From a virus: a DNA stretch of 64,000 bases. The position numbers and the translations under genes are program-made. Below, in pieces: positions 1 to 64,000 of this stretch (positions are counted from its first letter, which is position 1; each line of letters starts with the position of its first letter). The stretch lies in the IMG/VR virus record IMGVR_UViG_3300013118_000772. One strand, given 5' to 3'. The notes below the pieces were generated by a model. That model did not search any database. It was not told where the DNA came from and saw only the letters and a list, made by a program, of their open reading frames with translations.

Positions 1-15
1 AATAGATTAATCTAA

Positions 16-1044
16 TTATATATTGCCTAAATGTTCTATTGTTTTGAATAGAGTAGAATCAATAACTAACTGTTCTGTGACACCTTCTAATAGGTCTCGA
101 TCTGCTTCTCTAAATAAAATTGATAATTTACCTAGTTTTTCTATTGTAATTAACTTATTTTTAATAACATAATTATACATTTTAACCAATAAAAATCTAC
201 AATCACCACCTTCCATAATATATTGTTTAATACCTTTTCTGGAAGCGAGCCAATTTTTGTCCTTAAATATAGACTTTACTATGAACAGGAATGTTCCTTC
301 AAAAGTATCCTGATATATATTGTCCATAGTAACTGTGCCATTATTTGCAACTGATTGTAATCTCATTATAGCCTGTCTAATATCGCCGTCACAATTGGAA
401 GATATATAATTTAATCCTTCTTCATTATATTGAAATTCTTCTTTTTTGCAAATATATTCTAATCTATTTTTTATATCTTCGTCCTTTAAAGGCAGAAATT
501 TATAGTTTACACATCTAGATTTTAAAGCATTTATTATTTTTGATATTTCATTGCAACATAATATAAACCTACAATTGGAAGAATATTTTTCCATTATTCT
601 TCTTAAAGCATGTTGTCCATCTTTTGTCATTGAATCTATTTCATCAAGCAAAATAATCCTAAATTCTTTCATTATAGGCATAGATTTAGATATATGTTTT
701 ATTTTTTCTCTAACAGTATTTATACCTCGTTCATCAGATGCGTTTAGTTCTGTAAAATTTACTTCAAACGTTTTACCCATTAATTCCTTTGATATAGCAT
801 GGGCTGCAGTAGTCTTTCCAACTCCAGGTCGACCGAAGAATAATAAATGATCAAAAGATCTTTTTTTAATTATAGACTTTAAGTCTGTTATTATATGTTC
901 CTGACCACATATTTCATCTACTTTTTGTGGACGATATTTTTCTACTAAAATTTCCATTTTTTTCACCTTTATTTCTTTTGTAAAGTAAACAACCATAACA
1001 AGCCTTTTCACAATACTCATTTTCTTTAAATGGACATAATCCAT
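16..1044 (-). CDS. rfcS: Replication factor C small subunit (AAA+ clamp loader)
   Basis: Walker A GRPGVGKT, Walker B LLDEID, SRC sensor motif (LKSRC), N-terminal EKYRPQKVDEI box typical of RFC; real start probably the internal Met near 957 (MEILVEKYRP). Confidence 0.85.
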   Translation of the reverse strand: MDYVHLKKMSIVKRLVMVVYFTKEIKVKKMEILVEKYRPQKVDEICGQEHIITDLKSIIKKRSFDHLLFFGRPGVGKTTAAHAISKELMGKTFEVNFTELNASDERGINTVREKIKHISKSMPIMKEFRIILLDEIDSMTKDGQHALRRIMEKYSSNCRFILCCNEISKIINALKSRCVNYKFLPLKDEDIKNRLEYICKKEEFQYNEEGLNYISSNCDGDIRQAIMRLQSVANNGTVTMDNIYQDTFEGTFLFIVKSIFKDKNWLASRKGIKQYIMEGGDCRFLLVKMYNYVIKNKLITIEKLGKLSILFREADRDLLEGVTEQLVIDSTLFKTIEHLGNI

Positions 1045-1996
1045 TTTGAATTAAAGTACTTTGAACAGGAAACATATATTTATCTTTTCCATAAAGATAA
1101 TGAGGTTGTCTTTCATCTTTCATACAATGCCTAAATTTAGCCGGATTTAAATACTTTCTTAAAATTTCTACAGCTTCACCAAAAGTATAACAATTATCGC
1201 GCAATCCTATTATAACTATTCTTCTTTCATTCCAGCCAAGATTGCCTTTTGATAAAAGCATTTTTATGCAATCAGGAAGTAATGGAGATAAATCTGCAAA
1301 GTCTTCACTGTCCAGGTTTATACTTGATCTATCAAATTCTATATTATTCATTATATCAGTATCAAACTCTTCTATGTTCCAATATTTATGACCAAATCCA
1401 TTGTAAAAAAATCTTTGATATTTAGCTAATTCAAATATGGTTTTTTCACCTAAATTAATTATTTTTTCATCTAAAGGTATACAAAATCTTTTAGCAGTAG
1501 GTTTGTGATTATAAGTATTATCCACACGATGAATTCTAGCAATATCACCTTTAACTTGTTTATCCATTTTAATATCTAATTCTTCACAAAGCCAAGTCTG
1601 AGCATTAAATACACATTGTTTTTTATTGTTTATAAAAGAATTTGGTTCAGTAGCTATAATTATATCATAAGCGGAACCAGTACATCTTGGAAAATGTAAA
1701 ATTTTACGTTCCTTACACCAATTGTGAATTTTTATTAAATTTTCATAGGCATCTACATGATACGTGTAACCATTATCAACTATCTTTTTATCGAGATCAA
1801 AGTAAATCCGATCAATTATAGCTGTTTCATAAATTGGAAATGGATATGGTTCTCTAAATTTGGAAAAGTTATAAACATTAGTATATATGCTAGAAGTAGG
1901 AGAGTTGGCATTAACGAAGTTAATAAACTGTCTAGTATTTCGTACTACTGTTCTTTTTGGGTTACATATTTCACGAGGAAACCTTAAATTATACAT
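914..1996 (-). CDS. Archaeo-eukaryotic primase (AEP/PriS-like primase-polymerase) with C-terminal Cys cluster
   Basis: AEP motif I IYFDLD, motif III-like ARIHRVDNTYNHK, C-terminal CEKACYGC zinc-finger-like cluster; sits beside RFC and polB. Confidence 0.5.
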   Translation of the reverse strand: MYNLRFPREICNPKRTVVRNTRQFINFVNANSPTSSIYTNVYNFSKFREPYPFPIYETAIIDRIYFDLDKKIVDNGYTYHVDAYENLIKIHNWCKERKILHFPRCTGSAYDIIIATEPNSFINNKKQCVFNAQTWLCEELDIKMDKQVKGDIARIHRVDNTYNHKPTAKRFCIPLDEKIINLGEKTIFELAKYQRFFYNGFGHKYWNIEEFDTDIMNNIEFDRSSINLDSEDFADLSPLLPDCIKMLLSKGNLGWNERRIVIIGLRDNCYTFGEAVEILRKYLNPAKFRHCMKDERQPHYLYGKDKYMFPVQSTLIQNGLCPFKENEYCEKACYGCLLYKRNKGEKNGNFSRKISSTKSR

Positions 1997-2142
1997 AGTT
2001 TATTTACCTCTATTAGCTTTTTAGATCTATTTATAATATCTTTTTTAATAGCTTCTGCTAGTTCTTTATTTCTTCTAATTTTAATATCTTGCATAGCTTT
2101 TAAGCTAAAATAAACCCCTGTTGGACAAGCACATCTTATCAT

Positions 2143-2232
2143 TATTCACATCTTCCATATCCACAAATTATGCAACTTTTACATCCTTCTCGATGTACTA
2201 ATTGACATCCACAATCCGGGCATTTTTCCATT
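2143..2232 (-). CDS. Small Cys-rich zinc-ribbon peptide (29 aa)
   Basis: Manual translation MEKCPDCGCQLVHREGCKSCIICGYGRCE; below ORF-track size cutoff. Confidence 0.2.
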
Positions 2233-2240
2233 TTAATTTT

Positions 2241-3155
2241 CTATCTTAATACGACATTCATACAATTATCTTTATAATTGCACCATTTGCAGTTTTCAAA
2301 TGAAGCATTAGCTGGCCACATTCCTGTATCTAAACATATTTTAATTTTATTCCTAACTTTGTCAATATCATCTAATAGTTTTTTTACATCTTCTTTTTTT
2401 AATTCAACATGATAAACATAATTATCAAATGGAAAGTATATAGCTCCAAATTTTATTTCTCCTAAGTCAGGTCGATGGATTTCTACTATTGCTTTATACC
2501 ATAATAAATCCTCTTCATAATTTTTACATTTGCTTTTTGTTGGCTTTCCGGTTTTATTATCCACGACAACTAAATTTCCATTTCTAAAGTTTGGAAACTT
2601 ATCAATAGGTGGAGCAAATGAATCCCCTTCAAAACATTTATGTACTCTATCAGGTATTCCAATAAGTTTTGGATTTTCAGTTTTCATTTTCTTTTCGTTT
2701 ATCAAAGGAATAAAATATTCCATTCCAAAACCTGCTTTATGAACAGCTTTCCATCTTTCAATTTCGAATTTAACTACATTTTTTTTATAATCTGTATTAG
2801 GATGATATTTAAGTTTGCTAATGTTCAATAACTCTCCATTGGATTGAGGCTTAATTATATTAAACAAATTTTCTATAAAATCATGAACATCAATTCCAAT
2901 AGCAAAATATGGGTTAAAGGGTTGTTCAATATCATCTATATAGTTAAATTTAAATGCTAAAGGACAATGTTCGAAAAGGTATTTTTTACTTTTACTAATA
3001 TACATTAAATAGTCGTAATTTTTCATATAGTTCACCTTTTCTTTTATCAATTCTCTTTCCACAATATAAACATGAAACAGTCTTTGCTTGTTTAAACCTA
3101 AATGAATGTAGGTAAAATATTTCTTTACAATGATAACATTTAATTTCCTCTCCAA
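2241..3155 (-). CDS. Cas4-like PD-(D/E)XK nuclease with four-Cys cluster
   Basis: N-terminal Cys in YLFEHCP and C-terminal CKWCNYKDNC (C-x2-C-x5-C) as in Cas4/RecB-family exonucleases; acidic motifs IGIDVHD, GIPDRV; start may be internal Met (MKNYDYLMY). Confidence 0.5.
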   Translation of the reverse strand: MERKLNVIIVKKYFTYIHLGLNKQRLFHVYIVERELIKEKVNYMKNYDYLMYISKSKKYLFEHCPLAFKFNYIDDIEQPFNPYFAIGIDVHDFIENLFNIIKPQSNGELLNISKLKYHPNTDYKKNVVKFEIERWKAVHKAGFGMEYFIPLINEKKMKTENPKLIGIPDRVHKCFEGDSFAPPIDKFPNFRNGNLVVVDNKTGKPTKSKCKNYEEDLLWYKAIVEIHRPDLGEIKFGAIYFPFDNYVYHVELKKEDVKKLLDDIDKVRNKIKICLDTGMWPANASFENCKWCNYKDNCMNVVLR

Positions 3156-3169
3156 CCATTTTTATTTAT

Positions 3170-5716
3170 TCAATAATCAAAAAGACTTTGTTGTCCTTTT
3201 AAATCCAAAATCGACCAGCCCAATCCTTCAAAGATTCGCTCCATCTTACTAGTAGTTGCCTCTTTTACATGTTTGTCATAATCTAATATAGATTTTTCTG
3301 GGATATCATCATTGTTTCTAAAAGCTATTACATCTGTTTTTTGCATTCCTGGAACTCCCCTTACATATATTAATAAAAACTTTTCACCAACTTGAATATT
3401 TAGTTTAAGATTTTTATTTGAAAAAATAACTCCTCTGACTGTTGGTATATTTGTTTGATATTCATTTAATGGCTTTTTTAGTGGAGTAGGTAATCCTATT
3501 TCCTCAAAGCTATACTTATCGTTTCGTATATCTTTTTCCACATTTCTGACATATTTAACTATATTTTCTTTTGATTGTTCCTCTTCAATTAGCATTTTAA
3601 AAACACATTTCTGTGTTTTTCTTGCTATTATGGATTGATCAGATCTTACAACTTCAAATCCTACTATCTGCATTTTGCTAATTTCTTTACCTTTATAATA
3701 GGATAAGAGTCCAGCATATCTTTTCTTAGCTTGACCAAAAAATATTCTTTTATATGCTTTTTCAAAATTAATTTTGAAGTAATGCTGTTTACAGTTAAAT
3801 AGATTAGCAAAATCATCATAACTATCTTGTAAAAATTCAGCTATTTTATTTCCTTCTTCTAGTACTGGAATAAGCTCATTTTCCTGATATTTGGCTTTTA
3901 AAAAATTTGAATCTGTGTCCCCGTATAATGTATCATAATTATTTTTACTAGCTATATATCTGTTCCATAACACTGAATTCCTTCCAACAAAAGTAGTCGC
4001 TGCTGCTATATCTGGCATATATAACCTAAATCCATAATACCCTAACGTCCCATAAAATGAATTCATTAAGATTTTAAATGCAAATTGTTTAAATTCTAAT
4101 CTAATATATTCTGGACTATTATAATCATACTTATCTCTTTCTGCTTGTATATTTATTCTTTCATCGAATAAATATTCTAACATTCCTGGTAGGAATCCTT
4201 TTTTATCTTGACTAAAATAAACATTTTTATTTCTTACATGTTTTGATATAGTGGCAGGGAGCTCTATTTTAAAATCTTGTTTATGTAAATCCCAATTTGC
4301 TTTGAAAAATTCATCAAAAGCTGAACTAATTTTATCGTACCATCTATTATCAAATTTCTCCCCGTCCTTTGAAGAAATCATAAAGGTTGAATGATCTAAA
4401 TAAGGAATTTTTAAATGAACTGAATTTTCATTTCTCTTATCTTGCAAGGTTTCTGGACTAGCATTTAATGAAGAAATTATTTTAGGATACAATGAGGTAT
4501 AATCAAATACTACCGAGTTTTTATGTATTCCTTTTTTTGGTTTTAAAACAAATGCTCCGGCAAAACTTTGTTTTCTATGATGTTTTTTAGTAGGATGAAC
4601 AAATTTACCTTTTGTAAAGTGAAGCATAAATGAATCTACTACTCTTGAGTTATTAAACACATCATTAAAAGAACATTTACTTAATCTTCTTGTTTCATCA
4701 AATGTCTGAACAATCTTCTTTTTCTTTTCTATCCTATAAACTAACATTGTATCTTTTTTATTATAGGCAATGAATTTATCTAAATCATCCTGCCAAAGGC
4801 TATGTAAGCTTCCTGCATATTTTATTTTTTTTTCACCTAGTTCATGACTTGCGACATTATCTAATCTATAACTATCTAATTCTCCATATTGCATTTTTCT
4901 ATAAGCTTCTAGCATATCAAAAATAATTCTTCCTTTAACTAATACATCTCCATACTTATTTGTTAAAGCTACATTCATAGGTGATAACCTTCTATAATCC
5001 ATTCCTATACTATTCATTCTGTTAATAATATAGGCCATATCAAAATCTTTAACGTTCCACCCACTAAACATATCACAATCTGTTTTCTGGACGTATTTTA
5101 TAAATGATATTAACATATCTCGTTCATTATCAAAAAATAAAGTGAAATCTTTATACTTATAATCTTCTTCATTAACAGTTTTAAAACTAACTGTACCATT
5201 ATTAACAGTTTTCCTTTGAAGGTCTTGTCTCCAGACAAAAGTAATACATTTCTTATCCATATTATTAAAACATGTAATAGCATTTATTGGATCACTTGCA
5301 TGTTCTATATCTGGAAATCTATTATTGGAAGCAACTTCAATATCAAGATAGGTAACAGAGAGAGGGACTCCTTTTAAATCATTATATTTATCTATTATAT
5401 ATCTGGTAGGATATAAAACATCTGCCTCAAAACTTTCATCTACTTTTTCCCTTAATTCTTTAACATAGGCAGGAATTTTTGTAATAACTTTTACTACATT
5501 CCTTCCTTTTATATCTTTATATTTTACTTCTTCTATTTTTAATACTCTTTTATCCTTTCTTAATTTTTCAACTTCGTTTTTTAAAATATAAAAATATGGC
5601 TTAAAATCATTATCTCTTATTATTCTTCTTTCACCTTTTTCGTTTCTACCAAATATTACTATGGTAGGAACTTCATTAGTTACTTCATACTCTACTTGTA
5701 TAGGAGTTACAGCAAT
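3170..5716 (-). CDS. polB: Family B DNA polymerase with 3-5 exonuclease domain
   Basis: Exo I LDIEV (in the upstream extension), Exo II NVKDFDMAY, Exo III YNKKD, motif A DYTSLYPKII, motif B KILMNSFYG, motif C YGDTDS. The ORF track starts at Met 5260, but the frame continues 152 codons upstream with clear archaeal PolB N-terminal similarity (FKPYFYIL). Proposed start is ATT at 5714-5716 behind SD AGGTGA. Confidence 0.85.
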   Translation of the reverse strand: MAVTPIQVEYEVTNEVPTIVIFGRNEKGERRIIRDNDFKPYFYILKNEVEKLRKDKRVLKIEEVKYKDIKGRNVVKVITKIPAYVKELREKVDESFEADVLYPTRYIIDKYNDLKGVPLSVTYLDIEVASNNRFPDIEHASDPINAITCFNNMDKKCITFVWRQDLQRKTVNNGTVSFKTVNEEDYKYKDFTLFFDNERDMLISFIKYVQKTDCDMFSGWNVKDFDMAYIINRMNSIGMDYRRLSPMNVALTNKYGDVLVKGRIIFDMLEAYRKMQYGELDSYRLDNVASHELGEKKIKYAGSLHSLWQDDLDKFIAYNKKDTMLVYRIEKKKKIVQTFDETRRLSKCSFNDVFNNSRVVDSFMLHFTKGKFVHPTKKHHRKQSFAGAFVLKPKKGIHKNSVVFDYTSLYPKIISSLNASPETLQDKRNENSVHLKIPYLDHSTFMISSKDGEKFDNRWYDKISSAFDEFFKANWDLHKQDFKIELPATISKHVRNKNVYFSQDKKGFLPGMLEYLFDERINIQAERDKYDYNSPEYIRLEFKQFAFKILMNSFYGTLGYYGFRLYMPDIAAATTFVGRNSVLWNRYIASKNNYDTLYGDTDSNFLKAKYQENELIPVLEEGNKIAEFLQDSYDDFANLFNCKQHYFKINFEKAYKRIFFGQAKKRYAGLLSYYKGKEISKMQIVGFEVVRSDQSIIARKTQKCVFKMLIEEEQSKENIVKYVRNVEKDIRNDKYSFEEIGLPTPLKKPLNEYQTNIPTVRGVIFSNKNLKLNIQVGEKFLLIYVRGVPGMQKTDVIAFRNNDDIPEKSILDYDKHVKEATTSKMERIFEGLGWSILDLKGQQSLFDY

Positions 5717-5835
5717 TTTAGCTCACCTTCTATATTTTTTAGCATTGATCCACAGAAAGGACATTGGACATAATTATCTTTTACATCAAATCTTAATGGC
5801 TTTTTGCATTTTGGACAATTTCTTTTTACATACAT
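5707..5835 (-). CDS. Zinc-ribbon peptide (42 aa) between dpdA-like gene and polB
   Basis: Manual translation MYVKRNCPKCKKPLRFDVKDNYVQCPFCGSMLKNIEGELKLL; CPKC...CPFC; SD AGGTGA 5 nt upstream of ATG; 3' end overlaps polB N-terminal frame. Confidence 0.4.
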   Translation of the reverse strand: MYVKRNCPKCKKPLRFDVKDNYVQCPFCGSMLKNIEGELKLL

Positions 5836-5844
5836 TTAAATCAC

Positions 5845-7005
5845 CTAATAATCTAATAATCCTGCTGTATTGACTTTACCATTATCTTTTGAAAAATGAG
5901 ATTGAAATTTAACACATGCTTTATCAAATCCCTTATCTAAACTATAATCTATAAATTCAATAGCTAATTGTACTTCTTTATCAAAAAATTTACGTATGAA
6001 GTTTCTGTAAACTTCTTTATCATCTTTAAGACTATTACAAAGTTTAGTATATTGAATCAATTGATAAAGATTATGCAATGATATTATACCACCAGGTGCA
6101 CTACCTTGTGAGGATAACATATTTATACTATCAATTTGACTACATACAGGACACATGCAAGGTATATTTTTTATATTTGCTTTATTTGCCTGACCAAAGA
6201 ATAATTCCATTTTACCAAAATATAAAGGAAGAAAATATTTTCTTTGCATTGATCCCTGAGCCCAAGCACTGCTATCTGCAGTAATATTATCTACATATCT
6301 TGCTAAGTAAGCTAAAACAGGAATTGTTCTACTTCCACTGACAGCTAAAAAATGAAAGTTATTACTATGACCTTTATTGTACATATACATACCTTGGTAG
6401 GCTAATAACATTGGCTTTGCCTCTGGTTTACATCCAAACGACCAACCTGTTTTTGTCATATTAGGATATTTTGAAGCCATATTATACCAGTCGTCCATTT
6501 TTCTTTTATTAAATCCATAACCTTGAAAAATATTATATAGTTTTAAAGGTCTTTCAGGATTAGATTCTAAATATTTAGTATATAAATCTTCTGCTATTTT
6601 AAAATTTTCATTGCTAATATTCATAGACTTTTTCCATGCTTTTTCATCCGCATCAAAAGGAGGATAATCTAAAGGAAAACCAATATCACAATTTTCAACT
6701 TGCCAATCAAAAACTTCTTTTGGGTCTATTTCTATATCCTGACCTTTCCATTCTTTTAGGCTCATATTTTGAAATCCGCCACTATCCCCCATAAAAATAA
6801 TATCATCTTTTATTTTTAATAACTTTCGTATATTTTCTTTTTTCATACCATAATGAGCGGAAATTAAAATATAAGGATATTTAAATAAAGATTCTTTCTT
6901 CCACCATGTTAGGTCTTTTTCACCATCTTTAAAATGACCAGAAATTCGTTTATTTGTACTACATGCGCCAGGAACTTCTGCTGGAACGAAATTAAAGTTA
7001 CCCAT
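5845..7005 (-). CDS. dpdA: tRNA-guanine transglycosylase family enzyme, DpdA-like candidate DNA 7-deazaguanine transglycosylase
   Basis: TGT catalytic motif MGDSGGFQNMSL and zinc site CMCPVCSQ...H; 386 aa with no PUA domain; embedded in a preQ0 synthesis operon with no queF/queA or tRNA context. Confidence 0.7.
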   Translation of the reverse strand: MGNFNFVPAEVPGACSTNKRISGHFKDGEKDLTWWKKESLFKYPYILISAHYGMKKENIRKLLKIKDDIIFMGDSGGFQNMSLKEWKGQDIEIDPKEVFDWQVENCDIGFPLDYPPFDADEKAWKKSMNISNENFKIAEDLYTKYLESNPERPLKLYNIFQGYGFNKRKMDDWYNMASKYPNMTKTGWSFGCKPEAKPMLLAYQGMYMYNKGHSNNFHFLAVSGSRTIPVLAYLARYVDNITADSSAWAQGSMQRKYFLPLYFGKMELFFGQANKANIKNIPCMCPVCSQIDSINMLSSQGSAPGGIISLHNLYQLIQYTKLCNSLKDDKEVYRNFIRKFFDKEVQLAIEFIDYSLDKGFDKACVKFQSHFSKDNGKVNTAGLLDY

Positions 7006-7006
7006 T

Positions 7007-8353
7007 CTATTTCAACTCCTTTCTTATTGCATAAAGTTCATTTTCAAAAAATTCAAATATATCATCAGGAAGTATTATTACATGGTCGTCGTCTATTTGT
7101 ATGTCAAATATCTCTTGATGCCATACAGGGTCAATCCTTCCTAATGTTTGGTACTTATTTGAATATACATAAGCAAGTGTTTCTGCTTCCTTTTTTCCAT
7201 CTTCTGAATTAAAAATAGCATCTAAGTCATCTGTATTAAGTATTTCCCTATGACTACTTAATCCAATTCTTTCTGGGTCTTCTTTTAATCCTTCTAGCAT
7301 AAAAGCTATTCTTTGGCATTTGTCACATTCATCACAAGGAAGCCACATTCCGTTTTTACTTTTCTTTGGAGTAAAACAACTCATTTGATATTGATATAGA
7401 TTAAATATATCATTTCGTATGAATATCTTTTGAATTGCTGATTCTGATAAATTATACACTAATGAAAATACTTGCATATTAGTACCGATTTCTTTAAGAT
7501 AATGACTTATCTTCCTTTCAAAATGGGTTGATTGATCAAAATTATGACCAAGTATTTCATGACCTTTAAATTCAAATGGAACAGTACAATCAAATTCATT
7601 TCCAAAAACTAGATTTCTAATTCCATTAATATTGCAATAAGCCAATTCAATAAAAGCTAGAATAGGTAAATATAAATTATTCTTACCCCATTTAGGTGCA
7701 ATGAAATCAAAAATTTCAAATATATTGGTTTGTATTTTATCTGACCAGGGAATTGCTTTATACATCATTTCACTTGGATCAAATCGATTATCATCAATAA
7801 ATAGAGGATAAGTTCTATAATTCAACTTTTGTAAAGTAGTAAAAGTCATTGTACTTTCTTTACCTCCACTCATGCTAATAGCATATTTATCTTCTTTATT
7901 TAGCTTATATTTAATGGGATCTAATAAAGGAAATTTTTCATATCCTTCCAAGTTAATATCTTTAAATTCTTTGAATTTATTTGTGAATGTAGTTCTCATT
8001 TGGAAATCTAGATCCAAAAGAAATGAATGATCTAATGAATTTAATTTAAATAGATGTCCTTTACTTAATGATTCCCAATTAGTTAAACATTCATTTTTAG
8101 TAAATAAACCTATATTTAATAATTGAACGTGAACTGACATAGCTAATAATTTTAGACTAATCTTACTATTTTCTAAATTACAATATTTTGGAAAGTTAAT
8201 ATAAATTGGTATAATAATAGAATCATTGTTGTACTGTAACATATATTTACAAGTAAATATATTTTTCATAATTTTTAAATCAAATAATGTTACTCTATTA
8301 AATTTAAAATTAGGATTTTCTTCTATATGTTTAATTAATTCTTTTTTATTCAT
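7007..8353 (-). CDS. QueC-family PP-loop ATPase paralog with about 150-aa N-terminal domain of unknown function
   Basis: Variant PP-loop ISMSGGKEST and QueC-like C-terminal zinc cluster C-x13-CDECDKC; start ATG overlaps queC stop (ATGA). Confidence 0.6.
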   Translation of the reverse strand: MNKKELIKHIEENPNFKFNRVTLFDLKIMKNIFTCKYMLQYNNDSIIIPIYINFPKYCNLENSKISLKLLAMSVHVQLLNIGLFTKNECLTNWESLSKGHLFKLNSLDHSFLLDLDFQMRTTFTNKFKEFKDINLEGYEKFPLLDPIKYKLNKEDKYAISMSGGKESTMTFTTLQKLNYRTYPLFIDDNRFDPSEMMYKAIPWSDKIQTNIFEIFDFIAPKWGKNNLYLPILAFIELAYCNINGIRNLVFGNEFDCTVPFEFKGHEILGHNFDQSTHFERKISHYLKEIGTNMQVFSLVYNLSESAIQKIFIRNDIFNLYQYQMSCFTPKKSKNGMWLPCDECDKCQRIAFMLEGLKEDPERIGLSSHREILNTDDLDAIFNSEDGKKEAETLAYVYSNKYQTLGRIDPVWHQEIFDIQIDDDHVIILPDDIFEFFENELYAIRKELK

Positions 8354-9078
8354 TTAGTTAACCTCTTTGCCCTTCTAGCTAATGCAGCTAAAAAATCTTC
8401 TCTTTCATCTTTTCTTGACATTAATTTTTTATTTGCTTCCTCAGTTAGATTTTCAAATGGATCTTTTTCAAATATTTCATGATAGCTTATATTATTTAAC
8501 TCCAAAGCTACTGCTTTTCTTATACATGCTCTACAAACACCACATTCATGTATTTTGCCACTATAACAACTTCTAGCAAAATGTTTTAGATGTGAAACAA
8601 TGCCACCATTAGCTATATATTGCTTAACTATTTGTGCTTTAGTCAAGTGTTTAAATGGCATCTTAATACTAAAAGGGTAATTTTTTTCAAATACTTTATG
8701 TTTATCTATGGCAAAATAATTTAACATTCCTTCTACTTGTGCTTTGAAAATAAAATCCTTATCTTTTGTGCTATCTCCAGCAGTAAAACCCATATAAATT
8801 TCATTTCCATAATTAGCTGCAATTAAAGTCATAATAGAATTTCTATGAGGTATTATTTTATTTTCCATTTCCCATTCTACTAAAGGTAGTTTAAGTATTC
8901 TAACTTTATCTTTTATTTCTTCTGGCATAGCACTTAAATTTTCAAGTTCAATTTTATTGTCTTCTGTTTCTAAATCAAAAAAGATAATTTCATCATATAT
9001 ATCATTAAACAATAAACACCAGCTGTCTAGTCCACCAGAAAATAATAATATCTTTTTAACTTTTAAACTGTCCTGCAT
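8350..9078 (-). CDS. queC: 7-cyano-7-deazaguanine synthase
   Basis: PP-loop LFSGGLDS, zinc motif CYSGKIHECGVCRAC (C-x7-C-x2-C-x2-C), 242 aa. Confidence 0.85.
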   Translation of the reverse strand: MQDSLKVKKILLFSGGLDSWCLLFNDIYDEIIFFDLETEDNKIELENLSAMPEEIKDKVRILKLPLVEWEMENKIIPHRNSIMTLIAANYGNEIYMGFTAGDSTKDKDFIFKAQVEGMLNYFAIDKHKVFEKNYPFSIKMPFKHLTKAQIVKQYIANGGIVSHLKHFARSCYSGKIHECGVCRACIRKAVALELNNISYHEIFEKDPFENLTEEANKKLMSRKDEREDFLAALARRAKRLTK

Positions 9079-9431
9079 TTTATCTTTCCTCCTGAAAGTT
9101 CTCTTATTCCAAAATTTATTTCTTTATCATTATCTATATATTCGTCTATATGATATATTTCACAAAATGCTTTTTTGAATTGAACTACATAAGTATTATG
9201 CCACATCTTTAAAGGATTGTAAATTATCTTTATTTTGTCTGGATTCATTCCAAATCTTTTCAACGTTTTAAGAGTAATTTTTTTATCTTTATAATTTCTA
9301 GCTGTTATAATTATTTTAATATCTTCTATATTTACCTTTGGATTTAACCTATTAAATCTCTTTTTTAACCAATGATTTTTAAATTTAGATATAATTATAG
9401 TCCCATCCAAATCATAAGCTATTTTTTTCAT
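9063..9431 (-). CDS. Small HAD-superfamily phosphatase (possible nucleotidase)
   Basis: HAD motif I AYDLDGTI (DxDGT) at N-terminus; 122 aa. Confidence 0.5.
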   Translation of the reverse strand: MKKIAYDLDGTIIISKFKNHWLKKRFNRLNPKVNIEDIKIIITARNYKDKKITLKTLKRFGMNPDKIKIIYNPLKMWHNTYVVQFKKAFCEIYHIDEYIDNDKEINFGIRELSGGKIKCRTV

Positions 9432-9805
9432 CTTAATCCTTTTTCTAATAAAAAATTTATTATATCATCCAAACCTTCGAAAATTATACTTGAATAATTT
9501 ATTAACCATGGACTTCTCCATTCATCATGAACAAAAACATAAACTTTCTTTCTCAAGCTTTTGGCATAAAACATTTCCATTGCTGTACCCCAACCAGGTT
9601 TTGTTCCGTCAACAATTAAAATATTGGATTGTCTAATATGTTTTCTATCTTTATTAACAATAGCTCTATGTTTACCTTCTTGATATTTATAATCCATTGG
9701 ATTTATTATTTTAAATTTTTTTCTAAGTTTAATTTTAACTCTTCTTCTCCAACTTTCCCTGAAGGGATCACCATCAAGAGTTCCACTGAGATATATTGTT
9801 TTCAT
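9428..9805 (-). CDS. Nucleoside 2-deoxyribosyltransferase / Rcl(DNPH1)-like protein
   Basis: N-terminal IYLSGTL and central LIVDGTKPGWGTAMEMFYA resemble NDT/Rcl family signatures (YLAGP...D-G-T-x-x-E-x-G-x-A); 125 aa. Confidence 0.4.
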   Translation of the reverse strand: MKTIYLSGTLDGDPFRESWRRRVKIKLRKKFKIINPMDYKYQEGKHRAIVNKDRKHIRQSNILIVDGTKPGWGTAMEMFYAKSLRKKVYVFVHDEWRSPWLINYSSIIFEGLDDIINFLLEKGLR

Positions 9806-9874
9806 TAATCCTCACCTACATCTACTGACATAATATTTCCATAATCATCTTCTACAAAGATAATATTTGGGTAG

Positions 9875-10474
9875 TTATCTTCCATTATGAACCCCATTAG
9901 CAAATCTTAAAAATTCCGCTCTTGTTTCTAAATTGTCTTTAAACGCTCCTCTTAGTTCAATTGTGGTCATATATCCCTCTTTTTTAACTCCTCTTATTGA
10001 TTTGCATAAATGTTTTGCTTTTAAAACCAATGCCATGCCATACGGTTGATTATTTTTTCCATTACTCAACTCTTGCCATAAGTAATCTAAAATATCTTTT
10101 GCTAATCGTTCTTGTATTTGTAATCTAGCTGAAAAATAATCTACTACTCTTGCAACTTTACTCAACCCCAATAATTTTCCATTAGAATTTGGTAAATAAG
10201 CAAAATAATAATTCCCTAAAAACCCAATAATATGATGCTCACAAAAGCTATTAAAATTTCCTTCGTCCATAATCATTTGATCATATGTTACACCATCTTT
10301 TCCATTTCTGAATGTAGTTACTTTTGGTAGTTGTTTTGGATCATATCCTCTAAATATTTCTTTCCACATATTAACTACTCTTTTAGGTGTATCTTTTAAA
10401 CCTTCACGATTTGGGTCTTCGCCTATAAACTCTAACATGCTTCTAACAATCCACCTCATATTATCTTCATCCAT
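9875..10474 (-). CDS. folE: GTP cyclohydrolase I
   Basis: FCEHHIIGFLG and LLGLSKVARVVDYFSARLQIQERL match FolE core; 199 aa. Confidence 0.8.
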   Translation of the reverse strand: MDEDNMRWIVRSMLEFIGEDPNREGLKDTPKRVVNMWKEIFRGYDPKQLPKVTTFRNGKDGVTYDQMIMDEGNFNSFCEHHIIGFLGNYYFAYLPNSNGKLLGLSKVARVVDYFSARLQIQERLAKDILDYLWQELSNGKNNQPYGMALVLKAKHLCKSIRGVKKEGYMTTIELRGAFKDNLETRAEFLRFANGVHNGR

Positions 10475-11092
10475 TTATTTTCCCCTCCGTTTAACTCCCC
10501 ATACATCTACATGTAATCTTGGGCTATATCTTATTTTATGTTTGATACAAAAATCCCAAACTTTTCTTGATATTTTTTTATTTTTTTCTTTATCAGATGT
10601 AGTCAATGGCATTAATAATGATGCTTTTTTTGCCATTTCTTTATTAACTTTATCCAGATCAGATGCTATTTTAATATCATAAAAATATCCAAGCCAAAAA
10701 TTATTATAACTCATTAATTGCATCACTCGATTTAATGTATTTGCATCTTTTGGAGATACGCTAATATAATCAAAATAAGATAATTTATCCCTAGTTAATA
10801 AATCTCCATTAGTTTCTAAATGATGACTAAAACTAGGGAGCTGGCTAATTATTTGTGTCATTTCTATAAACTGTAAAAGTCCCTCACCTCCAGTCCAAAC
10901 TACTGTATCTGTCCCTGATTTTTTTATAGTATTGATAATTTTTTTAATGTTAATTTCATCTCCTTCTTTATGATATTTTGTATCACACCAAGAACATGAT
11001 CTGTTACAGCCGCTTAACCGAATAAAAATAGCTGGAATTCCTACAAATTTTCCTTCGCCTTGTAATGAGACAAACATTTCGTTGATTTTCAT
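10475..11092 (-). CDS. queE: 7-carboxy-7-deazaguanine synthase (radical SAM)
   Basis: N-terminal MFVSLQGEG and radical SAM cluster CNRSCSWCDT; 205 aa. Confidence 0.85.
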   Translation of the reverse strand: MKINEMFVSLQGEGKFVGIPAIFIRLSGCNRSCSWCDTKYHKEGDEINIKKIINTIKKSGTDTVVWTGGEGLLQFIEMTQIISQLPSFSHHLETNGDLLTRDKLSYFDYISVSPKDANTLNRVMQLMSYNNFWLGYFYDIKIASDLDKVNKEMAKKASLLMPLTTSDKEKNKKISRKVWDFCIKHKIRYSPRLHVDVWGVKRRGK

Positions 11093-11328
11093 TTCTTTTT
11101 ACCTTTATCCGGGTTAGTCCTATCCCTGGTTATAGTAGTTATGTGCTTTATAATTATCTTCCTTTTGTCAGTCATAATAACAATATTTAAATGATTAAAG
11201 TTCATGCCTCTTATTTTACCTTTAATAGATATTACTTCTTTCCCTTCAAGATATTTAACTTCACATTCCTTACCAATGAATCTTTTTATCTCATCTAAAT
11301 ACGGGTTAACTTCTTTTCCCTTCATCAT
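11089..11328 (-). CDS. Hypothetical small basic protein, possibly Sm-like fold
   Basis: 79 aa; GKIRGMNFNHLNIVIMTD loosely resembles an Sm1 motif; lies between queE and queD. Confidence 0.25.
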   Translation of the reverse strand: MMKGKEVNPYLDEIKRFIGKECEVKYLEGKEVISIKGKIRGMNFNHLNIVIMTDKRKIIIKHITTITRDRTNPDKGKKK

Positions 11329-11770
11329 TTATATTCACCTCTGCATAACAAGTTGGAGTTTCATATAGTCTTATTCTTGAAAGTTTTAAATGCCTCGGTA
11401 GATTTATATCTAAAACATCAAATATATAATTAACCATATTTTCAGCAGTAACATTTTCTTTTAATCTTAATACTTTCTGATCAATTTTTTCTTCCAAATA
11501 TTTAGCAATATCTTCGTCTACGATAGATAAACTATTTATAATTAATGCATGATCAAATTTATCTACTACATATTCTTTAACTACTTCCTTAAAATCTCCA
11601 AAATCTATTACCATTCCATCATCTGATTCAAAAAATTTAAATTTATCTTGTATCAATCCCATTACTTCTACTTCTAATAAATAACTATGTCCATGAATTG
11701 ACCTACATTTTCCTTTATGGTTAACTAATCTATGTGCACATTCCCATCTAAATATTTTACATATTTTCAT
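11306..11770 (-). CDS. queD: 6-carboxy-5,6,7,8-tetrahydropterin synthase
   Basis: CAHRLVNHKGKCRSIHGHSY (Cx-HGH zinc motif); ORF-track start at 11869 is probably an over-extension; likely start MKICKIFRWECAHR. Confidence 0.8.
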   Translation of the reverse strand: MKICKIFRWECAHRLVNHKGKCRSIHGHSYLLEVEVMGLIQDKFKFFESDDGMVIDFGDFKEVVKEYVVDKFDHALIINSLSIVDEDIAKYLEEKIDQKVLRLKENVTAENMVNYIFDVLDINLPRHLKLSRIRLYETPTCYAEVNINDEGKRS

Positions 11771-11975
11771 TTTTATCCCTCTTATAATGTTCTGAAAAAA
11801 TTGCTTTATGATGAGCTTTTGAATGTTTATTGCATTCATTACATTGATATTTCCAATGATAATTATCAATACAATCTTGTCTTAATGTAAGAAATGTTTT
11901 TTTATTTTGACAATCATCACATCTGCCAAATAATCTAATTCCTAATAAATGTAATGTAACCATTTTATTCATCAA
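11757..11975 (-). CDS. Zinc-finger protein (72 aa)
   Basis: CDDCQNKK...CNECNKH Cys pairs; overlaps only the doubtful 5' extension of queD. Confidence 0.3.
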   Translation of the reverse strand: MMNKMVTLHLLGIRLFGRCDDCQNKKTFLTLRQDCIDNYHWKYQCNECNKHSKAHHKAIFSEHYKRDKNENM

Positions 11976-12792
11976 CTACTCCGGTAACCATATATCTTAC
12001 TGATATATCTTGTTCCTCTTTTAATACCCATAACGCGCTATTTGGAGCAGTATAAATCTTTACATCTCCTTTTAAAGCGGAGAATATATTTTCAAATCCA
12101 TAAGCATACTTATTGTTTAGTTCTATTGAATCAATTTCTGCTGGTATGATAGACTTAATCATTCCCATATTGGTTTTAAGACTCCCAACTTCTACTTTTA
12201 AAATTTTTTGACCGTTTTTATCTTCTATTGAAAATGGATAATATGAAGATCCTACTACTTTGCTGTCTGCTATTATTTCCATAAAATCTTCTGCTTTAAC
12301 ATTTATTGTATTGTCTAATCTTGTACTTTCCTTTCCTTCCTGTATAGCAACTAAGCTTTTCCCATTATCTTTAAATTGCCAAATTTTATTCAATAATTCA
12401 GCTACTTTATAAGTTTCTATATTATCCTTTGCAACTGTTATTATTTTAACTAACTTAGGTGGATCATTTCTTTGTATTCTTATAATAGCATCATTTTGAT
12501 AAATCAACACCTTATCCTTTGGCTTAAAACGAGATAGATATTTCATAAAACTTTCAATATCTCCAATTGTAATAGTTCCTGGTTCTAAAACTGTAGCATT
12601 CATTCTAACATTTACAAATAATTTATTAGTTTCGTCAATTGCATTAGTTTCTATATAATTATTTAAAAGATTAATTACACATTCTTTAACTACATTTGAT
12701 GATACTTTTCCTTCTTCTGTCTCTCCTCTACATGCTACTAAATCTATGAATTTATTAAATTTTGAAATTTCTATCTCTATCTTTGCCATCAT
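11965..12792 (-). CDS. Possible sliding clamp (PCNA-like), weak
   Basis: 275 aa, size and two-half architecture compatible with PCNA, C-terminal ALWVLKEEQDISVRYMVTG resembles PCNA C-terminal strand; next to other replisome genes; no strong motif. Confidence 0.3.
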   Translation of the reverse strand: MMAKIEIEISKFNKFIDLVACRGETEEGKVSSNVVKECVINLLNNYIETNAIDETNKLFVNVRMNATVLEPGTITIGDIESFMKYLSRFKPKDKVLIYQNDAIIRIQRNDPPKLVKIITVAKDNIETYKVAELLNKIWQFKDNGKSLVAIQEGKESTRLDNTINVKAEDFMEIIADSKVVGSSYYPFSIEDKNGQKILKVEVGSLKTNMGMIKSIIPAEIDSIELNNKYAYGFENIFSALKGDVKIYTAPNSALWVLKEEQDISVRYMVTGVVDE

Positions 12793-12797
12793 TTCAC

Positions 12798-13640
12798 CTA
12801 CTTCTTTATTGGAATATCACCAAGAATTATACTAGGTTTTATTCCTTTTTCTGTTACTAAAATTTTAGTATTATTTTCTAATGATGCTTGTGTCACCCTT
12901 AATTGTTCAAGTTTTTGTGATCTGCCTTTAAATGATTTTTCAATCAAATCAAAAGCTTTTGCCTGACCTTCCGCTTTTAGAATTGAAGCTTGTTTATTCC
13001 CTTCCGCTTTTTTAATTTCAGCTCTTCTCATTCCATCTGCTTCTGTTTCAAGAGCATTTGCTGTATCCAATGCTGCAATCTTCTTTTGTTCTGCTTTAAC
13101 TACTTCATTCATTGCGTTTTGAACATCTTGTGGAGGCTCAATTTTTTGAAGTTCAACTCTTAAAACTTCAACTCCATAAGTTTCTGTTTCTTTATCTAAT
13201 ACTTTTTCTACTTTATTATTTATTTCTGCTCTTTCCTCGTTGGCTTGGGCTAATGTCATTGTTCCTATAACCGATCTCAATGTTGTTCTTGATAAAGAAA
13301 TAAGCTGTTCCTCATAATGATCTACTTGGTATATAGCTTTTTTAATATCATTTATTTTATAATATACTACTGCATCAACTACTGCATTTAATTTATCTTT
13401 TGTAATAACAGTTTGAGGTCTAATATCCACCATATTTTCAGTTATATTAACCATAATACTCTTATCTGCTATTGGTATTACATATTTAAATCCCGAATCT
13501 TCTAGCTTTTTAAATTTACCCCATCTTTCTACTAACATTTTTTCTACAGGTCTGACTATTCTAATTCCACTTACAATAACTGCTACACCAAATCCTCCTA
13601 AAATATATGGAAAAAAACTACTTACCATTCCCATTTTCAT
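12798..13640 (-). CDS. SPFH/band-7 (stomatin/prohibitin-like) membrane protein
   Basis: N-terminal TM helix, SPFH core, Ala/Glu/Lys-rich coiled coil EADGMRRAEIKKAEGNKQASILKAEGQAKA typical of HflC/K-stomatin family. Confidence 0.7.
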   Translation of the reverse strand: MKMGMVSSFFPYILGGFGVAVIVSGIRIVRPVEKMLVERWGKFKKLEDSGFKYVIPIADKSIMVNITENMVDIRPQTVITKDKLNAVVDAVVYYKINDIKKAIYQVDHYEEQLISLSRTTLRSVIGTMTLAQANEERAEINNKVEKVLDKETETYGVEVLRVELQKIEPPQDVQNAMNEVVKAEQKKIAALDTANALETEADGMRRAEIKKAEGNKQASILKAEGQAKAFDLIEKSFKGRSQKLEQLRVTQASLENNTKILVTEKGIKPSIILGDIPIKK

Positions 13641-13679
13641 TCACCTTTTCTTTCTTTTTAATTTTTCTTTTAACTATTT

Positions 13680-13877
13680 TTAACATTTATAACTACCTCC
13701 TAAAATTTTCTTACATTCAGGACAACCCAATAATATCGCGCGATCATATTCCCTGTCATTACTAAACGCCTCTACAAATAAAATTGTATCTGTTTCTAGA
13801 TTACAGAAAGGACATTTTAATTTAATTTTTTCTGTCTGAATATCTTTTATTTTTTCTTTATTAACAAATAAACTCAT
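13680..13877 (-). CDS. Zinc-ribbon protein (65 aa)
   Basis: CPFC ... CPEC. Confidence 0.35.
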   Translation of the reverse strand: MSLFVNKEKIKDIQTEKIKLKCPFCNLETDTILFVEAFSNDREYDRAILLGCPECKKILGGSYKC

Positions 13878-13886
13878 TCTCTCACC

Positions 13887-14114
13887 TCAATAATATGTTT
13901 CATAAAATTTGCCAATTTCCCCAATACATTTACATGATTTACATTTTAAAGTTTTACTTATCTCTTTTATTAATTTACCTTTATCTATATCATATCTTCC
14001 TGTATAACTACAATTACCACATTGAAGATCAACTCTATAAATGTCGGATGGAACTATCCCAAAAAAGTCTTGTAACTTTTCTAAAAATTTCATTCCTTTT
14101 CCTCTTTTTGCCAA
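13887..14114 (-). CDS. Zinc-finger protein (75 aa)
   Basis: CGNC ... CKSCKC. Confidence 0.35.
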   Translation of the reverse strand: MAKRGKGMKFLEKLQDFFGIVPSDIYRVDLQCGNCSYTGRYDIDKGKLIKEISKTLKCKSCKCIGEIGKFYETYY

Positions 14115-15007
14115 ATTGTATTGTCCTTACTAAATCTCAATCCATTCCACTTGGCAGTGGTTCCATTCTTATCATGTCTAATCTCAGCGACGGTATAAAT
14201 TTTTCCTTCCAACGCAATATTGGTTTTACTTTTTTCTATTTCAGCTTTAAGATAAACTGTTCTACCTCCAGATTTATCTTCTTTAATTTCTCTAAAACAT
14301 CTCACACGTTGATATAACATATCCGGTGTTTTTTTCTGCCAATCAGGAATCATATTTCCATCTTCATCATGTTTCATATGTGTTATGAAGAATCGATCAA
14401 GATCCATTAATTTAATTTGCTCAAGTATATCCATGTATTTTTTATTTCTATTTTTCCAATATCTATAATCTATTCCGGAAGTAACATCTTTATTTAACTC
14501 CTCTCGCATGCTATATTCACATATCTTCAAAAATTTATCTAATCCATCAAATATAATAGCCTTAATTTTTAGTTCTTCCATATTTCTTTCTATATAATCC
14601 AAAGCCGCTTTTAATTTAGCAAAAGTAGCTTCATAATCTACATTTTTTACTTCATTTCTTACAAGTGGATTTTTAATAATTATATTTGGATCATTGTCAT
14701 GAAATATAACCTTTAAAGGCGCACAACCTCCATCTAAGTCAAAAATAACTATTTTCATTCCATCTTTTATTTCCTGTTCAGTACGACAATCCATAGCTAT
14801 TCCAGACTTTGCTGTTCCATCATATCCATATAAAGCACAGCATATATTGGAGGATGATTTTTCTATCTTTCCAAATAGCCAATCTTTTATTTTATTATCA
14901 TCATATATGGTTTTTCTTAATTTTTCAATTCTTTCATCACTATTTTTATCTTCTGTCTTTTTTGCTTCCTGACTTACTAAATTATCCCAATCTGACATTT
15001 GCATCAC
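14090..15007 (-). CDS. Hypothetical protein with degenerate P-loop-like motif
   Basis: 305 aa; GYDGTAKSG and hhhhD segments KIVIFDLDG / AIIFDGLDK suggest a RecA/AAA-like NTPase but with non-canonical Walker A. Confidence 0.4.
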   Translation of the reverse strand: MMQMSDWDNLVSQEAKKTEDKNSDERIEKLRKTIYDDNKIKDWLFGKIEKSSSNICCALYGYDGTAKSGIAMDCRTEQEIKDGMKIVIFDLDGGCAPLKVIFHDNDPNIIIKNPLVRNEVKNVDYEATFAKLKAALDYIERNMEELKIKAIIFDGLDKFLKICEYSMREELNKDVTSGIDYRYWKNRNKKYMDILEQIKLMDLDRFFITHMKHDEDGNMIPDWQKKTPDMLYQRVRCFREIKEDKSGGRTVYLKAEIEKSKTNIALEGKIYTVAEIRHDKNGTTAKWNGLRFSKDNTIWQKEEKE

Positions 15008-15009
15008 CT

Positions 15010-16260
15010 CTAAAATGGATCCTCATCCATTATAACTTCTTTTTTCTTAGGAACTTCTCGAACTACTTCTTTTACTTCTGGAGTTTTTTGTACGGGTGTT
15101 TCTTCTTTTGGTTTTTCTTTATTATCATCCATTAATAATTCCTTTTCTGTCATCTTTTTTACTTCAACCCTTGGAAATTTCCAATCGGGATAGGCAAATA
15201 AGCCGCTGGTGAATAATATCAATCTAATATCTCCATCATCACCAGGAGGGGGTAACCAGGGGCGGCCTATTGCCATCACTTTACTATTTTGGGCAAAATC
15301 AATAGACTTTTCTAATTCTTTATCTGCTAAGCATAAAACATTAGCATCATCTACTGAGTCAGATGTGCTACATAAATGAACTTTTATTCTATTTTTATTA
15401 TCAGGCATAAAATTCTGATAAACACATAGCGCATCAGGTATAACTATTATGTTATTAAATTTATCAGGCATTGGACTAGAATCAGGATTTGATTTCTTCT
15501 TTTCAATCCAATTATTAATTTCTTCCCATGTAGTCATATTGTCTTTCAAATAATTAGTAATTAGACCAGTTATACCTAATTTTTTAATTCCTTCTTCCAT
15601 ATATTCATTTGTCGTGGGTAAGAACTCTGTTCTATTTGAATATAGTTCATATATATTAGAATTATCTTCACTATTATTCATAGCTTTAAATGTAGTTATT
15701 TGACCTTTCTTTAAATCGCCACCACACGCATCTCCATCTAACCTTAAAGTAAATCCCTTTACTGATTCTTCATTTACAGGACTACAAACACCATATACAT
15801 TTTGAGTCATGCTTCTATCAGAAGTAGGCATATCTTGTCCTGCCATTTTACTTGGCTGACCATTAATTTTTAATTTAGGCCATAGAGGTATAATTTCACC
15901 TTGTTCTTCTCTTACTATTCCATTATCAAAAACATCTTGAAGAATTGAATTATCACCAGTTTGTTCTGATCTATCCTTCGCTTTATTATATTTATCTAAT
16001 TGATTATTTCTAATATTAAATAATGGATCTCTTGGCTCATCATTTCCAATAATCACTCCAAAAAAAGAAACAGCTCTACTTAAAAATTGACGCTTATAAT
16101 CTATTTTTAGTCTTAATTTTGATTTAGCATTAATATCTTCTTCTTTTTGATTAGGAAATAAACTTTTCATTTCCTGCTTAACTTCCTCAAATTTCTTTTC
16201 CAATTCATTGACCGGCACATTTAATTTCACTGACCATTCTTTTAGAAATTTATTATCCAT
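15010..16260 (-). CDS. Hypothetical protein (416 aa), acidic C-terminal tail
   Basis: Long ORF co-directional and abutting neighbors; no recognizable motif. Confidence 0.4.
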   Translation of the reverse strand: MDNKFLKEWSVKLNVPVNELEKKFEEVKQEMKSLFPNQKEEDINAKSKLRLKIDYKRQFLSRAVSFFGVIIGNDEPRDPLFNIRNNQLDKYNKAKDRSEQTGDNSILQDVFDNGIVREEQGEIIPLWPKLKINGQPSKMAGQDMPTSDRSMTQNVYGVCSPVNEESVKGFTLRLDGDACGGDLKKGQITTFKAMNNSEDNSNIYELYSNRTEFLPTTNEYMEEGIKKLGITGLITNYLKDNMTTWEEINNWIEKKKSNPDSSPMPDKFNNIIVIPDALCVYQNFMPDNKNRIKVHLCSTSDSVDDANVLCLADKELEKSIDFAQNSKVMAIGRPWLPPPGDDGDIRLILFTSGLFAYPDWKFPRVEVKKMTEKELLMDDNKEKPKEETPVQKTPEVKEVVREVPKKKEVIMDEDPF

Positions 16261-16441
16261 TTTTAATTTCCTCCACTTTTTCTGGCTTTATTAATGTCTC
16301 TTTTTTATCTATTTTACCTTTAAATTCAAGAACAATATCCTCTTGTGCTTTTATTCCATATTTATTTCGAATATCAGATAGAATAGTAACTTGATTAATG
16401 TCATTTACTTTTGCTCTGAATTCTGTTTCTTTTAATTTCAT
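16253..16441 (-). CDS. Hypothetical small protein (62 aa), first gene of minus-strand block
   Basis: ORF with stop-start overlap to downstream gene; SD-like GGAGGA upstream on minus strand. Confidence 0.3.
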   Translation of the reverse strand: MKLKETEFRAKVNDINQVTILSDIRNKYGIKAQEDIVLEFKGKIDKKETLIKPEKVEEIKNG

Positions 16442-16544
16442 TTACATTCCTCCTAATTTAGAACTTTTAGAATTACTTTTTGCCATAAAATAAATTAAAT
16501 TAATGTTATATTTAAATTTATTGTATTCAGGTATATACCTCAAC

Positions 16545-16568
16545 TAAATCATTAAATCACTAAATCAT
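16545..16568. repeat. Tandem 8-bp repeat TAAATCAT/TAAATCAC/TAAATCAT in divergent promoter region
   Basis: Direct reading of the 16441-16718 intergenic spacer. Confidence 0.6.
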
Positions 16569-16718
16569 TAAAAAAACAATAAATTTAAATAGTTGATTAA
16601 TTTTAAATAAAATTAGGATAAAAAATGAGAAATAAGAAATCAAATCTAGAAAATCACAATAATAATATTAATAATAATCTATTTTATAATAGGTCAAAAA
16701 TGACAAGGAGGACAGTAA

Positions 16719-17756
16719 ATGCAATTAAAATTAATATTTGGTAAAACAGGAGTAGGAAAGACACATTATGTAATTGAATGGTCTAATATTAATAATAAAA
16801 ATCTAAGAATAGTTAATCCTTATGATTTTAACAAAAAAAGTAATCCATTTACAATTTTATTAAACAGAGATATTTCCGGAAAAGAGATAATATATCTTTT
16901 TGATGATATAGATTGCATGAGTAAAAAAATACAAAATGATTTAATTAAACTAGTAGAACTGGATAAAGGTAAAGACATAGTAATTTTTCTAACTGCAACC
17001 AATCCAAAAAAAATAAAGAAAGAACTACAAAGATTATGTAGCATAATGACAATTAATCCTAAATCTAAAGATGAGATTAAAGAAATTTTAAGAAAGAAAT
17101 TTTCAAATAATATGGGAAAATCATCAGAAGTATTTGAAGAAATAATAGAATTTTCATCATCTAAATGTCATAGTGATTTAAGAAAAGCGTTTCAATTAAC
17201 TATGTATCAAAAATCAACAGCATACGATGCAAATAAATTGGAACATGACAATTTAGAAGCTATCAAATTAATTTTATATGAAGAAGATAGATATTTAGTA
17301 TATAATTATATAAGGCAGCTTTCTATTAGTGGTTTATATGTATGGCTTTATGAGACATTTTCAAATAGTCAAAATGAAAAAATGATATATATGTTAAAAG
17401 AAATGGACAAAGTTTTATATAATACCAAAAAAGATTATATATATTCATTTTTAGCTTTTTCATTGACAGTTCAAAAAGAAAAGATGATAATAAAACTTCC
17501 TAATAAAAATAAATTAAATGAAATAGAATCAAGCATAATTAATAAAATAAAAAACGAATATAAATGTTCGAAGAAAGAATGTTTGATGTACCTTAACTTA
17601 ATAAAGACATTAAAAGAAAATAAAAAATTCATGGAACCTTTATCAAAAAGACTTTCATTGAATAAGAAAGAAAGAAACTTTCTAGGATTGGAAGAAAAAA
17701 TTATAATTAAAGAAAGAAGAAAGATTGTAAAAACTAATACCTTATTAAACTATTAG
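16719..17756 (+). CDS. AAA+ ATPase, clamp-loader/RFC-like or initiator-like
   Basis: Walker A GKTGVGKT, Walker B YLFDDID; no SRC motif; 345 aa. Confidence 0.5.
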   Translation: MQLKLIFGKTGVGKTHYVIEWSNINNKNLRIVNPYDFNKKSNPFTILLNRDISGKEIIYLFDDIDCMSKKIQNDLIKLVELDKGKDIVIFLTATNPKKIKKELQRLCSIMTINPKSKDEIKEILRKKFSNNMGKSSEVFEEIIEFSSSKCHSDLRKAFQLTMYQKSTAYDANKLEHDNLEAIKLILYEEDRYLVYNYIRQLSISGLYVWLYETFSNSQNEKMIYMLKEMDKVLYNTKKDYIYSFLAFSLTVQKEKMIIKLPNKNKLNEIESSIINKIKNEYKCSKKECLMYLNLIKTLKENKKFMEPLSKRLSLNKKERNFLGLEEKIIIKERRKIVKTNTLLNY

Positions 17757-17767
17757 GTGAAAGAAAA

Positions 17768-19201
17768 ATGGATTGTGTAAAATATCTGGAACAATTAGAT
17801 AATGAGAGTTCAACAAATAAAAAAATAGAAATTTTAATTAATGGACTTAAAAATAGTAGTGATTTAGAGGAATATTTAAGATTAACATTTGGAGAAAGAA
17901 TATTTAATGTTGCTTCCAAAACTATTTCTAATTCGTTAGATATAAAAAATAAAACTAGTCATTCTGATATAGGATCTAAAATTGAATGGTGGCTAGAAAA
18001 TAAATCTGGTCAATCTAACTTGTTAATATTTTCAGGAATACAAAAAAAGAAAGAATATAAAGAATATAAAGAATTTAAAAATTTACTTAGTGAGTTAGAA
18101 GATATAAGGGGCTTAGATGCTCAGAATTTAATAAGGAACTTCTTCTTGAATTGTAAATCTAAAGATGCAAAATGGTATTCAAGATGTTTAGTTAAAGATC
18201 TTTCATGTGGAATTTTGACAAAAACAATAAATAAAGCTTTTAAAACACTCAACTTAAAAGAAATTGAATCATTTAACGTAGCTTTATATGAAAAGATAGA
18301 CGGATATGATATTAATATAGATTATTCCATCCAAAAAGATAGACTAATTTCAAAATTAAATGAGTCAGTTACAATGCCTATATATGCTGAACCTAAATAT
18401 GATGGAGTTCGATTAATAGTTAGAAACTGTATATTTGGAAGAAATAGAAAAACAGAGGCAATAACAAGAAACGGTAAAAAAATCGAAACTGTATATTTCT
18501 TACAAAGAGAATTCGATAGAGTTTTTGAAGGAATTAAATTAGAACTTGATGGAGAATTAATGGCAAAGGACTTTCAAACATTAATGACTCAGGTACATAG
18601 AAAAAATGATTTAAGTATGACTATGCCAAGACAATATATAGTTTTTGATATTAGGACATATAAGGGTAATGATATAACTTATTTAAGATATGAAGAAAGA
18701 AGAAAGATTTTAGAAGATATATTTAGCAATATTCAATCTGATATAATTTTATTGGTCAAAAATAAAAAACTAGAAAATGCAGAAGATGTATGTGATATTT
18801 ATGAAAAGTCAGTAAAAGCAAAATATGAAGGTATTATGCTAAAGTTTAATGTTCCTTATGAAAAGGAAGATAAACGAAATAACGGAATTAAATTAAAACC
18901 AATTAAAACAGCTGATTTGGAAGTATTTGATTTTGTAAAAGGAGAAAAAGGTAGACATTCTGGAAAAATATCTAGTCTTATGGTAATTGATAAATCAACA
19001 ACAGTCATTAGCAAAGTAGGAAGTGGATTAACGGATGATATAATTGAAAAAATAACTAATGATCCTGATAAATATAAACATACTATTGTAGAAATATGCT
19101 ATGATTCAATTACAAAACCAAATGAAGAAGGTAAAAAAAGTCTAAGATTTCCTAGATTTATATCATTTAGATTTGATAAAAATGAGGCAGATAGCCTTTA
19201 A
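17768..19201 (+). CDS. lig: ATP-dependent DNA ligase
   Basis: Adenylation motif I EPKYDGVR (KxDGxR); 477 aa with a long C-terminal region after the adenylation domain. Confidence 0.8.
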   Translation: MDCVKYLEQLDNESSTNKKIEILINGLKNSSDLEEYLRLTFGERIFNVASKTISNSLDIKNKTSHSDIGSKIEWWLENKSGQSNLLIFSGIQKKKEYKEYKEFKNLLSELEDIRGLDAQNLIRNFFLNCKSKDAKWYSRCLVKDLSCGILTKTINKAFKTLNLKEIESFNVALYEKIDGYDINIDYSIQKDRLISKLNESVTMPIYAEPKYDGVRLIVRNCIFGRNRKTEAITRNGKKIETVYFLQREFDRVFEGIKLELDGELMAKDFQTLMTQVHRKNDLSMTMPRQYIVFDIRTYKGNDITYLRYEERRKILEDIFSNIQSDIILLVKNKKLENAEDVCDIYEKSVKAKYEGIMLKFNVPYEKEDKRNNGIKLKPIKTADLEVFDFVKGEKGRHSGKISSLMVIDKSTTVISKVGSGLTDDIIEKITNDPDKYKHTIVEICYDSITKPNEEGKKSLRFPRFISFRFDKNEADSL

Positions 19202-19215
19202 AGCAAGAGGTAAAA

Positions 19216-19497
19216 ATGGAACAAAACTTAATAAATAATCTTTTAGAAGAAAATAATATATTGGAATGTTATAATCTAGATTATGATTTAATATTGGATT
19301 GGGAAGATAATTATCCACTACTAGTTTTATGGTACATCTTAGAAGAAGACAGTCCTACAGTTAAACTTATTTACAAACATATAGATAATAAATGGACATT
19401 GGTTGGAAGAGAAGTAGATTATACGATAAGCTTATATAAAGAGGTGAAAAAACAAAATGATAGCCGAGGTAGAATACATAGTGAGAAAAAAGATTAA
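19216..19497 (+). CDS. Hypothetical protein (93 aa)
   Basis: ORF in gene-dense co-directional array. Confidence 0.3.
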   Translation: MEQNLINNLLEENNILECYNLDYDLILDWEDNYPLLVLWYILEEDSPTVKLIYKHIDNKWTLVGREVDYTISLYKEVKKQNDSRGRIHSEKKD

Positions 19498-19843
19498 TGT
19501 TGAATGCAATGACTTTAATGACGTATTGCGAGCATTAAGTGAAATGAATTGGGTTGAGGAAGGAAGAGTCTTGCATAGAAAGCCAGAGATTATCCAAAAG
19601 ATAATAATAGATGACGAAATAGCAGAATATAATTCAAGAAAAGAAAAACTGATAATGAAAAAAGAGAAAAAGGAAAATCCATTTAAAAACGAAAAGGAAT
19701 GGATGGAAGAATGGAATAAAAGAACAGAAACAAACAGAAAGGAAAATCTATTATGGTCTTATGATAAATGTAAATTAATAGCAAGACAAAGCATGCCTGA
19801 CTTTCCAAATGAGAAAAGGTATAATTGGGAACCAGAATACTAA
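19457..19843 (+). CDS. Hypothetical protein (128 aa), Lys/Glu-rich
   Basis: ORF in co-directional array, overlaps neighbors at ends. Confidence 0.3.
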   Translation: MIAEVEYIVRKKINVECNDFNDVLRALSEMNWVEEGRVLHRKPEIIQKIIIDDEIAEYNSRKEKLIMKKEKKENPFKNEKEWMEEWNKRTETNRKENLLWSYDKCKLIARQSMPDFPNEKRYNWEPEY

Positions 19844-21420
19844 AAATGAAAAAGGAAAAAAAATTTGATATTGATACTGATAACATAATATCACCTTGGG
19901 AAAAAGCTGAAATTGATAAGGCTAAAAAATTAGAAAAATTGCAAGAAGAATATTTTGAAAGACAGATAAGAGAGAAGGAAGAAAAGAAGAAAAGGAAGAA
20001 ATTATCAGAAACAAAAATTACAAAATCCGAAAAGAAAAAATTAGAAAAAGAAGCAGATGCGATTAAAAAATTATATGTTCTTGATTATTGGATGAGATGT
20101 TTTAAAAGAGTTAGTTATTGCAATGAAATAGCAGGTCAAGCATTATTTCATGTTGCTTTAGGTCAAGCATTAAACAATTTTAAAATTAAATTGGAAGATG
20201 AAAGCGAACTTGATTGGAGATTACATTTTTGTTGGTTGCAAAATAGCGGAGCTGGAAAAGGTCGTGCAATGAACTTTGTAAGCCGAGTCATGAGACATCC
20301 TAACTTTCCAAAATTAGAATTTCAAAAAAATAAATTAATACCACGTAAATATCGTTGTCATAAAGTCGGTAGAATGAACGCCGCGTCATTATTAAATACA
20401 TATCTTATAGGTAAACATGGAGTAATAGAAAAAGATGAAAATAATTTGGAAAAAATTAAATATGGCATAATGGAAAGCAACGACTTTATATTTTCAGAGG
20501 AAGCCAGAATATTACTTGAAGGAGGAAGGGAAAGTATGGAACTTCAGGAAATATTCATGACAGCAATTGAAACATTGGGCACAATCAATAACGAATATAC
20601 AAAGACATTAACTAATTATGAAAAAACACTCACAACCAGATGTACCGCTAGTTTTGCTCTTACAACAAGACCTTTTGGAAAGATTAAAAAGACATTAGTA
20701 GAAAGTGGAATGATACCGAGATTTATATTCTATGCTAGACGACTAACTTTTGAAGACAGACTTGAAATGAATAAAATGTCAAGCTTTGCATTTAAAACAA
20801 AAAAGGATGATATGCCTTTTACTCATGATTTAAATGAATTAATAGGAAAATTAAACGAAGTAGTCAAATTTGCCAATTCTAATTACATAGATTTTGATCA
20901 GGATAAAATAGATGATTTATTATCATATTTACATGAAAAAATGCAATGGTTTACAATGGATATTGAGAATACTATTCCTTCTCAGGATAATAGGGATATA
21001 TTGCAAACCTTTGTAAGTAGATATAAGGAAAATATGGTTAAAATGGCTCACCATTCAGCTGTAATGAGATTAAGTAAACTTGTAGAAAAGCAAGACCTTC
21101 AATACGCTTTTGATTTCTTTGATAAATTATATGAAAGTCAAAAAATATGGGTTGGATTAACTATAAAAGAAGAATGGGAATCAAGAAAAGAAGATTTAGA
21201 TATGATAAATGAAATAGAAAAAATAATCAAAAAAGATCTTAATGAGATATTAGAAAAGAAGGAATTAGTAAAGCTATTGGCTAAGAAATTTAATAAAAGT
21301 GTTAATACTATGTATCATCATTTAAATAAATATCAAAAGGGCGGAAATCCTTTAATAAAAGAGGTGAAGATAAAAGGAGATGATGGAAAAAGTCGTTCTA
21401 TCATCAAACTTGTAGATTAA
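19825..21420 (+). CDS. Divergent MCM-like AAA+ helicase
   Basis: Degenerate Walker A NSGAGKGRAMNFV (vs MCM GDPGTAKSQ), sensor-1 like TTRCTASFALTTRP (vs NARCSVLAAANP), arginine-finger like IPRFIF (vs SRFDLIF), EIFMTAIE (vs AIHEAMEQ). Confidence 0.45.
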   Translation: MGTRILKMKKEKKFDIDTDNIISPWEKAEIDKAKKLEKLQEEYFERQIREKEEKKKRKKLSETKITKSEKKKLEKEADAIKKLYVLDYWMRCFKRVSYCNEIAGQALFHVALGQALNNFKIKLEDESELDWRLHFCWLQNSGAGKGRAMNFVSRVMRHPNFPKLEFQKNKLIPRKYRCHKVGRMNAASLLNTYLIGKHGVIEKDENNLEKIKYGIMESNDFIFSEEARILLEGGRESMELQEIFMTAIETLGTINNEYTKTLTNYEKTLTTRCTASFALTTRPFGKIKKTLVESGMIPRFIFYARRLTFEDRLEMNKMSSFAFKTKKDDMPFTHDLNELIGKLNEVVKFANSNYIDFDQDKIDDLLSYLHEKMQWFTMDIENTIPSQDNRDILQTFVSRYKENMVKMAHHSAVMRLSKLVEKQDLQYAFDFFDKLYESQKIWVGLTIKEEWESRKEDLDMINEIEKIIKKDLNEILEKKELVKLLAKKFNKSVNTMYHHLNKYQKGGNPLIKEVKIKGDDGKSRSIIKLVD

Positions 21421-21422
21421 AA

Positions 21423-21893
21423 ATGGATGAGAAAAAAACATTAATTGACAGAATAACAGAATATGGATTTCTTTTTATTGTAGGAGCAATATTAATAATA
21501 ATAATTATTTCTTCATATAATTCATATTTCAACTATTGTAAAAACAATCCATTATCTGATAAATGTGAATGTGCAGAATATAAAAATATATTTATTACAA
21601 ATAACACTAGAAGAACTGAACATTGTTTTGGATTTCCTTCTGAGTTATATACTGAAGAAGAATTTTCAAAATATGCTCAGGATATAGAAGTAAATGCATA
21701 TAATAATGCTAATATATCAGATCATGGAATATTTTATAGATATATATTTAATTATGAGGATACAGCATATTTTTGCGTGGCTTTTACAGGAGATGTAATT
21801 AATATAACCTTTATGAATCAAACAGCTTCTCATGTTAACCATACATCTATGCTTGATAAAGTAAAAACTTGCGTTAAAATAAGGAGGAAATAA
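21423..21893 (+). CDS. Hypothetical membrane protein (156 aa)
   Basis: N-terminal TM helix; several NxT/S sequons. Confidence 0.35.
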   Translation: MDEKKTLIDRITEYGFLFIVGAILIIIIISSYNSYFNYCKNNPLSDKCECAEYKNIFITNNTRRTEHCFGFPSELYTEEEFSKYAQDIEVNAYNNANISDHGIFYRYIFNYEDTAYFCVAFTGDVINITFMNQTASHVNHTSMLDKVKTCVKIRRK

Positions 21894-21895
21894 AA

Positions 21896-22381
21896 ATGTT
21901 ATTACTAGATGACGATAAAATGTTAATATATTTACTTTGCGCTTTAATAGTTATTAATGTTATATTAGGAGCTATATTATCTATCAGAATAGCTAATTTA
22001 GGCGGTCCTGATGAAATACAATTAAATGTTAACCATAGAATAGATCCTCCTGACGAATTTCAAGGAATAAAAATTAACGATTTTATGATAGTTTCACAGA
22101 GATATGCAGAAACACATACATATGATATCAATGAATTTAATTGTGTTAATTACTCAGCAGGAATAAAAATGATTGCAGATGAACTTGATTTACCGGTAAG
22201 AATTATACAAGGATGTCCTTATAATGTAACGAAAAACAACACATGTCATCAATGGGTTCAATTTTTATTAGATGTTGAACCTCAAAATGCATACTCACCT
22301 AATTATGACGATAAATATCCTATCCAAAAAGTAATAATTGATTTTGATGAAAAAATTAAAGATTTTGATAAAAATGACTGA
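21896..22381 (+). CDS. Hypothetical membrane protein (161 aa)
   Basis: N-terminal TM helix. Confidence 0.35.
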   Translation: MLLLDDDKMLIYLLCALIVINVILGAILSIRIANLGGPDEIQLNVNHRIDPPDEFQGIKINDFMIVSQRYAETHTYDINEFNCVNYSAGIKMIADELDLPVRIIQGCPYNVTKNNTCHQWVQFLLDVEPQNAYSPNYDDKYPIQKVIIDFDEKIKDFDKND

Positions 22382-22580
22382 TATAATAGAAGAAATTTTA
22401 ATGAGTAAAACTCATAATTTAAATGAAATTGACGAAATTTTTGATAAATATAAAACGGGTCTTTGTGATTTTGGAGTGATTATTATCGATCAAAATATGC
22501 GTTATGTTTTAAGATTAAAAGGAGATAGTTTAACCGAATATGAATTCTTCTTTTCTTATGATTTATCATCATTAATTTAA
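22338..22580 (+). CDS. Hypothetical protein (80 aa)
   Basis: ORF overlapping the 3' end of upstream gene. Confidence 0.25.
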   Translation: MILMKKLKILIKMTDIIEEILMSKTHNLNEIDEIFDKYKTGLCDFGVIIIDQNMRYVLRLKGDSLTEYEFFFSYDLSSLI

Positions 22581-22610
22581 TATTTTAATAAACTAATATG
22601 ATAATAATGA

Positions 22611-22726
22611 TTTTTTAAAATATTTTTAAACTTTTTAAAAACATTTTAAAAACGTCATAAAATAGCTGTTTTTAGACGAATTATTTTTTAAAATGTTTTT
22701 AAAAAGTTTAAAAATATTTTAAAAAA
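22611..22726. repeat. 42-bp perfect inverted repeat (22611-22652 / 22685-22726) around a 32-nt loop
   Basis: Arms TTTTTTAAAATATTTTTAAACTTTTTAAAAACATTTTAAAAA and its exact reverse complement; loop carries AAAATAGCTGTTTTT, which recurs at 22866-22880. Confidence 0.8.
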
Positions 22727-22894
22727 GCCAAAAAACCCCTGTTTCTACTATAGCAAAAATTTATGATTTTTATATATGAAAATTTTTTAAAATGTATTAA
22801 AAACATTTTAAAATATATATTAAATTTTTTAAAAATTCATTAAAAACTGTCTACTATTTTTAAAAAAAATAGCTGTTTTTGCCATTTTTAGCGG

Positions 22895-22920
22895 TTGAGG
22901 TCATGACCTCGGCTTTTTTT
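22895..22920 (+). terminator. Palindrome TTGAGGTCATGACCTC followed by T7 run (hairpin plus U-tract; possible terminator or protein-binding palindrome)
   Basis: GAGGTCATGACCTC is a perfect 14-bp palindrome at 22897-22910; TTTTTTT at 22914-22920. Confidence 0.4.
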
Positions 22921-23240
22921 ATTTTTACCAAAATTTTTAAAATTTTTTAAAATTTAAAACCGAATTTTAAAAAATTTTTCATATATAAGTTATATATGAA
23001 AATCATTGATTTTTAAAATTTAAAATTTAAAAATAATTCCCAAAATCCCTTATAAAGACCTTGATTTCACGTGGAACACTGCTGGGGGTCAACCTTTTTT
23101 AATTTTTAATTTTAAAAATTATTTTTTATTAATTTATTATCATATATGACATTATAAAATTTTAAAAAAATAAATAAATAATTATAATAGAATATATATT
23201 TTAAAAAAATATAGAAATCATTAAAAACAATGAAATTTAA

Positions 23241-23255
23241 TTGAGGTCATGACCT
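23241..23255. repeat. Second copy of 15-bp palindromic motif TTGAGGTCATGACCT
   Basis: Identical to 22895-22909; located 346 bp downstream, just upstream of a box-A-like TTTAAATA. Confidence 0.6.
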
Positions 23256-23269
23256 AACACCAAAAAATA

Positions 23270-23277
23270 TTTAAATA
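23270..23277 (+). promoter_or_regulatory. Archaeal box A-like TATA element TTTAAATA
   Basis: Matches TTTAWATA consensus; 38 bp upstream of the small ORF starting at 23315. Confidence 0.35.
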
Positions 23278-23314
23278 AACTAATATTTTAATAAATATAA
23301 TAAATAAATTAAAA

Positions 23315-23494
23315 ATGAGAATAATAGACCTTTATGATTTGGAAAGAAAAACTGTCCAATCAGAGAAATTTAAAAAAGGATTAATGGCAGATATAGAAAG
23401 TGTAGCTAAAGTTCAATTTGAAGATAATAAATTTGATAAATTTATAGTTAAATTTAGATTAGAAAAAATTGAAAAACCTGAGGGATATTTTTAA
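23315..23494 (+). CDS. Hypothetical small protein (59 aa)
   Basis: Manual translation MRIIDLYDLERKTVQSEKFKKGLMADIESVAKVQFEDNKFDKFIVKFRLEKIEKPEGYF; first ORF after the repeat region. Confidence 0.25.
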   Translation: MRIIDLYDLERKTVQSEKFKKGLMADIESVAKVQFEDNKFDKFIVKFRLEKIEKPEGYF

Positions 23495-23495
23495 A

Positions 23496-23831
23496 ATGAT
23501 AAAAGAAATCAAATGGAAATGGTTATTATTAAAAACAAGGTTAGGATTATCTAAAATAGATTATATGGATAAATATATGAAAAAGAACTACTGTAGATTT
23601 GGTATACATAATATTAGAAATTCAAATATCTCTTTTGGAGGATTGGGTCAACGGATGAAACATATTAAGTTTATTAGATGTAAACATTGTAAGTATTTAT
23701 TTTTTGCTAAAAAGTCAGACAAAGAAAGATATGAAAAATATCAAGAAAAGACTAAAGGAACATACTCTGCTTTATTTACTAGTCCTTCGAGTGGAAAACT
23801 GGAACACCGTAAGCCGTCGGTAGACAAGTAA
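23496..23831 (+). CDS. Basic zinc-finger protein
   Basis: CRFG...CKHCKY; ORF-track TTG start at 23469 is probably an over-extension; ATG at 23496 (MIKEIKW) follows the stop of the preceding small ORF. Confidence 0.35.
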   Translation: MIKEIKWKWLLLKTRLGLSKIDYMDKYMKKNYCRFGIHNIRNSNISFGGLGQRMKHIKFIRCKHCKYLFFAKKSDKERYEKYQEKTKGTYSALFTSPSSGKLEHRKPSVDK

Positions 23832-23891
23832 CTTAGAGATATTCCGGTCAGATTAGTGGTATTTTAAATAGTAAATACAGAGGTAAAAGAA

Positions 23892-24113
23892 ATGGTACAA
23901 ATATCAGTTAAAAATAATACATATGTGGATTTAAATATTCTAAGAACGGATGGAGTGGTTGCAAGGGAAGGTCAGACCGTATCTTGGGATGCTGTAATAT
24001 CATCGCTTATTCAAGTAGCTCAAAAAAATAAGGAAGATTATTTAGAAGTAATAAAAACCAAATTGGATAAAGGTGAAGAAAAGCTAAAGTCGGAGGAAAA
24101 GAAAAATGAATGA
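23892..24113 (+). CDS. Hypothetical protein (73 aa)
   Basis: SD GAGGT upstream; ORF. Confidence 0.3.
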   Translation: MVQISVKNNTYVDLNILRTDGVVAREGQTVSWDAVISSLIQVAQKNKEDYLEVIKTKLDKGEEKLKSEEKKNE

Positions 24114-24303
24114 AGCTATTAAATTAGAGGTTATTGTAAAAGAAAAAGACGGACATAAACTAGAATTTGAAACTGAATTAGATAATCAAGTTATTGTTTT
24201 AAAATTAGATAATAATGAAATATGTCGTTTAGATTGGTCAAGCCTTCGAGAGGGGGTAGATAGAATGAAAGAAATCTGGCCTAAGAAAGAAACTAAAAAA
24301 TAA
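24106..24303 (+). CDS. Hypothetical protein (65 aa)
   Basis: ATGA start-stop overlap with upstream ORF. Confidence 0.3.
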   Translation: MNEAIKLEVIVKEKDGHKLEFETELDNQVIVLKLDNNEICRLDWSSLREGVDRMKEIWPKKETKK

Positions 24304-24429
24304 ATTCATGCTAGCCATTACCGGGAAGCTTGGCGAGGTGACAGTTGGTGGCTATACTACTGGATTACTGAGCTTCCCAATTTTAATAAGAGGTAAAAGA
24401 ATACACAGAAATATTGGAGCCAATAAAAA

Positions 24430-24780
24430 ATGACTAAGAAAAAGGTTAAACCTATTTTGCTAAAAACTAAAAAAAGTTCTAATAAAAAAGGACCAATCTC
24501 TAAGTTTTTTGATATGACAGTTTATGAATTTTTGGTAGAGTTAATATTATTTATTATTGTATTGACTATTTCATCATTATTATATTATTTTACAATATTT
24601 ATGCTTGGATTTATTACTTTGTTCCTTCTTTGGTTTTTTGGAAATTCAAATATGGGGATAAATTTATTTCTTTTCGATGATGTTAATATATTTAATATAA
24701 CTAACATTATTAGAGTTGCTATGTTTTTAATTATATTTGTAAAAGTTTTACTCAAAATAAAAGGTGATAAAAATAATTAA
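24430..24780 (+). CDS. Hypothetical membrane protein (116 aa, 2-3 TM)
   Basis: Hydrophobic helices; basic N-terminus. Confidence 0.35.
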   Translation: MTKKKVKPILLKTKKSSNKKGPISKFFDMTVYEFLVELILFIIVLTISSLLYYFTIFMLGFITLFLLWFFGNSNMGINLFLFDDVNIFNITNIIRVAMFLIIFVKVLLKIKGDKNN

Positions 24781-25495
24781 CTCAATGGCTAAAGGAAAAG
24801 GATATGAACGCGAAATAGTTAATAAACTTAAAGAAGGATTTAAAATACCCTTTCATAGAGTTCCGATGTCGGGTGGTTTCCAAACTATTCAAAATACTAC
24901 CGACTCTAGATTTTCAGGAGATGTTTTTACTGAGGATAAAGAGTTTAATGATAAATATGACGTTGTAATAGAATGTAAAAAAATAGGATATGTTTTAGAT
25001 GTTGAAAGTATAGCTTTAGCAAATCAAGAAAAGAAAAATTGTACTATATATGGTTGGATTAAACAATGTAAAAGAGAATCAAATGATAAGAATTTTTGGT
25101 TAATATTCTCATGGAATAGATTAAAATGTGATATTATTATTAGGGGATTAAATTTAGGTGGTGGGGATTGGCATATCTTCCCACCATTAACTCTTAAATA
25201 TTTTATAAGTAAAGAATTAGAAAAAGATTTTGGTGATAGAAAAAGCGTATTTATTAATAAGATAGATGATGTAGATGATGTCAATGATGAGGTAAGAAAA
25301 AACTTTGAACAAAAACATGGAATGTCTATGAAGAATTATTTTAAAGCCAATAAATTTATATATAGAGCTAAATATAGTTTATTAAATGAAATATCTAATA
25401 AGAGAAGTGAATGGATAGAGGAAAATAAAAAGTTAATAGGTCTTACTGAATTTGTATGGTTCCATATTATGAGTAAAGAAGAAAGGGAAAAATAA
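24764..25495 (+). CDS. hjc: Holliday junction resolvase Hjc-like nuclease with C-terminal extension
   Basis: N-terminal KGKGYEREIVNKL...GF...RVPMSGG...SGDVF...YDVVIECKK follows the Hjc G-x-ER / SG / D / E-x-K pattern; 243 aa vs about 130-140 for canonical Hjc. Confidence 0.5.
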   Translation: MIKIINSMAKGKGYEREIVNKLKEGFKIPFHRVPMSGGFQTIQNTTDSRFSGDVFTEDKEFNDKYDVVIECKKIGYVLDVESIALANQEKKNCTIYGWIKQCKRESNDKNFWLIFSWNRLKCDIIIRGLNLGGGDWHIFPPLTLKYFISKELEKDFGDRKSVFINKIDDVDDVNDEVRKNFEQKHGMSMKNYFKANKFIYRAKYSLLNEISNKRSEWIEENKKLIGLTEFVWFHIMSKEEREK

Positions 25496-25535
25496 AAACT
25501 TAAAATTTTACAGTCCTTAATTGGATAAATAAATT

Positions 25536-26630
25536 ATGGAGGTAAAGGAAATGAAAAAGATAATTGGAATTCTATTGGCATTAATGACAGTAATGCCAAT
25601 GGCTTTAGCTGGACCGTGGGTTTCCATAGGATTAATTGGAACTGAAGGCCTAAGTTATGAAGAGGAAAAATTCAAACCATACATCTTTTTGAACACCAAT
25701 GGTGGAAGAGAATTATTTGACGACCCATACGGTTTCTATGAGAATGGAAACATTGAGTCAAGACCAAATAGCTATGCTTTCACAGGAGAGCAAGTTCAAT
25801 GGACAGTTTTGGTTTGGGATAAAAACGGTGTGGAAAAAGTGAGTGATGTTTGGGCAGGATGGGTAGATCAAGTCAATGGTCCATTAGATCCAGAAAAACA
25901 AGTTAATTGTTGGGTGGATACATTATGTGCAGACGGAGATGACCTAACTACTTGTGGATATCCAAACGTTAGAAGAGATGGGGATCAAGAACCTCAATCA
26001 ACCTTTAACTCAGATACTATGCAAGAGTATGTATGTACTCTTACTATAGAAGAGAGTTGCCATGGTCAGAAATGGGTAGGTGTAAAGGTAGAAGATTTGG
26101 ATGAATTAACAGACACTATGAACGAAGCAGAAAGCTGGTTTTGTAACCCAGTTCTTGATCTATATGTAAGTGGATCAATTGACTTTGGAACACTTGGACC
26201 TGGAGAACAAGCATCATCTTCATTTAGTATTGAAAATGCAGCGGAAGCAGGTAGTGGTGCTATGGTTGTAGTTGCTATTTCAGGCAAAGACTTCTATGAT
26301 CCAACATCAAGTGGTGCAAAATGTCCTTCAACAAACGTATTAGATATGCAAGGAGATGGACTTGACTTTAGTACAGGATTCTGGTACAGTGCGGTTCAAG
26401 GTGTCAATAGTGTTGGACCAAAAAGAATCCCTTATCAAGGAGCAAGTAGCATTCAAGACGCAGATCCAATCTTTAGTACCAGCAATGGACTAACACCGAA
26501 ATGGACGGGAACTTTAAATACAATGTCACCTGGCAGTGAAATGTCAATGACATTAAACCTTGGAATCCCTCAACCATGTAACGGTCAGTTCACAGATGGA
26601 CAGATCTACTTGTATGCTTGGGCAGTATAA
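25536..26630 (+). CDS. Secreted structural protein (candidate major virion protein)
   Basis: Signal peptide MKKIIGILLALMTVMPMALAG; GC-richer coding; strong SD GGAGGT; followed by a T-rich tract. Confidence 0.45.
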   Translation: MEVKEMKKIIGILLALMTVMPMALAGPWVSIGLIGTEGLSYEEEKFKPYIFLNTNGGRELFDDPYGFYENGNIESRPNSYAFTGEQVQWTVLVWDKNGVEKVSDVWAGWVDQVNGPLDPEKQVNCWVDTLCADGDDLTTCGYPNVRRDGDQEPQSTFNSDTMQEYVCTLTIEESCHGQKWVGVKVEDLDELTDTMNEAESWFCNPVLDLYVSGSIDFGTLGPGEQASSSFSIENAAEAGSGAMVVVAISGKDFYDPTSSGAKCPSTNVLDMQGDGLDFSTGFWYSAVQGVNSVGPKRIPYQGASSIQDADPIFSTSNGLTPKWTGTLNTMSPGSEMSMTLNLGIPQPCNGQFTDGQIYLYAWAV

Positions 26631-26665
26631 ATAAATAATTTTTTATTTTTTTATTTTTTAATTAA
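26631..26665 (+). terminator. T-rich tract (archaeal-type terminator candidate)
   Basis: ATAAATAATTTTTTATTTTTTTATTTTTTAATTAA immediately after stop codon. Confidence 0.4.
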
Positions 26666-26674
26666 AGAGGAAAA

Positions 26675-26974
26675 ATGGGAGATAGATTTATATTGGAATT
26701 AGATTGTGCTTATTGTAATAAATTAAATGATGAAATTTGGTTTGCACCAACTTGTAATGTTTATACTTATAAATGTATATTTTGTAATAAAGTTAATTTT
26801 ATTCATGAGGGTATGAATGAATTTAAATCAAAAAAATGTGAAGATGTAAAATATCATGAGGTGAAAGAAAGCTTTTTAAAGGCGACTAATGTTACTTGGA
26901 ATGAGGATGAAATAAGAAGTAGTTGTAATGATTCCTATATTTACATAAAAGAATCAAATCAAGAGGTGAAATAA
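26675..26974 (+). CDS. Zinc-ribbon protein (99 aa)
   Basis: CAYCNK ... CIFCNK. Confidence 0.35.
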   Translation: MGDRFILELDCAYCNKLNDEIWFAPTCNVYTYKCIFCNKVNFIHEGMNEFKSKKCEDVKYHEVKESFLKATNVTWNEDEIRSSCNDSYIYIKESNQEVK

Positions 26975-27766
26975 ATGAAAAAATCTGGGATTTTATTAGT
27001 TTTATTATTATTAGTTAGTAGCATAACATATGCAGAAGAAGGAATGAGAGTTACATTAGAAACTCCTTCTGTTACGTTTAGATCAACGGAAAATAAACCA
27101 TTAATGCAGGGCAGTGTTGTCGAACATTATATAAGGGTAGTAAATAAAAATAACTTTACTATTAGTGTTGAGTTAAAACCAGAAGCAGGTCTAGTTATAG
27201 AATTTCCAAATAATGATTACGCTGAGTTAAAACCAAACACAACTAAAGTTTTTCGGTACTTAATTACTATCGACTCTCCAGGATCTTATAGTTCAGGAGT
27301 TTATGTTGTTTATTCGACCAAAGTTTATGATAGCCCAACCGTGCCTTTAATGGCTAGAATTAATTTCGTTAACATTAAAAAGAATCCTGATTATATAAAA
27401 GCAATGGAAAGTAAAGTTGTTCCTGCCGAGATTGAAAAATCAAATGAAACAGATAATAAAATTATTGGAGGGGATACAGATGATTATGGGTGTTTATTAA
27501 CTGCAGGATATAGATGGTGTGATACAAAGCAAAAATGTTTAAGAACATGGGAAGAAGATTGTCCTGGTGGCATAGTTGAAGAGGATAAAAATAATACCAT
27601 GGAAGTAATCAATGAAATGGACATAAATATAGTTGACAAAACATCTAATTTAGTTAGAGTTACTTTATTATTATTTTCAGTATTATTTATTTATTTTTTG
27701 TACATAATTATAAATAATAAAATAAAAAAGGGTAAAAATAAAAATGGTACAGTAGTAATAGGATAA
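26975..27766 (+). CDS. Secreted protein with C-terminal TM anchor and basic tail
   Basis: Signal peptide MKKSGILLVLLLLVSSITYA; C-terminal LLLFSVLFIYFLYIII then KKGKNK. Confidence 0.45.
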   Translation: MKKSGILLVLLLLVSSITYAEEGMRVTLETPSVTFRSTENKPLMQGSVVEHYIRVVNKNNFTISVELKPEAGLVIEFPNNDYAELKPNTTKVFRYLITIDSPGSYSSGVYVVYSTKVYDSPTVPLMARINFVNIKKNPDYIKAMESKVVPAEIEKSNETDNKIIGGDTDDYGCLLTAGYRWCDTKQKCLRTWEEDCPGGIVEEDKNNTMEVINEMDINIVDKTSNLVRVTLLLFSVLFIYFLYIIINNKIKKGKNKNGTVVIG

Positions 27767-27966
27767 TGGGTCAAGAAGAAATTATAACGTTTTTATCAAA
27801 ATTAAAAGATTCTGATAATTGGTTTAGTTCAAAACAGATTAGCACATCTATAAATATTGGGCTTAAATCAACTCAAATAGCATTAAGGAGGATGAGAATT
27901 AATAAATCGATATTATTCAAAAAATCATCTAATAAATATCATTATTTTTGGGGTGTATCATTTTAA
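27766..27966 (+). CDS. Small winged-helix DNA-binding protein
   Basis: ISTSINIGLKSTQIALRRMRINKSIL resembles an HTH recognition helix region. Confidence 0.35.
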   Translation: MGQEEIITFLSKLKDSDNWFSSKQISTSINIGLKSTQIALRRMRINKSILFKKSSNKYHYFWGVSF

Positions 27967-27974
27967 GAAATAAA

Positions 27975-28379
27975 ATGTCAAATAAACCAACTTTTCAAGA
28001 ATTAATGGGTAAAAGAATACTGAAAAATAAATGGAACATCTGCATAACACGCATTAAAATTCTATATCCTAAATTTAATCCACTTGATATTTCTATTCTT
28101 TTAATATGTCATGAAAGAATGTTAAATAACGAAAATAACTTTTTTTATTCTACAAAGCTAATGTGGGAACTTAATATGGCTCCGACACATTATAAGGATA
28201 TGAAAGATAGTTTAAATAAATTATATAAATATGGTTTAATAGAAGAAAAAATTATATCAAAAAGAAGATATCCTTGTGTAGCATATTGGATAAATAAAAA
28301 AGGTAGTATTATTATATCTGAAATAATAAATAACTGTAAGGTGGTAAAGAATGTTAAAGAAAATAATAAAACAAATTAA
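27975..28379 (+). CDS. Winged-helix transcriptional regulator (MarR/PadR-like)
   Basis: wHTH-like core LDISILLICHERMLNN...STKLMWELNMAPTHYKDMKDSLNKLYKYGLIEEK; ORF-track start 27948 likely an extension. Confidence 0.4.
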   Translation: MSNKPTFQELMGKRILKNKWNICITRIKILYPKFNPLDISILLICHERMLNNENNFFYSTKLMWELNMAPTHYKDMKDSLNKLYKYGLIEEKIISKRRYPCVAYWINKKGSIIISEIINNCKVVKNVKENNKTN

Positions 28380-28857
28380 TCCAATTAAATTCATTACAAA
28401 GTCGATTAGAGCTAGTATAGCTTGGAAATTTGTAATGGATAAAAGTGGAGATAAATTACTGGATATTGGATGTGATGATGGTTTTTTTATTAAAGGTTTT
28501 TCCAATTTAAAAACTTATGGAAAGGATATTATTTATGGTGACGATGTCGAAGATGGATTGGATTTTTCTAATAATTATTTTGATTATATAACTATGTTAG
28601 CTGTTATAGAGCATTTCATTGATTTCAACAAAGTTATAAAAGAATGTAAACGAGTTTTGAAAAAAGGAGGATTATTAATTATAACTACTCCATTTAAAAA
28701 AGCTGATAAATTCATTAGACTTTATTCAAATTTAGGAAATGATCATGTTAAGTATTTTAACTTAACAGATTTTATTAATATGAAGGGATTTATTTTATTA
28801 GATTATGGAAAATTTGAGCTTGGTTTAAATCAGTATGTTATTTTGAAAAGAAAGTAG
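28351..28857 (+). CDS. Class I SAM-dependent methyltransferase
   Basis: Motif I LLDIGCDDGFF, post-I acidic residue, motif LKKGGLLIITTP; 168 aa; substrate unknown. Confidence 0.6.
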   Translation: MLKKIIKQINPIKFITKSIRASIAWKFVMDKSGDKLLDIGCDDGFFIKGFSNLKTYGKDIIYGDDVEDGLDFSNNYFDYITMLAVIEHFIDFNKVIKECKRVLKKGGLLIITTPFKKADKFIRLYSNLGNDHVKYFNLTDFINMKGFILLDYGKFELGLNQYVILKRK

Positions 28858-28907
28858 TAGTTTGTTTCACATAAAATTGATTATAAAAGGGTCAATTAAT
28901 AATTAAA

Positions 28908-28915
28908 TTTAAATA
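28908..28915 (+). promoter_or_regulatory. Box A-like TTTAAATA element
   Basis: 62 bp upstream of 28977 start. Confidence 0.3.
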
Positions 28916-28976
28916 TTAACATTTTTTAAATATATTTTAATTATAAATAACATACCAGTCATAATGGAGGGGTTTA

Positions 28977-31232
28977 ATGGATAAACTTAGTCAATTAAGG
29001 AGATTTTGGGGGTTATACATTCTTTTTATAATATCTATAATAGGCATTTTACTAATTAACCAAACAAAAGCTGAGGAGGTTATATATACCAGAGGAGATT
29101 TCCTTACTTTAGTAGAAAATACTGAAAATTGTTTCAATTGTCATACAATATATAGAATTTGTAAACCAAGAGAATTAACATCTAATGACGCTAATTTTCT
29201 TATTAGGTTTTATAAAAATACAGGTAGTGAGATAGTTAAAAACTATAATATAAGAGTTTGGAAAAACGTATCCAAAACAGGTTTAGCTACTGATTATGAT
29301 AATGTGCAAATGAATTATACTTGTATAACTGATTCTTTTAATTATACTACTAATCCAAACTATGCATGGTGTTATGCACCTAATGGAACAACAATATTTG
29401 AACATGATTTTGATGGCGGTAATATTCCTTCCCAGTCAATATGGTGGGATGAACAAATCGAAGTTGGGCAACATAATACAACTTATCAAGAAGAGGAATG
29501 GGATACTGTTACTAAGCTACAAGTTAAAAATGCAGTAATAAATGCCCCTATTGGAACTTGCTGGGATGTTAAAATATCAGGAAAATTAAATTGGGCTGAT
29601 AGCGTAGACAATATTGTAGAATTTGCCGGATTTAATTATACTGAATATTCATGGTGGAATAATACATGGGCTAATAGAAAAAATATAACTATGACTAATA
29701 CTCATGCTCAAACATTAACAGATTATCCTTGTAATTTTACTATTGATGGAGCATCATTAATTAGTAGTAATCAACTACAAGCTGATGCAGATGATTTTAG
29801 AATTATAGATTTAAATGGAAATAGTCTAAACTGGGTTAATACATCTTCACTTAATAATGCCAATGCTGATATATGGTTTAGATGTAATATTAGTTCCTCT
29901 AGTTCAACAGATTATTCAATATACTATAACAATAGTTTAGCAACTTCAAATACAAGGACTAATACATCACATGTAATGGGAATGATGCTAACATCAGATA
30001 CTAGATTATTGGCACATTTAGATGAAGGTACAGGTTCATCTATTTTAGACGAAGATAATGGTTTAGTAGGAACAATTTCTGGAGCGACATGGAACACATC
30101 AGATTGTAGAATAAGTAATACATGTTTACATTTCGATGGTGTTAATGATTATGCTTATTGGGCAGATAATGCAGTATATGATATGCAAGCTATGGACTTT
30201 ACTTTGGAAGCTTGGGTTATGCCTTTATTAGATGCTGAATCGGATTCAGGTATTGGTATTATAACAAAAAGAAAGGATGGCTCTTCAAATAGAAACAATT
30301 ATGCTATGACCTTAGATGAGGATAGCGATATAATTGGTATGAATTATCAAGGAGGAACTACCTGGGTTACTGTAACTAATTCCGTTGTTACTGTTCCAAA
30401 TACATGGTATCATATTGCCATTGTATATGATGAATCAGGTAACACTTGCAAATATTATATTAATGGTACTTGGATTGGTCCGGCTGATAGTTGTACTACT
30501 TCACCTACATCAAATGATGCTAACGTTGCTTTAGGTATTTTGCAAACAGATAATGTTCCGGGATCTGATCATATACATCATATTAAACTAGATGATGTTA
30601 GAATTACTCAAGCAGCTTTGACAAGTAACCAAATTAATCATAGTGCTATGGCTTATATTATAACATCTGCTTTTGGAGGAGAAGAAAGTATGCCAGTTAA
30701 TAATGCTCCTACATTAAATACAACTATTATTACTCCTACAATAACACATGCTGGAGATGCATTATCCTGTAATGCATCAGCTAATGATGATATTAATACT
30801 TCTTTAACTATTGAATGGAGATGGTTTAATGGAAGTAATGAGTATGCTTTTGGAAATGCCACAAGTAAAGCAGTTGATATAAGTAACTATTTATCAAGTG
30901 TTGGCGCGGATGTAACAGATTTTATGGAAGTTTGGAATTGCTCAGTACGAGCTTATGACGGTAACAGTTATTCGGCATATAAGTCAAGTAAAATAACTGT
31001 TTATGAAAAGATAAACGGAACAGTAATTGATTCAGCAAGTACTCCAATAAATGGAGCGGTAGTCTTTATTGTTCATCAAACTAATATGAGTTATTTTGTA
31101 AATACTACCACTGATGGTGATGGAAAATATGCTTTAACAGCTACACAGGGAGGAAATTATACAGTTGTTTCATTTGATCCAACTAACTCAACAAGAATGG
31201 GAGATGTTAAACCATTTGTAGAGGTAAGTTAA
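28977..31232 (+). CDS. Large secreted glycoprotein with LamG/concanavalin-like domain (candidate receptor-binding protein)
   Basis: Signal-anchor; LamG-like segment CLHFDGVNDYAYWADN...FTLEAWV...WYHIAIVYDESGNTCKYYINGT; many NxS/T sequons; shares a CN..IE(W)RWFN...GN.S module with the 45107-50344 protein. Confidence 0.55.
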   Translation: MDKLSQLRRFWGLYILFIISIIGILLINQTKAEEVIYTRGDFLTLVENTENCFNCHTIYRICKPRELTSNDANFLIRFYKNTGSEIVKNYNIRVWKNVSKTGLATDYDNVQMNYTCITDSFNYTTNPNYAWCYAPNGTTIFEHDFDGGNIPSQSIWWDEQIEVGQHNTTYQEEEWDTVTKLQVKNAVINAPIGTCWDVKISGKLNWADSVDNIVEFAGFNYTEYSWWNNTWANRKNITMTNTHAQTLTDYPCNFTIDGASLISSNQLQADADDFRIIDLNGNSLNWVNTSSLNNANADIWFRCNISSSSSTDYSIYYNNSLATSNTRTNTSHVMGMMLTSDTRLLAHLDEGTGSSILDEDNGLVGTISGATWNTSDCRISNTCLHFDGVNDYAYWADNAVYDMQAMDFTLEAWVMPLLDAESDSGIGIITKRKDGSSNRNNYAMTLDEDSDIIGMNYQGGTTWVTVTNSVVTVPNTWYHIAIVYDESGNTCKYYINGTWIGPADSCTTSPTSNDANVALGILQTDNVPGSDHIHHIKLDDVRITQAALTSNQINHSAMAYIITSAFGGEESMPVNNAPTLNTTIITPTITHAGDALSCNASANDDINTSLTIEWRWFNGSNEYAFGNATSKAVDISNYLSSVGADVTDFMEVWNCSVRAYDGNSYSAYKSSKITVYEKINGTVIDSASTPINGAVVFIVHQTNMSYFVNTTTDGDGKYALTATQGGNYTVVSFDPTNSTRMGDVKPFVEVS

Positions 31233-31537
31233 TGATAATTAAAAAAAAGTTATTAATTAGTATTATTTTAATAAATATATTAGCAAGTGGGGTATATGTA
31301 ATTGGATATACTGCACCTGGAAAAGCGGCAGCTAATTTAATATTAGAAGGTGGATATACTGCACCTTCAAGAGTTAATACAATTTTGACTTTAGGAATAG
31401 AAGGATTAGCTATAAGCTGGGTCACTCCAGATGGTAATGATAATCATACACAAAATAGTTTTAAAAAATATGAGTTCACGGTCACTTGTAATAGTGCAAG
31501 TTGTGGTAATGTAAATGTAACTTTAGATCCTAAATAA
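31232..31537 (+). CDS. Small secreted protein (101 aa)
   Basis: Signal peptide; C-terminal CGNVNVTLDP motif also present in the giant protein. Confidence 0.35.
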   Translation: MIIKKKLLISIILINILASGVYVIGYTAPGKAAANLILEGGYTAPSRVNTILTLGIEGLAISWVTPDGNDNHTQNSFKKYEFTVTCNSASCGNVNVTLDPK

Positions 31538-31610
31538 GATGAAAGATGGATACGATTAAAAATGTCACAAAAAAGTTTAAATTCAACGTTTTTATACTTG
31601 CGGTGATCTA

Positions 31611-34019
31611 ATGAACAAAAAGATTATATTGCTTGTTTTGTTATTAGTAATAATAGGTACTGTCGAGTTTCATGATCTAGTAAGAAAAAAGATTAGGAAA
31701 TCAAAACATTTAGTCGATAAAAACAGCGAAGATATAACTATATTTAGCTCATTTGAATATATTGATAATCAGTTCATTTTTGACGATGGAGATATAGAAC
31801 TAAAATTGATTCCTGTGATTGAAGAGAACGATAACAAAAAGATCAAGCTTAAAAACAAACAAGATAGAGACTGGAAAAGGATCAGACACAAGATAGAAAG
31901 AGACAATAACAAATACAAATTCACTTTAGACTTATCAGGGGTTAGAAAGAACAAAAGAGAAAGAGTACAGAAAGTGTACTTTGATATAGACTGGGATTAT
32001 GATTGGGACATACATATAGAAAACAATACAGTCTTTAGATTTGGACCAAAACACACAAGCGGTAAGTATGAGATGGACTTTCAAGACTTAGTAGATTTAG
32101 GTTATAAAGTAAGAATATATAATAAAACTGTCGAGATAAGCAACCTAAAAGGTAAAAATTTGGATTTAGATCCTGTTATCCATGTTACTACAGGAGACAT
32201 AGAAACAGTTGAGGGCTGTGCATTGGGAGATAACAAGGTTGTAGCAGGATACTTTGATGATACAAGTGATGACTTTAGCTTTCAGATAATATCTACAAAC
32301 GGGACAGTTATTGTTTCTGAAACAGACATAAATGATGCCTTAAGTTTTCATAATTATGCTTCTCAAATTGCAATCTCATGTAAGAATGAAACTTTATGGA
32401 GTGCAACTTATTACAATGCTCCAACAGACAATGTAACTACTGTCTTTTATGACGACACAGGAACACTAAAACATGGTCCTTTTGATATATCTGGAAATCA
32501 AATAGAAAGATTTGCATATTATGTAGGTGTATTTGATTTAAACGTAACAGACTCTGTTGTCTACTATCATGATAATTATTATAGAGATTTTGAATTTATT
32601 ATTCTGGACATATATGGTAATCAGAAATTAGGACCTATAAAAATAGATGATAATATGGGATCTGGTATTCATGGTGCAGACGGAGACGCTTCAAATGAAA
32701 CTAATTTTGGATTTACATATTGTGATGATGCAGACAGTAACAAACCAATTAAAACAGTATTTTATAATAATCAGGGGGATATAACTCTTGGACCTATAAA
32801 AATCTATTTTGGGAGCAGTTATGCGAATGACGAAGCTATGTCTTTAGTTTTTGTGAATGAGACCACATGGGTTCACTTATTTGAATTAGATACTCAAAAC
32901 GATATTTTTCTTAATATTTTTGATATTTGGGGTAATAACTTGGTTGCTAACCAAACCTTAGATACAGAAGTACAGAATGATCCTTCATACAATGATTTGG
33001 CTAGAATTAACAACACTCACTTTGGAGCTTCTTGGAAAGACAGAAACCCCAATAGTCAAGCCCATGTTGTATGTAATCTTCAAGGAACCTGTACAAATGA
33101 CAACAGCGTAATAACAACAGGCGGTAATAATAGAGACAACGCAATAGTAAGCTCACAACTAGCAACAGGACCAGAGATATGTAACGATAATTATGTCCAT
33201 TTTGGATCAAACGCTTCAGGTCTATTTATGAGTACACATTATCCTAACGGTACTTTATGGGATGGAGTTTGTATAGAAGAATTAGAAAATTCCTTAAAAA
33301 GCATAGTAACCAATGTACCAGGTTCAGAATTATTCTGGCATAATGGTTCTACTATTAATTACGAATGTGGTTTAATGATAAAAGGACAGACATGTACAGC
33401 TACATTCTGGGTTAATGCCACAGATGATATTAATAGCACACATGAATTTTACGGAATAGTAAGCTCAAGTAGTGGCAGTATAGTAAATGTTAATAGTAGT
33501 AAATTAAATATAACCATTAGAGAAGCAATTTCAAGTTGTACCGATACAACATTCACTTTAAGTTATCCTGGATTTGGATGTGATGATTATGGAAGCACAG
33601 ATGGTTCAGCTGATTGTGAATATTGTGCTTTTGTCGCTTCTGACACTACTGGTGCTACTAATGAAGTAGGAATAAATTGTACTGGACAAAATTCCACAGA
33701 AGCTTTTATAGTAGTTGATAACCAGGGAGATTGTGCTTTAAATATATCAATGCGTATGAATATTGATGTTAATATATCTAAATTTAGATTTAAAGTAAGC
33801 CAAAATGCTACTGGTTGGGAATCTTCTTGTTCCGGTGGAATACCTACTAATGGATGTTTAAATATAGAAGACACCAATTTTAATACTGTGGCTACTAATG
33901 TAACTGACTTAGGAGGTATTATTGACAAGGAAATTTGGATGTATGGAGATTATATAGGAGTTTATCATGTCGACAATGGAACATCATATGGATTAAATAT
34001 GACAGGTGATGAAGGTTAA
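31611..34019 (+). CDS. Large secreted glycoprotein (802 aa), paralogous module shared with giant protein
   Basis: Signal peptide MNKKIILLVLLLVIIG; segment LFWHNGSTINYECGLMIKGQTCTATFWVNATDD parallels FYHNGTEINYECGTLNHNESCIASFWVNATGE in 45107-50344. Confidence 0.5.
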   Translation: MNKKIILLVLLLVIIGTVEFHDLVRKKIRKSKHLVDKNSEDITIFSSFEYIDNQFIFDDGDIELKLIPVIEENDNKKIKLKNKQDRDWKRIRHKIERDNNKYKFTLDLSGVRKNKRERVQKVYFDIDWDYDWDIHIENNTVFRFGPKHTSGKYEMDFQDLVDLGYKVRIYNKTVEISNLKGKNLDLDPVIHVTTGDIETVEGCALGDNKVVAGYFDDTSDDFSFQIISTNGTVIVSETDINDALSFHNYASQIAISCKNETLWSATYYNAPTDNVTTVFYDDTGTLKHGPFDISGNQIERFAYYVGVFDLNVTDSVVYYHDNYYRDFEFIILDIYGNQKLGPIKIDDNMGSGIHGADGDASNETNFGFTYCDDADSNKPIKTVFYNNQGDITLGPIKIYFGSSYANDEAMSLVFVNETTWVHLFELDTQNDIFLNIFDIWGNNLVANQTLDTEVQNDPSYNDLARINNTHFGASWKDRNPNSQAHVVCNLQGTCTNDNSVITTGGNNRDNAIVSSQLATGPEICNDNYVHFGSNASGLFMSTHYPNGTLWDGVCIEELENSLKSIVTNVPGSELFWHNGSTINYECGLMIKGQTCTATFWVNATDDINSTHEFYGIVSSSSGSIVNVNSSKLNITIREAISSCTDTTFTLSYPGFGCDDYGSTDGSADCEYCAFVASDTTGATNEVGINCTGQNSTEAFIVVDNQGDCALNISMRMNIDVNISKFRFKVSQNATGWESSCSGGIPTNGCLNIEDTNFNTVATNVTDLGGIIDKEIWMYGDYIGVYHVDNGTSYGLNMTGDEG

Positions 34020-34067
34020 ATCATACTCATGAAATCATGAGAATAAACAAGAAGGAGGGATAAAAAC

Positions 34068-34643
34068 ATGAAAATAAAGAAAAGTTTAGTAGCTATTATG
34101 GCTATGGTTATATTAGCTACTGCAGTAATTGCAGTTAGTTATGAAGATGTGACTGTAACATACGTTATTCCAGCAGATATTGCTTTTTCAACATCTTACG
34201 CTGGAAGTTGTGGAACAAGTGATTTCGCATGTAGAGAAAACGATGGATCATATCAAGGGACGCAAAGCCAAATAAATATAACACAGACAGATGGAACAGT
34301 GTGTCAAGCAGCAGCAACACCAGCTGTACAGTTTACAAACGACGGAAATACGCCAATAAATATAACAGCAAGGTTGACTAGTTCACAGGTAGCTGGAGTA
34401 GTATTAAAAGCTTCAGAAGCTTATGCAGGATATGAATCAAGTTGTAATGAGTACAACATGTCCAATGCTACAGCTTGTGTAAATGTAACTGCTGCCAATT
34501 TTTTGGTGTTAACAGATGACATTGCAGCTAGTGGAACAAGCGATGTATATTTCTGGTGTGACTTCAGTAACTTTAATTCTGGAGCAGCTACAACAGGAAT
34601 AACAAGAACAATGACATTGAACTCAACACAAGAAACTGCATAA
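34068..34643 (+). CDS. Secreted/membrane structural protein (191 aa)
   Basis: Strong SD AAGGAGGGA; N-terminal TM/signal MKIKKSLVAIMAMVILATAVIAVS; Thr/Ala/Ser-rich. Confidence 0.45.
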   Translation: MKIKKSLVAIMAMVILATAVIAVSYEDVTVTYVIPADIAFSTSYAGSCGTSDFACRENDGSYQGTQSQINITQTDGTVCQAAATPAVQFTNDGNTPINITARLTSSQVAGVVLKASEAYAGYESSCNEYNMSNATACVNVTAANFLVLTDDIAASGTSDVYFWCDFSNFNSGAATTGITRTMTLNSTQETA

Positions 34644-34679
34644 ACAAATTATTTTTTTAATTTGTTTTTGTATACGTAG

Positions 34680-34991
34680 GTGAAAAAAATGAAAAAGTTG
34701 CAACGTATATCAACTGTTATAATAGTTGACAACAGAACACAGGGAGAAAAGTTAAAGGACGAAATAACTAACTTTATCAATAACAGTTATAAAAAAGGAA
34801 TAAATGAAATTAAGTGCTTAATTAAAAAAGATAAATCGTTTACTAGGTTATCTATTTTAATTTTGGTAGATTCAAATGTATTAAATGCTAGACAAATACA
34901 AAACTCAGTAGAAGCATATACAAAAATGAATTTTAATATATCAGAAGAACATATAGAAGCCCATTTTAGAACGGTTTACAATAGAACATGA
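34680..34991 (+). CDS. Hypothetical protein (103 aa)
   Basis: ORF with GTG/ATG start in co-directional array. Confidence 0.3.
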   Translation: MKKMKKLQRISTVIIVDNRTQGEKLKDEITNFINNSYKKGINEIKCLIKKDKSFTRLSILILVDSNVLNARQIQNSVEAYTKMNFNISEEHIEAHFRTVYNRT

Positions 34992-35001
34992 GGTGAAATA
35001 G

Positions 35002-35436
35002 ATGAGTGAAGAAAAAAAGAAATCAAAGATGGACAATAAATCCCGCAAAATGGTCATCATTGCTGCCATAGTTACTATACTAGCTGTAGTTTTAGTGTTA
35101 GCTTTTACTGGATCATTTGGTAAAATTTTTGTTGATAATAAAATACCAGAAGATGTTGATCCAACAGATATTATAGAATTAAAAGACAAGCCTGTTAAAA
35201 ATGATCTAAATGAAAATAAAAGGCCAGGATGTGGAAATGGAATAGTTGATGAAGGGGAAACATGGACAAACTGTAGAGATGATTTAAATAAGGATTGTGG
35301 AAACGGGATATGTGAGGAATGGGAGACATATGTCAATTGTGGGGATTGTCCTTATTGTATTGATGATAGATTTGACGAAGTTGATCTCGACAATGAATGT
35401 TCCATTATTGAAGAAGGAAAAGATAAATATAAATGA
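35002..35436 (+). CDS. Membrane-anchored protein with two Cys-rich CGNG repeats
   Basis: Signal-anchor then CGNGIVDEGETWTNCRDD and CGNGICEEWETYVNCGDC (resembling the Myxococcus-type Cys-rich repeat C-G-N-G-x-x-E-x-G-E-x-C-D-D). Confidence 0.4.
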   Translation: MSEEKKKSKMDNKSRKMVIIAAIVTILAVVLVLAFTGSFGKIFVDNKIPEDVDPTDIIELKDKPVKNDLNENKRPGCGNGIVDEGETWTNCRDDLNKDCGNGICEEWETYVNCGDCPYCIDDRFDEVDLDNECSIIEEGKDKYK

Positions 35437-36368
35437 GGTGTTTAAGGATGAAAGAAACTAAAAAACTTTTCAGTATAGCTATATTATTTATTTTAGCTTT
35501 ATCAACTATTATTTTAAGTGGTTGCACTGAAAAGGATGGAGATAGTCTATCTGATTTGGAATTAGCAGAAGACATTAGAACTAGATTAAAAGAAACTTAT
35601 CAACCAGATAGAAGTTTATATGGAGAAGGCAGTTACGTTAATAATGAAGGCAAAACAATTAAATTCAATATAGTAGATGCTTTTAGGGATTTACCTGAGA
35701 TGAAAGAAGATATGTGGTATGCACGATATTTATTTACGAACATGAAATTTGAATCAAAAACAATTTGCAATTTTTCTGAGAGCTATTATCTGCAACCCGA
35801 ATTTTATGCAAATACTTTTTATCGAATGGAAGGAGATAAAATTTTAGGTGGAATAAACTATTGGAAAACACCTAAGTTCAGAAATACAGAAGGTGGATTT
35901 GGAACATATCCTGCAGATCAAGTTCATGTAGTCAAACCTGGAAGTAATTATAAATTCTGTTCTTACTTTAGAGCAGGATATGGAGTAGAAGGATGGCAGG
36001 TAATTGGATTGAAAGAGGAAAGACCTGAGATGAAAGTTGAAATTGATGGGACGGTATACGAAAGTAAAGAAGATACTGAAGGAAAAATAAAATTTTGGCT
36101 AGATAATCATGAAGTGGTATTAGGTCCAGCGTATCCAAGATTTTCAAATAACGAAGATGGCTCATGGGCAGATAAAATAAATATTTACGTAGAAATAGCA
36201 GAGGATATTGAACCTGGCCTTTATGTAATTGGTTATGATGTAACATCTGGAACAGAAGAAACAATTGGTTATTTAGTAGACAAATACACTGATAAAAAAG
36301 TTACATCATTGGGAATGATGAAAGTTGGAAGACCTCAACTTCGAATGGGGTTATTGATAAGAGAGTGA
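35433..36368 (+). CDS. Putative lipoprotein (311 aa)
   Basis: Lipobox-like LSGCTEKDG after signal peptide. Confidence 0.45.
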   Translation: MRCLRMKETKKLFSIAILFILALSTIILSGCTEKDGDSLSDLELAEDIRTRLKETYQPDRSLYGEGSYVNNEGKTIKFNIVDAFRDLPEMKEDMWYARYLFTNMKFESKTICNFSESYYLQPEFYANTFYRMEGDKILGGINYWKTPKFRNTEGGFGTYPADQVHVVKPGSNYKFCSYFRAGYGVEGWQVIGLKEERPEMKVEIDGTVYESKEDTEGKIKFWLDNHEVVLGPAYPRFSNNEDGSWADKINIYVEIAEDIEPGLYVIGYDVTSGTEETIGYLVDKYTDKKVTSLGMMKVGRPQLRMGLLIRE

Positions 36369-37009
36369 TAAATGTGAAATATAAATTTTTTTTATTTTTA
36401 TTTTTTATTTTACTTGCTTCAACTTCTGTTTATTCAATTTTAAATAATAAAATATATTACATCATACCAGGCGTAGACGAATACTTAATGGCCATAATTG
36501 ACTATCGCCCTGATATTAATGTAGGAAATAATAGATGGATCAATTTATCAATTTATATGCAAGGAATAGATGAACCATCTGAATTTAGAAATATAACTAA
36601 TGCTACTATTTTATCAAATATGACAGCTCCAGATGGCTCGATTTATTTAATTAACTTTTCAAATGTTACTACAGGATTTTACAAAACAAATTTCACTTTT
36701 CTAAACGAAGGGATTTATTTTATGGATTTATTGATTTCTGAAAGTGAAAAAGGATATACAATTAATAGAGTTTATTTTTACGCTGGAAATTTAACCGAAG
36801 CTTATCAAGGTGGAATTGGTGGGCTTCCAGGGATATCGCTAAGCTTGTATCAAAGTGAAAAAGAAAGGGCAGATGTCGCAGAAAGGAAGATTTCTAGTCT
36901 AAGAGACTTCATTATACTGTTAATTATTCTATTGACGCTAATAGGCTTCGTAGTGATAATAGCTGTTCAAATCTTTAAAAAGCGCAAAACCCTGATAATT
37001 AATAATTAA
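36365..37009 (+). CDS. Secreted glycoprotein with C-terminal TM anchor (214 aa)
   Basis: GTG start overlapping upstream stop; signal peptide; C-terminal IILLIILLTLIGFVVIIAVQIF then KKRK. Confidence 0.4.
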   Translation: MINVKYKFFLFLFFILLASTSVYSILNNKIYYIIPGVDEYLMAIIDYRPDINVGNNRWINLSIYMQGIDEPSEFRNITNATILSNMTAPDGSIYLINFSNVTTGFYKTNFTFLNEGIYFMDLLISESEKGYTINRVYFYAGNLTEAYQGGIGGLPGISLSLYQSEKERADVAERKISSLRDFIILLIILLTLIGFVVIIAVQIFKKRKTLIINN

Positions 37010-37010
37010 A

Positions 37011-37018
37011 TTTAAATA
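37011..37018 (+). promoter_or_regulatory. Box A-like TTTAAATA element
   Basis: 44 bp upstream of 37062 start. Confidence 0.3.
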
Positions 37019-37061
37019 CCCGTTATTAAATTATTAAAATATAAGGCGAAAAGGTGAGTGG

Positions 37062-38660
37062 ATGAAAGAGAAAATCATTATATTATTTTGCATATTTTTA
37101 TTACTGCAAATTAATTTTTCAAGTGCAGCTAATTTAACATACAACTTTTCTAACGAAATTAACTTGCTATTTGATGAAAGTTTTTCACGTCAAATAAATT
37201 ATTCATGTTATAATATTACCACTAATAACAGCGACTTTTATTACCGTCAAGAAAATATTACAGTACAAATTAATAAATCCAGTCTAGTTAGGATAGATGG
37301 TGCGAAATTAGTTTACCTTAATAATAAAGAGTTTAAGGATAATGAAAGTAGTTTCATAATTCAATTAGATAATTTCAATAAATCAATGTCAATAAATTTA
37401 GTCAATTACACGGATGATTTTGTTATCGTTAATTTTGATAGTGATTTTGAATATCCTGAGAATTTGTTACTTAATTTGTTTAACAAAAACTTTTCGATAG
37501 AAGTTTTTCATAGTCAACAAATTTTTATTCCGTTCGAATTGGATTACAGCTTATTAAATAAGTCTAACGTTAGAAATAAAAAGATAAATGTTACTTTATT
37601 TTATAATCTTACAAACTTAAATAATACAGGAAATATAACTTTCTTAGTTGGTAAAACAGAAAAGCCAGAAATAAATTTAGCTAAGGATCTTTTAGCGTAT
37701 AAAGTTAATGATATAATTTTAGAAAGAATAAATATTGAATCAAAGGTTCCAATTGTTAACGTTTCAATAGATTCAAGTGATAATATTACATTTCGATCAA
37801 CTATATTAAATGATGAAGTTTTAGTTTACATTGAACCTAATAAAACTGGAATATACAATTTTAATTATACTGTAACAGATTTCTTTGGAAATCAAAATAC
37901 TATAAATTCAATGATTGATGTTTCCTCATATGGAAATTATTTTTTTCGCGATTTAACTATTCCTAGTTTAAAGATGGGAGAGGAGATGAAAATACTTATA
38001 TTTGAAAACGATAGATCAACATCTTTGCAATTTACTCCTTCAAAATTGGAATTTGTTCCAAGTAATATATCTATTTATAATATGTTAAATAAAACTATTT
38101 ACACATCTGTTGATATTTTTCTAAGTGATGAATCAGGAAACAATTACTATCTAAAAGAAAATAAAACATCAACAACGCTAAGAGATAAAGTATATCTAAA
38201 CATTAAAATGATAGATCCTGGCACTTTCAAAGGAAATATAAATATTTTATCAGCTGATGAAATAGATACCAATGACAAATTTAGCATATCGATAAAGTCC
38301 GGAAATGTAAGTATTTTTGAAAAACAGGAAATAAACGTCAATGGAATAATAACAACTTGTGAGTTATCAGATCCTTTGAATTTATATAATTCTAATCGTA
38401 GATGTTGGGTAGATTTTCCATTAACTGAAGAATCAATGTCAAATAATTTAATCATATTAACTGAGAGAGATTTTAACTCATATGAAAGTTCAAATAGAAA
38501 AGATAAAGAATTGATTAAAGAACATGGAGAAAATGAAACCAGAAAGCAGAAAGATTATAAGATTATATTTATTATTTTATTTTTATTTGCATCATCTGGA
38601 TGGATTTATACAGCTATACCTAAAGATTGGGTAGTATTAAGAAAGAAAAAGTTTTTTTGA
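37062..38660 (+). CDS. Secreted glycoprotein with C-terminal TM anchor (532 aa)
   Basis: Signal peptide; very dense NxS/T sequons; C-terminal TM then RKKKFF. Confidence 0.45.
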   Translation: MKEKIIILFCIFLLLQINFSSAANLTYNFSNEINLLFDESFSRQINYSCYNITTNNSDFYYRQENITVQINKSSLVRIDGAKLVYLNNKEFKDNESSFIIQLDNFNKSMSINLVNYTDDFVIVNFDSDFEYPENLLLNLFNKNFSIEVFHSQQIFIPFELDYSLLNKSNVRNKKINVTLFYNLTNLNNTGNITFLVGKTEKPEINLAKDLLAYKVNDIILERINIESKVPIVNVSIDSSDNITFRSTILNDEVLVYIEPNKTGIYNFNYTVTDFFGNQNTINSMIDVSSYGNYFFRDLTIPSLKMGEEMKILIFENDRSTSLQFTPSKLEFVPSNISIYNMLNKTIYTSVDIFLSDESGNNYYLKENKTSTTLRDKVYLNIKMIDPGTFKGNINILSADEIDTNDKFSISIKSGNVSIFEKQEINVNGIITTCELSDPLNLYNSNRRCWVDFPLTEESMSNNLIILTERDFNSYESSNRKDKELIKEHGENETRKQKDYKIIFIILFLFASSGWIYTAIPKDWVVLRKKKFF

Positions 38661-38674
38661 GGTGGAAAGTTTAA

Positions 38675-39154
38675 ATGGCAAAAGTGGTAGTAGAAGATTT
38701 AGTAGTAGGAATAATTGCAATGTTTCATAAAAAAGAAAGAGCCCCAGGTAAGGAAGGAAGGTTCCATATTTTTTGTAAACCTGCTAAAGTAGGCGGATTT
38801 GCTGGAAAGCCATTTAGGTTGCCAGGAGCTATATCTCCAAAAGGGATGTTAGAAGTTCCAGCAACATCATGTGAAGATGGATTTGGAAGGATTATTATAT
38901 TTAGTTATGGAGATGATGAAAGATATCCACCTATCATTACTGGCGCAATAAAAGAAAAAATAGGAGAAACAATAAAAAGCTTAGAAAGAATGTCTTTAGA
39001 AATGGGAGGCAAAACTTCGGCTCTAGAAGCTAAAAAACGATTATTTAATAGAAGTAAAGATGAAGAAATCGAAAAAGCAACTAAAAGAAAAAATAAATAT
39101 AATAAAAAAGGCTCACAGGGATTTCTTCCATATGATAGAGAATCGAATTATTGA
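38675..39154 (+). CDS. Hypothetical protein with basic C-terminal tail (159 aa)
   Basis: GC-richer ORF; C-terminal KRKNKYNKKG. Confidence 0.35.
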   Translation: MAKVVVEDLVVGIIAMFHKKERAPGKEGRFHIFCKPAKVGGFAGKPFRLPGAISPKGMLEVPATSCEDGFGRIIIFSYGDDERYPPIITGAIKEKIGETIKSLERMSLEMGGKTSALEAKKRLFNRSKDEEIEKATKRKNKYNKKGSQGFLPYDRESNY

Positions 39155-39166
39155 GGTATATAAAAG

Positions 39167-40306
39167 ATGAAAGAATATTCAAAGAAAATAAACTATGATA
39201 AAGCTCAAATGCTAAATGATGAACTAGATTATTTGGAAAAATTTAATATTACACCATATAAACTGAAAAAATTTGAAAATAAAATAAATGCAATTATTAC
39301 CTCAATTGATGTAGATGTAAGAAGTAACACTGATTTTTTAAATGAATTAAAACTAGAAATAGATGAAGAAATAAAAAAACCTTATATGAAAGATGATTGG
39401 TCACAAGATCCATGGTATAAACTTTTTAAAAAACAAAATAATTTATTTAATTTGTTAGTAAGAATTAATGCTTTTAAAACTTGGATGATTAGATTTTTAG
39501 TTTTAAGCAATAATATGATATCTGAATATACAGAACATTTGAACGAAGAGTATGTTGACTTGAAAAAGATAGAAACAAAAGCGGATATGATGGAAAAGTT
39601 ATTAGAAATAGAAAGAAAAAAGGTAGACAGATTAGGTGAGACAAAGGAAAGTAAAGATTCATTTAATATGTTAAAGGATCAAATAAGTAATCAAAATGAT
39701 TCAGTAGCTAATATTGTAAACGATATAAGTTTATTAAAAGAATATATAGAAAAAGCAGCTAAAAAAGAAGCAGAATATAAGATAGAAAAATTAAAAACAG
39801 ATGAATTGGATAAGAAATTACCTGATAAAGAAGAGGATAAAATAGAGCCAAAAGAAATTGAAATCATTACGGTAACAAAAGATGAAGAACTTCAACCGGA
39901 TAAAACTGAGATCGTCAAAGTTCCTATAGTAAAAGAGATAGATAATGAACCAAAAACAAATGACATTGAAATAATAAAAGATGGAGATTTTGAATCATTA
40001 GAAAAGGCACAGAAGTTTTTCGATGAATTTGCATCAGAAATAGAAGGAGAAACGGAAGCAGAAGGAGATAGTATATATATTAGAATTGAAAATGCTGAAG
40101 ATATGGAAAATTTATTACAGTTAAATCGTTCAGATTATAAAACAGAAAAAGATAAAAAAGAATTGTTAGAATTTTTAGCTTTAAATCATAATGATTTTCT
40201 TTATACAAGAGATGCCTTGGCACAGTTTTTAAATTGGAACGCAAGACAAGTTTCTATTTGGATTACCAAGCTAGAATTATGGAGTAAATTGGAGGTAGAA
40301 AGTTAA
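39167..40306 (+). CDS. Acidic coiled-coil protein (379 aa)
   Basis: Glu/Lys-rich heptad-like sequence, possible scaffolding or tape-measure-like role. Confidence 0.4.
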   Translation: MKEYSKKINYDKAQMLNDELDYLEKFNITPYKLKKFENKINAIITSIDVDVRSNTDFLNELKLEIDEEIKKPYMKDDWSQDPWYKLFKKQNNLFNLLVRINAFKTWMIRFLVLSNNMISEYTEHLNEEYVDLKKIETKADMMEKLLEIERKKVDRLGETKESKDSFNMLKDQISNQNDSVANIVNDISLLKEYIEKAAKKEAEYKIEKLKTDELDKKLPDKEEDKIEPKEIEIITVTKDEELQPDKTEIVKVPIVKEIDNEPKTNDIEIIKDGDFESLEKAQKFFDEFASEIEGETEAEGDSIYIRIENAEDMENLLQLNRSDYKTEKDKKELLEFLALNHNDFLYTRDALAQFLNWNARQVSIWITKLELWSKLEVES

Positions 40307-40308
40307 TC

Positions 40309-40617
40309 ATGGGTTCGAATATTTGGATGGTTCATACTCAGTTAGGAAGTGAAATGCAATCTAAATATTTTGGAAAATTTAATTCATGGAGACCATATTT
40401 AATGATAAAAATAAATGCCAAAATTCCAGTTACTGATAACCTAATAAGAAATATTATCGAATTTAGCAAGGAAAAAAGAAAAATAAAAGGCATATCATAT
40501 AAGAGATATTTCAGATTAAGAGATAATGAAACTTTTGAATTTAGATATGGTCCAGTAAGACATAGTTGGAATTTAAAAAGATTATATAGTACGAAATTTA
40601 AAATCATTAAAATATAA
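40309..40617 (+). CDS. Hypothetical protein (102 aa)
   Basis: ORF in co-directional array. Confidence 0.3.
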   Translation: MGSNIWMVHTQLGSEMQSKYFGKFNSWRPYLMIKINAKIPVTDNLIRNIIEFSKEKRKIKGISYKRYFRLRDNETFEFRYGPVRHSWNLKRLYSTKFKIIKI

Positions 40618-40618
40618 A

Positions 40619-41248
40619 ATGGTAACAAAAACATTAAGAAATATTATACTTTCAGCTTTTGGAATATTTTTTGTAATTATACTTCTTAGAGTTACTAATG
40701 GACTTGAACATATATGGAAATTTATAGATAGATTTGGTTCATATATATTATTGCTAGCTTTATTAGTATCGATAGGAATAGCTGCTTATTTCTATTTTTA
40801 TAAGAAAACAAAGCAAGAAAATCAAGATCAAGTCAAAAAATCATGGGAATTCATATGTAATTGGTGGGATGAAACAATGGGAATGTCAGAAGGACTTAAA
40901 TTGGAAGATTCTTTCATGAAAGAAGGATATTATGATTCAAGTCAAGGACAAACGGAAAGATTTTTTGGATGGAATGTAACTAAAATGAGTACATCAGAAA
41001 GAATAATTTTCATAGTAGGAACCAGTCCTTTTAGAGTAGTTAGATTTATTAACAGACCCAACATTGGAGAACAGGAAGATCCTTTCGAATCTTTTTATAG
41101 TGTCCCACCTAAACCTGTGCCAGGATTTAATGATTTTGCTATGCAGAAATATGCTGAAATGGAAAGAAGAAAAAAGGAAACTCCAGAAGAAAATGATGAT
41201 GCTGTTGATCCTTTATCTGGGGATTGGGTAGATGGAGGGGACTTATAA
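40619..41248 (+). CDS. Membrane protein (209 aa, 2 TM)
   Basis: Two N-terminal hydrophobic helices; acidic C-terminus. Confidence 0.35.
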   Translation: MVTKTLRNIILSAFGIFFVIILLRVTNGLEHIWKFIDRFGSYILLLALLVSIGIAAYFYFYKKTKQENQDQVKKSWEFICNWWDETMGMSEGLKLEDSFMKEGYYDSSQGQTERFFGWNVTKMSTSERIIFIVGTSPFRVVRFINRPNIGEQEDPFESFYSVPPKPVPGFNDFAMQKYAEMERRKKETPEENDDAVDPLSGDWVDGGDL

Positions 41249-42626
41249 TATGGTTATTGAAAATTTATTTATCGGTAAAAAGGAATTTTTATCATACCAG
41301 AAAGTTTTTAATGCCAATGAATCTGTTATAACTGACATGGTAAGATTTCAAAAACCCGAAATTAAATATTCGATGAGTGCTATTCCTATTGGAAGGATTA
41401 GAAAGAGTTTAAAGCCACATGTAATTGATTTATCCCATTCAAAAAGAATATTAATATTAGGTATGACAGGGAGCGGAAAATCCGTTCTATGTGGAAGTAT
41501 CATGGATAGATTTAAAAAATCTGGGGGGTTATTAAGTATTTTTGATCTTAAAGGAGAATATATAGTTAAATCTGTTCCTTTAAAGGATAAATTTTCTGAT
41601 AAATATATAACCAATGCTAATGGAGAAAAGGTCAGAACATATTTGTTTAATGAGGAAACTCCTCAGGGTTTTGAGTTAAAAAGTTATTATCCTGTTTTTC
41701 TTAAAAATATAATGGCTGGATCAACATTAAAAGATAAAAATAGACCTTTATTTGAAAATGAATCTTTATGTCAATTTGGAATGGAAAGTTTAACCAAAAC
41801 AGATTTTTTTACTTTTTTTGAAACTATCACTAATAGAAATTCATCGTATTTTGAATATTTAGAAGAACTATGGTTGGGCATTGAAAGAGATAGTCTTTCT
41901 ACATGGGAAGACATAGTTAGTTTTATTGAAGATCATGATGTATTTAGTAAAAGTACTAGAAAAAATCTTATTAGAAATCTGACCATTTTAAAGGATAATG
42001 AAGTGCTTGGAAATGCTTATGATCCTCCAGACTTAATAACTGATTTAAAAGAAAATAGAATAGGAATTCTTAATTTAAAGGGTATAATCAATTTACCTGT
42101 TACAACTAATCCTGCTCTAGTATATGTAAATATATTACTACGTAAAATTTATAATTCTAAAGTAATAGGAGATGTTAGTACCAAAAAACATAATTTAATC
42201 TTTGTAGATGAAGTAAATAAATTTGTCCCTAGATTAGGAAGTACCCCTTCAAAGGATGAATTTTTAAAGTTATTGGATTTAGTAAGAAGTGAACATATAA
42301 GTATGATGTATTCTACTCAGGATTGGAGAAGAATCCCTGAAACTCTAATAAAACAAGCTGATTATGTTTTCTTACCATTTAACATTGATTTAGATGATTT
42401 AGCTGAAATAGTTAAATTAGTTTTACCATCAGAATATCATACTCCTCAAACTTTTAAAACTAAAATGTCTCACCTTCAATCTATGATGAAGATTTATAAA
42501 GATGGAAGAAGGGATTGGTTAATGATAGATAAGATAAATAAGAAAAGGGTTTTCTTTACGCCAGTTTTGCCCCTTTCTTATTTTCTAGAGGAAGGAGAAA
42601 AAGCAGAAAATGTACTTTCATCTTGA
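41232..42626 (+). CDS. HerA/FtsK-type P-loop ATPase, candidate genome-packaging ATPase
   Basis: Walker A LILGMTGSGKS, Walker B LIFVDEVNKF; 464 aa. Confidence 0.6.
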   Translation: MEGTYNMVIENLFIGKKEFLSYQKVFNANESVITDMVRFQKPEIKYSMSAIPIGRIRKSLKPHVIDLSHSKRILILGMTGSGKSVLCGSIMDRFKKSGGLLSIFDLKGEYIVKSVPLKDKFSDKYITNANGEKVRTYLFNEETPQGFELKSYYPVFLKNIMAGSTLKDKNRPLFENESLCQFGMESLTKTDFFTFFETITNRNSSYFEYLEELWLGIERDSLSTWEDIVSFIEDHDVFSKSTRKNLIRNLTILKDNEVLGNAYDPPDLITDLKENRIGILNLKGIINLPVTTNPALVYVNILLRKIYNSKVIGDVSTKKHNLIFVDEVNKFVPRLGSTPSKDEFLKLLDLVRSEHISMMYSTQDWRRIPETLIKQADYVFLPFNIDLDDLAEIVKLVLPSEYHTPQTFKTKMSHLQSMMKIYKDGRRDWLMIDKINKKRVFFTPVLPLSYFLEEGEKAENVLSS

Positions 42627-42927
42627 CCTTTCAAAAACGAGAATAGAAATATGTGTAGCTTTTATAGATGTATGGGCTCAATTGGATAAAAAATATTTTA
42701 ATTTAAGAGAAATTGCTAGAATAACTGATTTAGATTATGTTTCTACTCTTTATAGAGAAAAAGACTGGTTAATAAAAAGTAAAATATTTTTAATTAACGA
42801 AGATAGAAATAAATATAGTGTTAGTTTTAAAAATATGGCTTATGTTCTTTTTGTAGAGAGCAATTTAGGCAATTTATATTACCTTTCACATAAATTTCTT
42901 GATTTGCCTAAAAATATAGAAAATTAA
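42610..42927 (+). CDS. Hypothetical protein (105 aa)
   Basis: ORF overlapping ATPase 3' end. Confidence 0.3.
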   Translation: MYFHLDLSKTRIEICVAFIDVWAQLDKKYFNLREIARITDLDYVSTLYREKDWLIKSKIFLINEDRNKYSVSFKNMAYVLFVESNLGNLYYLSHKFLDLPKNIEN

Positions 42928-42975
42928 ATTTTTTAATAAATTCTATTCTAAAATTATAAAAATTTAATAAACATA

Positions 42976-42983
42976 TTTAAATA
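42976..42983 (+). promoter_or_regulatory. Box A-like TTTAAATA element
   Basis: 71 bp upstream of 43054 start; strong SD GGAGGGGGT precedes the ATG. Confidence 0.3.
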
Positions 42984-43053
42984 ATAATCAATATTATAAT
43001 AATATAAAGGTAAAACCTTTAGAAATTCTATAAACTAGGAGGGGGTAAAAAAT

Positions 43054-44115
43054 ATGAATACGAAAGGGGAAATGTCCACCGGCAAAGCTATTATACTGTT
43101 AGCAGTTTTAGTAGTTGGCTTGGTAGGATATATGGTATATGATGATATTTCGGCTGAAACGCCTGAATTTACCATTAATGTACCAACATCGGGTGGCATT
43201 GGAACCACAGGAGAAGGTGGAGGAGTTATTTGTCCTGACACTATGCAAACAGCGTTCAGTGGAGATGCATTAAATCCATTAAACAGTTCAGCATCAGAAT
43301 ATGTAGCAAGTGCATGGAAACTTGTCCCAGGTGGAGACTTTAGTGAATTCACATCTTATACGTCAGCAGCAAGTTCAACAAGAACTACAGCTGTAAACTT
43401 AAAATGTGGAAAAAGCTACATGCTTTATCCGACAGTAGCATCACAAGATACTGTAAATTCAGTTGATCCAGTTGATCTTGGTCAACTGTCAGGAAACACT
43501 AAAGCGAAAGTAATTAACGTACCGAAGCTGTCTTTGTTAAAAGCAACTGCTTATGACAATTTAGGAAGATCTTTTGTCTATGACTCAGCAGATGCAAGTA
43601 ACTCAGATTATGAGAACTTTGGTGGAACCTGGAAAAGTACAACAGATAACGCAACTGCAACAGCAATGACTTCAGCAAGTGTCCTTGACTGGTCTTTTAC
43701 CGTGATTACCCAAACAGGTAGTGCACAATTTGGTAATAAAGACCTTGGAACTTATGTAGCTGTTGATGCAGATAAAACAGATTTCAACATTCCACAATTG
43801 TGGCTAGATGGAATCAAGTTAACTGATGTAAAAGGAACAGGAGAAGTCAATAATAACGACGAAGCAACATTAAGTGCTTATGAGTACATCTTTAAGTTAC
43901 CTGCTGACTTAACCCAAACACCTCACGTGATAAGGTTATATGCAGATCCTAAATCTGGTGTAGATCCAGACGTGGATATTAAGCTTAGAACAGTAGGAAA
44001 AGCATATTATGTGCAAGGAGATGGATACACAGTTGGGAAAGCAATCTTTAAAGATACAGACTCATCTGAAATTTTGACTGCTACAGCGCAGACAATGACC
44101 ATTGATATCTCATAA
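43054..44115 (+). CDS. Candidate major structural protein (353 aa) with N-terminal hydrophobic anchor
   Basis: MNTKGEMSTGKAIILLAVLVVGLVGYMVY N-terminus (pilin-like signal possible), Thr/Ser/Ala-rich, GC-richer, very strong SD, followed by long T-rich tract. Confidence 0.45.
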   Translation: MNTKGEMSTGKAIILLAVLVVGLVGYMVYDDISAETPEFTINVPTSGGIGTTGEGGGVICPDTMQTAFSGDALNPLNSSASEYVASAWKLVPGGDFSEFTSYTSAASSTRTTAVNLKCGKSYMLYPTVASQDTVNSVDPVDLGQLSGNTKAKVINVPKLSLLKATAYDNLGRSFVYDSADASNSDYENFGGTWKSTTDNATATAMTSASVLDWSFTVITQTGSAQFGNKDLGTYVAVDADKTDFNIPQLWLDGIKLTDVKGTGEVNNNDEATLSAYEYIFKLPADLTQTPHVIRLYADPKSGVDPDVDIKLRTVGKAYYVQGDGYTVGKAIFKDTDSSEILTATAQTMTIDIS

Positions 44116-44131
44116 GAATGTGTTGTAAATA

Positions 44132-44155
44132 TTTTTTATTTTTTTTATTTTTTAT
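44132..44155 (+). terminator. Long T-rich tract (terminator candidate)
   Basis: TTTTTTATTTTTTTTATTTTTTATT a few bases after stop codon. Confidence 0.4.
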
Positions 44156-44248
44156 TAATAAAATCTAGTAAATTTATTTTTTTTATTCATTTAAGACGTT
44201 AAAAAATAATTAAATTTATAAAAAGATTAAATAATTATTATATTTAAT

Positions 44249-44395
44249 ATGGAAAGATTAAATTTTGGGGATAGTGTTACCGTTAATGTAATTAGAAATT
44301 CTAGTTCAGGCAAAATAGTTTTGATTTTGGCAATATTTTTAATCATCATTATATCATCATATTTAGTTTACAAAATATCTAAAAGGAAAGAATGA
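44249..44395 (+). CDS. Small TM peptide (48 aa)
   Basis: Manual translation MERLNFGDSVTVNVIRNSSSGKIVLILAIFLIIIISSYLVYKISKRKE. Confidence 0.25.
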   Translation: MERLNFGDSVTVNVIRNSSSGKIVLILAIFLIIIISSYLVYKISKRKE

Positions 44396-44399
44396 TAAT

Positions 44400-44573
44400 A
44401 TGGATTTATTTCAAAGGATTTTAAGATCGCTGGGTATATCTATCATATTTATTATTTTAGGTATAATATTTTCAAGTAGCATAACATTAAGCTGGTTATT
44501 TGGAATTTTTATATTCTATTTAGATTTTGTAATTAGAAATGATTTGGAAAAATTAATGGAGGGAGTTAAATGA
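44400..44573 (+). CDS. Small TM peptide (57 aa)
   Basis: Manual translation MDLFQRILRSLGISIIFIILGIIFSSSITLSWLFGIFIFYLDFVIRNDLEKLMEGVK; ATGA overlap with next gene. Confidence 0.25.
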   Translation: MDLFQRILRSLGISIIFIILGIIFSSSITLSWLFGIFIFYLDFVIRNDLEKLMEGVK

Positions 44574-45094
44574 AAAAGCCAAATAAATTTTTAGGCATTA
44601 GCATGGGTATGGCTCTTATACTAGTTTTAGCTTTAGGAGCTATTCAAAGTAACAAAACTGTGCCTAATGGAGAAGAGGTGAGATATTATTCCAACGTTTG
44701 TGCATATAAAAACAATGTGTTGATAGATTGCAATAGTAATGTTGTAACTAACACAGGAAAGGATTTTATTAAAACCTCAATTGGACAGGGAGCATCTAAT
44801 AACGTAAGTGAATTAGCTATTGGAAATGGGACAACTCCAGTTGTAGCAAGTACTAGTTTAGATGGAGAAAAAACAGCAAATGGACTTGAAAGAGTTAATG
44901 GTACTTATTATAACAATGGAGTAGGAAATTGGAGTATTGTATACACATGGACATCAACAGCTGATGCACAAGTATTAAATACTACAGGTCTTTATGCTAT
45001 TGGTGGTAACTTGTTTGCTGGTACAACATTTACTGAGACAACATTGCAGACTGATGACCAAATAACAATTAACTATACAATATCAGTAAGTTAA
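44570..45094 (+). CDS. Secreted structural protein (174 aa)
   Basis: N-terminal signal/anchor MKKPNKFLGISMGMALILVLALGA; Thr/Asn-rich. Confidence 0.45.
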   Translation: MKKPNKFLGISMGMALILVLALGAIQSNKTVPNGEEVRYYSNVCAYKNNVLIDCNSNVVTNTGKDFIKTSIGQGASNNVSELAIGNGTTPVVASTSLDGEKTANGLERVNGTYYNNGVGNWSIVYTWTSTADAQVLNTTGLYAIGGNLFAGTTFTETTLQTDDQITINYTISVS

Positions 45095-45106
45095 GAGGTG
45101 TAGCTA

Positions 45107-48100
45107 ATTGAAACGGCTTCCCTCCTTAAAAAAAAAGTATTTTTTGTTTTTTTATTAGTTTTTACTCTTTCTAATTTTGTATTTGCCGAGAAAGGAATTA
45201 ATTGGATAGATGAAAATAATGAGATAACCATATACAGTTATCCTGTTAATTATTTAGATGAAAATACTTATAAGCCAATTAATACTACTATAATTCAATC
45301 AGACGTTTGTGATTTTGATTATTGTGTAAGAAGTGGAATTTATTACGTAGATTTTAAATCAAATTCTAACTTAAATAATATAGTTAAATTTATCTATAAA
45401 GGGCAAACAATTTATTATACTCCAGAAAAATTACAATATATAGTAAATAATAAAAAAAGTCTAATTGCTAATCCCTCTAAGGTGACAGGAATTTCAGAAG
45501 GTAATAAATTTATTTATCCTAAAATATATGGTGAAGGATTAGACTTAAGTTATGATTATGAAAATACTTTTCTAAAAGAACAGTTAATTATTGACCGATT
45601 TGATAGATTGCCTGAACCTGGTAACCAGTTAACAAAAGACAATGAAGAAATTTACTTAAGTTTAGAATTTGAATTGGATACTAATGATAATGTGAATAAT
45701 AAATTTAGAGATAAAGAAAGCAAAGTCTTATGGGATAAGCAATCATTAAGGGAGTTTAAAAAAATAGAAGTTTTAAACGAAAATAATGAAGTATTGACCT
45801 TTCTTCCTGAACCTTATGCTATTGATTCAAAAGGAAATAAAATTAAACTACAATATCAATTTAAAAAAGAAGGTCAAAAGTTAATCATATCTATTTTAAC
45901 TCCATATAGTTGGATATCAGATATTAAAAGAGTTTATCCTATCTATATAGATCCTTCTACGACTTTAAATTATAATAGTGGTGGAATGGATTCTGAGATT
46001 GATAGTGATACTCCTAATTCCAATTTTGGTTCAGCTACTAACATGGAAGTTTATGAAGTTGATGTTTCGAGATCATTAATTTGGTTTAATATGTCTTCAA
46101 TTATGGAAAAAGCAGTTTATAGCTCAAGTATGACTATATATAAAGAAAGTGGTTCACTTGCTACTATTACAGTTTACGTGCATAGAATACTTAACGAATG
46201 GATAGAAAATCAAGTAACCTGGAACAATAGGAAAACAGGCACTGCTTGGGATACTGCAGGTGGAGATTTTAGTTCAATAGCAGAAGTATCTCTAAAAGAA
46301 TATTTTGGATCAGGCTGGCACACATGGAATATGACAAATGTAACTAAGGATATTGTTAAAGGCGTATATACTAACTATGGTTGGATTTTAACAGACAATC
46401 CAACCGTGTACCAAGTTAGACTTTCCACACAGGATAATACTATTGGAGGAGATATAAGAAGACCATATATGACAGTTAATTATTATGATTCAGTAACTAT
46501 AGATTCAGCATTAATGTTTCCAAATAATCCTTTATCATCAGATAACATTACATGTAATACAACTCCTGTAGCTGATGCTAGTACAGTTAAAATAGAATTT
46601 AGATGGTTTAATTCCACACATGAGTTATTATATGGCAACGTTAGTGGAGTTAGTAATAATACAAATTCTTTAATAACCACACTTGGAAGTGGAAATTATA
46701 CCACAGGTAATACTATAAACTGCTCATTAAGAGGATATTATAATTCCGATATTGGAGGATATAGTGATTGGAAATCATCATTGAAAACTATTAGTAGTCA
46801 ACCTCCTACTTGGGATGAAATAATAACATCTGTAAACATAAATCATAGTAATAACTTAAGTATTCAATTAAATGCCACTGATCCTGATTTAGACGCTTTA
46901 ACGTGGAACATAAATGAGTCAATGGCAACCATTAACCAAACTGGATATTTATTTGATAATCCAGCTATAACTGACTATGGAAATTACTCTTTGCAAATTA
47001 ATGTTACTGATGGATCTAATACTATAGAAATGAACATTAGTTATGAGGTAATAAATAACCAACCATTAATAGATAATTTAGATGTTGGTCCTCAGAGTGA
47101 CCTACTACCTACTGAACTACATGATCTTGTCTGTAATTATAATATTAGTGATGTTGATTCTGATAATTTAAATATATCTTTCGATTGGTATAATAATGGT
47201 GCTAGTCAGAGTATTAATAATGGAACTTTAGGATACGGAAATACTAGTATAGGTGAGTTATGGAATTGTAGCATAAATATAACTGATACTGTTCTTAGTA
47301 ATTATCAACAATCTAGCTCAGTTGAGATAAAAAACTTTTATGGTAATTTTAGCGTTGACTGGATAACTCCAACTGTTAATTCCACTCATGGATATTATAA
47401 GTTAATATTATATCAATATAATATAAGCTGTATAAATGGATATACTTGTGGTAATGTAAATGTTACTCTTGATCCAATTACAACTTATAAGTTTAACTCT
47501 ACATATGAAAATATAGACTTTTTTGCTTATGAAAAAGAAGGAACAGGTGGAGATATATATGCTGCTGCAACCGTCAATATAACTCTAAATCCTAATTTAG
47601 ATAGCAATGATGGAAGTTTCCTTCCTTCCTCATCTGGTGGTGGACATAGTTTACAAAGATTTATTGCTTGTGTAAATGAGAAAATAGATAGAATAGAAAA
47701 TATAACATGGATGTACGATGGATCTTCTTCCTCCGGGGTAGGAGATGATATGATAATGTTTATTTACAACTTTACCAATTCTAGTTGGGATTATTTTGAT
47801 ATAATAGAAATTGATTATGATATAACACTTGAATATAATAGTAGCTCAACCGATGATTTAATAAATGATTCTGGATGTTTGTTAATGGAAATTGCAACTG
47901 ATGAAATAGGTTCCTCCATTAAAACAGATTATGTTCAATTAAGTGTGGAATATACAGAATTTAAAGGTTTAATTGATAATGACCCAAACTCAGAGCCATT
48001 TTATCATAATGGAACTGAAATAAACTATGAGTGTGGAACATTAAATCATAACGAGAGTTGCATTGCTAGTTTTTGGGTCAATGCTACAGGAGAAACTGAT

Positions 48101-50344
48101 TTATATGAATTTTTCACTATTATATCTTCAAATTATACAAACATGGTAGATGTTGAATCTAGTTTTTTATATATTAATTTAACTGTTCCAATTGTTAATA
48201 ATCGTTCTGGTTTTGAAAATATGGTCCTTGCTGATGTATCTGGTGATTTGAAAGATATTAGTAGATTTAAATTTGATTCATTATCCTCTAATGATTTTTT
48301 TATCAGTAAACTATTGGCTGATAGAAATATTTTTGATTCTTCTTTAACCGGTGAGATATTATATAGATTATCTAATATATTTCGATCCAAAGAAGATTAT
48401 AATAGTTTAAATGATGAATTATATAAAAGTAGGTCATTAAGATTATTTACTTATGATAAAAGTAATATAAATGAAATTTTAGTTAATGAATTTTGGTATA
48501 AAAGATATATTAATAACCTAATTTCATACGATGATTATTTAAATGTATTATTACTTACTGAAAGAAACATAGATAGTTCCATTTCAATAACCGATTTTAA
48601 TAATAAAATATATATGACAAAATTTAATGTATACGAAGTCGAATCATTACAAGACTTTATTGATAAAGAAGCTTTGTTTAATAGAAAGTTATCTGATATA
48701 GTCACTATAAATGAGCTAGATAATATATTATACTCATATAAAAGAAATAATATAGAATATATTTCATATGGAGAATTTTTAAATGATTTATCTATTCATT
48801 TTATTGAAACAGAAGATAGTTCAGGTATAGAAGATAATATTAAAAGAAAAATAGGATTACTACTAGATGAAGAATTGTCTATTAATGATATTAGATTGTT
48901 GTTACTAGGTTTAAAAAGAGATGGATTAGAAAGCATTTCCATATCTGAATTATTAACAAAAACATCGTTTTTCAATAGTGATATTTTGGATTCTTTTAGT
49001 ATATTTGATCAACTGATAAAAAATAAAGTTATATTAAGAAGATTAGATTTAGTTTTGAATATAAATGAAGATTCATTTTTTAAAAGCAATATATTTAGAT
49101 TTTTATATGAAGATATTTCAATTCAAGAATATATTAATAGAATAGGAGTATTTAAAAGAAATATTTTTTCATCAATTGATATTATAGATATAGAAAAAGT
49201 AATAAATCAAAAGAAACGATTAGGTTATGATTCAATAGAAGTGTTGGAACTACTAGATAATTTAGGTTTATATGATAGAGATAGTCAAGATTCAATTGAT
49301 TTGTTAGAGGAACTGGAAAGAAAGGGAATTTTAAGTAGCTCAATTTTCGATTCTGTTTCCTTATCTGAACTAGAAAAAATAATTAATAACTATAATCGAA
49401 ATAAACAATTAAGTGTAAATATAAATGAAATTTTAGATGATTTAGGATTATTTAATCCAAACATATCAGAAGAAGTAAATGTAATAGATATATCATCAAT
49501 TTTATATAACTTGTTTAGATACGGTGATGATCAGGTAATTTTAACAGAGGATTTCAGCTTTATAGATATTTTGTATTACAAATTTCCTTTATATAATGAT
49601 ATTTTAGTTAATGATGATATAATAAGAAATTCAGATTTTCAAAGATTGTTAACTGATGCTCTTTCTTCTAACGACAATATAAATAGATATTACTCTACTA
49701 TTATGATTTTTTATGATCTAGTACAAATACTTCCATCTGCTAATGTTAATAATTTATTTTTTAATTCAATTAATTTAAATATTGATCTATTTGATATAAC
49801 CAAAAGCATGAGTTTATTTTCGAGAAATATTGATTCCAATTTTGGATTATCAGAATCAATAAACAAAGCAATTAATTTTAACAGAAAACTTTTTGAAAAT
49901 TTATCCAGCTTGGATTTTATAACCAAAAGAAGAGTTTCATTTAGAAATATTAATTCTTTTATAAACATCAATGAATTTATAAATAAAACTAGAAGTGCAG
50001 TTTCACCCGTATCAGTAATAACTCCTACTTCTAGTAGTCCTTATGAACAATATAAGATGGAGGTTTTTATTAATGAAACAATGCCAGTAGAAATAATTGT
50101 ATTGGGAAAAGGAATTTTAGTTCCACCTGAATGGGCAAGAATAGTAAACAATGTTAAATGGCTATTTCAAAAAGAAAATATTGGAATTTTAATTCCTCTT
50201 TTAATATTAATTTTAATTGTTATAACAGGATCAGTATTTGTATTAATAAAAAAGAAAGTTAAAAGTAAAGGTAAAAGAGTAAAAGTTAAAAGGAAGAAAA
50301 ATGATAAAGTTAGATATATCAAACGGCGTAATAATGTTAAATAG
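45107..50344 (+). CDS. Giant surface glycoprotein (about 1745 aa): N-terminal signal peptide, beta-rich glycosylated domains, C-terminal degenerate tandem repeats, C-terminal TM anchor
   Basis: ORF track begins at GTG 45482, but the frame is open from 45104 and encodes a textbook signal peptide (KKKVFFVFLLVFTLSNFVFA then EKG). Proposed ATT start at 45107-45109 behind SD GAGGTG. C-terminal IGILIPLLILILIVITGSVFVLI then KKKVKSKGKR. Confidence 0.55.
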   Translation: METASLLKKKVFFVFLLVFTLSNFVFAEKGINWIDENNEITIYSYPVNYLDENTYKPINTTIIQSDVCDFDYCVRSGIYYVDFKSNSNLNNIVKFIYKGQTIYYTPEKLQYIVNNKKSLIANPSKVTGISEGNKFIYPKIYGEGLDLSYDYENTFLKEQLIIDRFDRLPEPGNQLTKDNEEIYLSLEFELDTNDNVNNKFRDKESKVLWDKQSLREFKKIEVLNENNEVLTFLPEPYAIDSKGNKIKLQYQFKKEGQKLIISILTPYSWISDIKRVYPIYIDPSTTLNYNSGGMDSEIDSDTPNSNFGSATNMEVYEVDVSRSLIWFNMSSIMEKAVYSSSMTIYKESGSLATITVYVHRILNEWIENQVTWNNRKTGTAWDTAGGDFSSIAEVSLKEYFGSGWHTWNMTNVTKDIVKGVYTNYGWILTDNPTVYQVRLSTQDNTIGGDIRRPYMTVNYYDSVTIDSALMFPNNPLSSDNITCNTTPVADASTVKIEFRWFNSTHELLYGNVSGVSNNTNSLITTLGSGNYTTGNTINCSLRGYYNSDIGGYSDWKSSLKTISSQPPTWDEIITSVNINHSNNLSIQLNATDPDLDALTWNINESMATINQTGYLFDNPAITDYGNYSLQINVTDGSNTIEMNISYEVINNQPLIDNLDVGPQSDLLPTELHDLVCNYNISDVDSDNLNISFDWYNNGASQSINNGTLGYGNTSIGELWNCSINITDTVLSNYQQSSSVEIKNFYGNFSVDWITPTVNSTHGYYKLILYQYNISCINGYTCGNVNVTLDPITTYKFNSTYENIDFFAYEKEGTGGDIYAAATVNITLNPNLDSNDGSFLPSSSGGGHSLQRFIACVNEKIDRIENITWMYDGSSSSGVGDDMIMFIYNFTNSSWDYFDIIEIDYDITLEYNSSSTDDLINDSGCLLMEIATDEIGSSIKTDYVQLSVEYTEFKGLIDNDPNSEPFYHNGTEINYECGTLNHNESCIASFWVNATGETDLYEFFTIISSNYTNMVDVESSFLYINLTVPIVNNRSGFENMVLADVSGDLKDISRFKFDSLSSNDFFISKLLADRNIFDSSLTGEILYRLSNIFRSKEDYNSLNDELYKSRSLRLFTYDKSNINEILVNEFWYKRYINNLISYDDYLNVLLLTERNIDSSISITDFNNKIYMTKFNVYEVESLQDFIDKEALFNRKLSDIVTINELDNILYSYKRNNIEYISYGEFLNDLSIHFIETEDSSGIEDNIKRKIGLLLDEELSINDIRLLLLGLKRDGLESISISELLTKTSFFNSDILDSFSIFDQLIKNKVILRRLDLVLNINEDSFFKSNIFRFLYEDISIQEYINRIGVFKRNIFSSIDIIDIEKVINQKKRLGYDSIEVLELLDNLGLYDRDSQDSIDLLEELERKGILSSSIFDSVSLSELEKIINNYNRNKQLSVNINEILDDLGLFNPNISEEVNVIDISSILYNLFRYGDDQVILTEDFSFIDILYYKFPLYNDILVNDDIIRNSDFQRLLTDALSSNDNINRYYSTIMIFYDLVQILPSANVNNLFFNSINLNIDLFDITKSMSLFSRNIDSNFGLSESINKAINFNRKLFENLSSLDFITKRRVSFRNINSFININEFINKTRSAVSPVSVITPTSSSPYEQYKMEVFINETMPVEIIVLGKGILVPPEWARIVNNVKWLFQKENIGILIPLLILILIVITGSVFVLIKKKVKSKGKRVKVKRKKNDKVRYIKRRNNVK

Positions 50345-50485
50345 TAACCCGGAAAAAATAGCTATAATTTTGGGTATAATTTTCATTATTTTACTTTGGA
50401 TTTGGATTATGTGGCAAAAATCAAGCTAATAAATAATAAAATTTTTAATATTCAACAATAAATATTATTAATATACGGGGTAAAA

Positions 50486-51250
50486 ATGGAAGAATATGAA
50501 ACTATGGGGTCAGAATTCTCAAAGGAAAAAATTCATTATTTACTATTTTTATTAGGTGTTTACGCTATAATGTTCTTTTTTTACATTGGATTAGCTGATC
50601 CAGCTCAACGAGATTTTTTAATGTTTTATATAGTTTTCGGTTTCATATTAGGAGTAGTTCCATTTTTGTTAGATTTAATTTTTAATAATAATAAGGATTT
50701 GCCTTTGGAAACATTAAGCTACGAAAAGACATCCATTTTTCCAATAGTAAATACTGTTTGGTTTCAACATGCTACATCAATAATAATGTCAATATTTATG
50801 TTTTTAAAAATAAAAGTCACTGGAGAAGCATTTGTTAAAGCTCCTTCATTTCAAGTTAATGTTCCTGTTATACAAAATTTCATACCTGCAATAAATAAAT
50901 TTTCTGGAGCATTGATTAGCGGTATATGTGGAGGAGTGATAGAAACTATTGTATTTTGGGGCTTCTTTTTTCCTACTATTTACGCATTAATGAAAAGTCA
51001 AGATTTTGGGGATATGTTTAGTTTTATATTTGCTACTATATTGATATCTACTGGATTTGTAGCATATCATTGGTGGAAATATGGATATATATTAACTGCA
51101 TTGATAGTAGTATTCTTGTTTGCTATTATACAAAGCTTTTTAGCTTATATATATAGAAGTACATTTCCATTAATTTATACCCATTTTATAAATAATTTTA
51201 CTGTCCAGCTATTTGTATTAGCAGCTTATAGTTTGGTGATAATAACATGA
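50486..51250 (+). CDS. CPBP-family (CAAX protease / Abi-like) intramembrane metalloprotease
   Basis: Polytopic; motifs GVIETIVFWGFF (E-containing motif 1), FVAYHW (FxxxH), THFINNF (HxxxN). Confidence 0.4.
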   Translation: MEEYETMGSEFSKEKIHYLLFLLGVYAIMFFFYIGLADPAQRDFLMFYIVFGFILGVVPFLLDLIFNNNKDLPLETLSYEKTSIFPIVNTVWFQHATSIIMSIFMFLKIKVTGEAFVKAPSFQVNVPVIQNFIPAINKFSGALISGICGGVIETIVFWGFFFPTIYALMKSQDFGDMFSFIFATILISTGFVAYHWWKYGYILTALIVVFLFAIIQSFLAYIYRSTFPLIYTHFINNFTVQLFVLAAYSLVIIT

Positions 51251-51555
51251 CATATAAGCGAGTTTTAATAGTTTTTTTATGTATTTTAATGTTAGCTTCT
51301 TTAGTAAATGCTAATCTGAGTTTGAGAAACATTTTTATAAAAAAGGAATTAAACACAACAGATGAGATAGTGAAAGATGTTGAACAAAGTATTAAAAATC
51401 TTAGTCTTTTAAATAAAATCTTATTTTTCATACTTTTAGCCCTGACGATATTTTTTATGTTTTTTGCCATAAAATATGGATTTAAAGTTTTATTTTTCCT
51501 TTTATTGGTTATCCTTTTAATAGCTATAATGATATATATATCAAAGGTATTATAA
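51247..51555 (+). CDS. Small membrane protein (102 aa)
   Basis: Signal peptide plus C-terminal TM. Confidence 0.3.
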   Translation: MTYKRVLIVFLCILMLASLVNANLSLRNIFIKKELNTTDEIVKDVEQSIKNLSLLNKILFFILLALTIFFMFFAIKYGFKVLFFLLLVILLIAIMIYISKVL

Positions 51556-54203
51556 TGAAAAAAAGAATCAAAAAGTTAATTAAATATATTTTTATAATTT
51601 GCATTCTATTTTTGACCACTGTTTCAGCAGTTCATTCTTATGAAGTTAAAAGAGGATCAAACTGGATTGAAGAATGTAATAAGGACATATGCACTAAATC
51701 CATCTATTTAAACGATATAAATACCAAAAATAAATATGGAATATATAAACCAATAAATGAAGTTTATAAACTTCAATCAAAAACAACAGAAACACTTCAA
51801 CTTATTGGAAAAAATTCTAATACTAATATTACCTTTAGAGGTCTTAATCCAGCTGGAAACGAAATGAACATTAATAGTATAAATGGATTTAATATAGATC
51901 TTCAACAAAAAGCTAAAAGTTATAAATGGGGTTATAGTTTAAAGTTGCCTAATAATAAATTCAAAGCCAAAATATTTATTGAATCAGATAATTTTATTAA
52001 AATATTTAATAATGATATATATGTTGATGGATCAATTATTTCATTTAAAGATGTTCTACCTTATGGATATTTATATGAAATTATAGATTTCAATGATAAG
52101 ACAGCTACTTTGGAAATAACAAAAAATTGGACTAAAAATAATATTAAAAGCAATAGTAATATATATATCGATCCTACTGTAGAATATAATTATACGGTTA
52201 CTGGAGCTTATGCATATTGTGATATAGTATATCAATCATCGCCTCCACCTGATAATGGTCCTAGCATTGGACCAGGAACACAATATTATTTAAATAAATC
52301 CGGTGATTCAAGTTTAGATACAAGTGATAATAATAGAGGAGATTGTGGATATTTAATTTCAGAGAGTCATCATATATGGCAATTTGACTTTTTCTTGGAT
52401 GAAAATCCAAGTATTATATCAGAAATAAACATAACTAGTGAATTACTTAGTAATGCAATAGGAACAGATATTTACTCATATTTTTGGAATTATAGTAACA
52501 ATTCATGGACATTATTAAGTCAGGATAGTGTTTGGCACACAGGTGATAAAACATTAAATCTAACTATTAATTCTGGAATAGAAGATGCAATTAATTCCAC
52601 AACTGGATTATTTACATATGCTATACATAGTTATAAAATCTCGTCCAGTTCTGGAGTTTATCCAGATTTAGTTAAATTAGATGTAACTTATGGAAACCCT
52701 AATAGTGGTAATGTAAGCGAGTTAATTTCTACTACAGATGTTATTGAAAATAAATTTTTAGGAAAAAGAACTTTGAGTGAATTAGTATTGTTTTCAGAAT
52801 CAGTAACAAGAACAATTGGTTTTGCATATGTAAATTTTACTTATAATATCACTCCAATTTCACCTATACCTTTTAACTCAAGTGGTTATTCCTTTACTAT
52901 TACTTGGAATACCACTGGTCAGTCTTTAGATTATACATATGCTAATATTACATATCAAAATGGAACATTAATTAATAGTACGACTGATAAAGAAATTACA
53001 TTAAATAATTTATCTATTAACAATTACTATATAACTTTATGGTCTAATACTACAAGCAATAATATTAGCACTTTTAAAGATGCATGGTACATAACAGATC
53101 AATATGATCCAAAATATTTAAACACAACACTTACTGGTTCACCATACTTAGTAAATAGTGCTTTACAAATTTTTATTAATGCCTCAGATGACGAAAGTAG
53201 CATATCCAGCGTATTTATAGATATATCAGATCCAAATGGAGTTATTTATGGAAATCTAACAACTATTTTAACTTCTGGATTGTGGAAAAAAAGCTATGTT
53301 CCTAACGTGGCAGGAACATGGAATATTAATATGATTTATATATCTGACAATGCTAGTAATTTAATAAAAATAGATCCTAATGTTACCTTTGTTGTTACGT
53401 CTCAATCAACACCTTCTCCAGGTGGGGTAAATCCAGCTGTAACTTCTGAATCAGAGGATGGAAATGGGACATTTAAAATATCACCTAGTGATATTATGGA
53501 TTTAGTAGCAAAGCCTGATGCTTACTTTTCAGTAGATGTAGCTTTAAAGTCAGATAATCAATTTAAATCACTAGTAAGAGTTAAAATTTTTGATCCTTGT
53601 AATTTATATCGAAACTTTTCAAGTTCAGTTAATCCTAATTCACAAAGTTATTTTATAATTGATCCATTTGAAAAAGAAGTTTTTACATTTAACTTTTACA
53701 TGCCCCCAGAATACAATAAAACTAATTGTGGAATAAAACTAACATTTGAAGAAAAGCAAGGATTTACTAAAATACTAACTATTAGAGTTTTAAACAGCCC
53801 ATTTGTATCTACAATTAAAAGATTTTTAACTATTATATATTATCCTATTAAATTTGTAAAAGATGGTGACTCAGTCAATTTGCTAACCCCAGATAGCTTT
53901 GCTGAGTTTCCATCTATTGTTGATCTTACAATTCCATTTTTTGGATCAGTAATAATAATAATTTCGTTTTTTATAATTAGATTTTTATTATATAGATTTA
54001 TAAAAGACCTTAGATTAGATGAAAATAGAAAAACATTAACATTAATAGCGATGGGTATTTCTATACTACCATTCATAATAATGTTCTTCCCTTTTACTAT
54101 TACATGGGTCACTTCTAGTAAGGTTATTGGTATATTTTTCATCATTGCTACTATGGGAATAGTGTGGTCTCTATTTGTTATACCTAAACCAAAATATGGT
54201 TAA
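51555..54203 (+). CDS. Large secreted glycoprotein with C-terminal TM helices (882 aa)
   Basis: Signal peptide MKKRIKKLIKYIFIICILFLTTVSAVHS; very many NxS/T sequons; three C-terminal hydrophobic helices. Confidence 0.5.
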   Translation: MKKRIKKLIKYIFIICILFLTTVSAVHSYEVKRGSNWIEECNKDICTKSIYLNDINTKNKYGIYKPINEVYKLQSKTTETLQLIGKNSNTNITFRGLNPAGNEMNINSINGFNIDLQQKAKSYKWGYSLKLPNNKFKAKIFIESDNFIKIFNNDIYVDGSIISFKDVLPYGYLYEIIDFNDKTATLEITKNWTKNNIKSNSNIYIDPTVEYNYTVTGAYAYCDIVYQSSPPPDNGPSIGPGTQYYLNKSGDSSLDTSDNNRGDCGYLISESHHIWQFDFFLDENPSIISEINITSELLSNAIGTDIYSYFWNYSNNSWTLLSQDSVWHTGDKTLNLTINSGIEDAINSTTGLFTYAIHSYKISSSSGVYPDLVKLDVTYGNPNSGNVSELISTTDVIENKFLGKRTLSELVLFSESVTRTIGFAYVNFTYNITPISPIPFNSSGYSFTITWNTTGQSLDYTYANITYQNGTLINSTTDKEITLNNLSINNYYITLWSNTTSNNISTFKDAWYITDQYDPKYLNTTLTGSPYLVNSALQIFINASDDESSISSVFIDISDPNGVIYGNLTTILTSGLWKKSYVPNVAGTWNINMIYISDNASNLIKIDPNVTFVVTSQSTPSPGGVNPAVTSESEDGNGTFKISPSDIMDLVAKPDAYFSVDVALKSDNQFKSLVRVKIFDPCNLYRNFSSSVNPNSQSYFIIDPFEKEVFTFNFYMPPEYNKTNCGIKLTFEEKQGFTKILTIRVLNSPFVSTIKRFLTIIYYPIKFVKDGDSVNLLTPDSFAEFPSIVDLTIPFFGSVIIIISFFIIRFLLYRFIKDLRLDENRKTLTLIAMGISILPFIIMFFPFTITWVTSSKVIGIFFIIATMGIVWSLFVIPKPKYG

Positions 54204-54256
54204 AATGTTATTTTTTTAATAAAAAAAGACCATTTTTTTAATAAAAAATAATAAAA

Positions 54257-54264
54257 TTTAAATA
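54257..54264 (+). promoter_or_regulatory. Box A-like TTTAAATA element
   Basis: 63 bp upstream of 54327 start. Confidence 0.3.
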
Positions 54265-54326
54265 GTTTCTTCTTTAATAGTATATTTATAAAAATTTTTA
54301 TGATAATTATTCTGGAGGTCTAAAAT

Positions 54327-54524
54327 ATGAAAGTTGAAGTAAGAGTTGCGAATATTAAAACTAAAAAAGGTAGAGGTCTTTATACTGTGGGTGTAATATT
54401 GTTCGGAAGACATGGTAAAAGAGTGGGTACTATTTATAAAGGTAGATTCAAAAGTAAGATAAAAGCAGAAAAGAAAAAAATGGAGTTAGACGATCTATTG
54501 GATATAAAACTAAACAGGAGCTAA
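54327..54524 (+). CDS. Small basic protein (65 aa)
   Basis: SD GGAGGT; Lys/Arg-rich; possible nucleic-acid binding. Confidence 0.35.
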   Translation: MKVEVRVANIKTKKGRGLYTVGVILFGRHGKRVGTIYKGRFKSKIKAEKKKMELDDLLDIKLNRS

Positions 54525-54528
54525 TAAA

Positions 54529-56430
54529 ATGATATCCTCAAAATCACTTATAGTTGTTATTTTTATTTTACTAGCTTTTTCTTTAGGGGGCTTATTTATA
54601 TTTAAACCTTTTGAAGCATCTATATTTGAATCTGGAACAGTCAATCAAGTACAAAAAACTTGTCCTGTAAATCATAAATGTTTTGCTAGACCTATTTTAG
54701 ATTGTACAAGTCCAGATATCGAACAGAAAGTAGTATTTAGAACTAATAGCAAATGGATAGCTTTTGATTGGGATGAAGATGGAGATCTTGATTGTTTTTC
54801 AAATCACGTAAATCCATCTCCTCGGTATAATATTGATTGGAATAGTAAATTTTTAATTCCTTTTGATTCACCAATCTGGAAAGGACAAGTAATGTATGCT
54901 TATGCAAATTGGGTATTTATATCAAATAAGGATGCTAGTTCATCTGGCTATGGAGCAACAGATAGATTTTTTGCTGGATCTGGTTGTGAATTATCTTCCA
55001 CACCTACAAGCAATGGATTTTACGAAGTTTTAGAAGGAGAACAGAATACATACAATTGCATTAAAGCAATAAAAATTGATGGTCAACTTCAAGATTACAT
55101 TTCTTGGAAAAGTGATAATCCTACACTTGCCGAAGGATATTCTCCTTCAAATTATGAATATGAATTATCACAAAGTCAAACTTTTGAGTATGCAGGTGAT
55201 TTTTATTGGGACGCAATACTTTTGGAAGAAATAATTAATGAATGTTCCATACCTGATGGTAGATCATTAGAAATTGGCAAATCAACATGTTATAATAATA
55301 ACGTAGTTAAATGTGATATAGAGAGCTTTACAGGAAATATAAAGCTTAAGACAGAAAAATGTTTGGAAGAAAATAAATGTAATCAAAATACTTTTACTTG
55401 TGAACCACCTTATACAGTAAATGTAAAACTTAATGATGAAGTAGCAAATGAAAATGATTTTAAACAAATTGAAAGAGGAAGTAAAATAAATTTGGAAGTA
55501 GAGGTAATTGATTATAGCACAAGATCAAATACAGTGAGTGTATTTATTTCAGGAACTTCTATAAGTGACGCAGATTTTTCATCAAGAGAGTTAAGAAAAT
55601 TTACTTTGGATACACCAATAACTGTTGGTAAATATTATCTAACAGTCAACATTGATCATGAAGAAGGAATATTCAGTAAGGAATATCCAATAGATATTAT
55701 AGAACCAATTATAATCGATTTCACCTCGCCAAGCCATATCCAGTATGATAATAAGCCTATTGAAGTAGTGGCTTTTACTTATACTGGGTTTGGCACTTCT
55801 GAGTCAGTAGTTGATATTAAATTTTCAGCTATTTACGAAGGAAGGTCAGTAGAACCAATAAAGGTTATTCCTAAAGCAACTAGTTTCGAGGTTTTTTATA
55901 ATTTAGTTGGTAATGGCGACCTTTATATTCAAGCACAAGTTCAAAGGGAAAAAGGAGGGATTTTATCTGATTGGACAAAACCATATCATGTAGTTGTCAA
56001 AAAAGCTATAATAGAAGTTAAACCTGAGTTTATTAATAATTTAGGAATAAGTACACATACTAATTACTTTACAACAAGTATAGCTGGAGAATTAATAGAA
56101 ACTGATAATATAGTTGAAGTATCACAACACGGTAGAATAGTAGCGTCATATAATCCGGTAAGGGTAAGTAAAGGAAGATATAAATTTGATCATTACTTTG
56201 ATGAGGCTGGTACTTATACAGTATTTATAAGCAGTAGATCAGGAATAATTACTGGATGTTTAAAAAATTCAGGTTCGCTACAATGTGATGGAGAAAAAAT
56301 ATCTATTGTCAAAGGAGGTAATATTGATCCTAATGATGATGTAGTTAAAACCAATCCTTTATTATACTTAGTTATAATAGTATTTTCAGTAGCAATAATC
56401 TATTTAATATATATGTTGAGGAACAAATGA
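54529..56430 (+). CDS. Secreted protein with C-terminal TM anchor (633 aa)
   Basis: Signal peptide; Cys-containing extracellular region; C-terminal LLYLVIIVFSVAIIYLIYML then RNK. Confidence 0.45.
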   Translation: MISSKSLIVVIFILLAFSLGGLFIFKPFEASIFESGTVNQVQKTCPVNHKCFARPILDCTSPDIEQKVVFRTNSKWIAFDWDEDGDLDCFSNHVNPSPRYNIDWNSKFLIPFDSPIWKGQVMYAYANWVFISNKDASSSGYGATDRFFAGSGCELSSTPTSNGFYEVLEGEQNTYNCIKAIKIDGQLQDYISWKSDNPTLAEGYSPSNYEYELSQSQTFEYAGDFYWDAILLEEIINECSIPDGRSLEIGKSTCYNNNVVKCDIESFTGNIKLKTEKCLEENKCNQNTFTCEPPYTVNVKLNDEVANENDFKQIERGSKINLEVEVIDYSTRSNTVSVFISGTSISDADFSSRELRKFTLDTPITVGKYYLTVNIDHEEGIFSKEYPIDIIEPIIIDFTSPSHIQYDNKPIEVVAFTYTGFGTSESVVDIKFSAIYEGRSVEPIKVIPKATSFEVFYNLVGNGDLYIQAQVQREKGGILSDWTKPYHVVVKKAIIEVKPEFINNLGISTHTNYFTTSIAGELIETDNIVEVSQHGRIVASYNPVRVSKGRYKFDHYFDEAGTYTVFISSRSGIITGCLKNSGSLQCDGEKISIVKGGNIDPNDDVVKTNPLLYLVIIVFSVAIIYLIYMLRNK

Positions 56431-57512
56431 AAAATAAAATATTATTGATAATAACTTTATTATTAATTATACCTTCAATTACTGCTTATATGCCAGAAAC
56501 ACATGACTACATAAATATAGAGGGATTTGAAAAAGTACCTAATAGCCCTGGTGGGGTTATTGTAGGAAACCACATGGATGACTTCCTGGCTTGTAATCTT
56601 TTATCTGACATAAGTGTATTTTATTATTTTAGTGAAGGATTTTCCAGTATAGGTCAAGTTTATAAAGATACACATGATGTGGAGCTATGTCGGAGAATGA
56701 TGCAACTTGCTGGAAGTGATGAAGTCAAACTTGCTTGTGCTTATGGAACTTGTGCTCATCATGTCCAAGATTCTGTAGCTCATAATAATTTAGTTCCAGA
56801 TATGATTTTAAATACTGGAATGCCTAATGGTTTTATTCATGTCTTTACAGAAGAAGATGTTAATGATAATATAGTTAAAAGAAATGCCATGTTAAGAAAC
56901 AATGTAAAAAATGCCTTAAACAGTAGAGCACCTGTTCATAAAGATATGTTTAGACAAGCTTTAGTAAATTCAGAAGCAACACAGGCTATCAATTTTGATA
57001 GTATGTATGATAAGTTTGTTGATACCGTAGCTGGCAGTTCAACATATAGTCCCGGTTTCAAAGGATTTACAGCTATTCCAGGTGACATGCATGTTACATT
57101 ATTATTATTATTTACTCTTTCAATAACATCAGTAGTATTATTACTTAAAAGATCAAACAATTTATTCGGTAAAATGCTTATAGGAATAGGGATTATAATA
57201 GCTGTATTTATTATATCATTATATATAATGTTCCTAACTAACACTTTATGGATGGCATTCCAAGCCGTTAGTACACCTGTTACAGCAGTTTTAAATATAC
57301 CCAATATGGAATCATATATAATTAAATCAGTAGATAATACAGCCAATTTACTTAATTATGGATTAAATTTTGCACTTACCGTACAAGATCCAGCAGGTGA
57401 AAGTCAACTTACTTTAGCCACAGAAGCAGGAAGAAGTACAAGACTTATAATAGAAATGTTAATAGGAATACTTGTTGCATTAACAGTATATTTAGCGTTA
57501 AAGAAAGAATAG
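56427..57512 (+). CDS. Membrane-anchored metallohydrolase, zinc phospholipase C / P1-nuclease-like (tentative)
   Basis: Signal peptide then THDY, GNHMDD, CAHHVQDSVAHNN (H-x3-D-x3-H-N-N resembles the H-x3-D-x5-H-x-A-N Zn site of Zn-dependent PLC/S1-P1 nucleases); three C-terminal TM helices. Confidence 0.3.
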   Translation: MKNKILLIITLLLIIPSITAYMPETHDYINIEGFEKVPNSPGGVIVGNHMDDFLACNLLSDISVFYYFSEGFSSIGQVYKDTHDVELCRRMMQLAGSDEVKLACAYGTCAHHVQDSVAHNNLVPDMILNTGMPNGFIHVFTEEDVNDNIVKRNAMLRNNVKNALNSRAPVHKDMFRQALVNSEATQAINFDSMYDKFVDTVAGSSTYSPGFKGFTAIPGDMHVTLLLLFTLSITSVVLLLKRSNNLFGKMLIGIGIIIAVFIISLYIMFLTNTLWMAFQAVSTPVTAVLNIPNMESYIIKSVDNTANLLNYGLNFALTVQDPAGESQLTLATEAGRSTRLIIEMLIGILVALTVYLALKKE

Positions 57513-57522
57513 GAGGAATTTA

Positions 57523-59208
57523 ATGAAACTTAATAAAACCAGTTTAGGATTAATTTTAATATTATCAATTATGTTAATTATTAGTGGATGTAGCACTGAG
57601 TTAAGTATAGCTAGTAATGAGTTTAAATTACCTCCCTATCCTCCTGAACGTAAAGTAGTTGAGCCTGTCTGGGGAACTATGTATTGCAAATACTCAGAAA
57701 ATTTATATGAAAGTTCCAAGTTAGGAATGAATAAATGTACTGAAGAAGTTTGTGGTGGAAATTATGACCCTGGATTGTTCGAAGATAAGGATAATAAATA
57801 TGTTTATTATTCCATAGTTAATTGTCCAATAGAAGCAGGATCAAGAGAATGTACTTTTAGTTTTGATAATTTTAAATGCCCAGCAAATACTTTCAAATAC
57901 ATGGCCATTGGTAAAAGAGGATCACCAGAAAAAATAGAAGATAATTTTAATGACAATTTAAGAATTAATGATGACAATGTACTTGTACAGATTTTTTGTC
58001 AAACAAATTTTTTAAATATTCGTAAAGAAATGACCTCTGCACCTGTTTTAGTAGTTGAACAGGATAAAAGGGGGATTTGGATTGAAACAGAAGGATTTGG
58101 AAGACAAGGTTGGATGAGTGGCTCATTCCCAGATTGTAGATGGGCAAGTTCAAATTACGTTAGTGAATTAATTAAAACCCAAAAGAAAGACAGTGACATT
58201 GATGTAATGTCTCATATTAAATGGGACGAAAGTATTGACCTTAATGTAGGATGGAGAGAAGTGCCTGCAGTTGGAAATGTCAATATAATGGGTAAATATA
58301 AAAATAAAGATGTAGTTTGTAGAGTAAGTGCAACACACGGTGGATCAGAATTATTAGAGGTTCAAGAATTTTCCACTAAAGGTGATAGAGATTATTATTT
58401 TATGGCTGGAAATATTTTAGATGCCGGAGCTGATTATTGTTGTAGTAATAACCAATGTTCAAAAGGTTTAGTATGTGAAGATTATAAATGTGTACGGGAT
58501 GCAGAATGTGAATCTGGAGAGTGTAATTGGTGGCAAAAAGGTCAGACCATTAGTAAAGATAGATGTATACATATAAATGGAGTATCTAAATTAGAAACAG
58601 TTAAATGTGATAATGATGCCTGTGTACAAAATTCATATGAAAAAGTAGCTTGTTGTCAAAATGATTGTCCAGCAAATTATGAATGTGATTATGATGTAGG
58701 ATGTGTATATGTTGGTAATAAAGTAGATTGTCCTACTGGATATTGTTGTGAAAAAGATCATGTCAAATATACTCAACAGAATTGTGCATCTAACTTAAAA
58801 TGTTGCATCGGAGATACACCTGATGATAATAAATTAGGGATATGTAAAGTTTCATGTGATATTGATAAAGAAATATGTGATGACGGAGAAGATAATGACG
58901 GCGATGGTTTAGTTGACTTAGCTGATCCTGATTGTAAAAAAAATGATCCAGCCATTAATCTTATTTGGATTATATGGATGATGACTATATTGGGCTTAAT
59001 AGGAGGAATATTTTTAGTCTGGAATAGTGAAGATGAAATATGGATCAAAGCAATAAAGGTAATACTATTAACCGCAGTAGGGGGTATTCTGGGTACAATA
59101 GTTGTGGTAATAATAAAAGCTATTATTACCCTTCTATTGGCACTTAAATTAGCATTAGCTCCATTGGCTAAAATAACAGATTTTTTAAGTAAAATATTTG
59201 GAGGTTGA
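57523..59208 (+). CDS. Cys-rich lipoprotein with DxDxDG calcium-binding-like motif and C-terminal TM helices
   Basis: Lipobox-like IISGCSTE; more than 40 Cys; EICDDGEDNDGDGLVDLADPDC; C-terminal hydrophobic helices. Confidence 0.45.
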   Translation: MKLNKTSLGLILILSIMLIISGCSTELSIASNEFKLPPYPPERKVVEPVWGTMYCKYSENLYESSKLGMNKCTEEVCGGNYDPGLFEDKDNKYVYYSIVNCPIEAGSRECTFSFDNFKCPANTFKYMAIGKRGSPEKIEDNFNDNLRINDDNVLVQIFCQTNFLNIRKEMTSAPVLVVEQDKRGIWIETEGFGRQGWMSGSFPDCRWASSNYVSELIKTQKKDSDIDVMSHIKWDESIDLNVGWREVPAVGNVNIMGKYKNKDVVCRVSATHGGSELLEVQEFSTKGDRDYYFMAGNILDAGADYCCSNNQCSKGLVCEDYKCVRDAECESGECNWWQKGQTISKDRCIHINGVSKLETVKCDNDACVQNSYEKVACCQNDCPANYECDYDVGCVYVGNKVDCPTGYCCEKDHVKYTQQNCASNLKCCIGDTPDDNKLGICKVSCDIDKEICDDGEDNDGDGLVDLADPDCKKNDPAINLIWIIWMMTILGLIGGIFLVWNSEDEIWIKAIKVILLTAVGGILGTIVVVIIKAIITLLLALKLALAPLAKITDFLSKIFGG

Positions 59209-59536
59209 AATGTCTGACGAAGGAAGTTTATTAGGGGCAGTTGGTTGGATGTTATTACTATTACTTTTGTTAGGATGGATACCAATCTTAGGAGCTTTAA
59301 TTGCAGGATTCGTAGGTGGTAGAAAAGCTTATACTGTAGGCAAGGCTATATTAGCTTCTTTAATAACTGCATTTATAATAGCTATTCCTGGAATATTGTT
59401 AATATCATTACTAACAGGATTATTTGGAATAGAAACATTCCTCACAATTGGATTAGGATTATCATTGGTATTGGTATTGGCTTCATCAATATTAACTATG
59501 ATAGGAGCAATTATAGGAGCTTTAACAGCTGATTAA
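59198..59536 (+). CDS. Polytopic small membrane protein (112 aa)
   Basis: Gly/Leu/Ile-rich helices; GC-richer. Confidence 0.35.
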   Translation: MEVEMSDEGSLLGAVGWMLLLLLLLGWIPILGALIAGFVGGRKAYTVGKAILASLITAFIIAIPGILLISLLTGLFGIETFLTIGLGLSLVLVLASSILTMIGAIIGALTAD

Positions 59537-59548
59537 AGGAGGATTAAA

Positions 59549-59734
59549 ATGAAAAACAAAATTTTAGGAACAGGAGGATTAGCAATATTAGCTTTAAACA
59601 ACTGGATAGCTAAAATGGTATTTGGAGGATGTATGAGTGCTAATATTAAATGTGTCACTTATGGAAACTGGCTATCATGGGGTTTAGCAATAACAGGAAT
59701 AGGTTTAGCTTTAATATCAATATGGATGGATTAA
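59549..59734 (+). CDS. Small membrane protein (61 aa)
   Basis: SD AAGGAGGA; two hydrophobic helices. Confidence 0.35.
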   Translation: MKNKILGTGGLAILALNNWIAKMVFGGCMSANIKCVTYGNWLSWGLAITGIGLALISIWMD

Positions 59735-59796
59735 TTATATCTATTTATTAAAATTAATGGCTTAAATCAAATATATAAAAGTAATGGAGATATAAT

Positions 59797-60177
59797 ATGG
59801 GAGTAAAAGAACTTGGATTGGCATTAGCTATTTTAATCATGTTCCTAGCATTTGCTGGATTCACTGCTTATGAAGTAGGACAGAATAGTGTAGATAAATG
59901 TGTAGACACTGGTAAAAAACCATGGGAATGTGGAGATGAAGCAAAAGCACCAGCAGCAATAGTTTTAGTTATATTAGGATTAATAGCTATTACAATAGGA
60001 ATTTTAATAAAAGATGTTAGTGCTATAAGCGGAGGATTAATATTTGGAGGAGCAATATCTTTACTTGCATCAATAATAATATACTGGGAAGATATGACAG
60101 GAATAATAAAAATCTTCATAAGTTTTGTAACACTTATGGGATTAATAGCAATTGGATGGTTTAAACTGAAAGATTGA
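59797..60177 (+). CDS. Membrane protein (126 aa, 4 TM)
   Basis: SD GGAGAT; hydrophobic helices. Confidence 0.35.
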   Translation: MGVKELGLALAILIMFLAFAGFTAYEVGQNSVDKCVDTGKKPWECGDEAKAPAAIVLVILGLIAITIGILIKDVSAISGGLIFGGAISLLASIIIYWEDMTGIIKIFISFVTLMGLIAIGWFKLKD

Positions 60178-60203
60178 ATAAATATATTAATGGAGGGATA
60201 AAA

Positions 60204-60308
60204 ATGCCTAAGAAAAATAAAAGAATGAGCCCAGCTCAAAAGAAGAAAATTGCCAAGTCAATGAGAAAAGCTTGGAAAACACGTGGCAAATTTGTAGGAA
60301 GAAAGTAA
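60204..60308 (+). CDS. Very basic peptide (34 aa)
   Basis: Manual translation MPKKNKRMSPAQKKKIAKSMRKAWKTRGKFVGRK; SD GGAGGGA upstream. Confidence 0.25.
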   Translation: MPKKNKRMSPAQKKKIAKSMRKAWKTRGKFVGRK

Positions 60309-60344
60309 GCTACTTAGGTGGCTCTTCTTTTTATGGACTAAAAA

Positions 60345-60533
60345 ATGGGATTTGAAATAAAACTAAATGAAGTAATAGCTGTCTTTGCCGGTATAGGTCT
60401 ATCAATTGGAGGATGGTTTATAGCCTCACCTTTAAAAGATTTTATTACTGAAAAGGTTAAATTTACATGGGCTCTTCCTGTAATAGGGATAGTTATTATA
60501 TGTGCAGTGTTATATTTTTACAATAAAAAATAG
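60345..60533 (+). CDS. Small membrane protein (62 aa)
   Basis: Two TM helices. Confidence 0.3.
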   Translation: MGFEIKLNEVIAVFAGIGLSIGGWFIASPLKDFITEKVKFTWALPVIGIVIICAVLYFYNKK

Positions 60534-60540
60534 GGGTATA

Positions 60541-61053
60541 ATGACATTTGAGATAAAAGATTTTATATTGGCAGCAATATTTGCGTTATTAGGACTTTTA
60601 ATTAGTTCTAAAATTGTTACCTTATTTGTAGATGGATTAGGACCCGTAACTGGATTTTTATTTACATCAGCAGTAGTATTAATTATGCTATTAATATTAT
60701 CTTGGCTTGAATTGATTATATTTAAATTTAAAGCAGATGGAATTATAAAAGGAATTGGATTATTATTAATTACCATATCATTTTTTATTGTTACTTCACA
60801 ATCAAGTTGTTATCAAAATCTAGTAATGGAAAAAGATTGTGATATATGTTCAACCTATTTTCAATCATCAGACGGAGCAGTTTGGCATTTATGGAGTAGT
60901 TTAATTCCCGTTTATACCACAACAGCATCTGGTCTTCAATTAAATCTAGTCAAGTTGCAATTAGTAAGAATATTAACTTATGTATTAACACCGTTTATAT
61001 TAGCATTTTTAGGGGGAATTCTTATAAAAGGATCACCCGAGATGGAATACTAG
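60541..61053 (+). CDS. Membrane protein (170 aa)
   Basis: ATG at 60541 (MTFEIKDF) after upstream stop at 60533; ORF-track start 60502 overlaps upstream gene. Confidence 0.35.
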   Translation: MTFEIKDFILAAIFALLGLLISSKIVTLFVDGLGPVTGFLFTSAVVLIMLLILSWLELIIFKFKADGIIKGIGLLLITISFFIVTSQSSCYQNLVMEKDCDICSTYFQSSDGAVWHLWSSLIPVYTTTASGLQLNLVKLQLVRILTYVLTPFILAFLGGILIKGSPEMEY

Positions 61054-61062
61054 GAGGAGAAA

Positions 61063-61236
61063 ATGAAAGGTTGGTTAAAAGCAAGTGTAATTATAATATC
61101 TATATTAATAATAACTATTGGAATGGTTTGTTCAGATGCTTGTGGTATAAGAGAGGCAGGATGTCCAAGTATAGGTATGATACCTGGTGGAAGTTCAACA
61201 GGTGGAACATGGGGTTTAGGTTGTGATTGTGATTAG
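61063..61236 (+). CDS. Small secreted Cys/Gly-rich peptide (57 aa)
   Basis: Manual translation MKGWLKASVIIISILIITIGMVCSDACGIREAGCPSIGMIPGGSSTGGTWGLGCDCD; SD AGGAGGAGA; replaces spurious minus ORF 61115..61309. Confidence 0.35.
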   Translation: MKGWLKASVIIISILIITIGMVCSDACGIREAGCPSIGMIPGGSSTGGTWGLGCDCD

Positions 61237-61245
61237 GAGGTAAAT

Positions 61246-61341
61246 ATGGCAAGAAAATTAACAAAATATAATAAACATATACAAAAGGAAATGAAAAAAG
61301 GTAAAACATTTAAACAAGCAGCTAATTGCTGGAAAGGTTAA
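61246..61341 (+). CDS. Tiny basic peptide (31 aa)
   Basis: MARKLTKYNKHIQKEMKKGKTFKQAANCWKG; SD GGAGGT. Confidence 0.2.
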   Translation: MARKLTKYNKHIQKEMKKGKTFKQAANCWKG

Positions 61342-61342
61342 A

Positions 61343-61483
61343 ATGACTGAAACAGATAAAAATAAATCACCGTCAGTTGAGTTTCTTTTAACTTACGGTT
61401 GGGCTATACTTGTCGTTTTAATTGTTATTGTAGCATTGGCTTATTTCGGGGTATTAAACCCAGAACGAATATTACCCAATTAG
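61343..61483 (+). CDS. Small TM peptide (46 aa)
   Basis: MTETDKNKSPSVEFLLTYGWAILVVLIVIVALAYFGVLNPERILPN. Confidence 0.25.
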   Translation: MTETDKNKSPSVEFLLTYGWAILVVLIVIVALAYFGVLNPERILPN

Positions 61484-61520
61484 TCAGGAGAATAAAAGAT
61501 AGAAATAGAGGCAGATTAAA

Positions 61521-61838
61521 ATGAATGAAATAGAAAAAAGGTCAGTAAAAGCAGCTAAAGAAATATCTAAAAAAATAGCGCAAGACCCTTCTGAATGGGT
61601 CAATAGATATGGATTTAATATAACTGGTAAGGGATACGTTGTTTTTAATGATTCAGGTTTGGATGAAGTAGATTATATTTTAGATAAAAATAAGCTAAGC
61701 GAAAGAAAGCTGGGCTCTTTTGAAAAATGGGAAAAAGGTCAAGATATAGTCTATATCGAAATAACCAAACAACTCAAGTTATTGGTTGGAAATTTAGATT
61801 CGTTTATTAGAAAACATAAGGAGATGCACTTTTGTTAG
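61521..61838 (+). CDS. Hypothetical protein (105 aa)
   Basis: ORF. Confidence 0.3.
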   Translation: MNEIEKRSVKAAKEISKKIAQDPSEWVNRYGFNITGKGYVVFNDSGLDEVDYILDKNKLSERKLGSFEKWEKGQDIVYIEITKQLKLLVGNLDSFIRKHKEMHFC

Positions 61839-61852
61839 GATGGGATGATTAA

Positions 61853-62260
61853 ATGACAAAACTAATATTAAAACATGAAGATAGAAATAGAGGCATATTA
61901 TTTTACATAAGAAAAATCTATTCTTATTCTACTATAATTGGCATTTATGGTGAAAGCAAAAAATCATTTAAATATAAACTAAATAATGGAAAATTAAACT
62001 TAAACATTAAAGACATTCCTTCAATAGTTACTAGTAAAATATATGTACTTAATAATGGAGATTCAATTGAAACAAAGATTATACTAGATGGTGGAATTAT
62101 TTCATATCAAGTTTTAAGAAATGGAATTGAGTTAAAAAAACAGTTAAGAAAAACAGCCAAAGATGAATGGTACGATACTCATGAAGATTTTTATGTCATA
62201 TTTCATAACTATAAAAACAAAAATAGATTTGCTTACGAAATAATAATGAATGAAAAATGA
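61853..62260 (+). CDS. Hypothetical protein (135 aa)
   Basis: ORF. Confidence 0.3.
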   Translation: MTKLILKHEDRNRGILFYIRKIYSYSTIIGIYGESKKSFKYKLNNGKLNLNIKDIPSIVTSKIYVLNNGDSIETKIILDGGIISYQVLRNGIELKKQLRKTAKDEWYDTHEDFYVIFHNYKNKNRFAYEIIMNEK

Positions 62261-62565
62261 AAGAATTTAAAGTTGAAAACTATGATAGGTTCATTTATCT
62301 GGTTAGTAACAATGAACTACCTACATTTGAAATGATAATTATACATTTAATGAACGAAACAAAATCATATAAAGTAGTTATAGAAGAGTGGTTTGAAGAT
62401 TGTCTTGAAAGTCGAGATGAAGGAAGAACAACCACAAAAAATATAAGAAATTCATATTTATGGTTAATGGAATCAGAAACAGGATTAAGAAGTGATTTAC
62501 ACAGATATATATCAAATGCCAAAGGAAGTACCTATGGTAGCTCATATATAATGCAAAAAATATAA
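62257..62565 (+). CDS. Hypothetical protein (102 aa)
   Basis: ATGA overlap with upstream ORF. Confidence 0.3.
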   Translation: MKEFKVENYDRFIYLVSNNELPTFEMIIIHLMNETKSYKVVIEEWFEDCLESRDEGRTTTKNIRNSYLWLMESETGLRSDLHRYISNAKGSTYGSSYIMQKI

Positions 62566-62566
62566 A

Positions 62567-62962
62567 ATGTCAATAGAAAAAACTAAACGGAATTTACATG
62601 GCTTTATTAGAAATAGAAGTCAAACTAATAAAGTTACACTTCAAACACTTAGATTATGGGCTGATTATAATAATATATCTAGAAAGGATATGGGTCATGC
62701 TTTGCAACTGTTAAAAGAAAATAATTCAGTATATTATAGCCAAAAATATGGATGGATGGTTAGAGGAAATAATTTAATAGGTAGATATTTTAAAATAATA
62801 GACAATGCAGGGGAAGCTTTTGTAGGTCAAATTATCGGCAAAGACACTTATAAAATATTAAGAAAAATACCTCTTACCTCCCCATGGATTTATAGTAAAT
62901 TATCACGATATGATGGAAAAATAAAAAAAGGAGATATTATTAAAGGAGATAAATTAAAATGA
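62567..62962 (+). CDS. Hypothetical protein (131 aa)
   Basis: ORF. Confidence 0.3.
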   Translation: MSIEKTKRNLHGFIRNRSQTNKVTLQTLRLWADYNNISRKDMGHALQLLKENNSVYYSQKYGWMVRGNNLIGRYFKIIDNAGEAFVGQIIGKDTYKILRKIPLTSPWIYSKLSRYDGKIKKGDIIKGDKLK

Positions 62963-63246
62963 ACGATTTATGGAAACTACCAGTTTCAATAGTAATAGAT
63001 TTAATAGGAGGAGTACCTTCGTTATTAGGTTTATTAGGAATATCTGTAACAGGTGGATTGAGTTTTTTAGCATCAGAGGCATTTGATTTAATATGGGCTC
63101 CTTTGAGTGCAATTATGGTTTATTTTATTTACGAAGGGGATGGTGTTGTTACATCAATTCAATTTATTGAAGAGCTATTACCATTGGGAGTAACTGATCT
63201 ACTTCCAACTGCTACAATAGCATTTTTTATGTCAGGTAAAAATTAA
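62959..63246 (+). CDS. Small membrane protein (95 aa)
   Basis: Two hydrophobic helices; ATGA overlap. Confidence 0.3.
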   Translation: MNDLWKLPVSIVIDLIGGVPSLLGLLGISVTGGLSFLASEAFDLIWAPLSAIMVYFIYEGDGVVTSIQFIEELLPLGVTDLLPTATIAFFMSGKN

Positions 63247-63256
63247 GGAGGTTAAA

Positions 63257-64000
63257 ATGGAAAAATGGCATTACGCGTTAACGTTTATAGTAACAGTTCT
63301 TGCTGCTGTATTTTCAGGTTTCTTAAATCATTCATTAGGTTATAGTGTTTTTAACTTAGGAATGGTTGATGGGGATATTTGTACAGCTAGTTATAAACCA
63401 AGTTGGAATGGAGGAGAAATTGGTTGCAATATAGGAAGAGGGGGAATACCCACCGGATTATCAGATGCTGATTATTTAGGTTACTTAGCAGGTGGAAGAG
63501 CTGGATATGAAGAATATTTAAATAACAATAATATCATACCAGATGTTAGTAGGTGTGAAATAACTGTTCAAATGGGTACTTGTTATGATGGATGCCTTGA
63601 ATTTGATGAAGAAGGTAAATGTGTTTATTTCCAAAGTGGATGTACAGCATTACCAGATGAGTTATATAATATACCAAAAGATGAGATATTATATGGAACA
63701 TTTAAAGAAACAGGAAATAAAGGCACAAGTAATTACTTCGTACAAATGAGTTCAGGTGGTAAACCTTATTATTATCATAAAGATTATAAATGTGTTTTAG
63801 ATAATATATATCCAACTGATTTAGGATTACCTACTGAGGAAATGATTTATACTATAAAAGCAAAAATATTGCCAGCACCTATACCAGGTCAATGTGATGT
63901 AGCTTCGGATTGTAGTATATTGGAACAACCAGAAGATATTAATGGAAATTGGGGCTGTGTAAATAATAATTGTGTTTGGATCTCAGGTGGAAGTGATAGT
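63257..64000 (+). CDS. Cys-rich secreted protein, 3'-truncated by window end
   Basis: SD AAGGAGGT; N-terminal TM MEKWHYALTFIVTVLAAVF; many Cys; runs off the end of the window. Confidence 0.4.
   Translation, partial: MEKWHYALTFIVTVLAAVFSGFLNHSLGYSVFNLGMVDGDICTASYKPSWNGGEIGCNIGRGGIPTGLSDADYLGYLAGGRAGYEEYLNNNNIIPDVSRCEITVQMGTCYDGCLEFDEEGKCVYFQSGCTALPDELYNIPKDEILYGTFKETGNKGTSNYFVQMSSGGKPYYYHKDYKCVLDNIYPTDLGLPTEEMIYTIKAKILPAPIPGQCDVASDCSILEQPEDINGNWGCVNNNCVWISGGSDS

What the first reader, a model, noticed from the sequence alone, without database searches (positions are those of the whole stretch)
5707..11975. 7-deazaguanine (preQ0) DNA-hypermodification island embedded in the replisome operon of an archaeal-type element
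Seven consecutive co-directional, end-overlapping genes encode the full GTP to preQ0 pathway, a TGT-family base-exchange enzyme and accessory genes.
- FolE is supported by FCEHH, QueD by CxxxHGH, QueE by the CNRSCSWC radical-SAM cluster, and QueC by SGGLDS plus C-x7-C-x2-C-x2-C.
- The TGT-family protein has MGDSGGFQNMSL and CxCxxC...H, is 386 aa, and has no PUA domain.
- There is no queF/queA and no tRNA context. The block sits between a PCNA-like gene and polB and is apparently co-transcribed with them.
- The parsimonious reading is DpdA-type replacement of guanine in DNA by a 7-deazaguanine derivative, as in some phages and bacterial dpd islands. Here it appears in an archaeo-eukaryotic-type replisome with extra accessory genes (second QueC paralog, HAD, NDT-like, Sm-like), which may define an undescribed variant of the pathway.
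Basis: partly seen in the sequence, partly recalled or inferred. Interest (0 to 1): 0.85.

Follow-up and report, generated by a model that had tools for sequence, protein, structure and literature searches.

The report
Viral 7-deazaguanine DNA-modification gene cassette
A virus-like element from a marine metagenome carries, next to its DNA polymerase gene, genes that most likely replace guanine in its own DNA with a 7-deazaguanine base; this anti-restriction strategy is already known, but the base-swapping enzyme and the last biosynthetic enzymes here are unusual versions.

Summary
The cassette holds 9 enzyme-sized genes plus 2 small zinc-ribbon ORFs, not seven, and the largest gap between them is 69 nt.

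FolE, QueD and QueE are solid, so 7-carboxy-7-deazaguanine (CDG) synthesis is well supported.

The 386-aa TGT-family protein models confidently as a TGT barrel. It keeps both catalytic aspartates and the Zn site and has no PUA domain. It belongs to a large virus-borne clade that sits next to PolB or clamp-loader genes and, in most loci, next to deazaguanine synthesis genes. It is not DpdA1, DpdA3 or DpdA4. It is only remotely related to DpdA2 and is closer to archaeosine TGT.

The "QueC" is non-canonical: it lacks two motifs shown to be essential in E. coli QueC. The "second QueC" is a rare PP-loop ATPase outside the QueC family, with weak MurL and TtuA similarity. dPreQ0 as the end product is therefore not secured.

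Placement beside the polymerase gene is normal for such cassettes (phages 9g and CP220); in HVTV-1 the cluster lies a few kb away in the same replication module.

Verdict: a new variant of a known kind, of moderate interest.

The parts
5845..7005 (-). TGT-superfamily guanine transglycosylase, DpdA-like (386 aa), the presumed base-exchange enzyme
   Evidence: PF01702 scores 28.8 bits (GA 26.3) and TIGR00432 (arcTGT) 39.8 bits, far below its cut-off of 350. The AF2 model has pLDDT 84.7 and pTM 0.87. Foldseek's best PDB matches are arcTGT 1j2b/1iq8 (E about 6e-11) and bacterial TGT (TM about 0.63). D74, D113, D244, C283, C285, C288 and H311 are invariant in 14 homologues and align with the arcTGT catalytic and Zn residues.
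7007..8353 (-). PP-loop ATP pyrophosphatase of a rare uncharacterised family ('PP448'): SGGKES loop plus C-x13-C-x2-C-x2-C
   Evidence: No Pfam hit. NCBIfam MurL 2e-7 and TtuA 0.004. Only 152 relatives among 1.84 billion representatives. The family profile's best PDB matches are TtuA 3e-9 and MnmA; QueC reaches only 0.04. It sits between the QueC-like gene and TGT in L001, L007 and L105, directly in L001 and L007 and with a 224-aa ORF between QueC-like and PP448 in L105. The AF2 model is poor (pLDDT 58).
8350..9078 (-). Non-canonical QueC-like PP-loop enzyme (242 aa, 'TKDK type')
   Evidence: PF06508 3e-16. TIGR00364 scores 44 bits against a cut-off of 150. SGGLDS, IPHRN and the Zn cysteines are kept, but YxQxHxxE is replaced by LETEDNKIE and YPDC by TKDK. 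The closest phage homologues are in Phage NCTB, Bacteroides phage BS162P1 and gut phage contigs.
9063..9431 (-). Small HAD-like putative phosphatase (122 aa)
   Evidence: No significant HMM or PDB hit. DxDGT, T43, a lysine and D100 are conserved with the single homologue, in L007, which occupies the same position upstream of QueC-like-PP448-TGT.
9428..9805 (-). Nucleoside 2-deoxyribosyltransferase-family protein (125 aa)
   Evidence: PF05014 2e-9, above the gathering score. GTAMEM aligns with the GTAFEL catalytic-Glu motif of solved NDTs. A homologue is present in L001 only.
9875..10474 (-). GTP cyclohydrolase I (FolE)
   Evidence: PF01227 2e-50; NF006826 175 bits, above its cut-off of 162.
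10475..11092 (-). 7-carboxy-7-deazaguanine synthase (QueE, radical SAM)
   Evidence: PHROG 2076 (QueE) 1e-34. The five best NCBIfam matches, of 16, are QueE models, all below their cut-offs. CxxxCxxC motif present.
11089..11328 (-).
   Evidence: No family hit except a sub-threshold RNase P component 1 match (0.003). No homologue in any related locus.
11306..11770 (-). 6-carboxytetrahydropterin synthase (QueD)
   Evidence: PTPS 4e-30. TIGR03367 scores 84.8 bits against a cut-off of 89.25. The CxxxHGH motif is intact, so it is not the DpdL variant. A 154-aa gene is called on the identical contig.
11757..11975 (-). 71/72-aa cysteine-rich small ORF bridging the PCNA-like gene and QueD
   Evidence: Called as a gene on the identical contigs. 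Only a sub-threshold Zn-ribbon match.
5707..5835 (-). 42-aa Zn-ribbon ORF between TGT and PolB
   Evidence: Zn_Ribbon_TF 4e-5, below its gathering score. Starts 9 nt after the TGT stop codon and ends inside the PolB N-terminal coding region.
3170..5722 (-). Family B DNA polymerase (flanking gene). The coding region extends about 150 codons upstream of the first ATG.
   Evidence: PF00136 3e-47. The in-frame N-terminal part, including the ExoI motif, is colinear with the 849-aa PolB of L001.
11965..12792 (-). Candidate sliding clamp (flanking gene), unverified
   Evidence: Only NF002222 at E 0.008 and no PDB hit. A homologue is conserved in L001 in the same position, just upstream of the QueD end of the cassette.

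Best explanation
The block is a virus-encoded cassette that modifies the element's own DNA with a 7-deazaguanine base.

Proposed pathway:
1. FolE, QueD and QueE convert GTP to 7-carboxy-7-deazaguanine (CDG). This step follows from strong family matches with intact catalytic motifs.
2. A non-canonical QueC-like PP-loop enzyme uses ATP to activate the 7-carboxyl or amide group. In this sub-lineage a second, rare PP-loop ATPase (PP448) is also present. Together or separately they turn CDG into the base that is finally installed. That base could be the amide ADG, the nitrile preQ0, or a further derivative; which one is unresolved. This step is inferred.
3. The 386-aa TGT-family protein exchanges guanine in double-stranded DNA for that base after replication, as DpdA enzymes do. 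This protects the DNA from host restriction. This step is inferred from the catalytic residues, the missing tRNA-binding domains and gene linkage.

The NDT-like and HAD-like proteins are variable accessories, probably nucleotide-salvage or pool-control enzymes.

The cassette is tightly packed with the clamp-like and PolB genes, which fits expression together with the replisome.
For: Synthesis genes: family assignments with intact motifs.

The TGT-like protein:
- Confident TGT fold.
- Both aspartates and the CxCxxC...H Zn site are invariant in 14 homologues and align with the arcTGT D95/D249 region.
- No PUA or other extra domain.

Gene linkage of the clade:
- At least 428 relatives in IMG/VR.
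- All 30 loci of at least 15 kb carry PolB or a clamp loader within 10 kb, and 25 of the 30 carry at least one of FolE/QueE/QueD/QueC.
- The TGT gene lies immediately upstream of PolB in relatives at 62% (L001), 63% (L105) and 35% identity (L002); in L005 (32%) PolB follows about 3 kb downstream.

Precedent:
- FolE+QueD+QueE+QueC+DpdA gives dPreQ0 in phage DNA and protects it from restriction (PMC6884629).
- Phage 9g has DpdA-clamp-polymerase adjacent, CP220 has QueC next to PolB, and HVTV-1 has the cluster in its replication module.

Other points:
- Phage NCTB, which was listed with synthesis genes but no DpdA (supplement read), carries both the closest phage TGT homologue and the closest QueC-like type.
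- There is no tRNA gene in the window and no QueA/G/H-type queuosine gene was found.
Against: - No chemistry was measured. DNA rather than RNA as the target rests on gene association and on the absence of tRNA-binding domains, and bacterial tRNA TGTs also lack PUA.
- The protein is not a sequence member of any experimentally supported DpdA subfamily. Its nearest characterised relative by sequence is a tRNA enzyme, arcTGT.
- The QueC-like protein lacks residues that are essential in E. coli QueC (PMC13329287), so the last biosynthetic step might fail or differ.
- PP448 has no assignable substrate. In one close relative it is replaced by an unrelated 163-aa ORF.
- The NDT-like and HAD-like genes would also fit a nucleotide-level route.
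Confidence: 0.65

Rival explanations
1. Plain dPreQ0. The 242-aa protein is a working preQ0 synthase despite its divergence. The TGT-like enzyme inserts preQ0, and dPreQ0 is the final modification. PP448, NDT and HAD are irrelevant passengers.
For: The minimal set FolE+QueD+QueE+QueC+DpdA gives dPreQ0 in phages (PMC6884629). The 242-aa protein passes the Pfam QueC threshold and keeps SGGxDS, xPxRN, K, C-Y and the Zn cysteines. Related loci L005, L002 and L085 carry a canonical QueC next to the same TGT clade. No QueF, ArcS or Gat was found.
Against: Y35 (YxQxHxxE) and Y131 (YPDC) are essential for preQ0 formation in E. coli (PMC13329287), and both are replaced here; the YPDC site also has a 2-residue deletion. 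The protein scores 44 bits against the TIGR00364 cut-off of 150. This QueC type is repeatedly accompanied by a second PP-loop enzyme: PP448 in five loci and another QueC paralogue in L111. That suggests split or additional chemistry.
Confidence: 0.3
2. Pre-replicative route. The deazaguanine base is put on deoxyribose by the NDT-like enzyme, with the HAD-like phosphatase reshaping the dG nucleotide pool. It is then phosphorylated and incorporated by the viral PolB. The TGT-like protein plays a minor or different role.
For: The NDT-family protein has an intact catalytic-Glu motif inside the cassette. The HAD-like gene is conserved in the same place in L007. Hutinet et al. left open undetected 2'-deoxyribosyltransferases and a modified-dNTP route for some phages (PMC6884629, discussion). 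A QueC-like cluster linked to PfkB-NDT fusions exists in Proteobacteria (PMC13329287).
Against: NDT and HAD are each found in only one related locus and are absent from most, so they are not core. No nucleoside or nucleotide kinase was found in the cassette. The TGT-like gene is the universally conserved partner. Current opinion is that all known 7-deazaguanine DNA modifications are post-replicative (PMC10516641).
Confidence: 0.08
3. tRNA-directed function. The TGT-like enzyme and the synthesis genes modify host or viral tRNA in an archaeosine- or queuosine-like way to tune translation during infection.
For: The closest characterised relative by sequence and fold is archaeosine tRNA-guanine transglycosylase. 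Bacterial tRNA TGTs also lack PUA.
Against: The arcTGT C-terminal C1/C2/PUA domains are absent (386 aa against 582). There are no tRNA genes in 64 kb. The clade is virus-borne and tied to PolB and clamp-loader genes. It scores far below the tRNA-TGT model cut-offs (39.8 against 350; 28.1 against 47.6). Phage DpdA did not complement tgt (PMC6884629).
Confidence: 0.06

Closest known systems
Viral 7-deazaguanine DNA-modification clusters: DpdA plus FolE/QueD/QueE/QueC. Examples are Enterobacteria phage 9g, Escherichia phage CAjan and Halovirus HVTV-1 (Hutinet 2019, PMC6884629; Cui 2023, PMC10516641).
   Same: It has the same gene set logic: GTP to CDG enzymes, a QueC-family enzyme and a TGT-superfamily transglycosylase. 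It has the same placement among replication genes: 9g has QueE-GatQueC-QueD-FolE-DpdA-clamp-Pol, and HVTV-1 has the cluster in the same replication module as PolB and the RFC genes. The window's PolB has its best phage-database hits in HVTV-1 and HCTV-5.
   Different: The transglycosylase is not DpdA1 (hhalign E 0.008), DpdA3 (E 0.0015, probability 17%) or DpdA4/DUF6610 (no similarity). The QueC is non-canonical. There is an extra PP-loop ATPase. There is no QueF, ArcS, Gat-QueC, DpdL, DpdM or DpdN.
DpdA2 (Vibrio phage nt-1, YP_008125322)
   Same: It is the closest of the named viral DpdA subfamilies. hhalign gives probability 94.5% and E 8e-8 over the catalytic barrel. Foldseek gives E 2.7e-10 and TM 0.59. 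Both are flanked by FolE and QueC.
   Different: Identity is about 22% and pairwise BLASTP gives only E 0.024. The alignment stops before the Zn-binding segment, which the window protein keeps in the TGT/arcTGT form. The window family scores better against arcTGT (5.5e-19).
Archaeosine tRNA-guanine transglycosylase (arcTGT/TgtA; PDB 1iq8, 1j2b)
   Same: It is the best sequence and fold match among solved structures. The catalytic Asp pair, the guanine-binding Asp/Gln and the CxCxxC...H Zn site align.
   Different: The C-terminal C1, C2 and PUA tRNA-binding domains are missing. It scores 39.8 bits against the 350-bit family cut-off. The context is viral and linked to replication genes.
Uncharacterised TGT-domain proteins of jumbo phages: Phage NCTB BN7874_014, Vibrio phage vB_VcorM_GR7B GR7B_00174, Pseudomonas vB_PpuM phages, Achromobacter phage Motura
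   Same: They are the nearest proteins in cultured phages, matching the family HMM at 1e-43 to 1e-50 with 24-27% identity. NCTB also carries the same non-canonical QueC type (36% identity) and was previously listed as lacking a DpdA (supplement read).
   Different: They are about 530 aa with extra N- and C-terminal extensions. They are not adjacent to the synthesis genes. Their hosts are bacteria. No PP448 homologue was found in the stretches of NCTB, GR7B and BS162P1 that were fetched.
[quoted passage not shown]
   Same: They share the PP-loop ATP pyrophosphatase core (NF041275 2e-7; TtuA 3e-9 by profile). MurL works by ATP to AMP substrate adenylation (PMC5808125).
   Different: The scores are far below family cut-offs (29.9 bits against 700). 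The context is different. PP448 has a QueC-like four-Cys ribbon and its own N- and C-terminal domains.

Membership tests
TGT superfamily (PF01702) | TIM-barrel TGT fold with an inserted Zn subdomain | tested here: met
   The AF2 model has pLDDT 84.7. Foldseek finds arcTGT and TGT at E 6e-11 to 1e-8 with TM 0.58-0.64. The Pfam score of 28.8 is above the gathering score of 26.3.
TGT superfamily (PF01702) | Catalytic Asp pair and CxCxxC...H zinc site | tested here: met
   D74 (DSGGFQ), D244 (DSS), and C283/C285/C288/H311 are invariant in 14 homologues and align with the arcTGT residues.
Archaeosine tRNA-guanine transglycosylase (TgtA, TIGR00432) | Family score cut-off and the C-terminal C1/C2/PUA tRNA-binding domains | tested here: not met
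   39.8 bits against a cut-off of 350. The protein is 386 aa, and only residues 66-324 match arcTGT residues 86-329 of 582. No PUA hit.
Bacterial/eukaryotic queuine TGT (TIGR00449) | Family score cut-off | tested here: not met
   28.1 bits against a cut-off of 47.6.
DpdA1 (phage 9g type) | Detectable sequence homology to 9g DpdA | tested here: not met
   hhalign probability 4.9%, E 0.008, DSGxF region only. No PHROG DpdA hit. DpdA1-like BFVD models score only E about 1e-6 with TM 0.35-0.46.
DpdA2 (Vibrio phage nt-1 type) | Detectable sequence homology to nt-1 DpdA2 | tested here: inconclusive
   hhalign probability 94.5%, E 8e-8 over 202 columns of the barrel, at about 22% identity. BLASTP gives E 0.024. 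The Zn segment is not aligned. The two are related, but no closer than the window protein is to arcTGT.
DpdA3 (Cellulophaga phage phiST CGPG_00065 type) | Detectable sequence homology to phiST DpdA3 | tested here: not met
   hhalign probability 17%, E 0.0015. The NCTB-type relative against phiST gives BLASTP E 1.1. tblastn with phiST DpdA3 finds none of the window-clade phages.
DpdA4 (DUF6610, HVTV1_69 type, archaeal viruses) | DUF6610 domain or homology to HVTV1_69 | tested here: not met
   No DUF6610 Pfam hit. hhalign E 0.44 and BLASTP E 0.55. The HCTV-1 homologue gives Foldseek E 0.11.
Bacterial DpdA (dpd island) | Match to the defence-system DpdA model | tested here: not met
   No PADLOC hit at E <= 0.01, although the PADLOC QueC model did match the neighbouring gene. 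That PADLOC holds a DpdA model is from my own knowledge.
DpdA as a functional class | Exchanges guanine in DNA for a 7-deazaguanine base | not testable with these tools
   Needs mass spectrometry of the DNA or an enzyme assay.
Canonical QueC (preQ0 synthase; PF06508 cluster 1, TIGR00364) | SGGxDS P-loop, xPxRN motif, and the C-Y...CxxCxxC zinc motif | tested here: met
   SGGLDS, IPHRN and SCYSGKIHECGVCRAC are present, with spacing x7 instead of x8.
Canonical QueC (preQ0 synthase; PF06508 cluster 1, TIGR00364) | YxQxHxxE and YPDC substrate-pocket motifs (Y35 and Y131 essential; PMC13329287) and the equivalog cut-off | tested here: not met
   The window has FDLETEDNKIE and TKDK, with a 2-residue deletion, where HVTV-1, nt-1, L005, L085 and others have YGQ..H..E and Y[PW]DC. 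TIGR00364 scores 44.3 bits against a cut-off of 150.3.
QueC family, for the 448-aa protein | Match to PF06508 or TIGR00364 | tested here: not met
   No Pfam hit. The family profile against QueC structures gives E 0.04-0.23, while TtuA gives 3e-9. Only the QueC-like domain of 9g Gat-QueC aligns weakly (hhalign 44%, E 2e-4).
GTP cyclohydrolase I (FolE) | Family cut-off | tested here: met
   NF006826 scores 175.2 bits, above its cut-off of 162. PF01227 2e-50.
QueD (6-carboxytetrahydropterin synthase) | CxxxHGH motif and PTPS fold family | tested here: met
   CRSIHGH is present. PF01242 scores 104.8 bits. TIGR03367 scores 84.8 bits, just under its cut-off of 89.25.
QueE (CDG synthase) | Radical-SAM CxxxCxxC motif and a best match to QueE models | tested here: met
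   CNRSCSWC is present. PHROG QueE 1e-34. The five best NCBIfam matches, of 16, are QueE models, though all are below the equivalog cut-offs.
Nucleoside 2-deoxyribosyltransferase family (PF05014) | Gathering score and catalytic Glu | tested here: met
   37.9 bits against a gathering score of 28.8. GTAMEM aligns with GTAFEL of solved NDTs. The substrate is unknown.
HAD phosphatase superfamily | Motifs I-IV and an HMM match | tested here: inconclusive
   DxDGT, T43, K and D100 are conserved between the two known homologues, but there is no Pfam, NCBIfam or PDB hit.
Sm/LSm fold (79-aa ORF) | Any profile match | tested here: not met
   Only NF046110 (Rpp29) at E 0.003, scoring 17.7 bits against a cut-off of 90. 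No homologues.

The most novel reading that the evidence does not exclude
The 'TKDK-type' QueC-like enzyme and its PP-loop partner PP448 do not simply make preQ0. Either they split the two ATP-dependent QueC steps between two proteins, or they make a 7-deazaguanine derivative not yet described in DNA, for example an N-substituted amide or an amidine. That base would be installed by an arcTGT-like transglycosylase clade that stands as a fifth viral DpdA-like subfamily, widespread in uncultured viruses (IMG/VR) and possibly in archaeal viruses.
Probability: 0.25. Interest if true: 0.7.

Novelty: new variant of a known kind. Interest (0 to 1): 0.45.

Why it matters
7-deazaguanine DNA modifications are a known viral counter-defence. 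The catalogue of bases (8 so far) and of DpdA subfamilies (bDpdA and DpdA1-4) is still growing.

This locus and its relatives point to three things:
- A large TGT/DpdA-like clade that none of the three reference DpdAs tested (9g DpdA1, phiST DpdA3, HVTV-1 DpdA4) detects. It includes phages previously listed as having no DpdA.
- A QueC subtype with a remodelled substrate pocket.
- A rare PP-loop ATPase wedged between QueC and the transglycosylase.

If the chemistry differs from preQ0, it would add a new DNA base or a new enzymatic route. If it does not differ, it shows how far QueC and DpdA can diverge and still work, which would improve annotation of viral metagenomes. It does not open a new category of biology.

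Tried and rejected
1. DpdA4 membership was the natural guess for an archaeal-type virus. It was rejected: no similarity to HVTV1_69 and no DUF6610 hit.
2. DpdA3 membership, suggested by the link to Phage NCTB, was rejected. phiST DpdA3 (gp042 = CGPG_00065, identified and the map) is unrelated at BLAST level to NCTB and only marginally related to the window family.
3. I asked whether the window QueC is the Campylobacter phage 'QueC*' (ADG synthase) type. It is not. CP220 QueC keeps Y..H and FPDC, whereas the window type has a deletion and TKDK. tblastn also finds no Campylobacter phage.
4. I considered QueC-like and PP448 as an obligate pair. This was weakened: a 58%-identical QueC-like gene in a 102.8-kb contig has a 163-aa ORF in PP448's place, and NCTB and BS162P1 show no PP448 homologue near their QueC-like genes.
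5. I looked for a substrate-pocket signature in the TGT (GGxVP against GCKP/GVKP) that tracks the QueC type. There is no clean correlation.
6. The structure route for PP448 failed: the AF2 model has pLDDT 58, and Foldseek gave only weak PP-loop matches.
7. Virion type and host could not be settled. There is no capsid, portal or terminase hit in Pfam or PHROGs, and no tblastn hit for the HerA-type ATPase or a candidate capsid ORF. An archaeal host stays an inference from MAG labels and the PolB affinity to haloarchaeal viruses.
8. Sigma-70 promoter and terminator scans were no better than shuffled sequence.

Full report
**1. What is there**

The window has about 28% G+C. Positions 16-16441 form one minus-strand gene array. 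In the direction of transcription it reads:
- a 416-aa and a 305-aa protein;
- two small Zn-finger ORFs;
- an SPFH/Band_7 protein;
- a 275-aa candidate clamp;
- the block under study;
- PolB;
- a PD-(D/E)XK nuclease;
- a 360-aa protein;
- an RFC-like clamp loader.

The block 5707-11975 reads, in transcription order: a 71/72-aa Cys-rich ORF, QueD, a 79-aa ORF, QueE, FolE, an NDT-like gene, a HAD-like gene, a QueC-like gene, a 448-aa PP-loop protein ('PP448'), the TGT-like gene and a 42-aa Zn-ribbon ORF. That is nine enzyme-sized genes and two small ORFs rather than seven. Neighbouring genes overlap by 4-23 nt or abut. The largest gap is 69 nt, and no terminator-like site lies on the coding strand.

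The sequence is essentially identical (1-2 mismatches in 18 kb) to contigs of 69-77 kb from three metagenome assemblies: JGI 3300009128, JGI 3300013119 and ENA ERZ23498668.

**2. Synthesis genes**

| Gene | Evidence |
|---|---|
| FolE | PF01227 2e-50; NF006826 above its cut-off |
| QueD | PTPS 4e-30; CxxxHGH intact, so not the DpdL decarboxylase variant described |
| QueE | radical SAM; PHROG QueE 1e-34 |

These assignments are secure, so synthesis of CDG is well supported.

The next step is not secure. The 242-aa 'QueC' passes the Pfam threshold (3e-16) but scores 44 bits against the 150-bit equivalog cut-off. Libby et al. 2026 (PMC13329287) define the canonical signature as SGGxDS, YxQxHxxE, VPxRN, YPDC, K165 and C(x)8CxxCxxC, and show that Y35A, R99A, Y131A and Y189A abolish function.

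I aligned the window protein with QueCs from HVTV-1 (whose DNA carries dPreQ1), nt-1, CP220 and related metagenomic loci. The window protein keeps SGGLDS, IPHRN, the lysine and C-Y...CxxCxxC. It has FDLETEDNKIE in place of YxQxHxxE. It has TKDK, with a two-residue deletion, in place of YPDC.

The same 'TKDK type' occurs in L001, L007, L105, L111, Phage NCTB, Bacteroides phage BS162P1 and two gut phage contigs. It is not the Campylobacter phage 'QueC*' type, which keeps FPDC.

**3. PP448**

PP448 has an SMSGGKES PP-loop and a C-x13-C-x2-C-x2-C cluster but matches no Pfam family.
- Its weak matches are MurL (2e-7) and TtuA.
- A profile of 40 relatives matches TtuA (3e-9) and MnmA better than QueC (0.04).
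- MurL is an ATP to AMP adenylating enzyme (PMC5808125).
- The family is rare: 152 relatives among 1.84 billion representatives, mostly without Pfam domains.
- The structure model was too poor to use.

Close homologues lie between the QueC-like gene and the TGT gene in L001, L007 and L105, directly in L001 and L007 and with a 224-aa ORF before PP448 in L105. A more distant homologue follows a QueC fragment in L106.

PP448 is not obligatory for the TKDK-type QueC. A contig of 102.8 kb has a 58%-identical QueC-like gene with a 163-aa ORF in PP448's place. L111 has a different divergent QueC paralogue next to its QueC-like gene.

Related viruses with the same TGT clade but a canonical QueC (L005, L002, L085) have no PP448.

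I infer that the terminal chemistry in this sub-lineage differs from, or is divided differently than, the textbook QueC reaction. What the product is cannot be told from sequence.

**4. The transglycosylase**

The 386-aa protein gives a confident model (pLDDT 84.7, pTM 0.87) with the TGT fold.
- The best solved matches are archaeosine TGT (E about 6e-11) and bacterial TGT (TM about 0.63).
- A profile of 14 homologues matches the arcTGT catalytic domain at 5.5e-19. The DSGGFQ aspartate, the second base-binding Asp, the DS(S/A) nucleophile and CxCxxC...H are aligned and invariant.
- There is no PUA or other extra domain.

Tests against reference DpdAs fetched from annotated genomes:

| Reference | Result |
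|---|---|
| DpdA1 (9g) | hhalign E 0.008, probability 5% |
| DpdA3 (phiST gp042 = CGPG_00065) | hhalign E 0.0015, probability 17% |
| DpdA4 (HVTV1_69) | no similarity |
| DpdA2 (nt-1 YP_008125322) | probability 94.5%, E 8e-8 over the barrel only; BLASTP E 0.024 |

Predicted viral structures give the same order: an unnamed 420-aa viral protein (29% identity, E 8e-28) is closest, then NCTB/GR7B/Motura-type proteins, then nt-1 DpdA2, then DpdA1-like proteins, then DpdA4. No PHROG or PADLOC DpdA model matches.

So the protein works like a DpdA on present evidence, but it is not a member of a named subfamily.

**5. Wider family and linkage**

IMG/VR holds at least 428 relatives.
- Of the 30 fetched loci of at least 15 kb, all have PolB or a clamp loader within 10 kb.
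- 25 of the 30 have at least one deazaguanine synthesis gene.
- Four IMG/VR loci and three MAG loci carry all four synthesis genes.

The TGT gene lies immediately upstream of PolB at 62% (L001), 63% (L105) and 35% identity (L002). In L005 (32%) PolB follows about 3 kb downstream.

Relatives at about 30% identity sit on contigs binned as Nitrosotalea, Nanoarchaeia and Methanotrichaceae, but also 'Bacilli'.

In cultured phages the clade appears as about 530-aa 'TGT domain' or hypothetical proteins of jumbo phages. One of them is Phage NCTB, which Hutinet et al. listed with synthesis genes but no DpdA. NCTB also has the TKDK-type QueC.

**6. Is the setting special?**

No.
- Phage 9g has QueE-x-GatQueC-QueD-FolE-DpdA-clamp-polymerase.
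- CP220 has its QueC directly upstream of PolB.
- HVTV-1, an archaeal tailed virus with dPreQ1 DNA, has its cluster in the same replication module as PolB and the RFC genes.
- All Druskaviridae encode the pathway, and NDT and 5'-nucleotidase genes are common in archaeal tailed viruses (PMC8651126).

The apparent 585-nt gap before polB is coding. It contains a 42-aa Zn-ribbon ORF and the PolB N-terminal exonuclease part. This strengthens the case for co-transcription.

**7. Accessories**

- The NDT-like protein passes the Pfam threshold and keeps the catalytic Glu.
- The HAD-like protein is supported only by motifs shared with its single homologue, in L007, which sits at the same position.
- The 79-aa 'Sm-like' ORF has no support.

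These genes vary between relatives:
- L001 has NDT, HNH, DHH and a methyltransferase.
- L007 has a CxxCxxCC (YkgJ-like) protein and HAD.
- L105 has a 224-aa ORF with a weak precomputed DUF8372 flag; my own Pfam scan gave no hit.

They are therefore not core.

**8. Verdict**

The best explanation is self-modification of the element's DNA with a 7-deazaguanine base by a DpdA-like transglycosylase (confidence about 0.65). CDG synthesis is shown at family level. The terminal base and the DNA target are inferred. dPreQ0 as the specific end product gets about 0.3.

This is a new variant of a known kind. A specialist would want the mass spectrum and the QueC-like/PP448 chemistry, but the existence of such a cassette in an archaeal-type virus is already established knowledge.

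Noticed in passing
window 5707-5722 and 5261-5722 (minus strand): The first ~150 codons of PolB, including the ExoI motif YLDIEV, are in frame with the called PolB. After the upstream TGA (5725-5723) they have no in-frame ATG, GTG or TTG. A 42-aa Zn-ribbon ORF ends 16 nt inside this region in another frame, next to an A-AAA run (5719-5716). The possibilities are an ATT start, a -1 frameshift that fuses the Zn ribbon to PolB, or a split PolB. The sequence is identical in two other assemblies. In a related 102.8-kb contig the N-terminal part is called as a separate 148-aa gene.
   Followed up: partly
window 16441-16719: The minus-strand and plus-strand gene modules diverge here, and the GC skew changes sign at the same place. 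This could be a replication origin or simply a coding-strand effect.
   Followed up: no
window 28977-63246 (plus strand): No capsid, portal, tail or classical terminase family was recognised in about 45 kb. The recognisable genes are a HerA/DUF87-FtsK-type ATPase (41232-42626), with no tblastn hit in 50,697 phage records, and giant proteins with Laminin_G_3/CarboxypepD_reg (28977-31232) and CBM96/disaggregatase repeats (45482-50344; 1620 aa). The virion type, or even whether this is a virus, is unresolved.
   Followed up: partly
window 12798-13640: An SPFH/Band_7 (stomatin/prohibitin-like) membrane protein is encoded inside the replication module. A 443-aa Band_7/Flot protein sits at the equivalent place in the related 102.8-kb contig.
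   Followed up: no
L007 6906-7304; L001 7404-7676: In two relatives a small CxxCxxCC (PF03692, YkgJ-like; E 2.5e-5) protein or a weak DUF3109-like protein lies just upstream of the HAD/QueC-like/PP448/TGT block. DpdM, the dPreQ1 methyltransferase of Cui 2023, is a DUF3109/YkgJ-family protein. The window itself has no such gene.
   Followed up: partly
L106 1783-2934: In a 3-kb contig the PP448 homologue (33% identity) is followed by a 383-aa protein carrying a precomputed MurL_N flag, not by a TGT-like gene. No TGT similarity was found by hhalign. This hints that the PP448 family has partners other than the transglycosylase.
   Followed up: partly
L111 742-2099: A PolA-encoding, phage-like contig carries a TKDK-type QueC-like gene directly followed by a second, differently divergent QueC paralogue (it has DYGQ but no YPDC) and FolE. 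Pairs of PP-loop enzymes therefore recur with this QueC type.
   Followed up: partly
L085 (contig 102,633 bp); P0173 contig (102,785-103,286 bp): Related contigs have almost the same length as the Druskaviridae genomes HVTV-1 (102,319 bp) and HCTV-5 (102,105 bp), whose PolB is the window PolB's best phage-database hit. This may reflect a marine lineage related to those archaeal tailed viruses. One of the contigs is binned in a 'Nitrosotalea' MAG.
   Followed up: no
L008, L010, L042 and many other IMG/VR loci: Distant TGT-clade members (24-27% identity) sit between PolB and a clamp loader on viral contigs of up to 173 kb, often with FolE and QueE but with no detectable QueC or QueD. This may be a CDG-level or otherwise different modification pathway in large uncultured viruses (environment not checked).
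   Followed up: no

Follow-up and report, generated by a model that had tools for sequence, protein, structure and literature searches.

Probable AUU initiation of a family B DNA polymerase gene in an uncultured, probably archaeal virus

The family B DNA polymerase gene (polB) of the virus recorded as IMGVR_UViG_3300013118_000772 is probably translated from an AUU codon at 5716-5714, placed behind the Shine-Dalgarno (SD) sequence GAAGGTGA. No other start would yield a product that retains both the Exo I motif and the N-terminal domain conserved among PolBs. The window discussed here is the whole stretch of DNA that was analysed, 64,000 nucleotides in length, and its relevant features are collected in Table 1.

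The polB reading frame

The minus-strand polB frame runs uninterrupted from an in-frame TGA at 5725-5723 down to 3170. The first canonical start in this frame is ATG 5260, 154 codons past the TGA, with no earlier ATG, GTG or TTG. The head of the frame reads TGA (5725-5723), GCT, AAA, ATT (5716-5714), followed by GCT GTA ACT CCT ATA CAA GTA GAG TAT. Calculated from base composition, a stop-free run of 152 codons has a chance probability of P ~1.6e-7. Over this 152-codon segment, identity to the N-terminal parts of full-length PolBs is 42-57%, and homology to PolBs of 815-887 aa covers 99% of the length (453 PolB homologues were found in the protein search). The product is a family B DNA polymerase of the archaeal/viral type carrying the Exo I DxE motif, with matches to PF00136 (DNA_pol_B) at 1.2e-46 and to PF03104 (DNA_pol_B_exo1) at 4e-20. 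The Exo I residues D127, I128 and E129 are invariant in the PolB alignment and lie upstream of the called Met155, a position that is crossed by the Pfam exonuclease domain (residues 97-290). Public calls of the gene start at ATG 5260 and give a product of 696 aa; gene finders take only ATG, GTG and TTG as starts, and for this reason the called product is without its N-terminal domain and the catalytic motif Exo I. The same blind spot has shortened P0013 and shifted P0003. A PolB starting internally at Met155 was rejected, as this codon has no SD in front of it and its use would remove the Exo I motif. The first-pass annotation had described the open frame above ATG 5260 and had assigned the upstream segment to the N-terminal/Exo I domain; every coordinate of the former was confirmed, and the latter agrees with the alignment.

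That annotation had also raised an assembly error as something to exclude. An identical 210-nt polB junction occurs in contigs of different samples, one from ENA and two from JGI, all of anoxic marine water (ENA SAMN10231894, JGI 3300009128 and 3300013119), and so an error in assembly was rejected. Six contigs of 14-77 kb, from at least three samples, carry this polB. The assemblies of this virus differ by no more than 1 mismatch in 8 kb; being essentially clonal, they are silent on the evolution of the polB start.

Table 1. Positions of the polB start region and of a second gene with a similar layout in the window
Feature	Position	Strand	Remarks
polB CDS as proposed (family B DNA polymerase, full length)	3170..5716	minus	ATT start, 848 codons, TGA stop
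Zinc-ribbon mini-ORF, 42 aa, CPKC-x14-CPFC	5707..5835	minus	called in all assemblies
Proposed AUU initiation codon of polB	5714..5716	minus	only near-cognate codon at functional SD distance; ATT at homologous position in L091 and L186
AAAA run	5716..5719	minus	sole place for a productive -1 slip from the zinc-ribbon into the polB frame (A_AAA_U)
Putative polB Shine-Dalgarno site GAAGGTGA	5723..5730	minus	inside zinc-ribbon ORF; ends in the in-frame TGA
SD AGGTGAT of the zinc-ribbon ORF	5840..5846	minus	4 nt before ATG 5835
GAGGTG, TAGCTA, ATT (SD, 6 nt, ATT)	45095..45109	plus	ATT one codon after in-frame TAG; heads a 1746-codon ORF
Large secreted or surface protein	45107..50344	plus	CBM96 and disaggregatase-repeat matches
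Nine-A run	45128..45136	plus	dnaX-like A_AAA_AAG; same length in L169 and L170

The candidate AUU start and its counterparts in relatives

The proposed initiation codon lies two codons past the in-frame TGA, with AGGTGA at 5728-5723 followed by 6 nt and then ATT. The match to an SD amounts to 6-8 nt, and an SD of 5 nt or more, separated from the start by 4-10 nt, precedes most genes of the window. Within genes of this AT-rich genome, however, chance also produces several suitably spaced pairs of an SD and an ATT. As a stand-alone statistical signal the pair is thus unconvincing, and the case for AUU rests on position and comparison instead of on the motif alone. Immediately around this site lies the zinc-ribbon mini-ORF, which ends at TAA 5709-5707, shares 10 nt with the proposed start of polB and places polB in its -1 frame. 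The elements reported earlier from the letters of the window (the SD-like AGGTGA ahead of ATT, the mini-ORF with its own SD and its end 7 nt past the ATT, and the -1-frame overlap across the AAAA run) were all found where they had been placed. The further claim, that the ATT sits where other archaeal PolBs begin, holds approximately, as relatives begin 4 codons further downstream (MIxxEY against I-AVTP-IQVEY).

In the proposed mechanism, the strong SD would place the ribosome over the AUU from within the 3' end of the zinc-ribbon ORF. Methionine, assumed to be inserted at the AUU by initiator tRNA, would begin a full-length PolB of 848 residues with the N-terminus Met-Ala-Val-Thr-Pro-Ile-Gln-Val-Glu-Tyr, and the N-terminal peptide would read (M)AVTPIQVEYEVTNEVPTIVIFGR. 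Ribosomes ending the zinc-ribbon ORF probably supply the polB site through translational coupling, since the end of that ORF is just 7 nt beyond the AUU. The weak codon would hold polymerase output low relative to neighbouring genes. We infer all three of these elements: the use of AUU, the help from coupling and low expression as the selected effect. That a replication enzyme should be essential yet weakly started is counter-intuitive, and this was counted against AUU.

The informative relatives were obtained through protein search and contig look-ups; by DNA, no close relatives were found in the viral contig collection or among GenBank phages, where protein identity is at most 31%. A comparable SD stands before polB in several lineages, as GAAGGTGA-aaa-ATG in L173 (3 nt spacing), GAAGGTGA-tttaa-ATT in L091 (5 nt) and AAAGGTG-ttttc-TTG in L172 (5 nt). 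The L091 gene carries ATT directly after an in-frame TAA, at the exact Met position of the MIxxEY homologues, and this is the same in three assemblies, which makes the case unambiguous; the GTG picked by the gene caller would leave out the conserved Glu-Tyr, which is encoded upstream of it. The DpdA-like gene upstream ends ahead of the SD, so fusion is impossible in L091. In L186, ATT stands 6 nt past AGGAGGTG at the homologous Met position, but the case is not clean because a canonical in-frame GTG is present; this called GTG belongs to AGGAGGTG itself (spacing 0).

Counting the present virus, ATT occupies the polB start position in three of the 15 lineages examined, and the other eleven have ATG, with one TTG as the exception (the ATG of P0002 and P0007 is read solely from a called protein that starts MI). 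A neighbour-joining tree does not unite the three ATT lineages in one clade, and the sister of P0003 has ATG. In cellular genomes, AUG-to-AUU switches number 1 in 61,358 (PMC5622118). Set against this rarity, three non-sister ATT lineages and one TTG lineage among 15 suggest selection for weak translation of the polymerase. When 165 fetched polB loci were surveyed for absent canonical starts, L021 alone stood out beyond the window and L091; this viral contig encodes a distant PolB (28% identity) whose frame has 80 open codons and may start at CTG. AUU initiation had been the reading favoured by the first-pass annotation, which named a -1 frameshift fusion as the alternative, and the occurrence of GAAGGTGA in relatives, the two other ATT lineages and the existence of separate zinc-ribbon genes all argue for it.

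A second gene of the window has the same layout. Its signal peptide and 126 N-terminal codons lie ahead of the first canonical in-frame start, GTG 45482, and the homologues P0121 and P0122, which have N-terminal signal peptides, align with the product from about codon 44-55. Alternatively, this gene (about 45104-50344) may start at TTG 45108 in the +1 frame and return by a -1 slip at A_AAA_AAG, or the TTG 45108 start may be combined with an extra A in the nine-A transcript instead of a ribosomal slip.

Frameshifting and other readings of the polB start

It is unlikely that polB is instead expressed by a programmed -1 ribosomal frameshift on A_AAA (5719-5716), by which ribosomes translating the zinc ribbon would slip into the polB frame and make a Zn-ribbon-PolB of about 890 aa (...NIEGELK-IAVTPIQVEY...) beside the free 42-aa protein. 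The two frames overlap only over the AAAA run, and the required shift is indeed -1. Moreover, P0011 (L084 and L085, two assemblies) is a zinc ribbon fused in frame to the PolB N-terminus through a linker of about 20 residues, against 17 in this virus, so a fusion product would be a plausible protein here. The four zinc ribbons can be aligned with one another at 31-34% identity. However, the overlap (GAG CUA AAA UUG CUG UAA) contains no X_XXY_YYZ heptamer, and only A_AAA can re-pair, which limits the shift to a single-tRNA slip (CUA AAA UUG) within a productive window of about 4 codons. For the 93 nt downstream, the folding energy is -15.7 kcal/mol (z -1.5; 15 of 200 shuffled sequences fold as well), which is not significant in a search that covered structures other than pseudoknots. 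Between the end of the SD and the slip codon lie 4 nt, whereas a stimulatory SD would be expected about 10-14 nt upstream; by the precedent of dnaX and prfB, a 4-nt spacing favours +1 over -1 shifts. Overlapping frames and an A-run are shared with the -1 frameshifting of E. coli dnaX (A_AAA_AAG) and Saccharolobus fucA1 (A_AAA_AAU), and a replication protein as product is a further likeness to programmed -1 cases, but the viral polB differs from dnaX and fucA1 in having no tandem slippery heptamer, no stimulatory structure and an SD at the wrong distance.

The relatives also weigh against frameshifting. The out-of-frame overlap of zinc ribbon and polB is seen in none of them, and L091 has an ATT and SD alike with no upstream ORF to shift from. 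In L086 and L185, polB is followed by a separate ORF of 36-40 aa similar to the zinc ribbon, and fusion to PolB is therefore not required. Among the 120 best PolB homologues, no N-terminal zinc ribbon was found except in P0011. A low-level -1 slip giving a P0011-like Zn-ribbon-PolB might nonetheless accompany the AUU start in this virus. Transcriptional slippage on the six-A run at 5740-5735 was rejected, as an added A leads to TGA 5725-5723 and a lost A to an immediate TAG.

Recent inactivation is very unlikely; under this reading polB lost an ancestral ATG or in-frame fusion, and has either become a young pseudogene or yields product only at trace level through accidental events. It would fit the extreme rarity of AUG-to-AUU switches in cellular genomes (PMC5622118), and the near-clonal assemblies leave little time for visible decay. 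Against it, the 848-codon frame and the SD are both intact in a genome of 27% GC, at least three samples yielded the virus on contigs of 14-77 kb, the ATT state recurs in two other lineages with intact polB, and no second polymerase gene was seen within the window. Ranked after it, and likewise most improbable, is termination-reinitiation, in which ribosomes leaving TAA 5709-5707 would restart at ATA 5701-5699 (the Ile of IQVEY) with the SD-ATT pair unused. Apart from the ATT, this ATA is the sole near-cognate codon close to the PolB N-terminus; it stands 5 nt past the TAA and one residue off the homologous Met position, but it lies 21 nt from the SD, beyond the 4-10 nt range of this genome, and L091 and L186 have ATT at proper SD spacing. 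Reinitiation in E. coli, when accurate, still picks normal start codons (PMC2268962). Read-through or recoding of TGA 5725-5723 from the in-frame ATG 5764-5762, 13 codons above it, would give a product containing MSFLWINAKKYRR-x-AKIAV and is extremely improbable: TGA is a true stop in the window, as had been claimed, closing queC and 18 of the 64 listed ORFs with polB among them, ATG 5764 has no SD, no homologue has a comparable N-terminal extension, and the stretch concerned is part of the zinc-ribbon coding sequence.

Known systems, host and significance

An ATT-started polB would be a known mechanism in a new place. Phage T4 gene 26 has an internal AUU start, although this is not the only start of the gene. 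The gp43 polymerases of T4 and RB69 are subject to translational autoregulation; T4 gp43 acts by protein binding to an mRNA operator, whereas the control proposed for the viral polB lies in a weak codon. The E. coli chromosomal genes infC and pcnB are initiated at AUU (cited in PMC2268962 and PMC13009471), and like the viral polB they have an in-frame AUU behind an SD and no usable canonical start. The weak codon of infC and pcnB restricts output and confers sensitivity to an initiation fidelity factor. These genes are cellular, and infC is autoregulated by IF3, whereas the viral polB is a replication gene, probably of an archaeal host, with a candidate AUU start. Further examples come from Staphylococcus aureus, where cvfC1 (AUU) and ccpN and infC (AUA) have an extended SD that, like the SD of polB, is strong and well spaced (PMC13009471). 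The S. aureus starts are conserved between species and were mapped by ribosome profiling and reporters; the ATT of the viral polB is not uniform (3/15 lineages), and its use as a start is proposed from sequence comparison. In bacteria, AUU and AUA codons that follow a strong or extended SD reach roughly 10% of AUG output as documented starts (PMC13009471). AUU is a poor initiator that is discriminated against by IF3 in bacteria (PMC2268962) and by aIF1 in archaea (PMC6237735). No documented case of a natural AUU start in archaea was found in non-exhaustive literature searches.

The host of the virus is probably archaeal. Among cultured viruses, the best-scoring PolB matches are to the haloarchaeal tailed viruses HVTV-1 and HCTV-1/5 (E ~1e-73, 26.6% identity), although these are very distant and the virus described here has 27% GC and comes from an anoxic marine sample. 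HVTV-1 also has a DNA modification pathway of the DpdA/preQ0 type, and the FolE-QueE-QueD-QueC-DpdA-like module of the window would be similar to it. Other hints are the weak disaggregatase-repeat match and a 58%-identical PolB whose contig was placed by binning with a genome of the Aenigmatarchaeota (DPANN). No tRNA genes were found in the window, and most of its structural genes gave no PHROG or Pfam matches.

It is a tentative and rather unlikely proposal that a whole clade of uncultured, probably archaeal and possibly DPANN-infecting viruses repeatedly puts polB and at least one other gene under AUU, with recurrent selected throttling of the polymerase. The zinc-ribbon mini-protein occurs on either side of PolB or as a fusion with it, which points to a polymerase accessory module that has so far gone unrecognised. 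If true, clade-wide use of AUU would amount to natural AUU initiation in the archaeal domain, and if the host is archaeal, AUU initiation in archaea would become directly testable on a defined natural mRNA.

The head of the polB reading frame

Public gene calls start the family B DNA polymerase gene (polB) at ATG 5260, which has no Shine-Dalgarno (SD) sequence. The frame is open for 850 codons, from 5722 to a TGA stop at 3172-3170, and ATG 5260, 154 codons in, is its first ATG, GTG or TTG. The preceding segment shares 42-57% identity with the N-termini of PolBs of 815-887 aa and includes the invariant D127-I128-E129 of exonuclease motif I. The Pfam exonuclease domain (residues 97-290) spans the called Met155, and a stop-free run of 152 codons is improbable from base composition (P ~1.6e-7). 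Together these features indicate that the stretch upstream of ATG 5260 is real coding sequence, and the first-pass annotation was correct that polB has no canonical start for its conserved N-terminus. Its view of TGA as a genuine stop also holds, as TGA is a normal terminator in the window and ends 18 of 64 ORFs, polB and queC among them.

The 42-aa zinc-ribbon ORF noted earlier as overlapping this head has a strong SD of its own and matches zinc-ribbon families in Pfam weakly. The minus-strand junction reads ...GAA GGT GAG CTA AAA TTG CTG TAA in the zinc-ribbon frame and TGA GCT AAA ATT GCT GTA ACT CCT ATA CAA GTA GAG TAT... in the polB frame. An assembly error had been raised as a concern, and this artefact is ruled out, as the 210-nt junction is identical in three contigs from different samples, one from ENA and two from JGI. 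The gene is carried by six contigs in all, which are clonal and uninformative on conservation.

Probable initiation at AUU and its alternatives

The best-supported reading, and in our judgment a probable one, is initiation at AUU 5716-5714. The conserved polB SD would direct the ribosome to this codon, and coupling to the overlapping zinc-ribbon ORF would probably aid initiation. The earlier preference for AUU over a frameshift fusion is strengthened by two related loci, L091 and L186, which carry ATT behind an SD at the position of the homologous Met.

Features of the window and start signals of polB in the window and in related loci
Feature	Position or locus	Strand	SD and spacer	Start
polB	window, 3170-5716	minus	GAAGGTGA-gctaaa	ATT
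polB	L091		GAAGGTGA-tttaa	ATT
polB	L186		AGGAGGTG-gaaaaa	ATT
polB	L173		GAAGGTGA-aaa	ATG
polB	L172		AAAGGTG-ttttc	TTG
polB	L086, L087, L089, L090, L093, L171, L174, L177, L185		SD in most; none evident in L171, L174	ATG
Zinc-ribbon ORF	5835-5707	minus
7-deazaguanine (preQ0-type) pathway genes adjoining polB: GTP cyclohydrolase I (FolE), radical SAM protein (QueE-like), 6-pyruvoyl tetrahydropterin synthase family protein (QueD-like), QueC, DpdA-like TGT-family protein	5845-11839	minus
448-aa protein without family match	7007-8353	minus
Nucleoside deoxyribosyltransferase-like protein	9428-9805	minus
Clamp-loader ATPase; Cas4-like PD-(D/E)XK nuclease		minus
ATP-dependent DNA ligase; HerA-like ATPase; large surface proteins		plus

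The order DpdA-like gene, polB, PD-(D/E)XK nuclease is conserved among the relatives. In L091, the ATT comes directly after an in-frame TAA, in alignment with the Met of MIxxEY (IIQVEY). The GTG picked by the gene caller is downstream of the nearly invariant Glu-Tyr, and the head is the same in JGI, ENA and Logan assemblies. The GTG called in L186 (2012-2050; ENA ZHAN22-2 scaffold_7379) coincides with the final three SD bases, which leaves a spacing of zero, while the ATT 6 nt past the SD aligns with the homologues' Met (IIICEQ vs MIICEY), so that L186 is likely a third ATT-start polB. In a neighbour-joining tree the three ATT lineages do not group together, and the sister of the L186 protein has ATG. 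In cellular genomes, where annotations rarely allow AUU, a single change from AUG to AUU was recorded for 61,358 ancestral AUG starts (PMC5622118).

Two other loci deserve mention. In the distant viral PolB of L021 (2689-2930; IMGVR_UViG_3300009619_000010), 28% identical to that of the window, the first canonical start, an ATG, comes after 80 open codons; the homologous sequence already starts 44 codons before this ATG, and a candidate CTG start lies 7 nt after AAGGT. In L173, a 275-nt gap without a called gene (2226-2500) separates the DpdA-like gene from polB; by eye it looks richer in G+C than the flanking sequence (e.g. GGTGGGGGGCAAGAAGCCAC) and may represent a structured RNA or the remains of a gene.

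Alternatively, a -1 frameshift could fuse the zinc-ribbon ORF to polB. Such a fusion has a parallel in P0011, the PolB of L084 and L085, which carries a similar zinc ribbon in frame at its N-terminus in two assemblies (L084 3001-3135); the other 119 of the 120 best PolB homologues have none there. Elsewhere, related mini-ORFs immediately follow polB, one of 40 aa in L086 (5560-5682) and one of 36 aa in L185 (5072-5182). The module of 36-44 residues thus occurs as an upstream ORF, a downstream ORF or an N-terminal fusion, the four sequences sharing 31-34% identity, mainly through cysteines. It appears to travel with PolB and to work both free and fused, which removes the need for fusion in the window and leaves both readings possible, and it may serve as an accessory domain of the polymerase. 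However, the productive -1 window is limited to GAG CUA AAA UUG CUG, in which only A_AAA re-pairs, and the overlap contains no tandem slippery heptamer. Of 200 shuffles of the 93 nt that follow, 15 fold as well as the native sequence (z -1.5), and the region around the polB SD is unremarkable. Stimulating SDs lie about 10 nt away in dnaX and 3 nt away, for +1 shifting, in prfB; 4 nt separate the end of the polB SD from the slip codon, the wrong spacing to stimulate -1. In L091, moreover, the ATT stands behind the same SD where fusion is impossible, as the upstream gene terminates ahead of it. We therefore consider the fusion unlikely. That polB is a young pseudogene is very improbable, a restart at ATA still more so, and read-through of the TGA is practically negligible. 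A small part of the probability is assigned to none of these readings.

Start signals elsewhere in the window

In most window genes an SD of 5 nt or more stands 4-10 nt before an ATG, and the few SD-less GTG or TTG starts called as first canonical codons are mostly errors in which an SD-ATG close by was missed. Because strong SD hexamers, at times followed by ATT, also occur within genes, the motif by itself is not proof; the polB signal takes its weight from where it sits, heading the open frame, and from what the relatives show. For the Cas4-like nuclease, JGI calls TTG 3155 (304 aa) and ENA calls ATG 3026 (261 aa), the latter being the better start, 5 nt behind AGGTGA; several further first-TTG or first-GTG calls in the window look like errors of this kind. 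A further non-AUG start is possible at 24762-24787 (+), where an ATA and an ATT, 4 and 7 nt past AGGTGAT respectively, are both in frame with a 243-aa ORF. This ORF has its first ATG at 24785, 16 nt past the SD, and the ATT overlaps the TAA of the upstream gene (ATTAA).

A second long ORF, of 1746 codons, is open from 45104 to 50344 (+). Public calls begin at its first canonical in-frame start, GTG 45482 (codon 126), and lose 126 codons. The product is a secreted or surface protein whose signal peptide (IETASLLKKKVFFVFLLVFTLSNFVFA|EKG) is encoded upstream of that GTG; homologues align from codon ~44-55 and have N-terminal signal peptides of their own. The head, GAGGTG-TAGCTA-ATT, with ATT one codon past an in-frame TAG, has the same layout as polB (SD, 6 nt, ATT). 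This case (45095-45140) is not clean, as a rival route exists: translation could start 7 nt past the SD at TTG 45108 (+1 frame) and slip on the nine-A run 45128-45136, yielding MKRLPSLKKK-VFFVF.... The run contains A_AAA_AAG, one added transcript A would also restore the frame, and its length is equal in two other assemblies. The two heads, 5728-5713 (-) and 45096-45110 (+), are alike beyond the SD (AGGTG-A-GCTAA-AA-TTG vs AGGTG-TA-GCTAA-TTG), and each contains a TTG that is shifted by one base from the frame (ATTG). This extra likeness is probably coincidence, since L091 and L186 are without it.

Host and significance

The window is a viral genome segment of 27% GC whose minus-strand genes form a replication module and a 7-deazaguanine DNA-modification module; most of its structural genes have no family matches. 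Among cultured viruses, the best PolB scores are to haloarchaeal tailed viruses (E ~1e-73), with cyanomyoviruses at 3e-50. L177 (DAOWAL010000110.1), a 3.9-kb contig, encodes a PolB of 58% identity that begins at an ordinary ATG; the contig was binned into a Candidatus Aenigmatarchaeota (DPANN) genome, which hints at the host lineage of this virus clade but does not prove it. On these grounds the host is likely archaeal and possibly DPANN.

Initiation at AUU or near-cognate codons is known from infC and pcnB in E. coli (PMC2268962, PMC13009471) and from cvfC1 and ccpN in S. aureus (PMC13009471), and the proposed polB start would share this mechanism. In archaea, aIF1 is reported to discriminate against non-canonical starts (PMC6237735). 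What is new in the proposed case is the place of the AUU start, the fact that it recurs within one clade of viral polymerases, and the probable archaeal setting. The practical outcome is that PolB is systematically truncated in public protein sets.

Follow-up and report, generated by a model that had tools for sequence, protein, structure and literature searches.

Viral DNA is known to contain eight different 7-deazaguanine derivatives, and each tailoring enzyme described in the same study accounts for a distinct modified base (PMC10516641). The known tailoring enzymes QueF, ArcS, and Gat-QueC co-vary with the specificity of DpdA (PMC10516641). QueC is characterized by three signature motifs on its substrate side, YxQxHxxE, VPxRN, and YPDC, and E. 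coli QueC cannot form preQ0 without the Tyr residues of the first and third motifs (PMC13082051). ATP-dependent chemistry was reported for CmoY, an asparagine-synthetase-like ligase of phage that attaches glycine onto 5-carboxymethylcytosine in double-stranded DNA (PMC12783734), and for MurL, which requires ATP and Mg2+ and releases AMP, leading to the proposal that its substrate is adenylated (PMC5808125; PMC8788868).

Here, we analyzed a 64,000-nucleotide stretch of viral DNA (IMG/VR record IMGVR_UViG_3300013118_000772), hereafter called the window. Its genes predict a virus carrying 7-deazaguanine in place of guanine in its DNA, with a gene denoted X placed between a QueC-like gene and a putative DNA transglycosylase gene. 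The X product belongs to an enzyme family that is not mentioned in the papers examined on viral 7-deazaguanine DNA modification, and recurs in 7-deazaguanine operons of an uncultured viral lineage, which probably infects archaea as judged by its replication genes. This enzyme probably makes a base derivative not yet described, and is the most direct pointer to a ninth derivative or to a new route to a known one. Features of the locus are listed in Table 1.

Table 1. Positions of gene X, its domains and motifs, and the neighboring operon genes in the window.
Feature	Position	Strand	Description
Gene X	7007..8353	-	ORF; 448-aa MurL-superfamily PP-loop ATP pyrophosphatase
N-terminal domain of X, residues 1–149	7907..8353	-	Helix, three-stranded meander, three helices; MurL-type
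Central QueC-fold catalytic domain of X, residues 150–363	7265..7906	-	Structurally closest to QueC and Cap9
PP-loop SGGKES of X, residues 162–167 (within SMSGGKEST)	7853..7870	-	Pyrophosphate-binding motif
Cys326-x13-Cys340-x2-Cys343-x2-Cys346 of X	7316..7378	-	Presumed zinc site as in QueC
C-terminal helical domain of X, residues 364–448	7007..7264	-	Common to MurL; AF2 pLDDT 83–98
TGT-superfamily transglycosylase, 386 aa	5845..7005	-	Taken as viral DpdA; PF01702 E 8e-7; archaeal TgtA model E 2e-10
Divergent QueC-like PP-loop enzyme, 242 aa	8350..9078	-	PF06508 E 3e-16 over residues 55–193 only; translationally coupled to X
DLDGT-motif protein, 122 aa	9063..9431	-	HAD-phosphatase-like by eye; just upstream of QueC-like gene; conserved in most X-containing loci
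Nucleoside 2-deoxyribosyltransferase-family protein, 125 aa	9428..9805	-	PF05014 E 2e-9
GTP cyclohydrolase I (FolE)	9875..10474	-	PF01227 E 2e-50
Radical-SAM QueE-type protein (7-carboxy-7-deazaguanine synthase)	10475..11092	-	PF04055 E 1e-9; putative QueE; position between FolE and QueD matches related loci
QueD / 6-pyruvoyl-tetrahydropterin synthase family	11306..11869	-	PF01242 E 4e-30

Gene X and Its Conserved Motifs

The product of gene X consists of 448 residues and begins with MNKKEL. Its start codon shares the letters ATGA with the stop codon of the upstream QueC-like ORF, giving a 4-nt overlap, and its TAG stop codon is followed by one nucleotide and then by the ATG of the TGT/DpdA ORF. 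A preliminary description of this locus had reported the SMSGGKEST PP-loop, the C-x13-C-x2-C-x2-C cluster, the overlap with the upstream gene, and the adjacency to dpdA, all of which were confirmed in ORF 7007–8353. It had also regarded the PP-loop as a D-to-E variant; the Glu is present, but it is not peculiar to gene X, being the majority residue at position 166 in the family (E in 40 and D in 30 of 71 sequences). Among these 71 members, G164 is conserved in 70, K165 in 64, and S167 in 70, and the four cluster cysteines are invariant in all of them. More generally, the PP-loop residues, E253, S297, and S325 are invariant or nearly so. The ORF is not a chance one, because homologs at 22–54% identity retain all motifs, a full-length fold is confidently predicted, and the frame is intact in a window whose GC content is 27%.

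Predicted Structure and Domain Architecture

A model of X constructed by AlphaFold2 (AF2) from only three sequences exhibited a pLDDT of 57.9 and gave weak PP-loop matches only in Foldseek. It was replaced with a 71-sequence model (pLDDT 92.3), which is confident over the whole length including the N-terminal 150 residues. Structure prediction of residues 1–150 had been proposed in the preliminary description, and a confident fold was indeed obtained there, with pLDDT values of 81–97 in the N-terminal domain except for the loop 91–100. This domain is the least conserved part of X (23–40% identity).

The N-terminal domain had been described as an unknown extension fused to QueC. This does not hold, as the profile alignment (hhalign) identified it, together with the C-terminal 85 residues, as the standard architecture of the MurL family. 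The viral X clade was aligned with the MurL clade at a probability of 99.5% and an E-value of 5.8e-23 over 386 columns, which cover residues 37–444 of X and 22–445 of the 447 MurL positions. Within this alignment, whose N-terminal domain part starts from residue 37, Lys86 of X matches the lysine of the MurL SYYK motif, and the FNSEDG..E389 segment of X is aligned with KPFECVG..E386 of MurL. X itself has no Pfam match; MurL_N (PF26299) appeared only in the precomputed annotation of the paralog in locus L005 and was not matched in the Pfam scan. A structure search of BFVD detected no full-length equivalent of X, only phage QueCs through the core domain.

Relationship to QueC

The core of X has the QueC fold. 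The SGGxDS loop of QueC is present as SGGKES, with Glu for Asp, and C326, C340, C343, and C346 are aligned with C188, C197, C200, and C203 of the QueC zinc motif, with a spacer of 13 versus 8 residues. The QueC models PF06508 and TIGR00364 gave no Pfam or NCBIfam match to X at E-values up to 0.1, and QueC sequences in the PDB reached only E of about 1 against the X family profile. In the profile alignment with QueC, R99 is replaced by Leu232 and Y131 by Asn271, so that D133, the Asp of YPDC, is the sole aligned one (D273); no equivalent of YxQxHxxE was found. The earlier assignment of X as a second QueC-family PP-loop enzyme is hence right as to the intact PP-loop, the QueC-type Cys4 site, and a core nearest to QueC and Cap9, but it fails on the absence of QueC model matches and substrate motifs. 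X is neither a second QueC nor a QueC fusion.

Operon Neighbors

The locus contains a viral 7-deazaguanine module, in which the TGT gene lies 1 nt downstream of X, and FolE, QueE, QueD, and the QueC-like enzyme are encoded within 5 kb. The QueC-like gene, previously called a canonical queC, is non-canonical: its product reached 44 bits with TIGR00364, whose cut-off is 150, and it retains SGGLDS, IPHRN, and C-x7-C-x2-C-x2-C with Tyr kept, while YxQxHxxE and YPDC are absent. The TGT/DpdA protein contains DSGGFQ at residue 74 and the zinc motif CMCPVC at 283, and we infer from the viral context (PMC10516641) that it targets DNA, not tRNA. In cultured phages, it is most closely related to TGT-like jumbo-phage genes (approximately 25% identity); it is not close to DUF6610/DpdA4, to which there is no Pfam match. 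The likely start of QueD is at 11770, which gives 154 aa, the same length as the gene call in locus L002. No significant Pfam or PDB sequence match was obtained for the DLDGT protein, and a PDB sequence search gave no match for the nucleoside 2-deoxyribosyltransferase-family protein. A gene of the latter family is present in loci L008 and L021 as well.

Distribution of the X Family

A word-indexed search returned only three homologous proteins, and the family as a whole emerged only from an exhaustive profile search. The gene order QueC-like, X, and DpdA, with FolE, QueD, and QueE nearby, was observed in approximately 25 loci of several lineages at 32–54% identity. Distant X-like proteins (22–27% identity) adjoin QueC, and in locus L013 such a gene is paired with a QueC keeping the canonical motifs. 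Another distant X-like gene is flanked by an ArcS-like gene and by a dpdA gene from a different subfamily. All examined contexts of X relatives (22–54% identity) are thus viral 7-deazaguanine modules, located beside QueC, ArcS-like, or DpdA genes, and some of the viruses carry a second paralog, X2. Because the viruses that carry these loci are all uncultured and related to one another, common descent rather than functional constraint may account for some of the synteny. None of 50,697 phage records matched X in tblastn, hence no cultured-phage homolog, and a scan of GTDB genomes yielded no confirmed relative of the viral X clade. The search of IMG/VR for X provided only 3 loci.

In IMG/VR, 21 contigs encode the same divergent QueC-like enzyme together with FolE, QueD, and QueE; X is present in 3 and absent from the other 18, which have a different DpdA-like family instead. 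X is therefore an optional add-on to the deazaguanine operon, since related viruses with the same QueC-like, FolE, QueD, and QueE genes do without it. An obligatory pairing of X with the QueC-like enzyme was ruled out by these 18 contigs, and a tie to a single DpdA subfamily by the distant X-like genes that pair with a second DpdA-like family. The co-variation of X with DpdA mirrors that of QueF, ArcS, and Gat-QueC with DpdA specificity.

Proposed Role of X

On the basis of family analogy and gene context, we tentatively propose, at somewhat short of an even chance, that X tailors the deazaguanine base by adenylate formation: a carboxyl or carboxamide group carried by the C7 side chain would be activated before DpdA inserts the base. 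X would bind a small-molecule intermediate of the pathway that bears such a group, for which 7-carboxy-7-deazaguanine, 7-amido-7-deazaguanine, and an amine or amino-acid conjugate produced by the divergent QueC-like enzyme are candidates. The substrate oxygen would be adenylated via the PP-loop (ATP giving AMP-substrate and PPi), and a nitrogen nucleophile may then attack the activated carbon to generate a C7 amide- or amidine-type base other than preQ0. The co-varying DpdA subfamily would finally exchange this product for guanine in the viral DNA. The lack of a QueF, ArcS, or amidotransferase gene among the scanned window ORFs also speaks for X as the tailoring enzyme. For adenylation, PP-loop enzymes require an oxygen from a carboxyl, amide, or carbonyl group. 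From this established chemistry preQ0 itself is an unlikely substrate, because its nitrile offers no oxygen to adenylate. The ATP-dependent derivatization suggested in the preliminary description is favored by the conserved place of X in 7-deazaguanine clusters, but hardly with preQ0 as the substrate. Against deazaguanine tailoring stands that the residues with which QueC holds deazaguanine are not conserved in X. Furthermore, the QueC-like fold runs through the whole MurL superfamily, including peptide-acting enzymes, and is therefore no proof by itself of deazaguanine binding.

A rather improbable elaboration is that the QueC-like enzyme makes no nitrile but ligates 7-carboxy-7-deazaguanine to the amino group of an amino acid, as Cap9 does, and that X adenylates the alpha-carboxylate of this conjugate (cf. 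MurL, which acts on an N-acylated glutamate) to epimerize, amidate, or extend it; X2 would add a further step, and the co-varying DpdA would insert the product. If true, the amino-acid-bearing 7-deazaguanine would be a peptide-like C7 hypermodification not seen in any nucleic acid.

Alternative Explanations

X could catalyze the usual QueC reaction or just one of its halves (7-carboxy- to 7-amido-, or 7-amido- to 7-cyano-7-deazaguanine), its neighbor having lost part of the active site, in which case the final DNA base would be the known dPreQ0 or dADG. The loss of YxQxHxxE and YPDC from the QueC-like neighbor, the QueC fold and Cys4 site of X, and the translational coupling of the two genes are consistent with this. 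We nevertheless consider it unlikely: the 18 contigs devoid of X encode the same divergent QueC-like enzyme with FolE, QueD, and QueE, so that this enzyme evidently works alone, an X-like gene is coupled with a canonical-motif QueC in L013, and X lacks the QueC substrate motifs.

A second alternative, which appears rather unlikely, places the reaction on DNA: DpdA would insert 7-carboxy-7-deazaguanine, and X would then adenylate the DNA-borne carboxylate and ligate an amine to it, as CmoY does on 5-carboxymethylcytosine. It is favored by the fact that CmoY, an ATP-dependent amide ligase of phage, accepts a carboxylated base within double-stranded DNA as its substrate (PMC12783734) and by the occurrence of dCDG in viral DNA (PMC10516641). 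The position of X immediately upstream of DpdA in both DpdA subfamilies would also fit such a DpdA-coupled step. However, X proteins are acidic (pI 5.1–6.5) without a consistently basic domain, which is weak evidence for a small-molecule substrate, and no DNA-binding domain was detected in X by Pfam scan and structure comparison. The closest relatives, moreover, always co-encode a QueC-like enzyme that would consume the 7-carboxy-7-deazaguanine.

X is doubtful, at best, as an ATP-dependent synthase of the archaeosine base (G+), which would adenylate the amide oxygen of 7-amido-7-deazaguanine and use ammonia to generate the formamidine, as a non-homologous stand-in for ArcS, Gat-QueC, or QueF-like. 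This chemistry parallels that of GMP synthase and the second QueC half-reaction, as established for PP-loop enzymes. No QueF, QueF-like, ArcS, Gat-QueC, or amidotransferase gene was found among the window ORFs scanned, and dG+ is known to occur in viral DNA (PMC10516641). The absence of a glutaminase partner argues against it, as does the distant X-like gene beside an ArcS-like gene, since the two would be redundant if X were a G+ synthase.

It is highly improbable that X is a true MurL-type epimerase that acts on a peptide precursor of the host cell wall and is unrelated to the deazaguanine genes. Besides the full-length homology, the NCBIfam MurL model (NF041275), which matches 34 of the 71 family representatives, gave a weak match to X (E 2e-7), but only in the core region and at 29.9 bits versus an equivalog cut-off of 700 bits. 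The invariants of the MurL clade, GGGKDS, G-H-x-P (NGHVP), N-H-Q..K (INHQYSKS), and the Cys of FECVG, are replaced in X, which has SGGKES, KNNLYLP, NFDQS, and FNSEDG at the aligned positions. Neither murD2 nor other peptidoglycan genes were found near X, the neighbors in the loci examined being QueC-like, DpdA, FolE, QueE, and QueD, and every context examined is a 7-deazaguanine module.

That X is a decaying or non-catalytic duplicate of queC, an outcome considered in the preliminary description, is barely credible: the PP-loop Glu in place of the usual Asp and the lack of a curated model matched above threshold would suit it, but Glu is the family majority, the catalytic and metal-binding residues are all conserved over 22–54% identity, the predicted fold is confident, and the reading frame remains unbroken in a genome of 27% GC.

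Comparison with Known Systems

For X as a tailoring enzyme of the free base, Gat-QueC, ArcS2, QueF, DpdL, DpdM, and DpdN are similar in being optional enzymes encoded next to dpdA and the preQ0 genes and co-varying with the DpdA subfamily (PMC10516641), but they have no sequence kinship with X. Gat-QueC, the phage G+ synthase, has an N-terminal class II glutamine amidotransferase domain, whose Cys nucleophile follows Met1. The preliminary description rightly held that X is not such a fusion, as it starts with MNKKEL, has no amidotransferase (GATase) match or N-terminal Cys, and possesses an N-terminal domain of another, MurL-homologous type. CmoY is likewise ATP-dependent and forms an amide after adenylating the carboxyl handle of a modified base (PMC12783734), but it belongs to the asparagine synthetase family and acts on another base in DNA; the predicted substrate of X is a free base. 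Cap9 of type IV CBASS and QatC of Qat defence, both QueC-like deazaguanylation enzymes, provide a precedent for a QueC-fold enzyme that works beside a TGT-like protein and transfers 7-carboxy-7-deazaguanine, once adenylated, to a non-ammonia amine. X is much larger than these enzymes and occurs in a viral context, not in defence; it was unmatched by the PADLOC defence-system models, and CD-NTase or QatABD partners are absent.

QueC (PF06508, PDB 3BL5) shares with X the PP-loop and the C-xn-C-x2-C-x2-C site in the same order as well as the biosynthetic neighborhood, but X lacks YxQxHxxE, the Arg of VPxRN, and the Tyr of YPDC, and has approximately 150 extra N-terminal and 85 extra C-terminal residues. 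MurL resembles X in its three-part architecture of N-terminal domain, PP-loop core with Cys4, and C-terminal helical domain, and conversion of ATP to AMP is presumed for both (PMC5808125). The two differ in that X lies in a viral 7-deazaguanine operon and MurL beside murD2, and the substrate of X is almost certainly another one. The MurL family has a QueC-type PP-loop/Cys4 core, which explains the AMP release by MurL. In two reviews, MurL is reportedly an ATP-dependent epimerase without known conserved domains. Via the QueC-type core, cell-wall epimerization, queuosine biosynthesis, and antiviral deazaguanylation are joined in one structural superfamily.

Gene organization around X

The gene for protein X is intact with 448 codons and lies in a region of 27% GC, where its ATG shares bases with the stop codon of the upstream QueC-like gene (ATGA), and its TAG is followed after one base by the ATG of the TGT-superfamily gene, denoted DpdA. 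The overlap on one side and the 1-base gap on the other indicate that the three genes are translationally coupled. Upstream on the same strand are encoded a nucleoside 2-deoxyribosyltransferase-family protein, GTP cyclohydrolase I, a radical-SAM QueE-type protein, and QueD. In most loci the 122-residue DLDGT protein is encoded immediately upstream of the QueC-like gene, and together with the PF05014 protein it hints that the pathway may branch at the nucleoside or nucleotide level.

Features of the window and of related contigs (L numbers)
Feature	Location	Strand	Evidence or remark
X, 448 aa	7007–8353	−	SGGKES at residues 162–167; Cys 326, 340, 343, 346 (C-x13-C-x2-C-x2-C)
Divergent QueC-like enzyme (predicted), 242 aa	8350–9078	−	PF06508 over residues 55–193 only
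TGT-superfamily protein (DpdA)	5845–7005	−	PF01702, E = 8e-7; archaeal TgtA model, E = 2e-10; DSGGFQ at 74; CMCPVC at 283
DLDGT protein, 122 aa	9063–9431	−	N-terminal DLDGT; HAD-phosphatase-like by eye, no database support
Nucleoside 2-deoxyribosyltransferase-family protein	9428–9805	−	PF05014
Replication module	1–5260; 16719–19201; 41232–42626		Looks archaeal or eukaryotic in type
Strand switch	about 16260–16720		All genes minus-strand to left, plus-strand to right; GC skew sign change
Class I SAM-dependent methyltransferase, 168 aa	28351–28857	+	Methyltransf_23, E = 1e-14; far from the deazaguanine operon
751-aa protein	28977–31232	+	Laminin-G/ConA-like and carboxypeptidase-regulatory-like domains
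1620-aa protein	45482–50344	+	CBM96; disaggregatase-repeat below cut-off
X2 (second MurL-like paralogue)	L021 6457–7611; L005 1783–2934; L024; L013 2732–3958
FIDSGAFS/VDSTSW family	L043–L057; L012 2378–3226; L013 4629–5513; L063 2169–3101		Comes after FolE or QueC

Elsewhere in the window, the replication genes encode an RFC-like clamp loader, a primase-like protein, a PD-(D/E)XK nuclease, a family B polymerase, and an ATP-dependent DNA ligase. An XPB/Rad25-type helicase was not located in the window and was seen only among the gene calls of a related contig (L002). A HerA/FtsK-type (DUF87) ATPase is present, tRNA genes are absent from the window, and no terminase was detected; the virus is possibly non-tailed or archaeal. 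Transcription diverges at the strand switch, which possibly is also a replication origin, and the 16–18 kb block has a GC content of 0.226, among the lowest in the window. The 1620- and 751-residue proteins are likely host-recognition or surface-degrading proteins.

Fold and family of X

None of the Pfam models matched X, and its sole curated match was a weak one to the NCBIfam MurL model (E = 2e-7, 29.9 bits against a cut-off of 700). Word-indexed searching among 5.8 billion proteins recovered X itself and two relatives, all without a name or Pfam domain, while an exhaustive profile search of 1.84 billion representatives gave 194 cluster representatives at E ≤ 1e-3, only 7 of them at E ≤ 1e-30. 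The family is real but rare. The MurL model was matched by 34 of 71 representatives (best 3e-137). When the six closest viral sequences were compared with 21 MurL-clade sequences using hhalign, the two clades matched with 99.5% probability (E = 5.8e-23) over 386 columns, spanning residues 37–444 of X and 22–445 of the MurL profile. This full-span match indicates that the N-terminal 150 residues, which a preliminary description had taken for an unknown fusion partner, are instead a domain present throughout the MurL family. The domain contains a conserved lysine (K86 of X, the lysine of SYYK in MurL), and the last 85 residues of X are also common to MurL.

The AlphaFold2 model of X reached a pLDDT of only 57.9 with three sequences; the 71-sequence alignment gave a pLDDT of 92.3 and a pTM of 0.93 with no segment below 50. 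The N-terminal domain is therefore predicted to be ordered, which removes one of the conditions that the preliminary description had named as refuting its reading. Its account of the PP-loop and the cysteine cluster matched the sequence exactly. When the whole X family was compared with a QueC alignment, profile to profile, the result was 96.7% (E = 4e-10), residues 150–363 of X matching the entire E. coli QueC from PP-loop to zinc motif. No MurL-family structure was found in the PDB copy, where the family profile matched only other PP-loop enzymes. The substrate pocket of QueC is marked by YxQxHxxE, VPxRN, and YPDC, within which Tyr35, Arg99, and Tyr131 are essential in E. coli (PMC13082051). 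X does not conserve these motifs: the profile alignment places Leu232 at Arg99 and Asn271 at Tyr131, and only Asp133 has a matching residue, Asp273. The label “QueC-family” thus holds for the fold of the central domain but not for family membership. Reviews describe the MurL family as lacking known conserved domains; superfamily alignments (A2, A3) and a structure model (m993157ba3d97) exhibited a PP-loop core of the QueC fold in which the Cys4 site is invariant.

Distribution of X

All contigs with relatives at 32–54% identity have the order QueC-like gene, X, and DpdA, usually with the 122-residue gene upstream and with FolE, QueE, and QueD close by, and their deazaguanine genes adjoin a family B polymerase, RFC, a primase-like gene, and a PD-(D/E)XK nuclease. 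This arrangement occurs in about 25 loci of several lineages. In some loci X2 lies between X and DpdA, so that three PP-loop enzymes stand in tandem; the X2 of contig L021 is nearer to true MurL (GGGKDS, INHQFDKTS, DCFG; NF041275, E = 1.5e-19). More distant X-like proteins (22–27% identity) adjoin QueC genes, and one such gene is flanked on one side by an ArcS-like (DUF5591) gene and on the other by a DpdA-like gene from a second subfamily. Cellular non-MurL members of the superfamily (P0012, P0026 of L037/L038, and other A2 members) adjoin DUF1611/DgcN-type and PLP-dependent (PALP) genes, and others are fused to creatininase/MftE-like amidohydrolase domains, which suggests amino-acid or peptide carboxylate chemistry in uncharacterised pathways.

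Among 21 IMG/VR contigs carrying the divergent QueC-like gene with FolE, QueD, and QueE, X was present in only 3. In the other 18, the X–DpdA pair is replaced by a protein of roughly 340 residues whose family (about 280–370 residues over all loci) carries the motifs FIDSGAFS and VDSTSW. This family resembles the window's DpdA remotely (hhalign 70%, E = 4e-5) and is probably another DpdA subfamily. X thus supplements a pathway that is otherwise complete; it is optional and co-varies with the transglycosylase type. No homologue of X was found by tblastn in 50,697 phage records, and no full-length structural equivalent among the UniProt viral proteins in BFVD, where only phage QueCs matched, over the core only (TM ≤ 0.36). 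GTDB contigs, taken at one genome per species, yielded no confirmed relative of the viral clade. Neither a survey of viral 7-deazaguanine genes nor one of the QueC superfamily mentions MurL or an X-like protein, the term MurL having been searched in the QueC survey only.

Proposed role of X

MurL consumes ATP in the presence of Mg2+, releasing AMP, and has been proposed to adenylate its substrate at the α-carboxylate (PMC5808125; PMC8788868); its QueC-fold core with the Cys4 site explains this AMP release. QueC and Cap9 adenylate the carboxylate of 7-carboxy-7-deazaguanine and transfer it to ammonia or a protein amino terminus (bioRxiv 10.1101/2025.04.06.647259), and CmoY, a phage asparagine-synthetase homologue, does the same with carboxylated cytosine in DNA and glycine (PMC12783734). 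By analogy with MurL, QueC, Cap9, and CmoY, we infer that X would adenylate a carboxyl or carboxamide oxygen of a pathway intermediate and pass the activated carbon to a nitrogen nucleophile. The resulting C7 amide- or amidine-type base would then be inserted by the associated DpdA. The analysis thus shows the fold and family of X, its intact motifs, its place in the operon, and its optional distribution, whereas its substrate, nucleophile, and product, and the timing of the step, are inferred. We favor such a pre-insertion tailoring step, at somewhat under an even chance, because of this analogy, the acidity of X, and the lack of another tailoring gene, as no QueF, ArcS, or amidotransferase was found among the window ORFs scanned.

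A rival explanation is that X replaces half of the QueC chemistry, and it depends on the upstream neighbour, which the preliminary description regarded as a canonical queC. That label was not borne out: the neighbour scored 44 bits against the TIGR00364 cut-off of 150. Alignment with E. coli QueC revealed that this protein and its orthologues have retained SGGxDS, IPHRN, and the zinc region with its Cys and Tyr residues, whereas GTxDNxxE replaces YxQxHxxE and an insertion, DTTKDKD, replaces YPDC. At least 18 other IMG/VR viral contigs with FolE, QueD, and QueE carry a gene of this subgroup and no other of QueC type, and because it is found without X in many viruses, the enzyme presumably works alone; its product may be a nitrile, an amide, or a conjugate. 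In a second rival, X would act on dCDG already present in DNA; the acidity of X proteins (pI 5.1–6.5), none of whose domains is consistently basic, weakly favors a free-base substrate over DNA. In a third rival, X would be an ATP-dependent G+ synthase. A true MurL would agree with the hhalign match; the MurL clade, however, is invariant in GGGKDS, a G-H-x-P segment, an N-H-Q-Y-S-K-S segment, and the Cys of FECVG, whereas X has SGGKES, KNNLYLP, NFDQS, and FNSEDG at these positions. With the MurL invariants replaced and the QueC motifs not conserved, X lacks defining features of each family and, on its residues, should not be filed as either. A dead duplicate is contradicted by the four cysteines, invariant across 71 sequences, by the near-invariant G164, K165, S167, E253, S297, and S325, and by the PP-loop position once noted as a substitution, where Glu (40 sequences; Asp in 30) is characteristic of the family and no sign of decay. 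Conservation within the viral clade is highest in the core domain (35–66% identity) and lowest in the N-terminal domain (23–40%).

The distribution of X has parallels in QueF, ArcS, and Gat-QueC, known tailoring enzymes that show like behaviour (PMC10516641), being optional and co-varying with the transglycosylase type as X does. What is new in X is the component; the kind of system to which it belongs is known.
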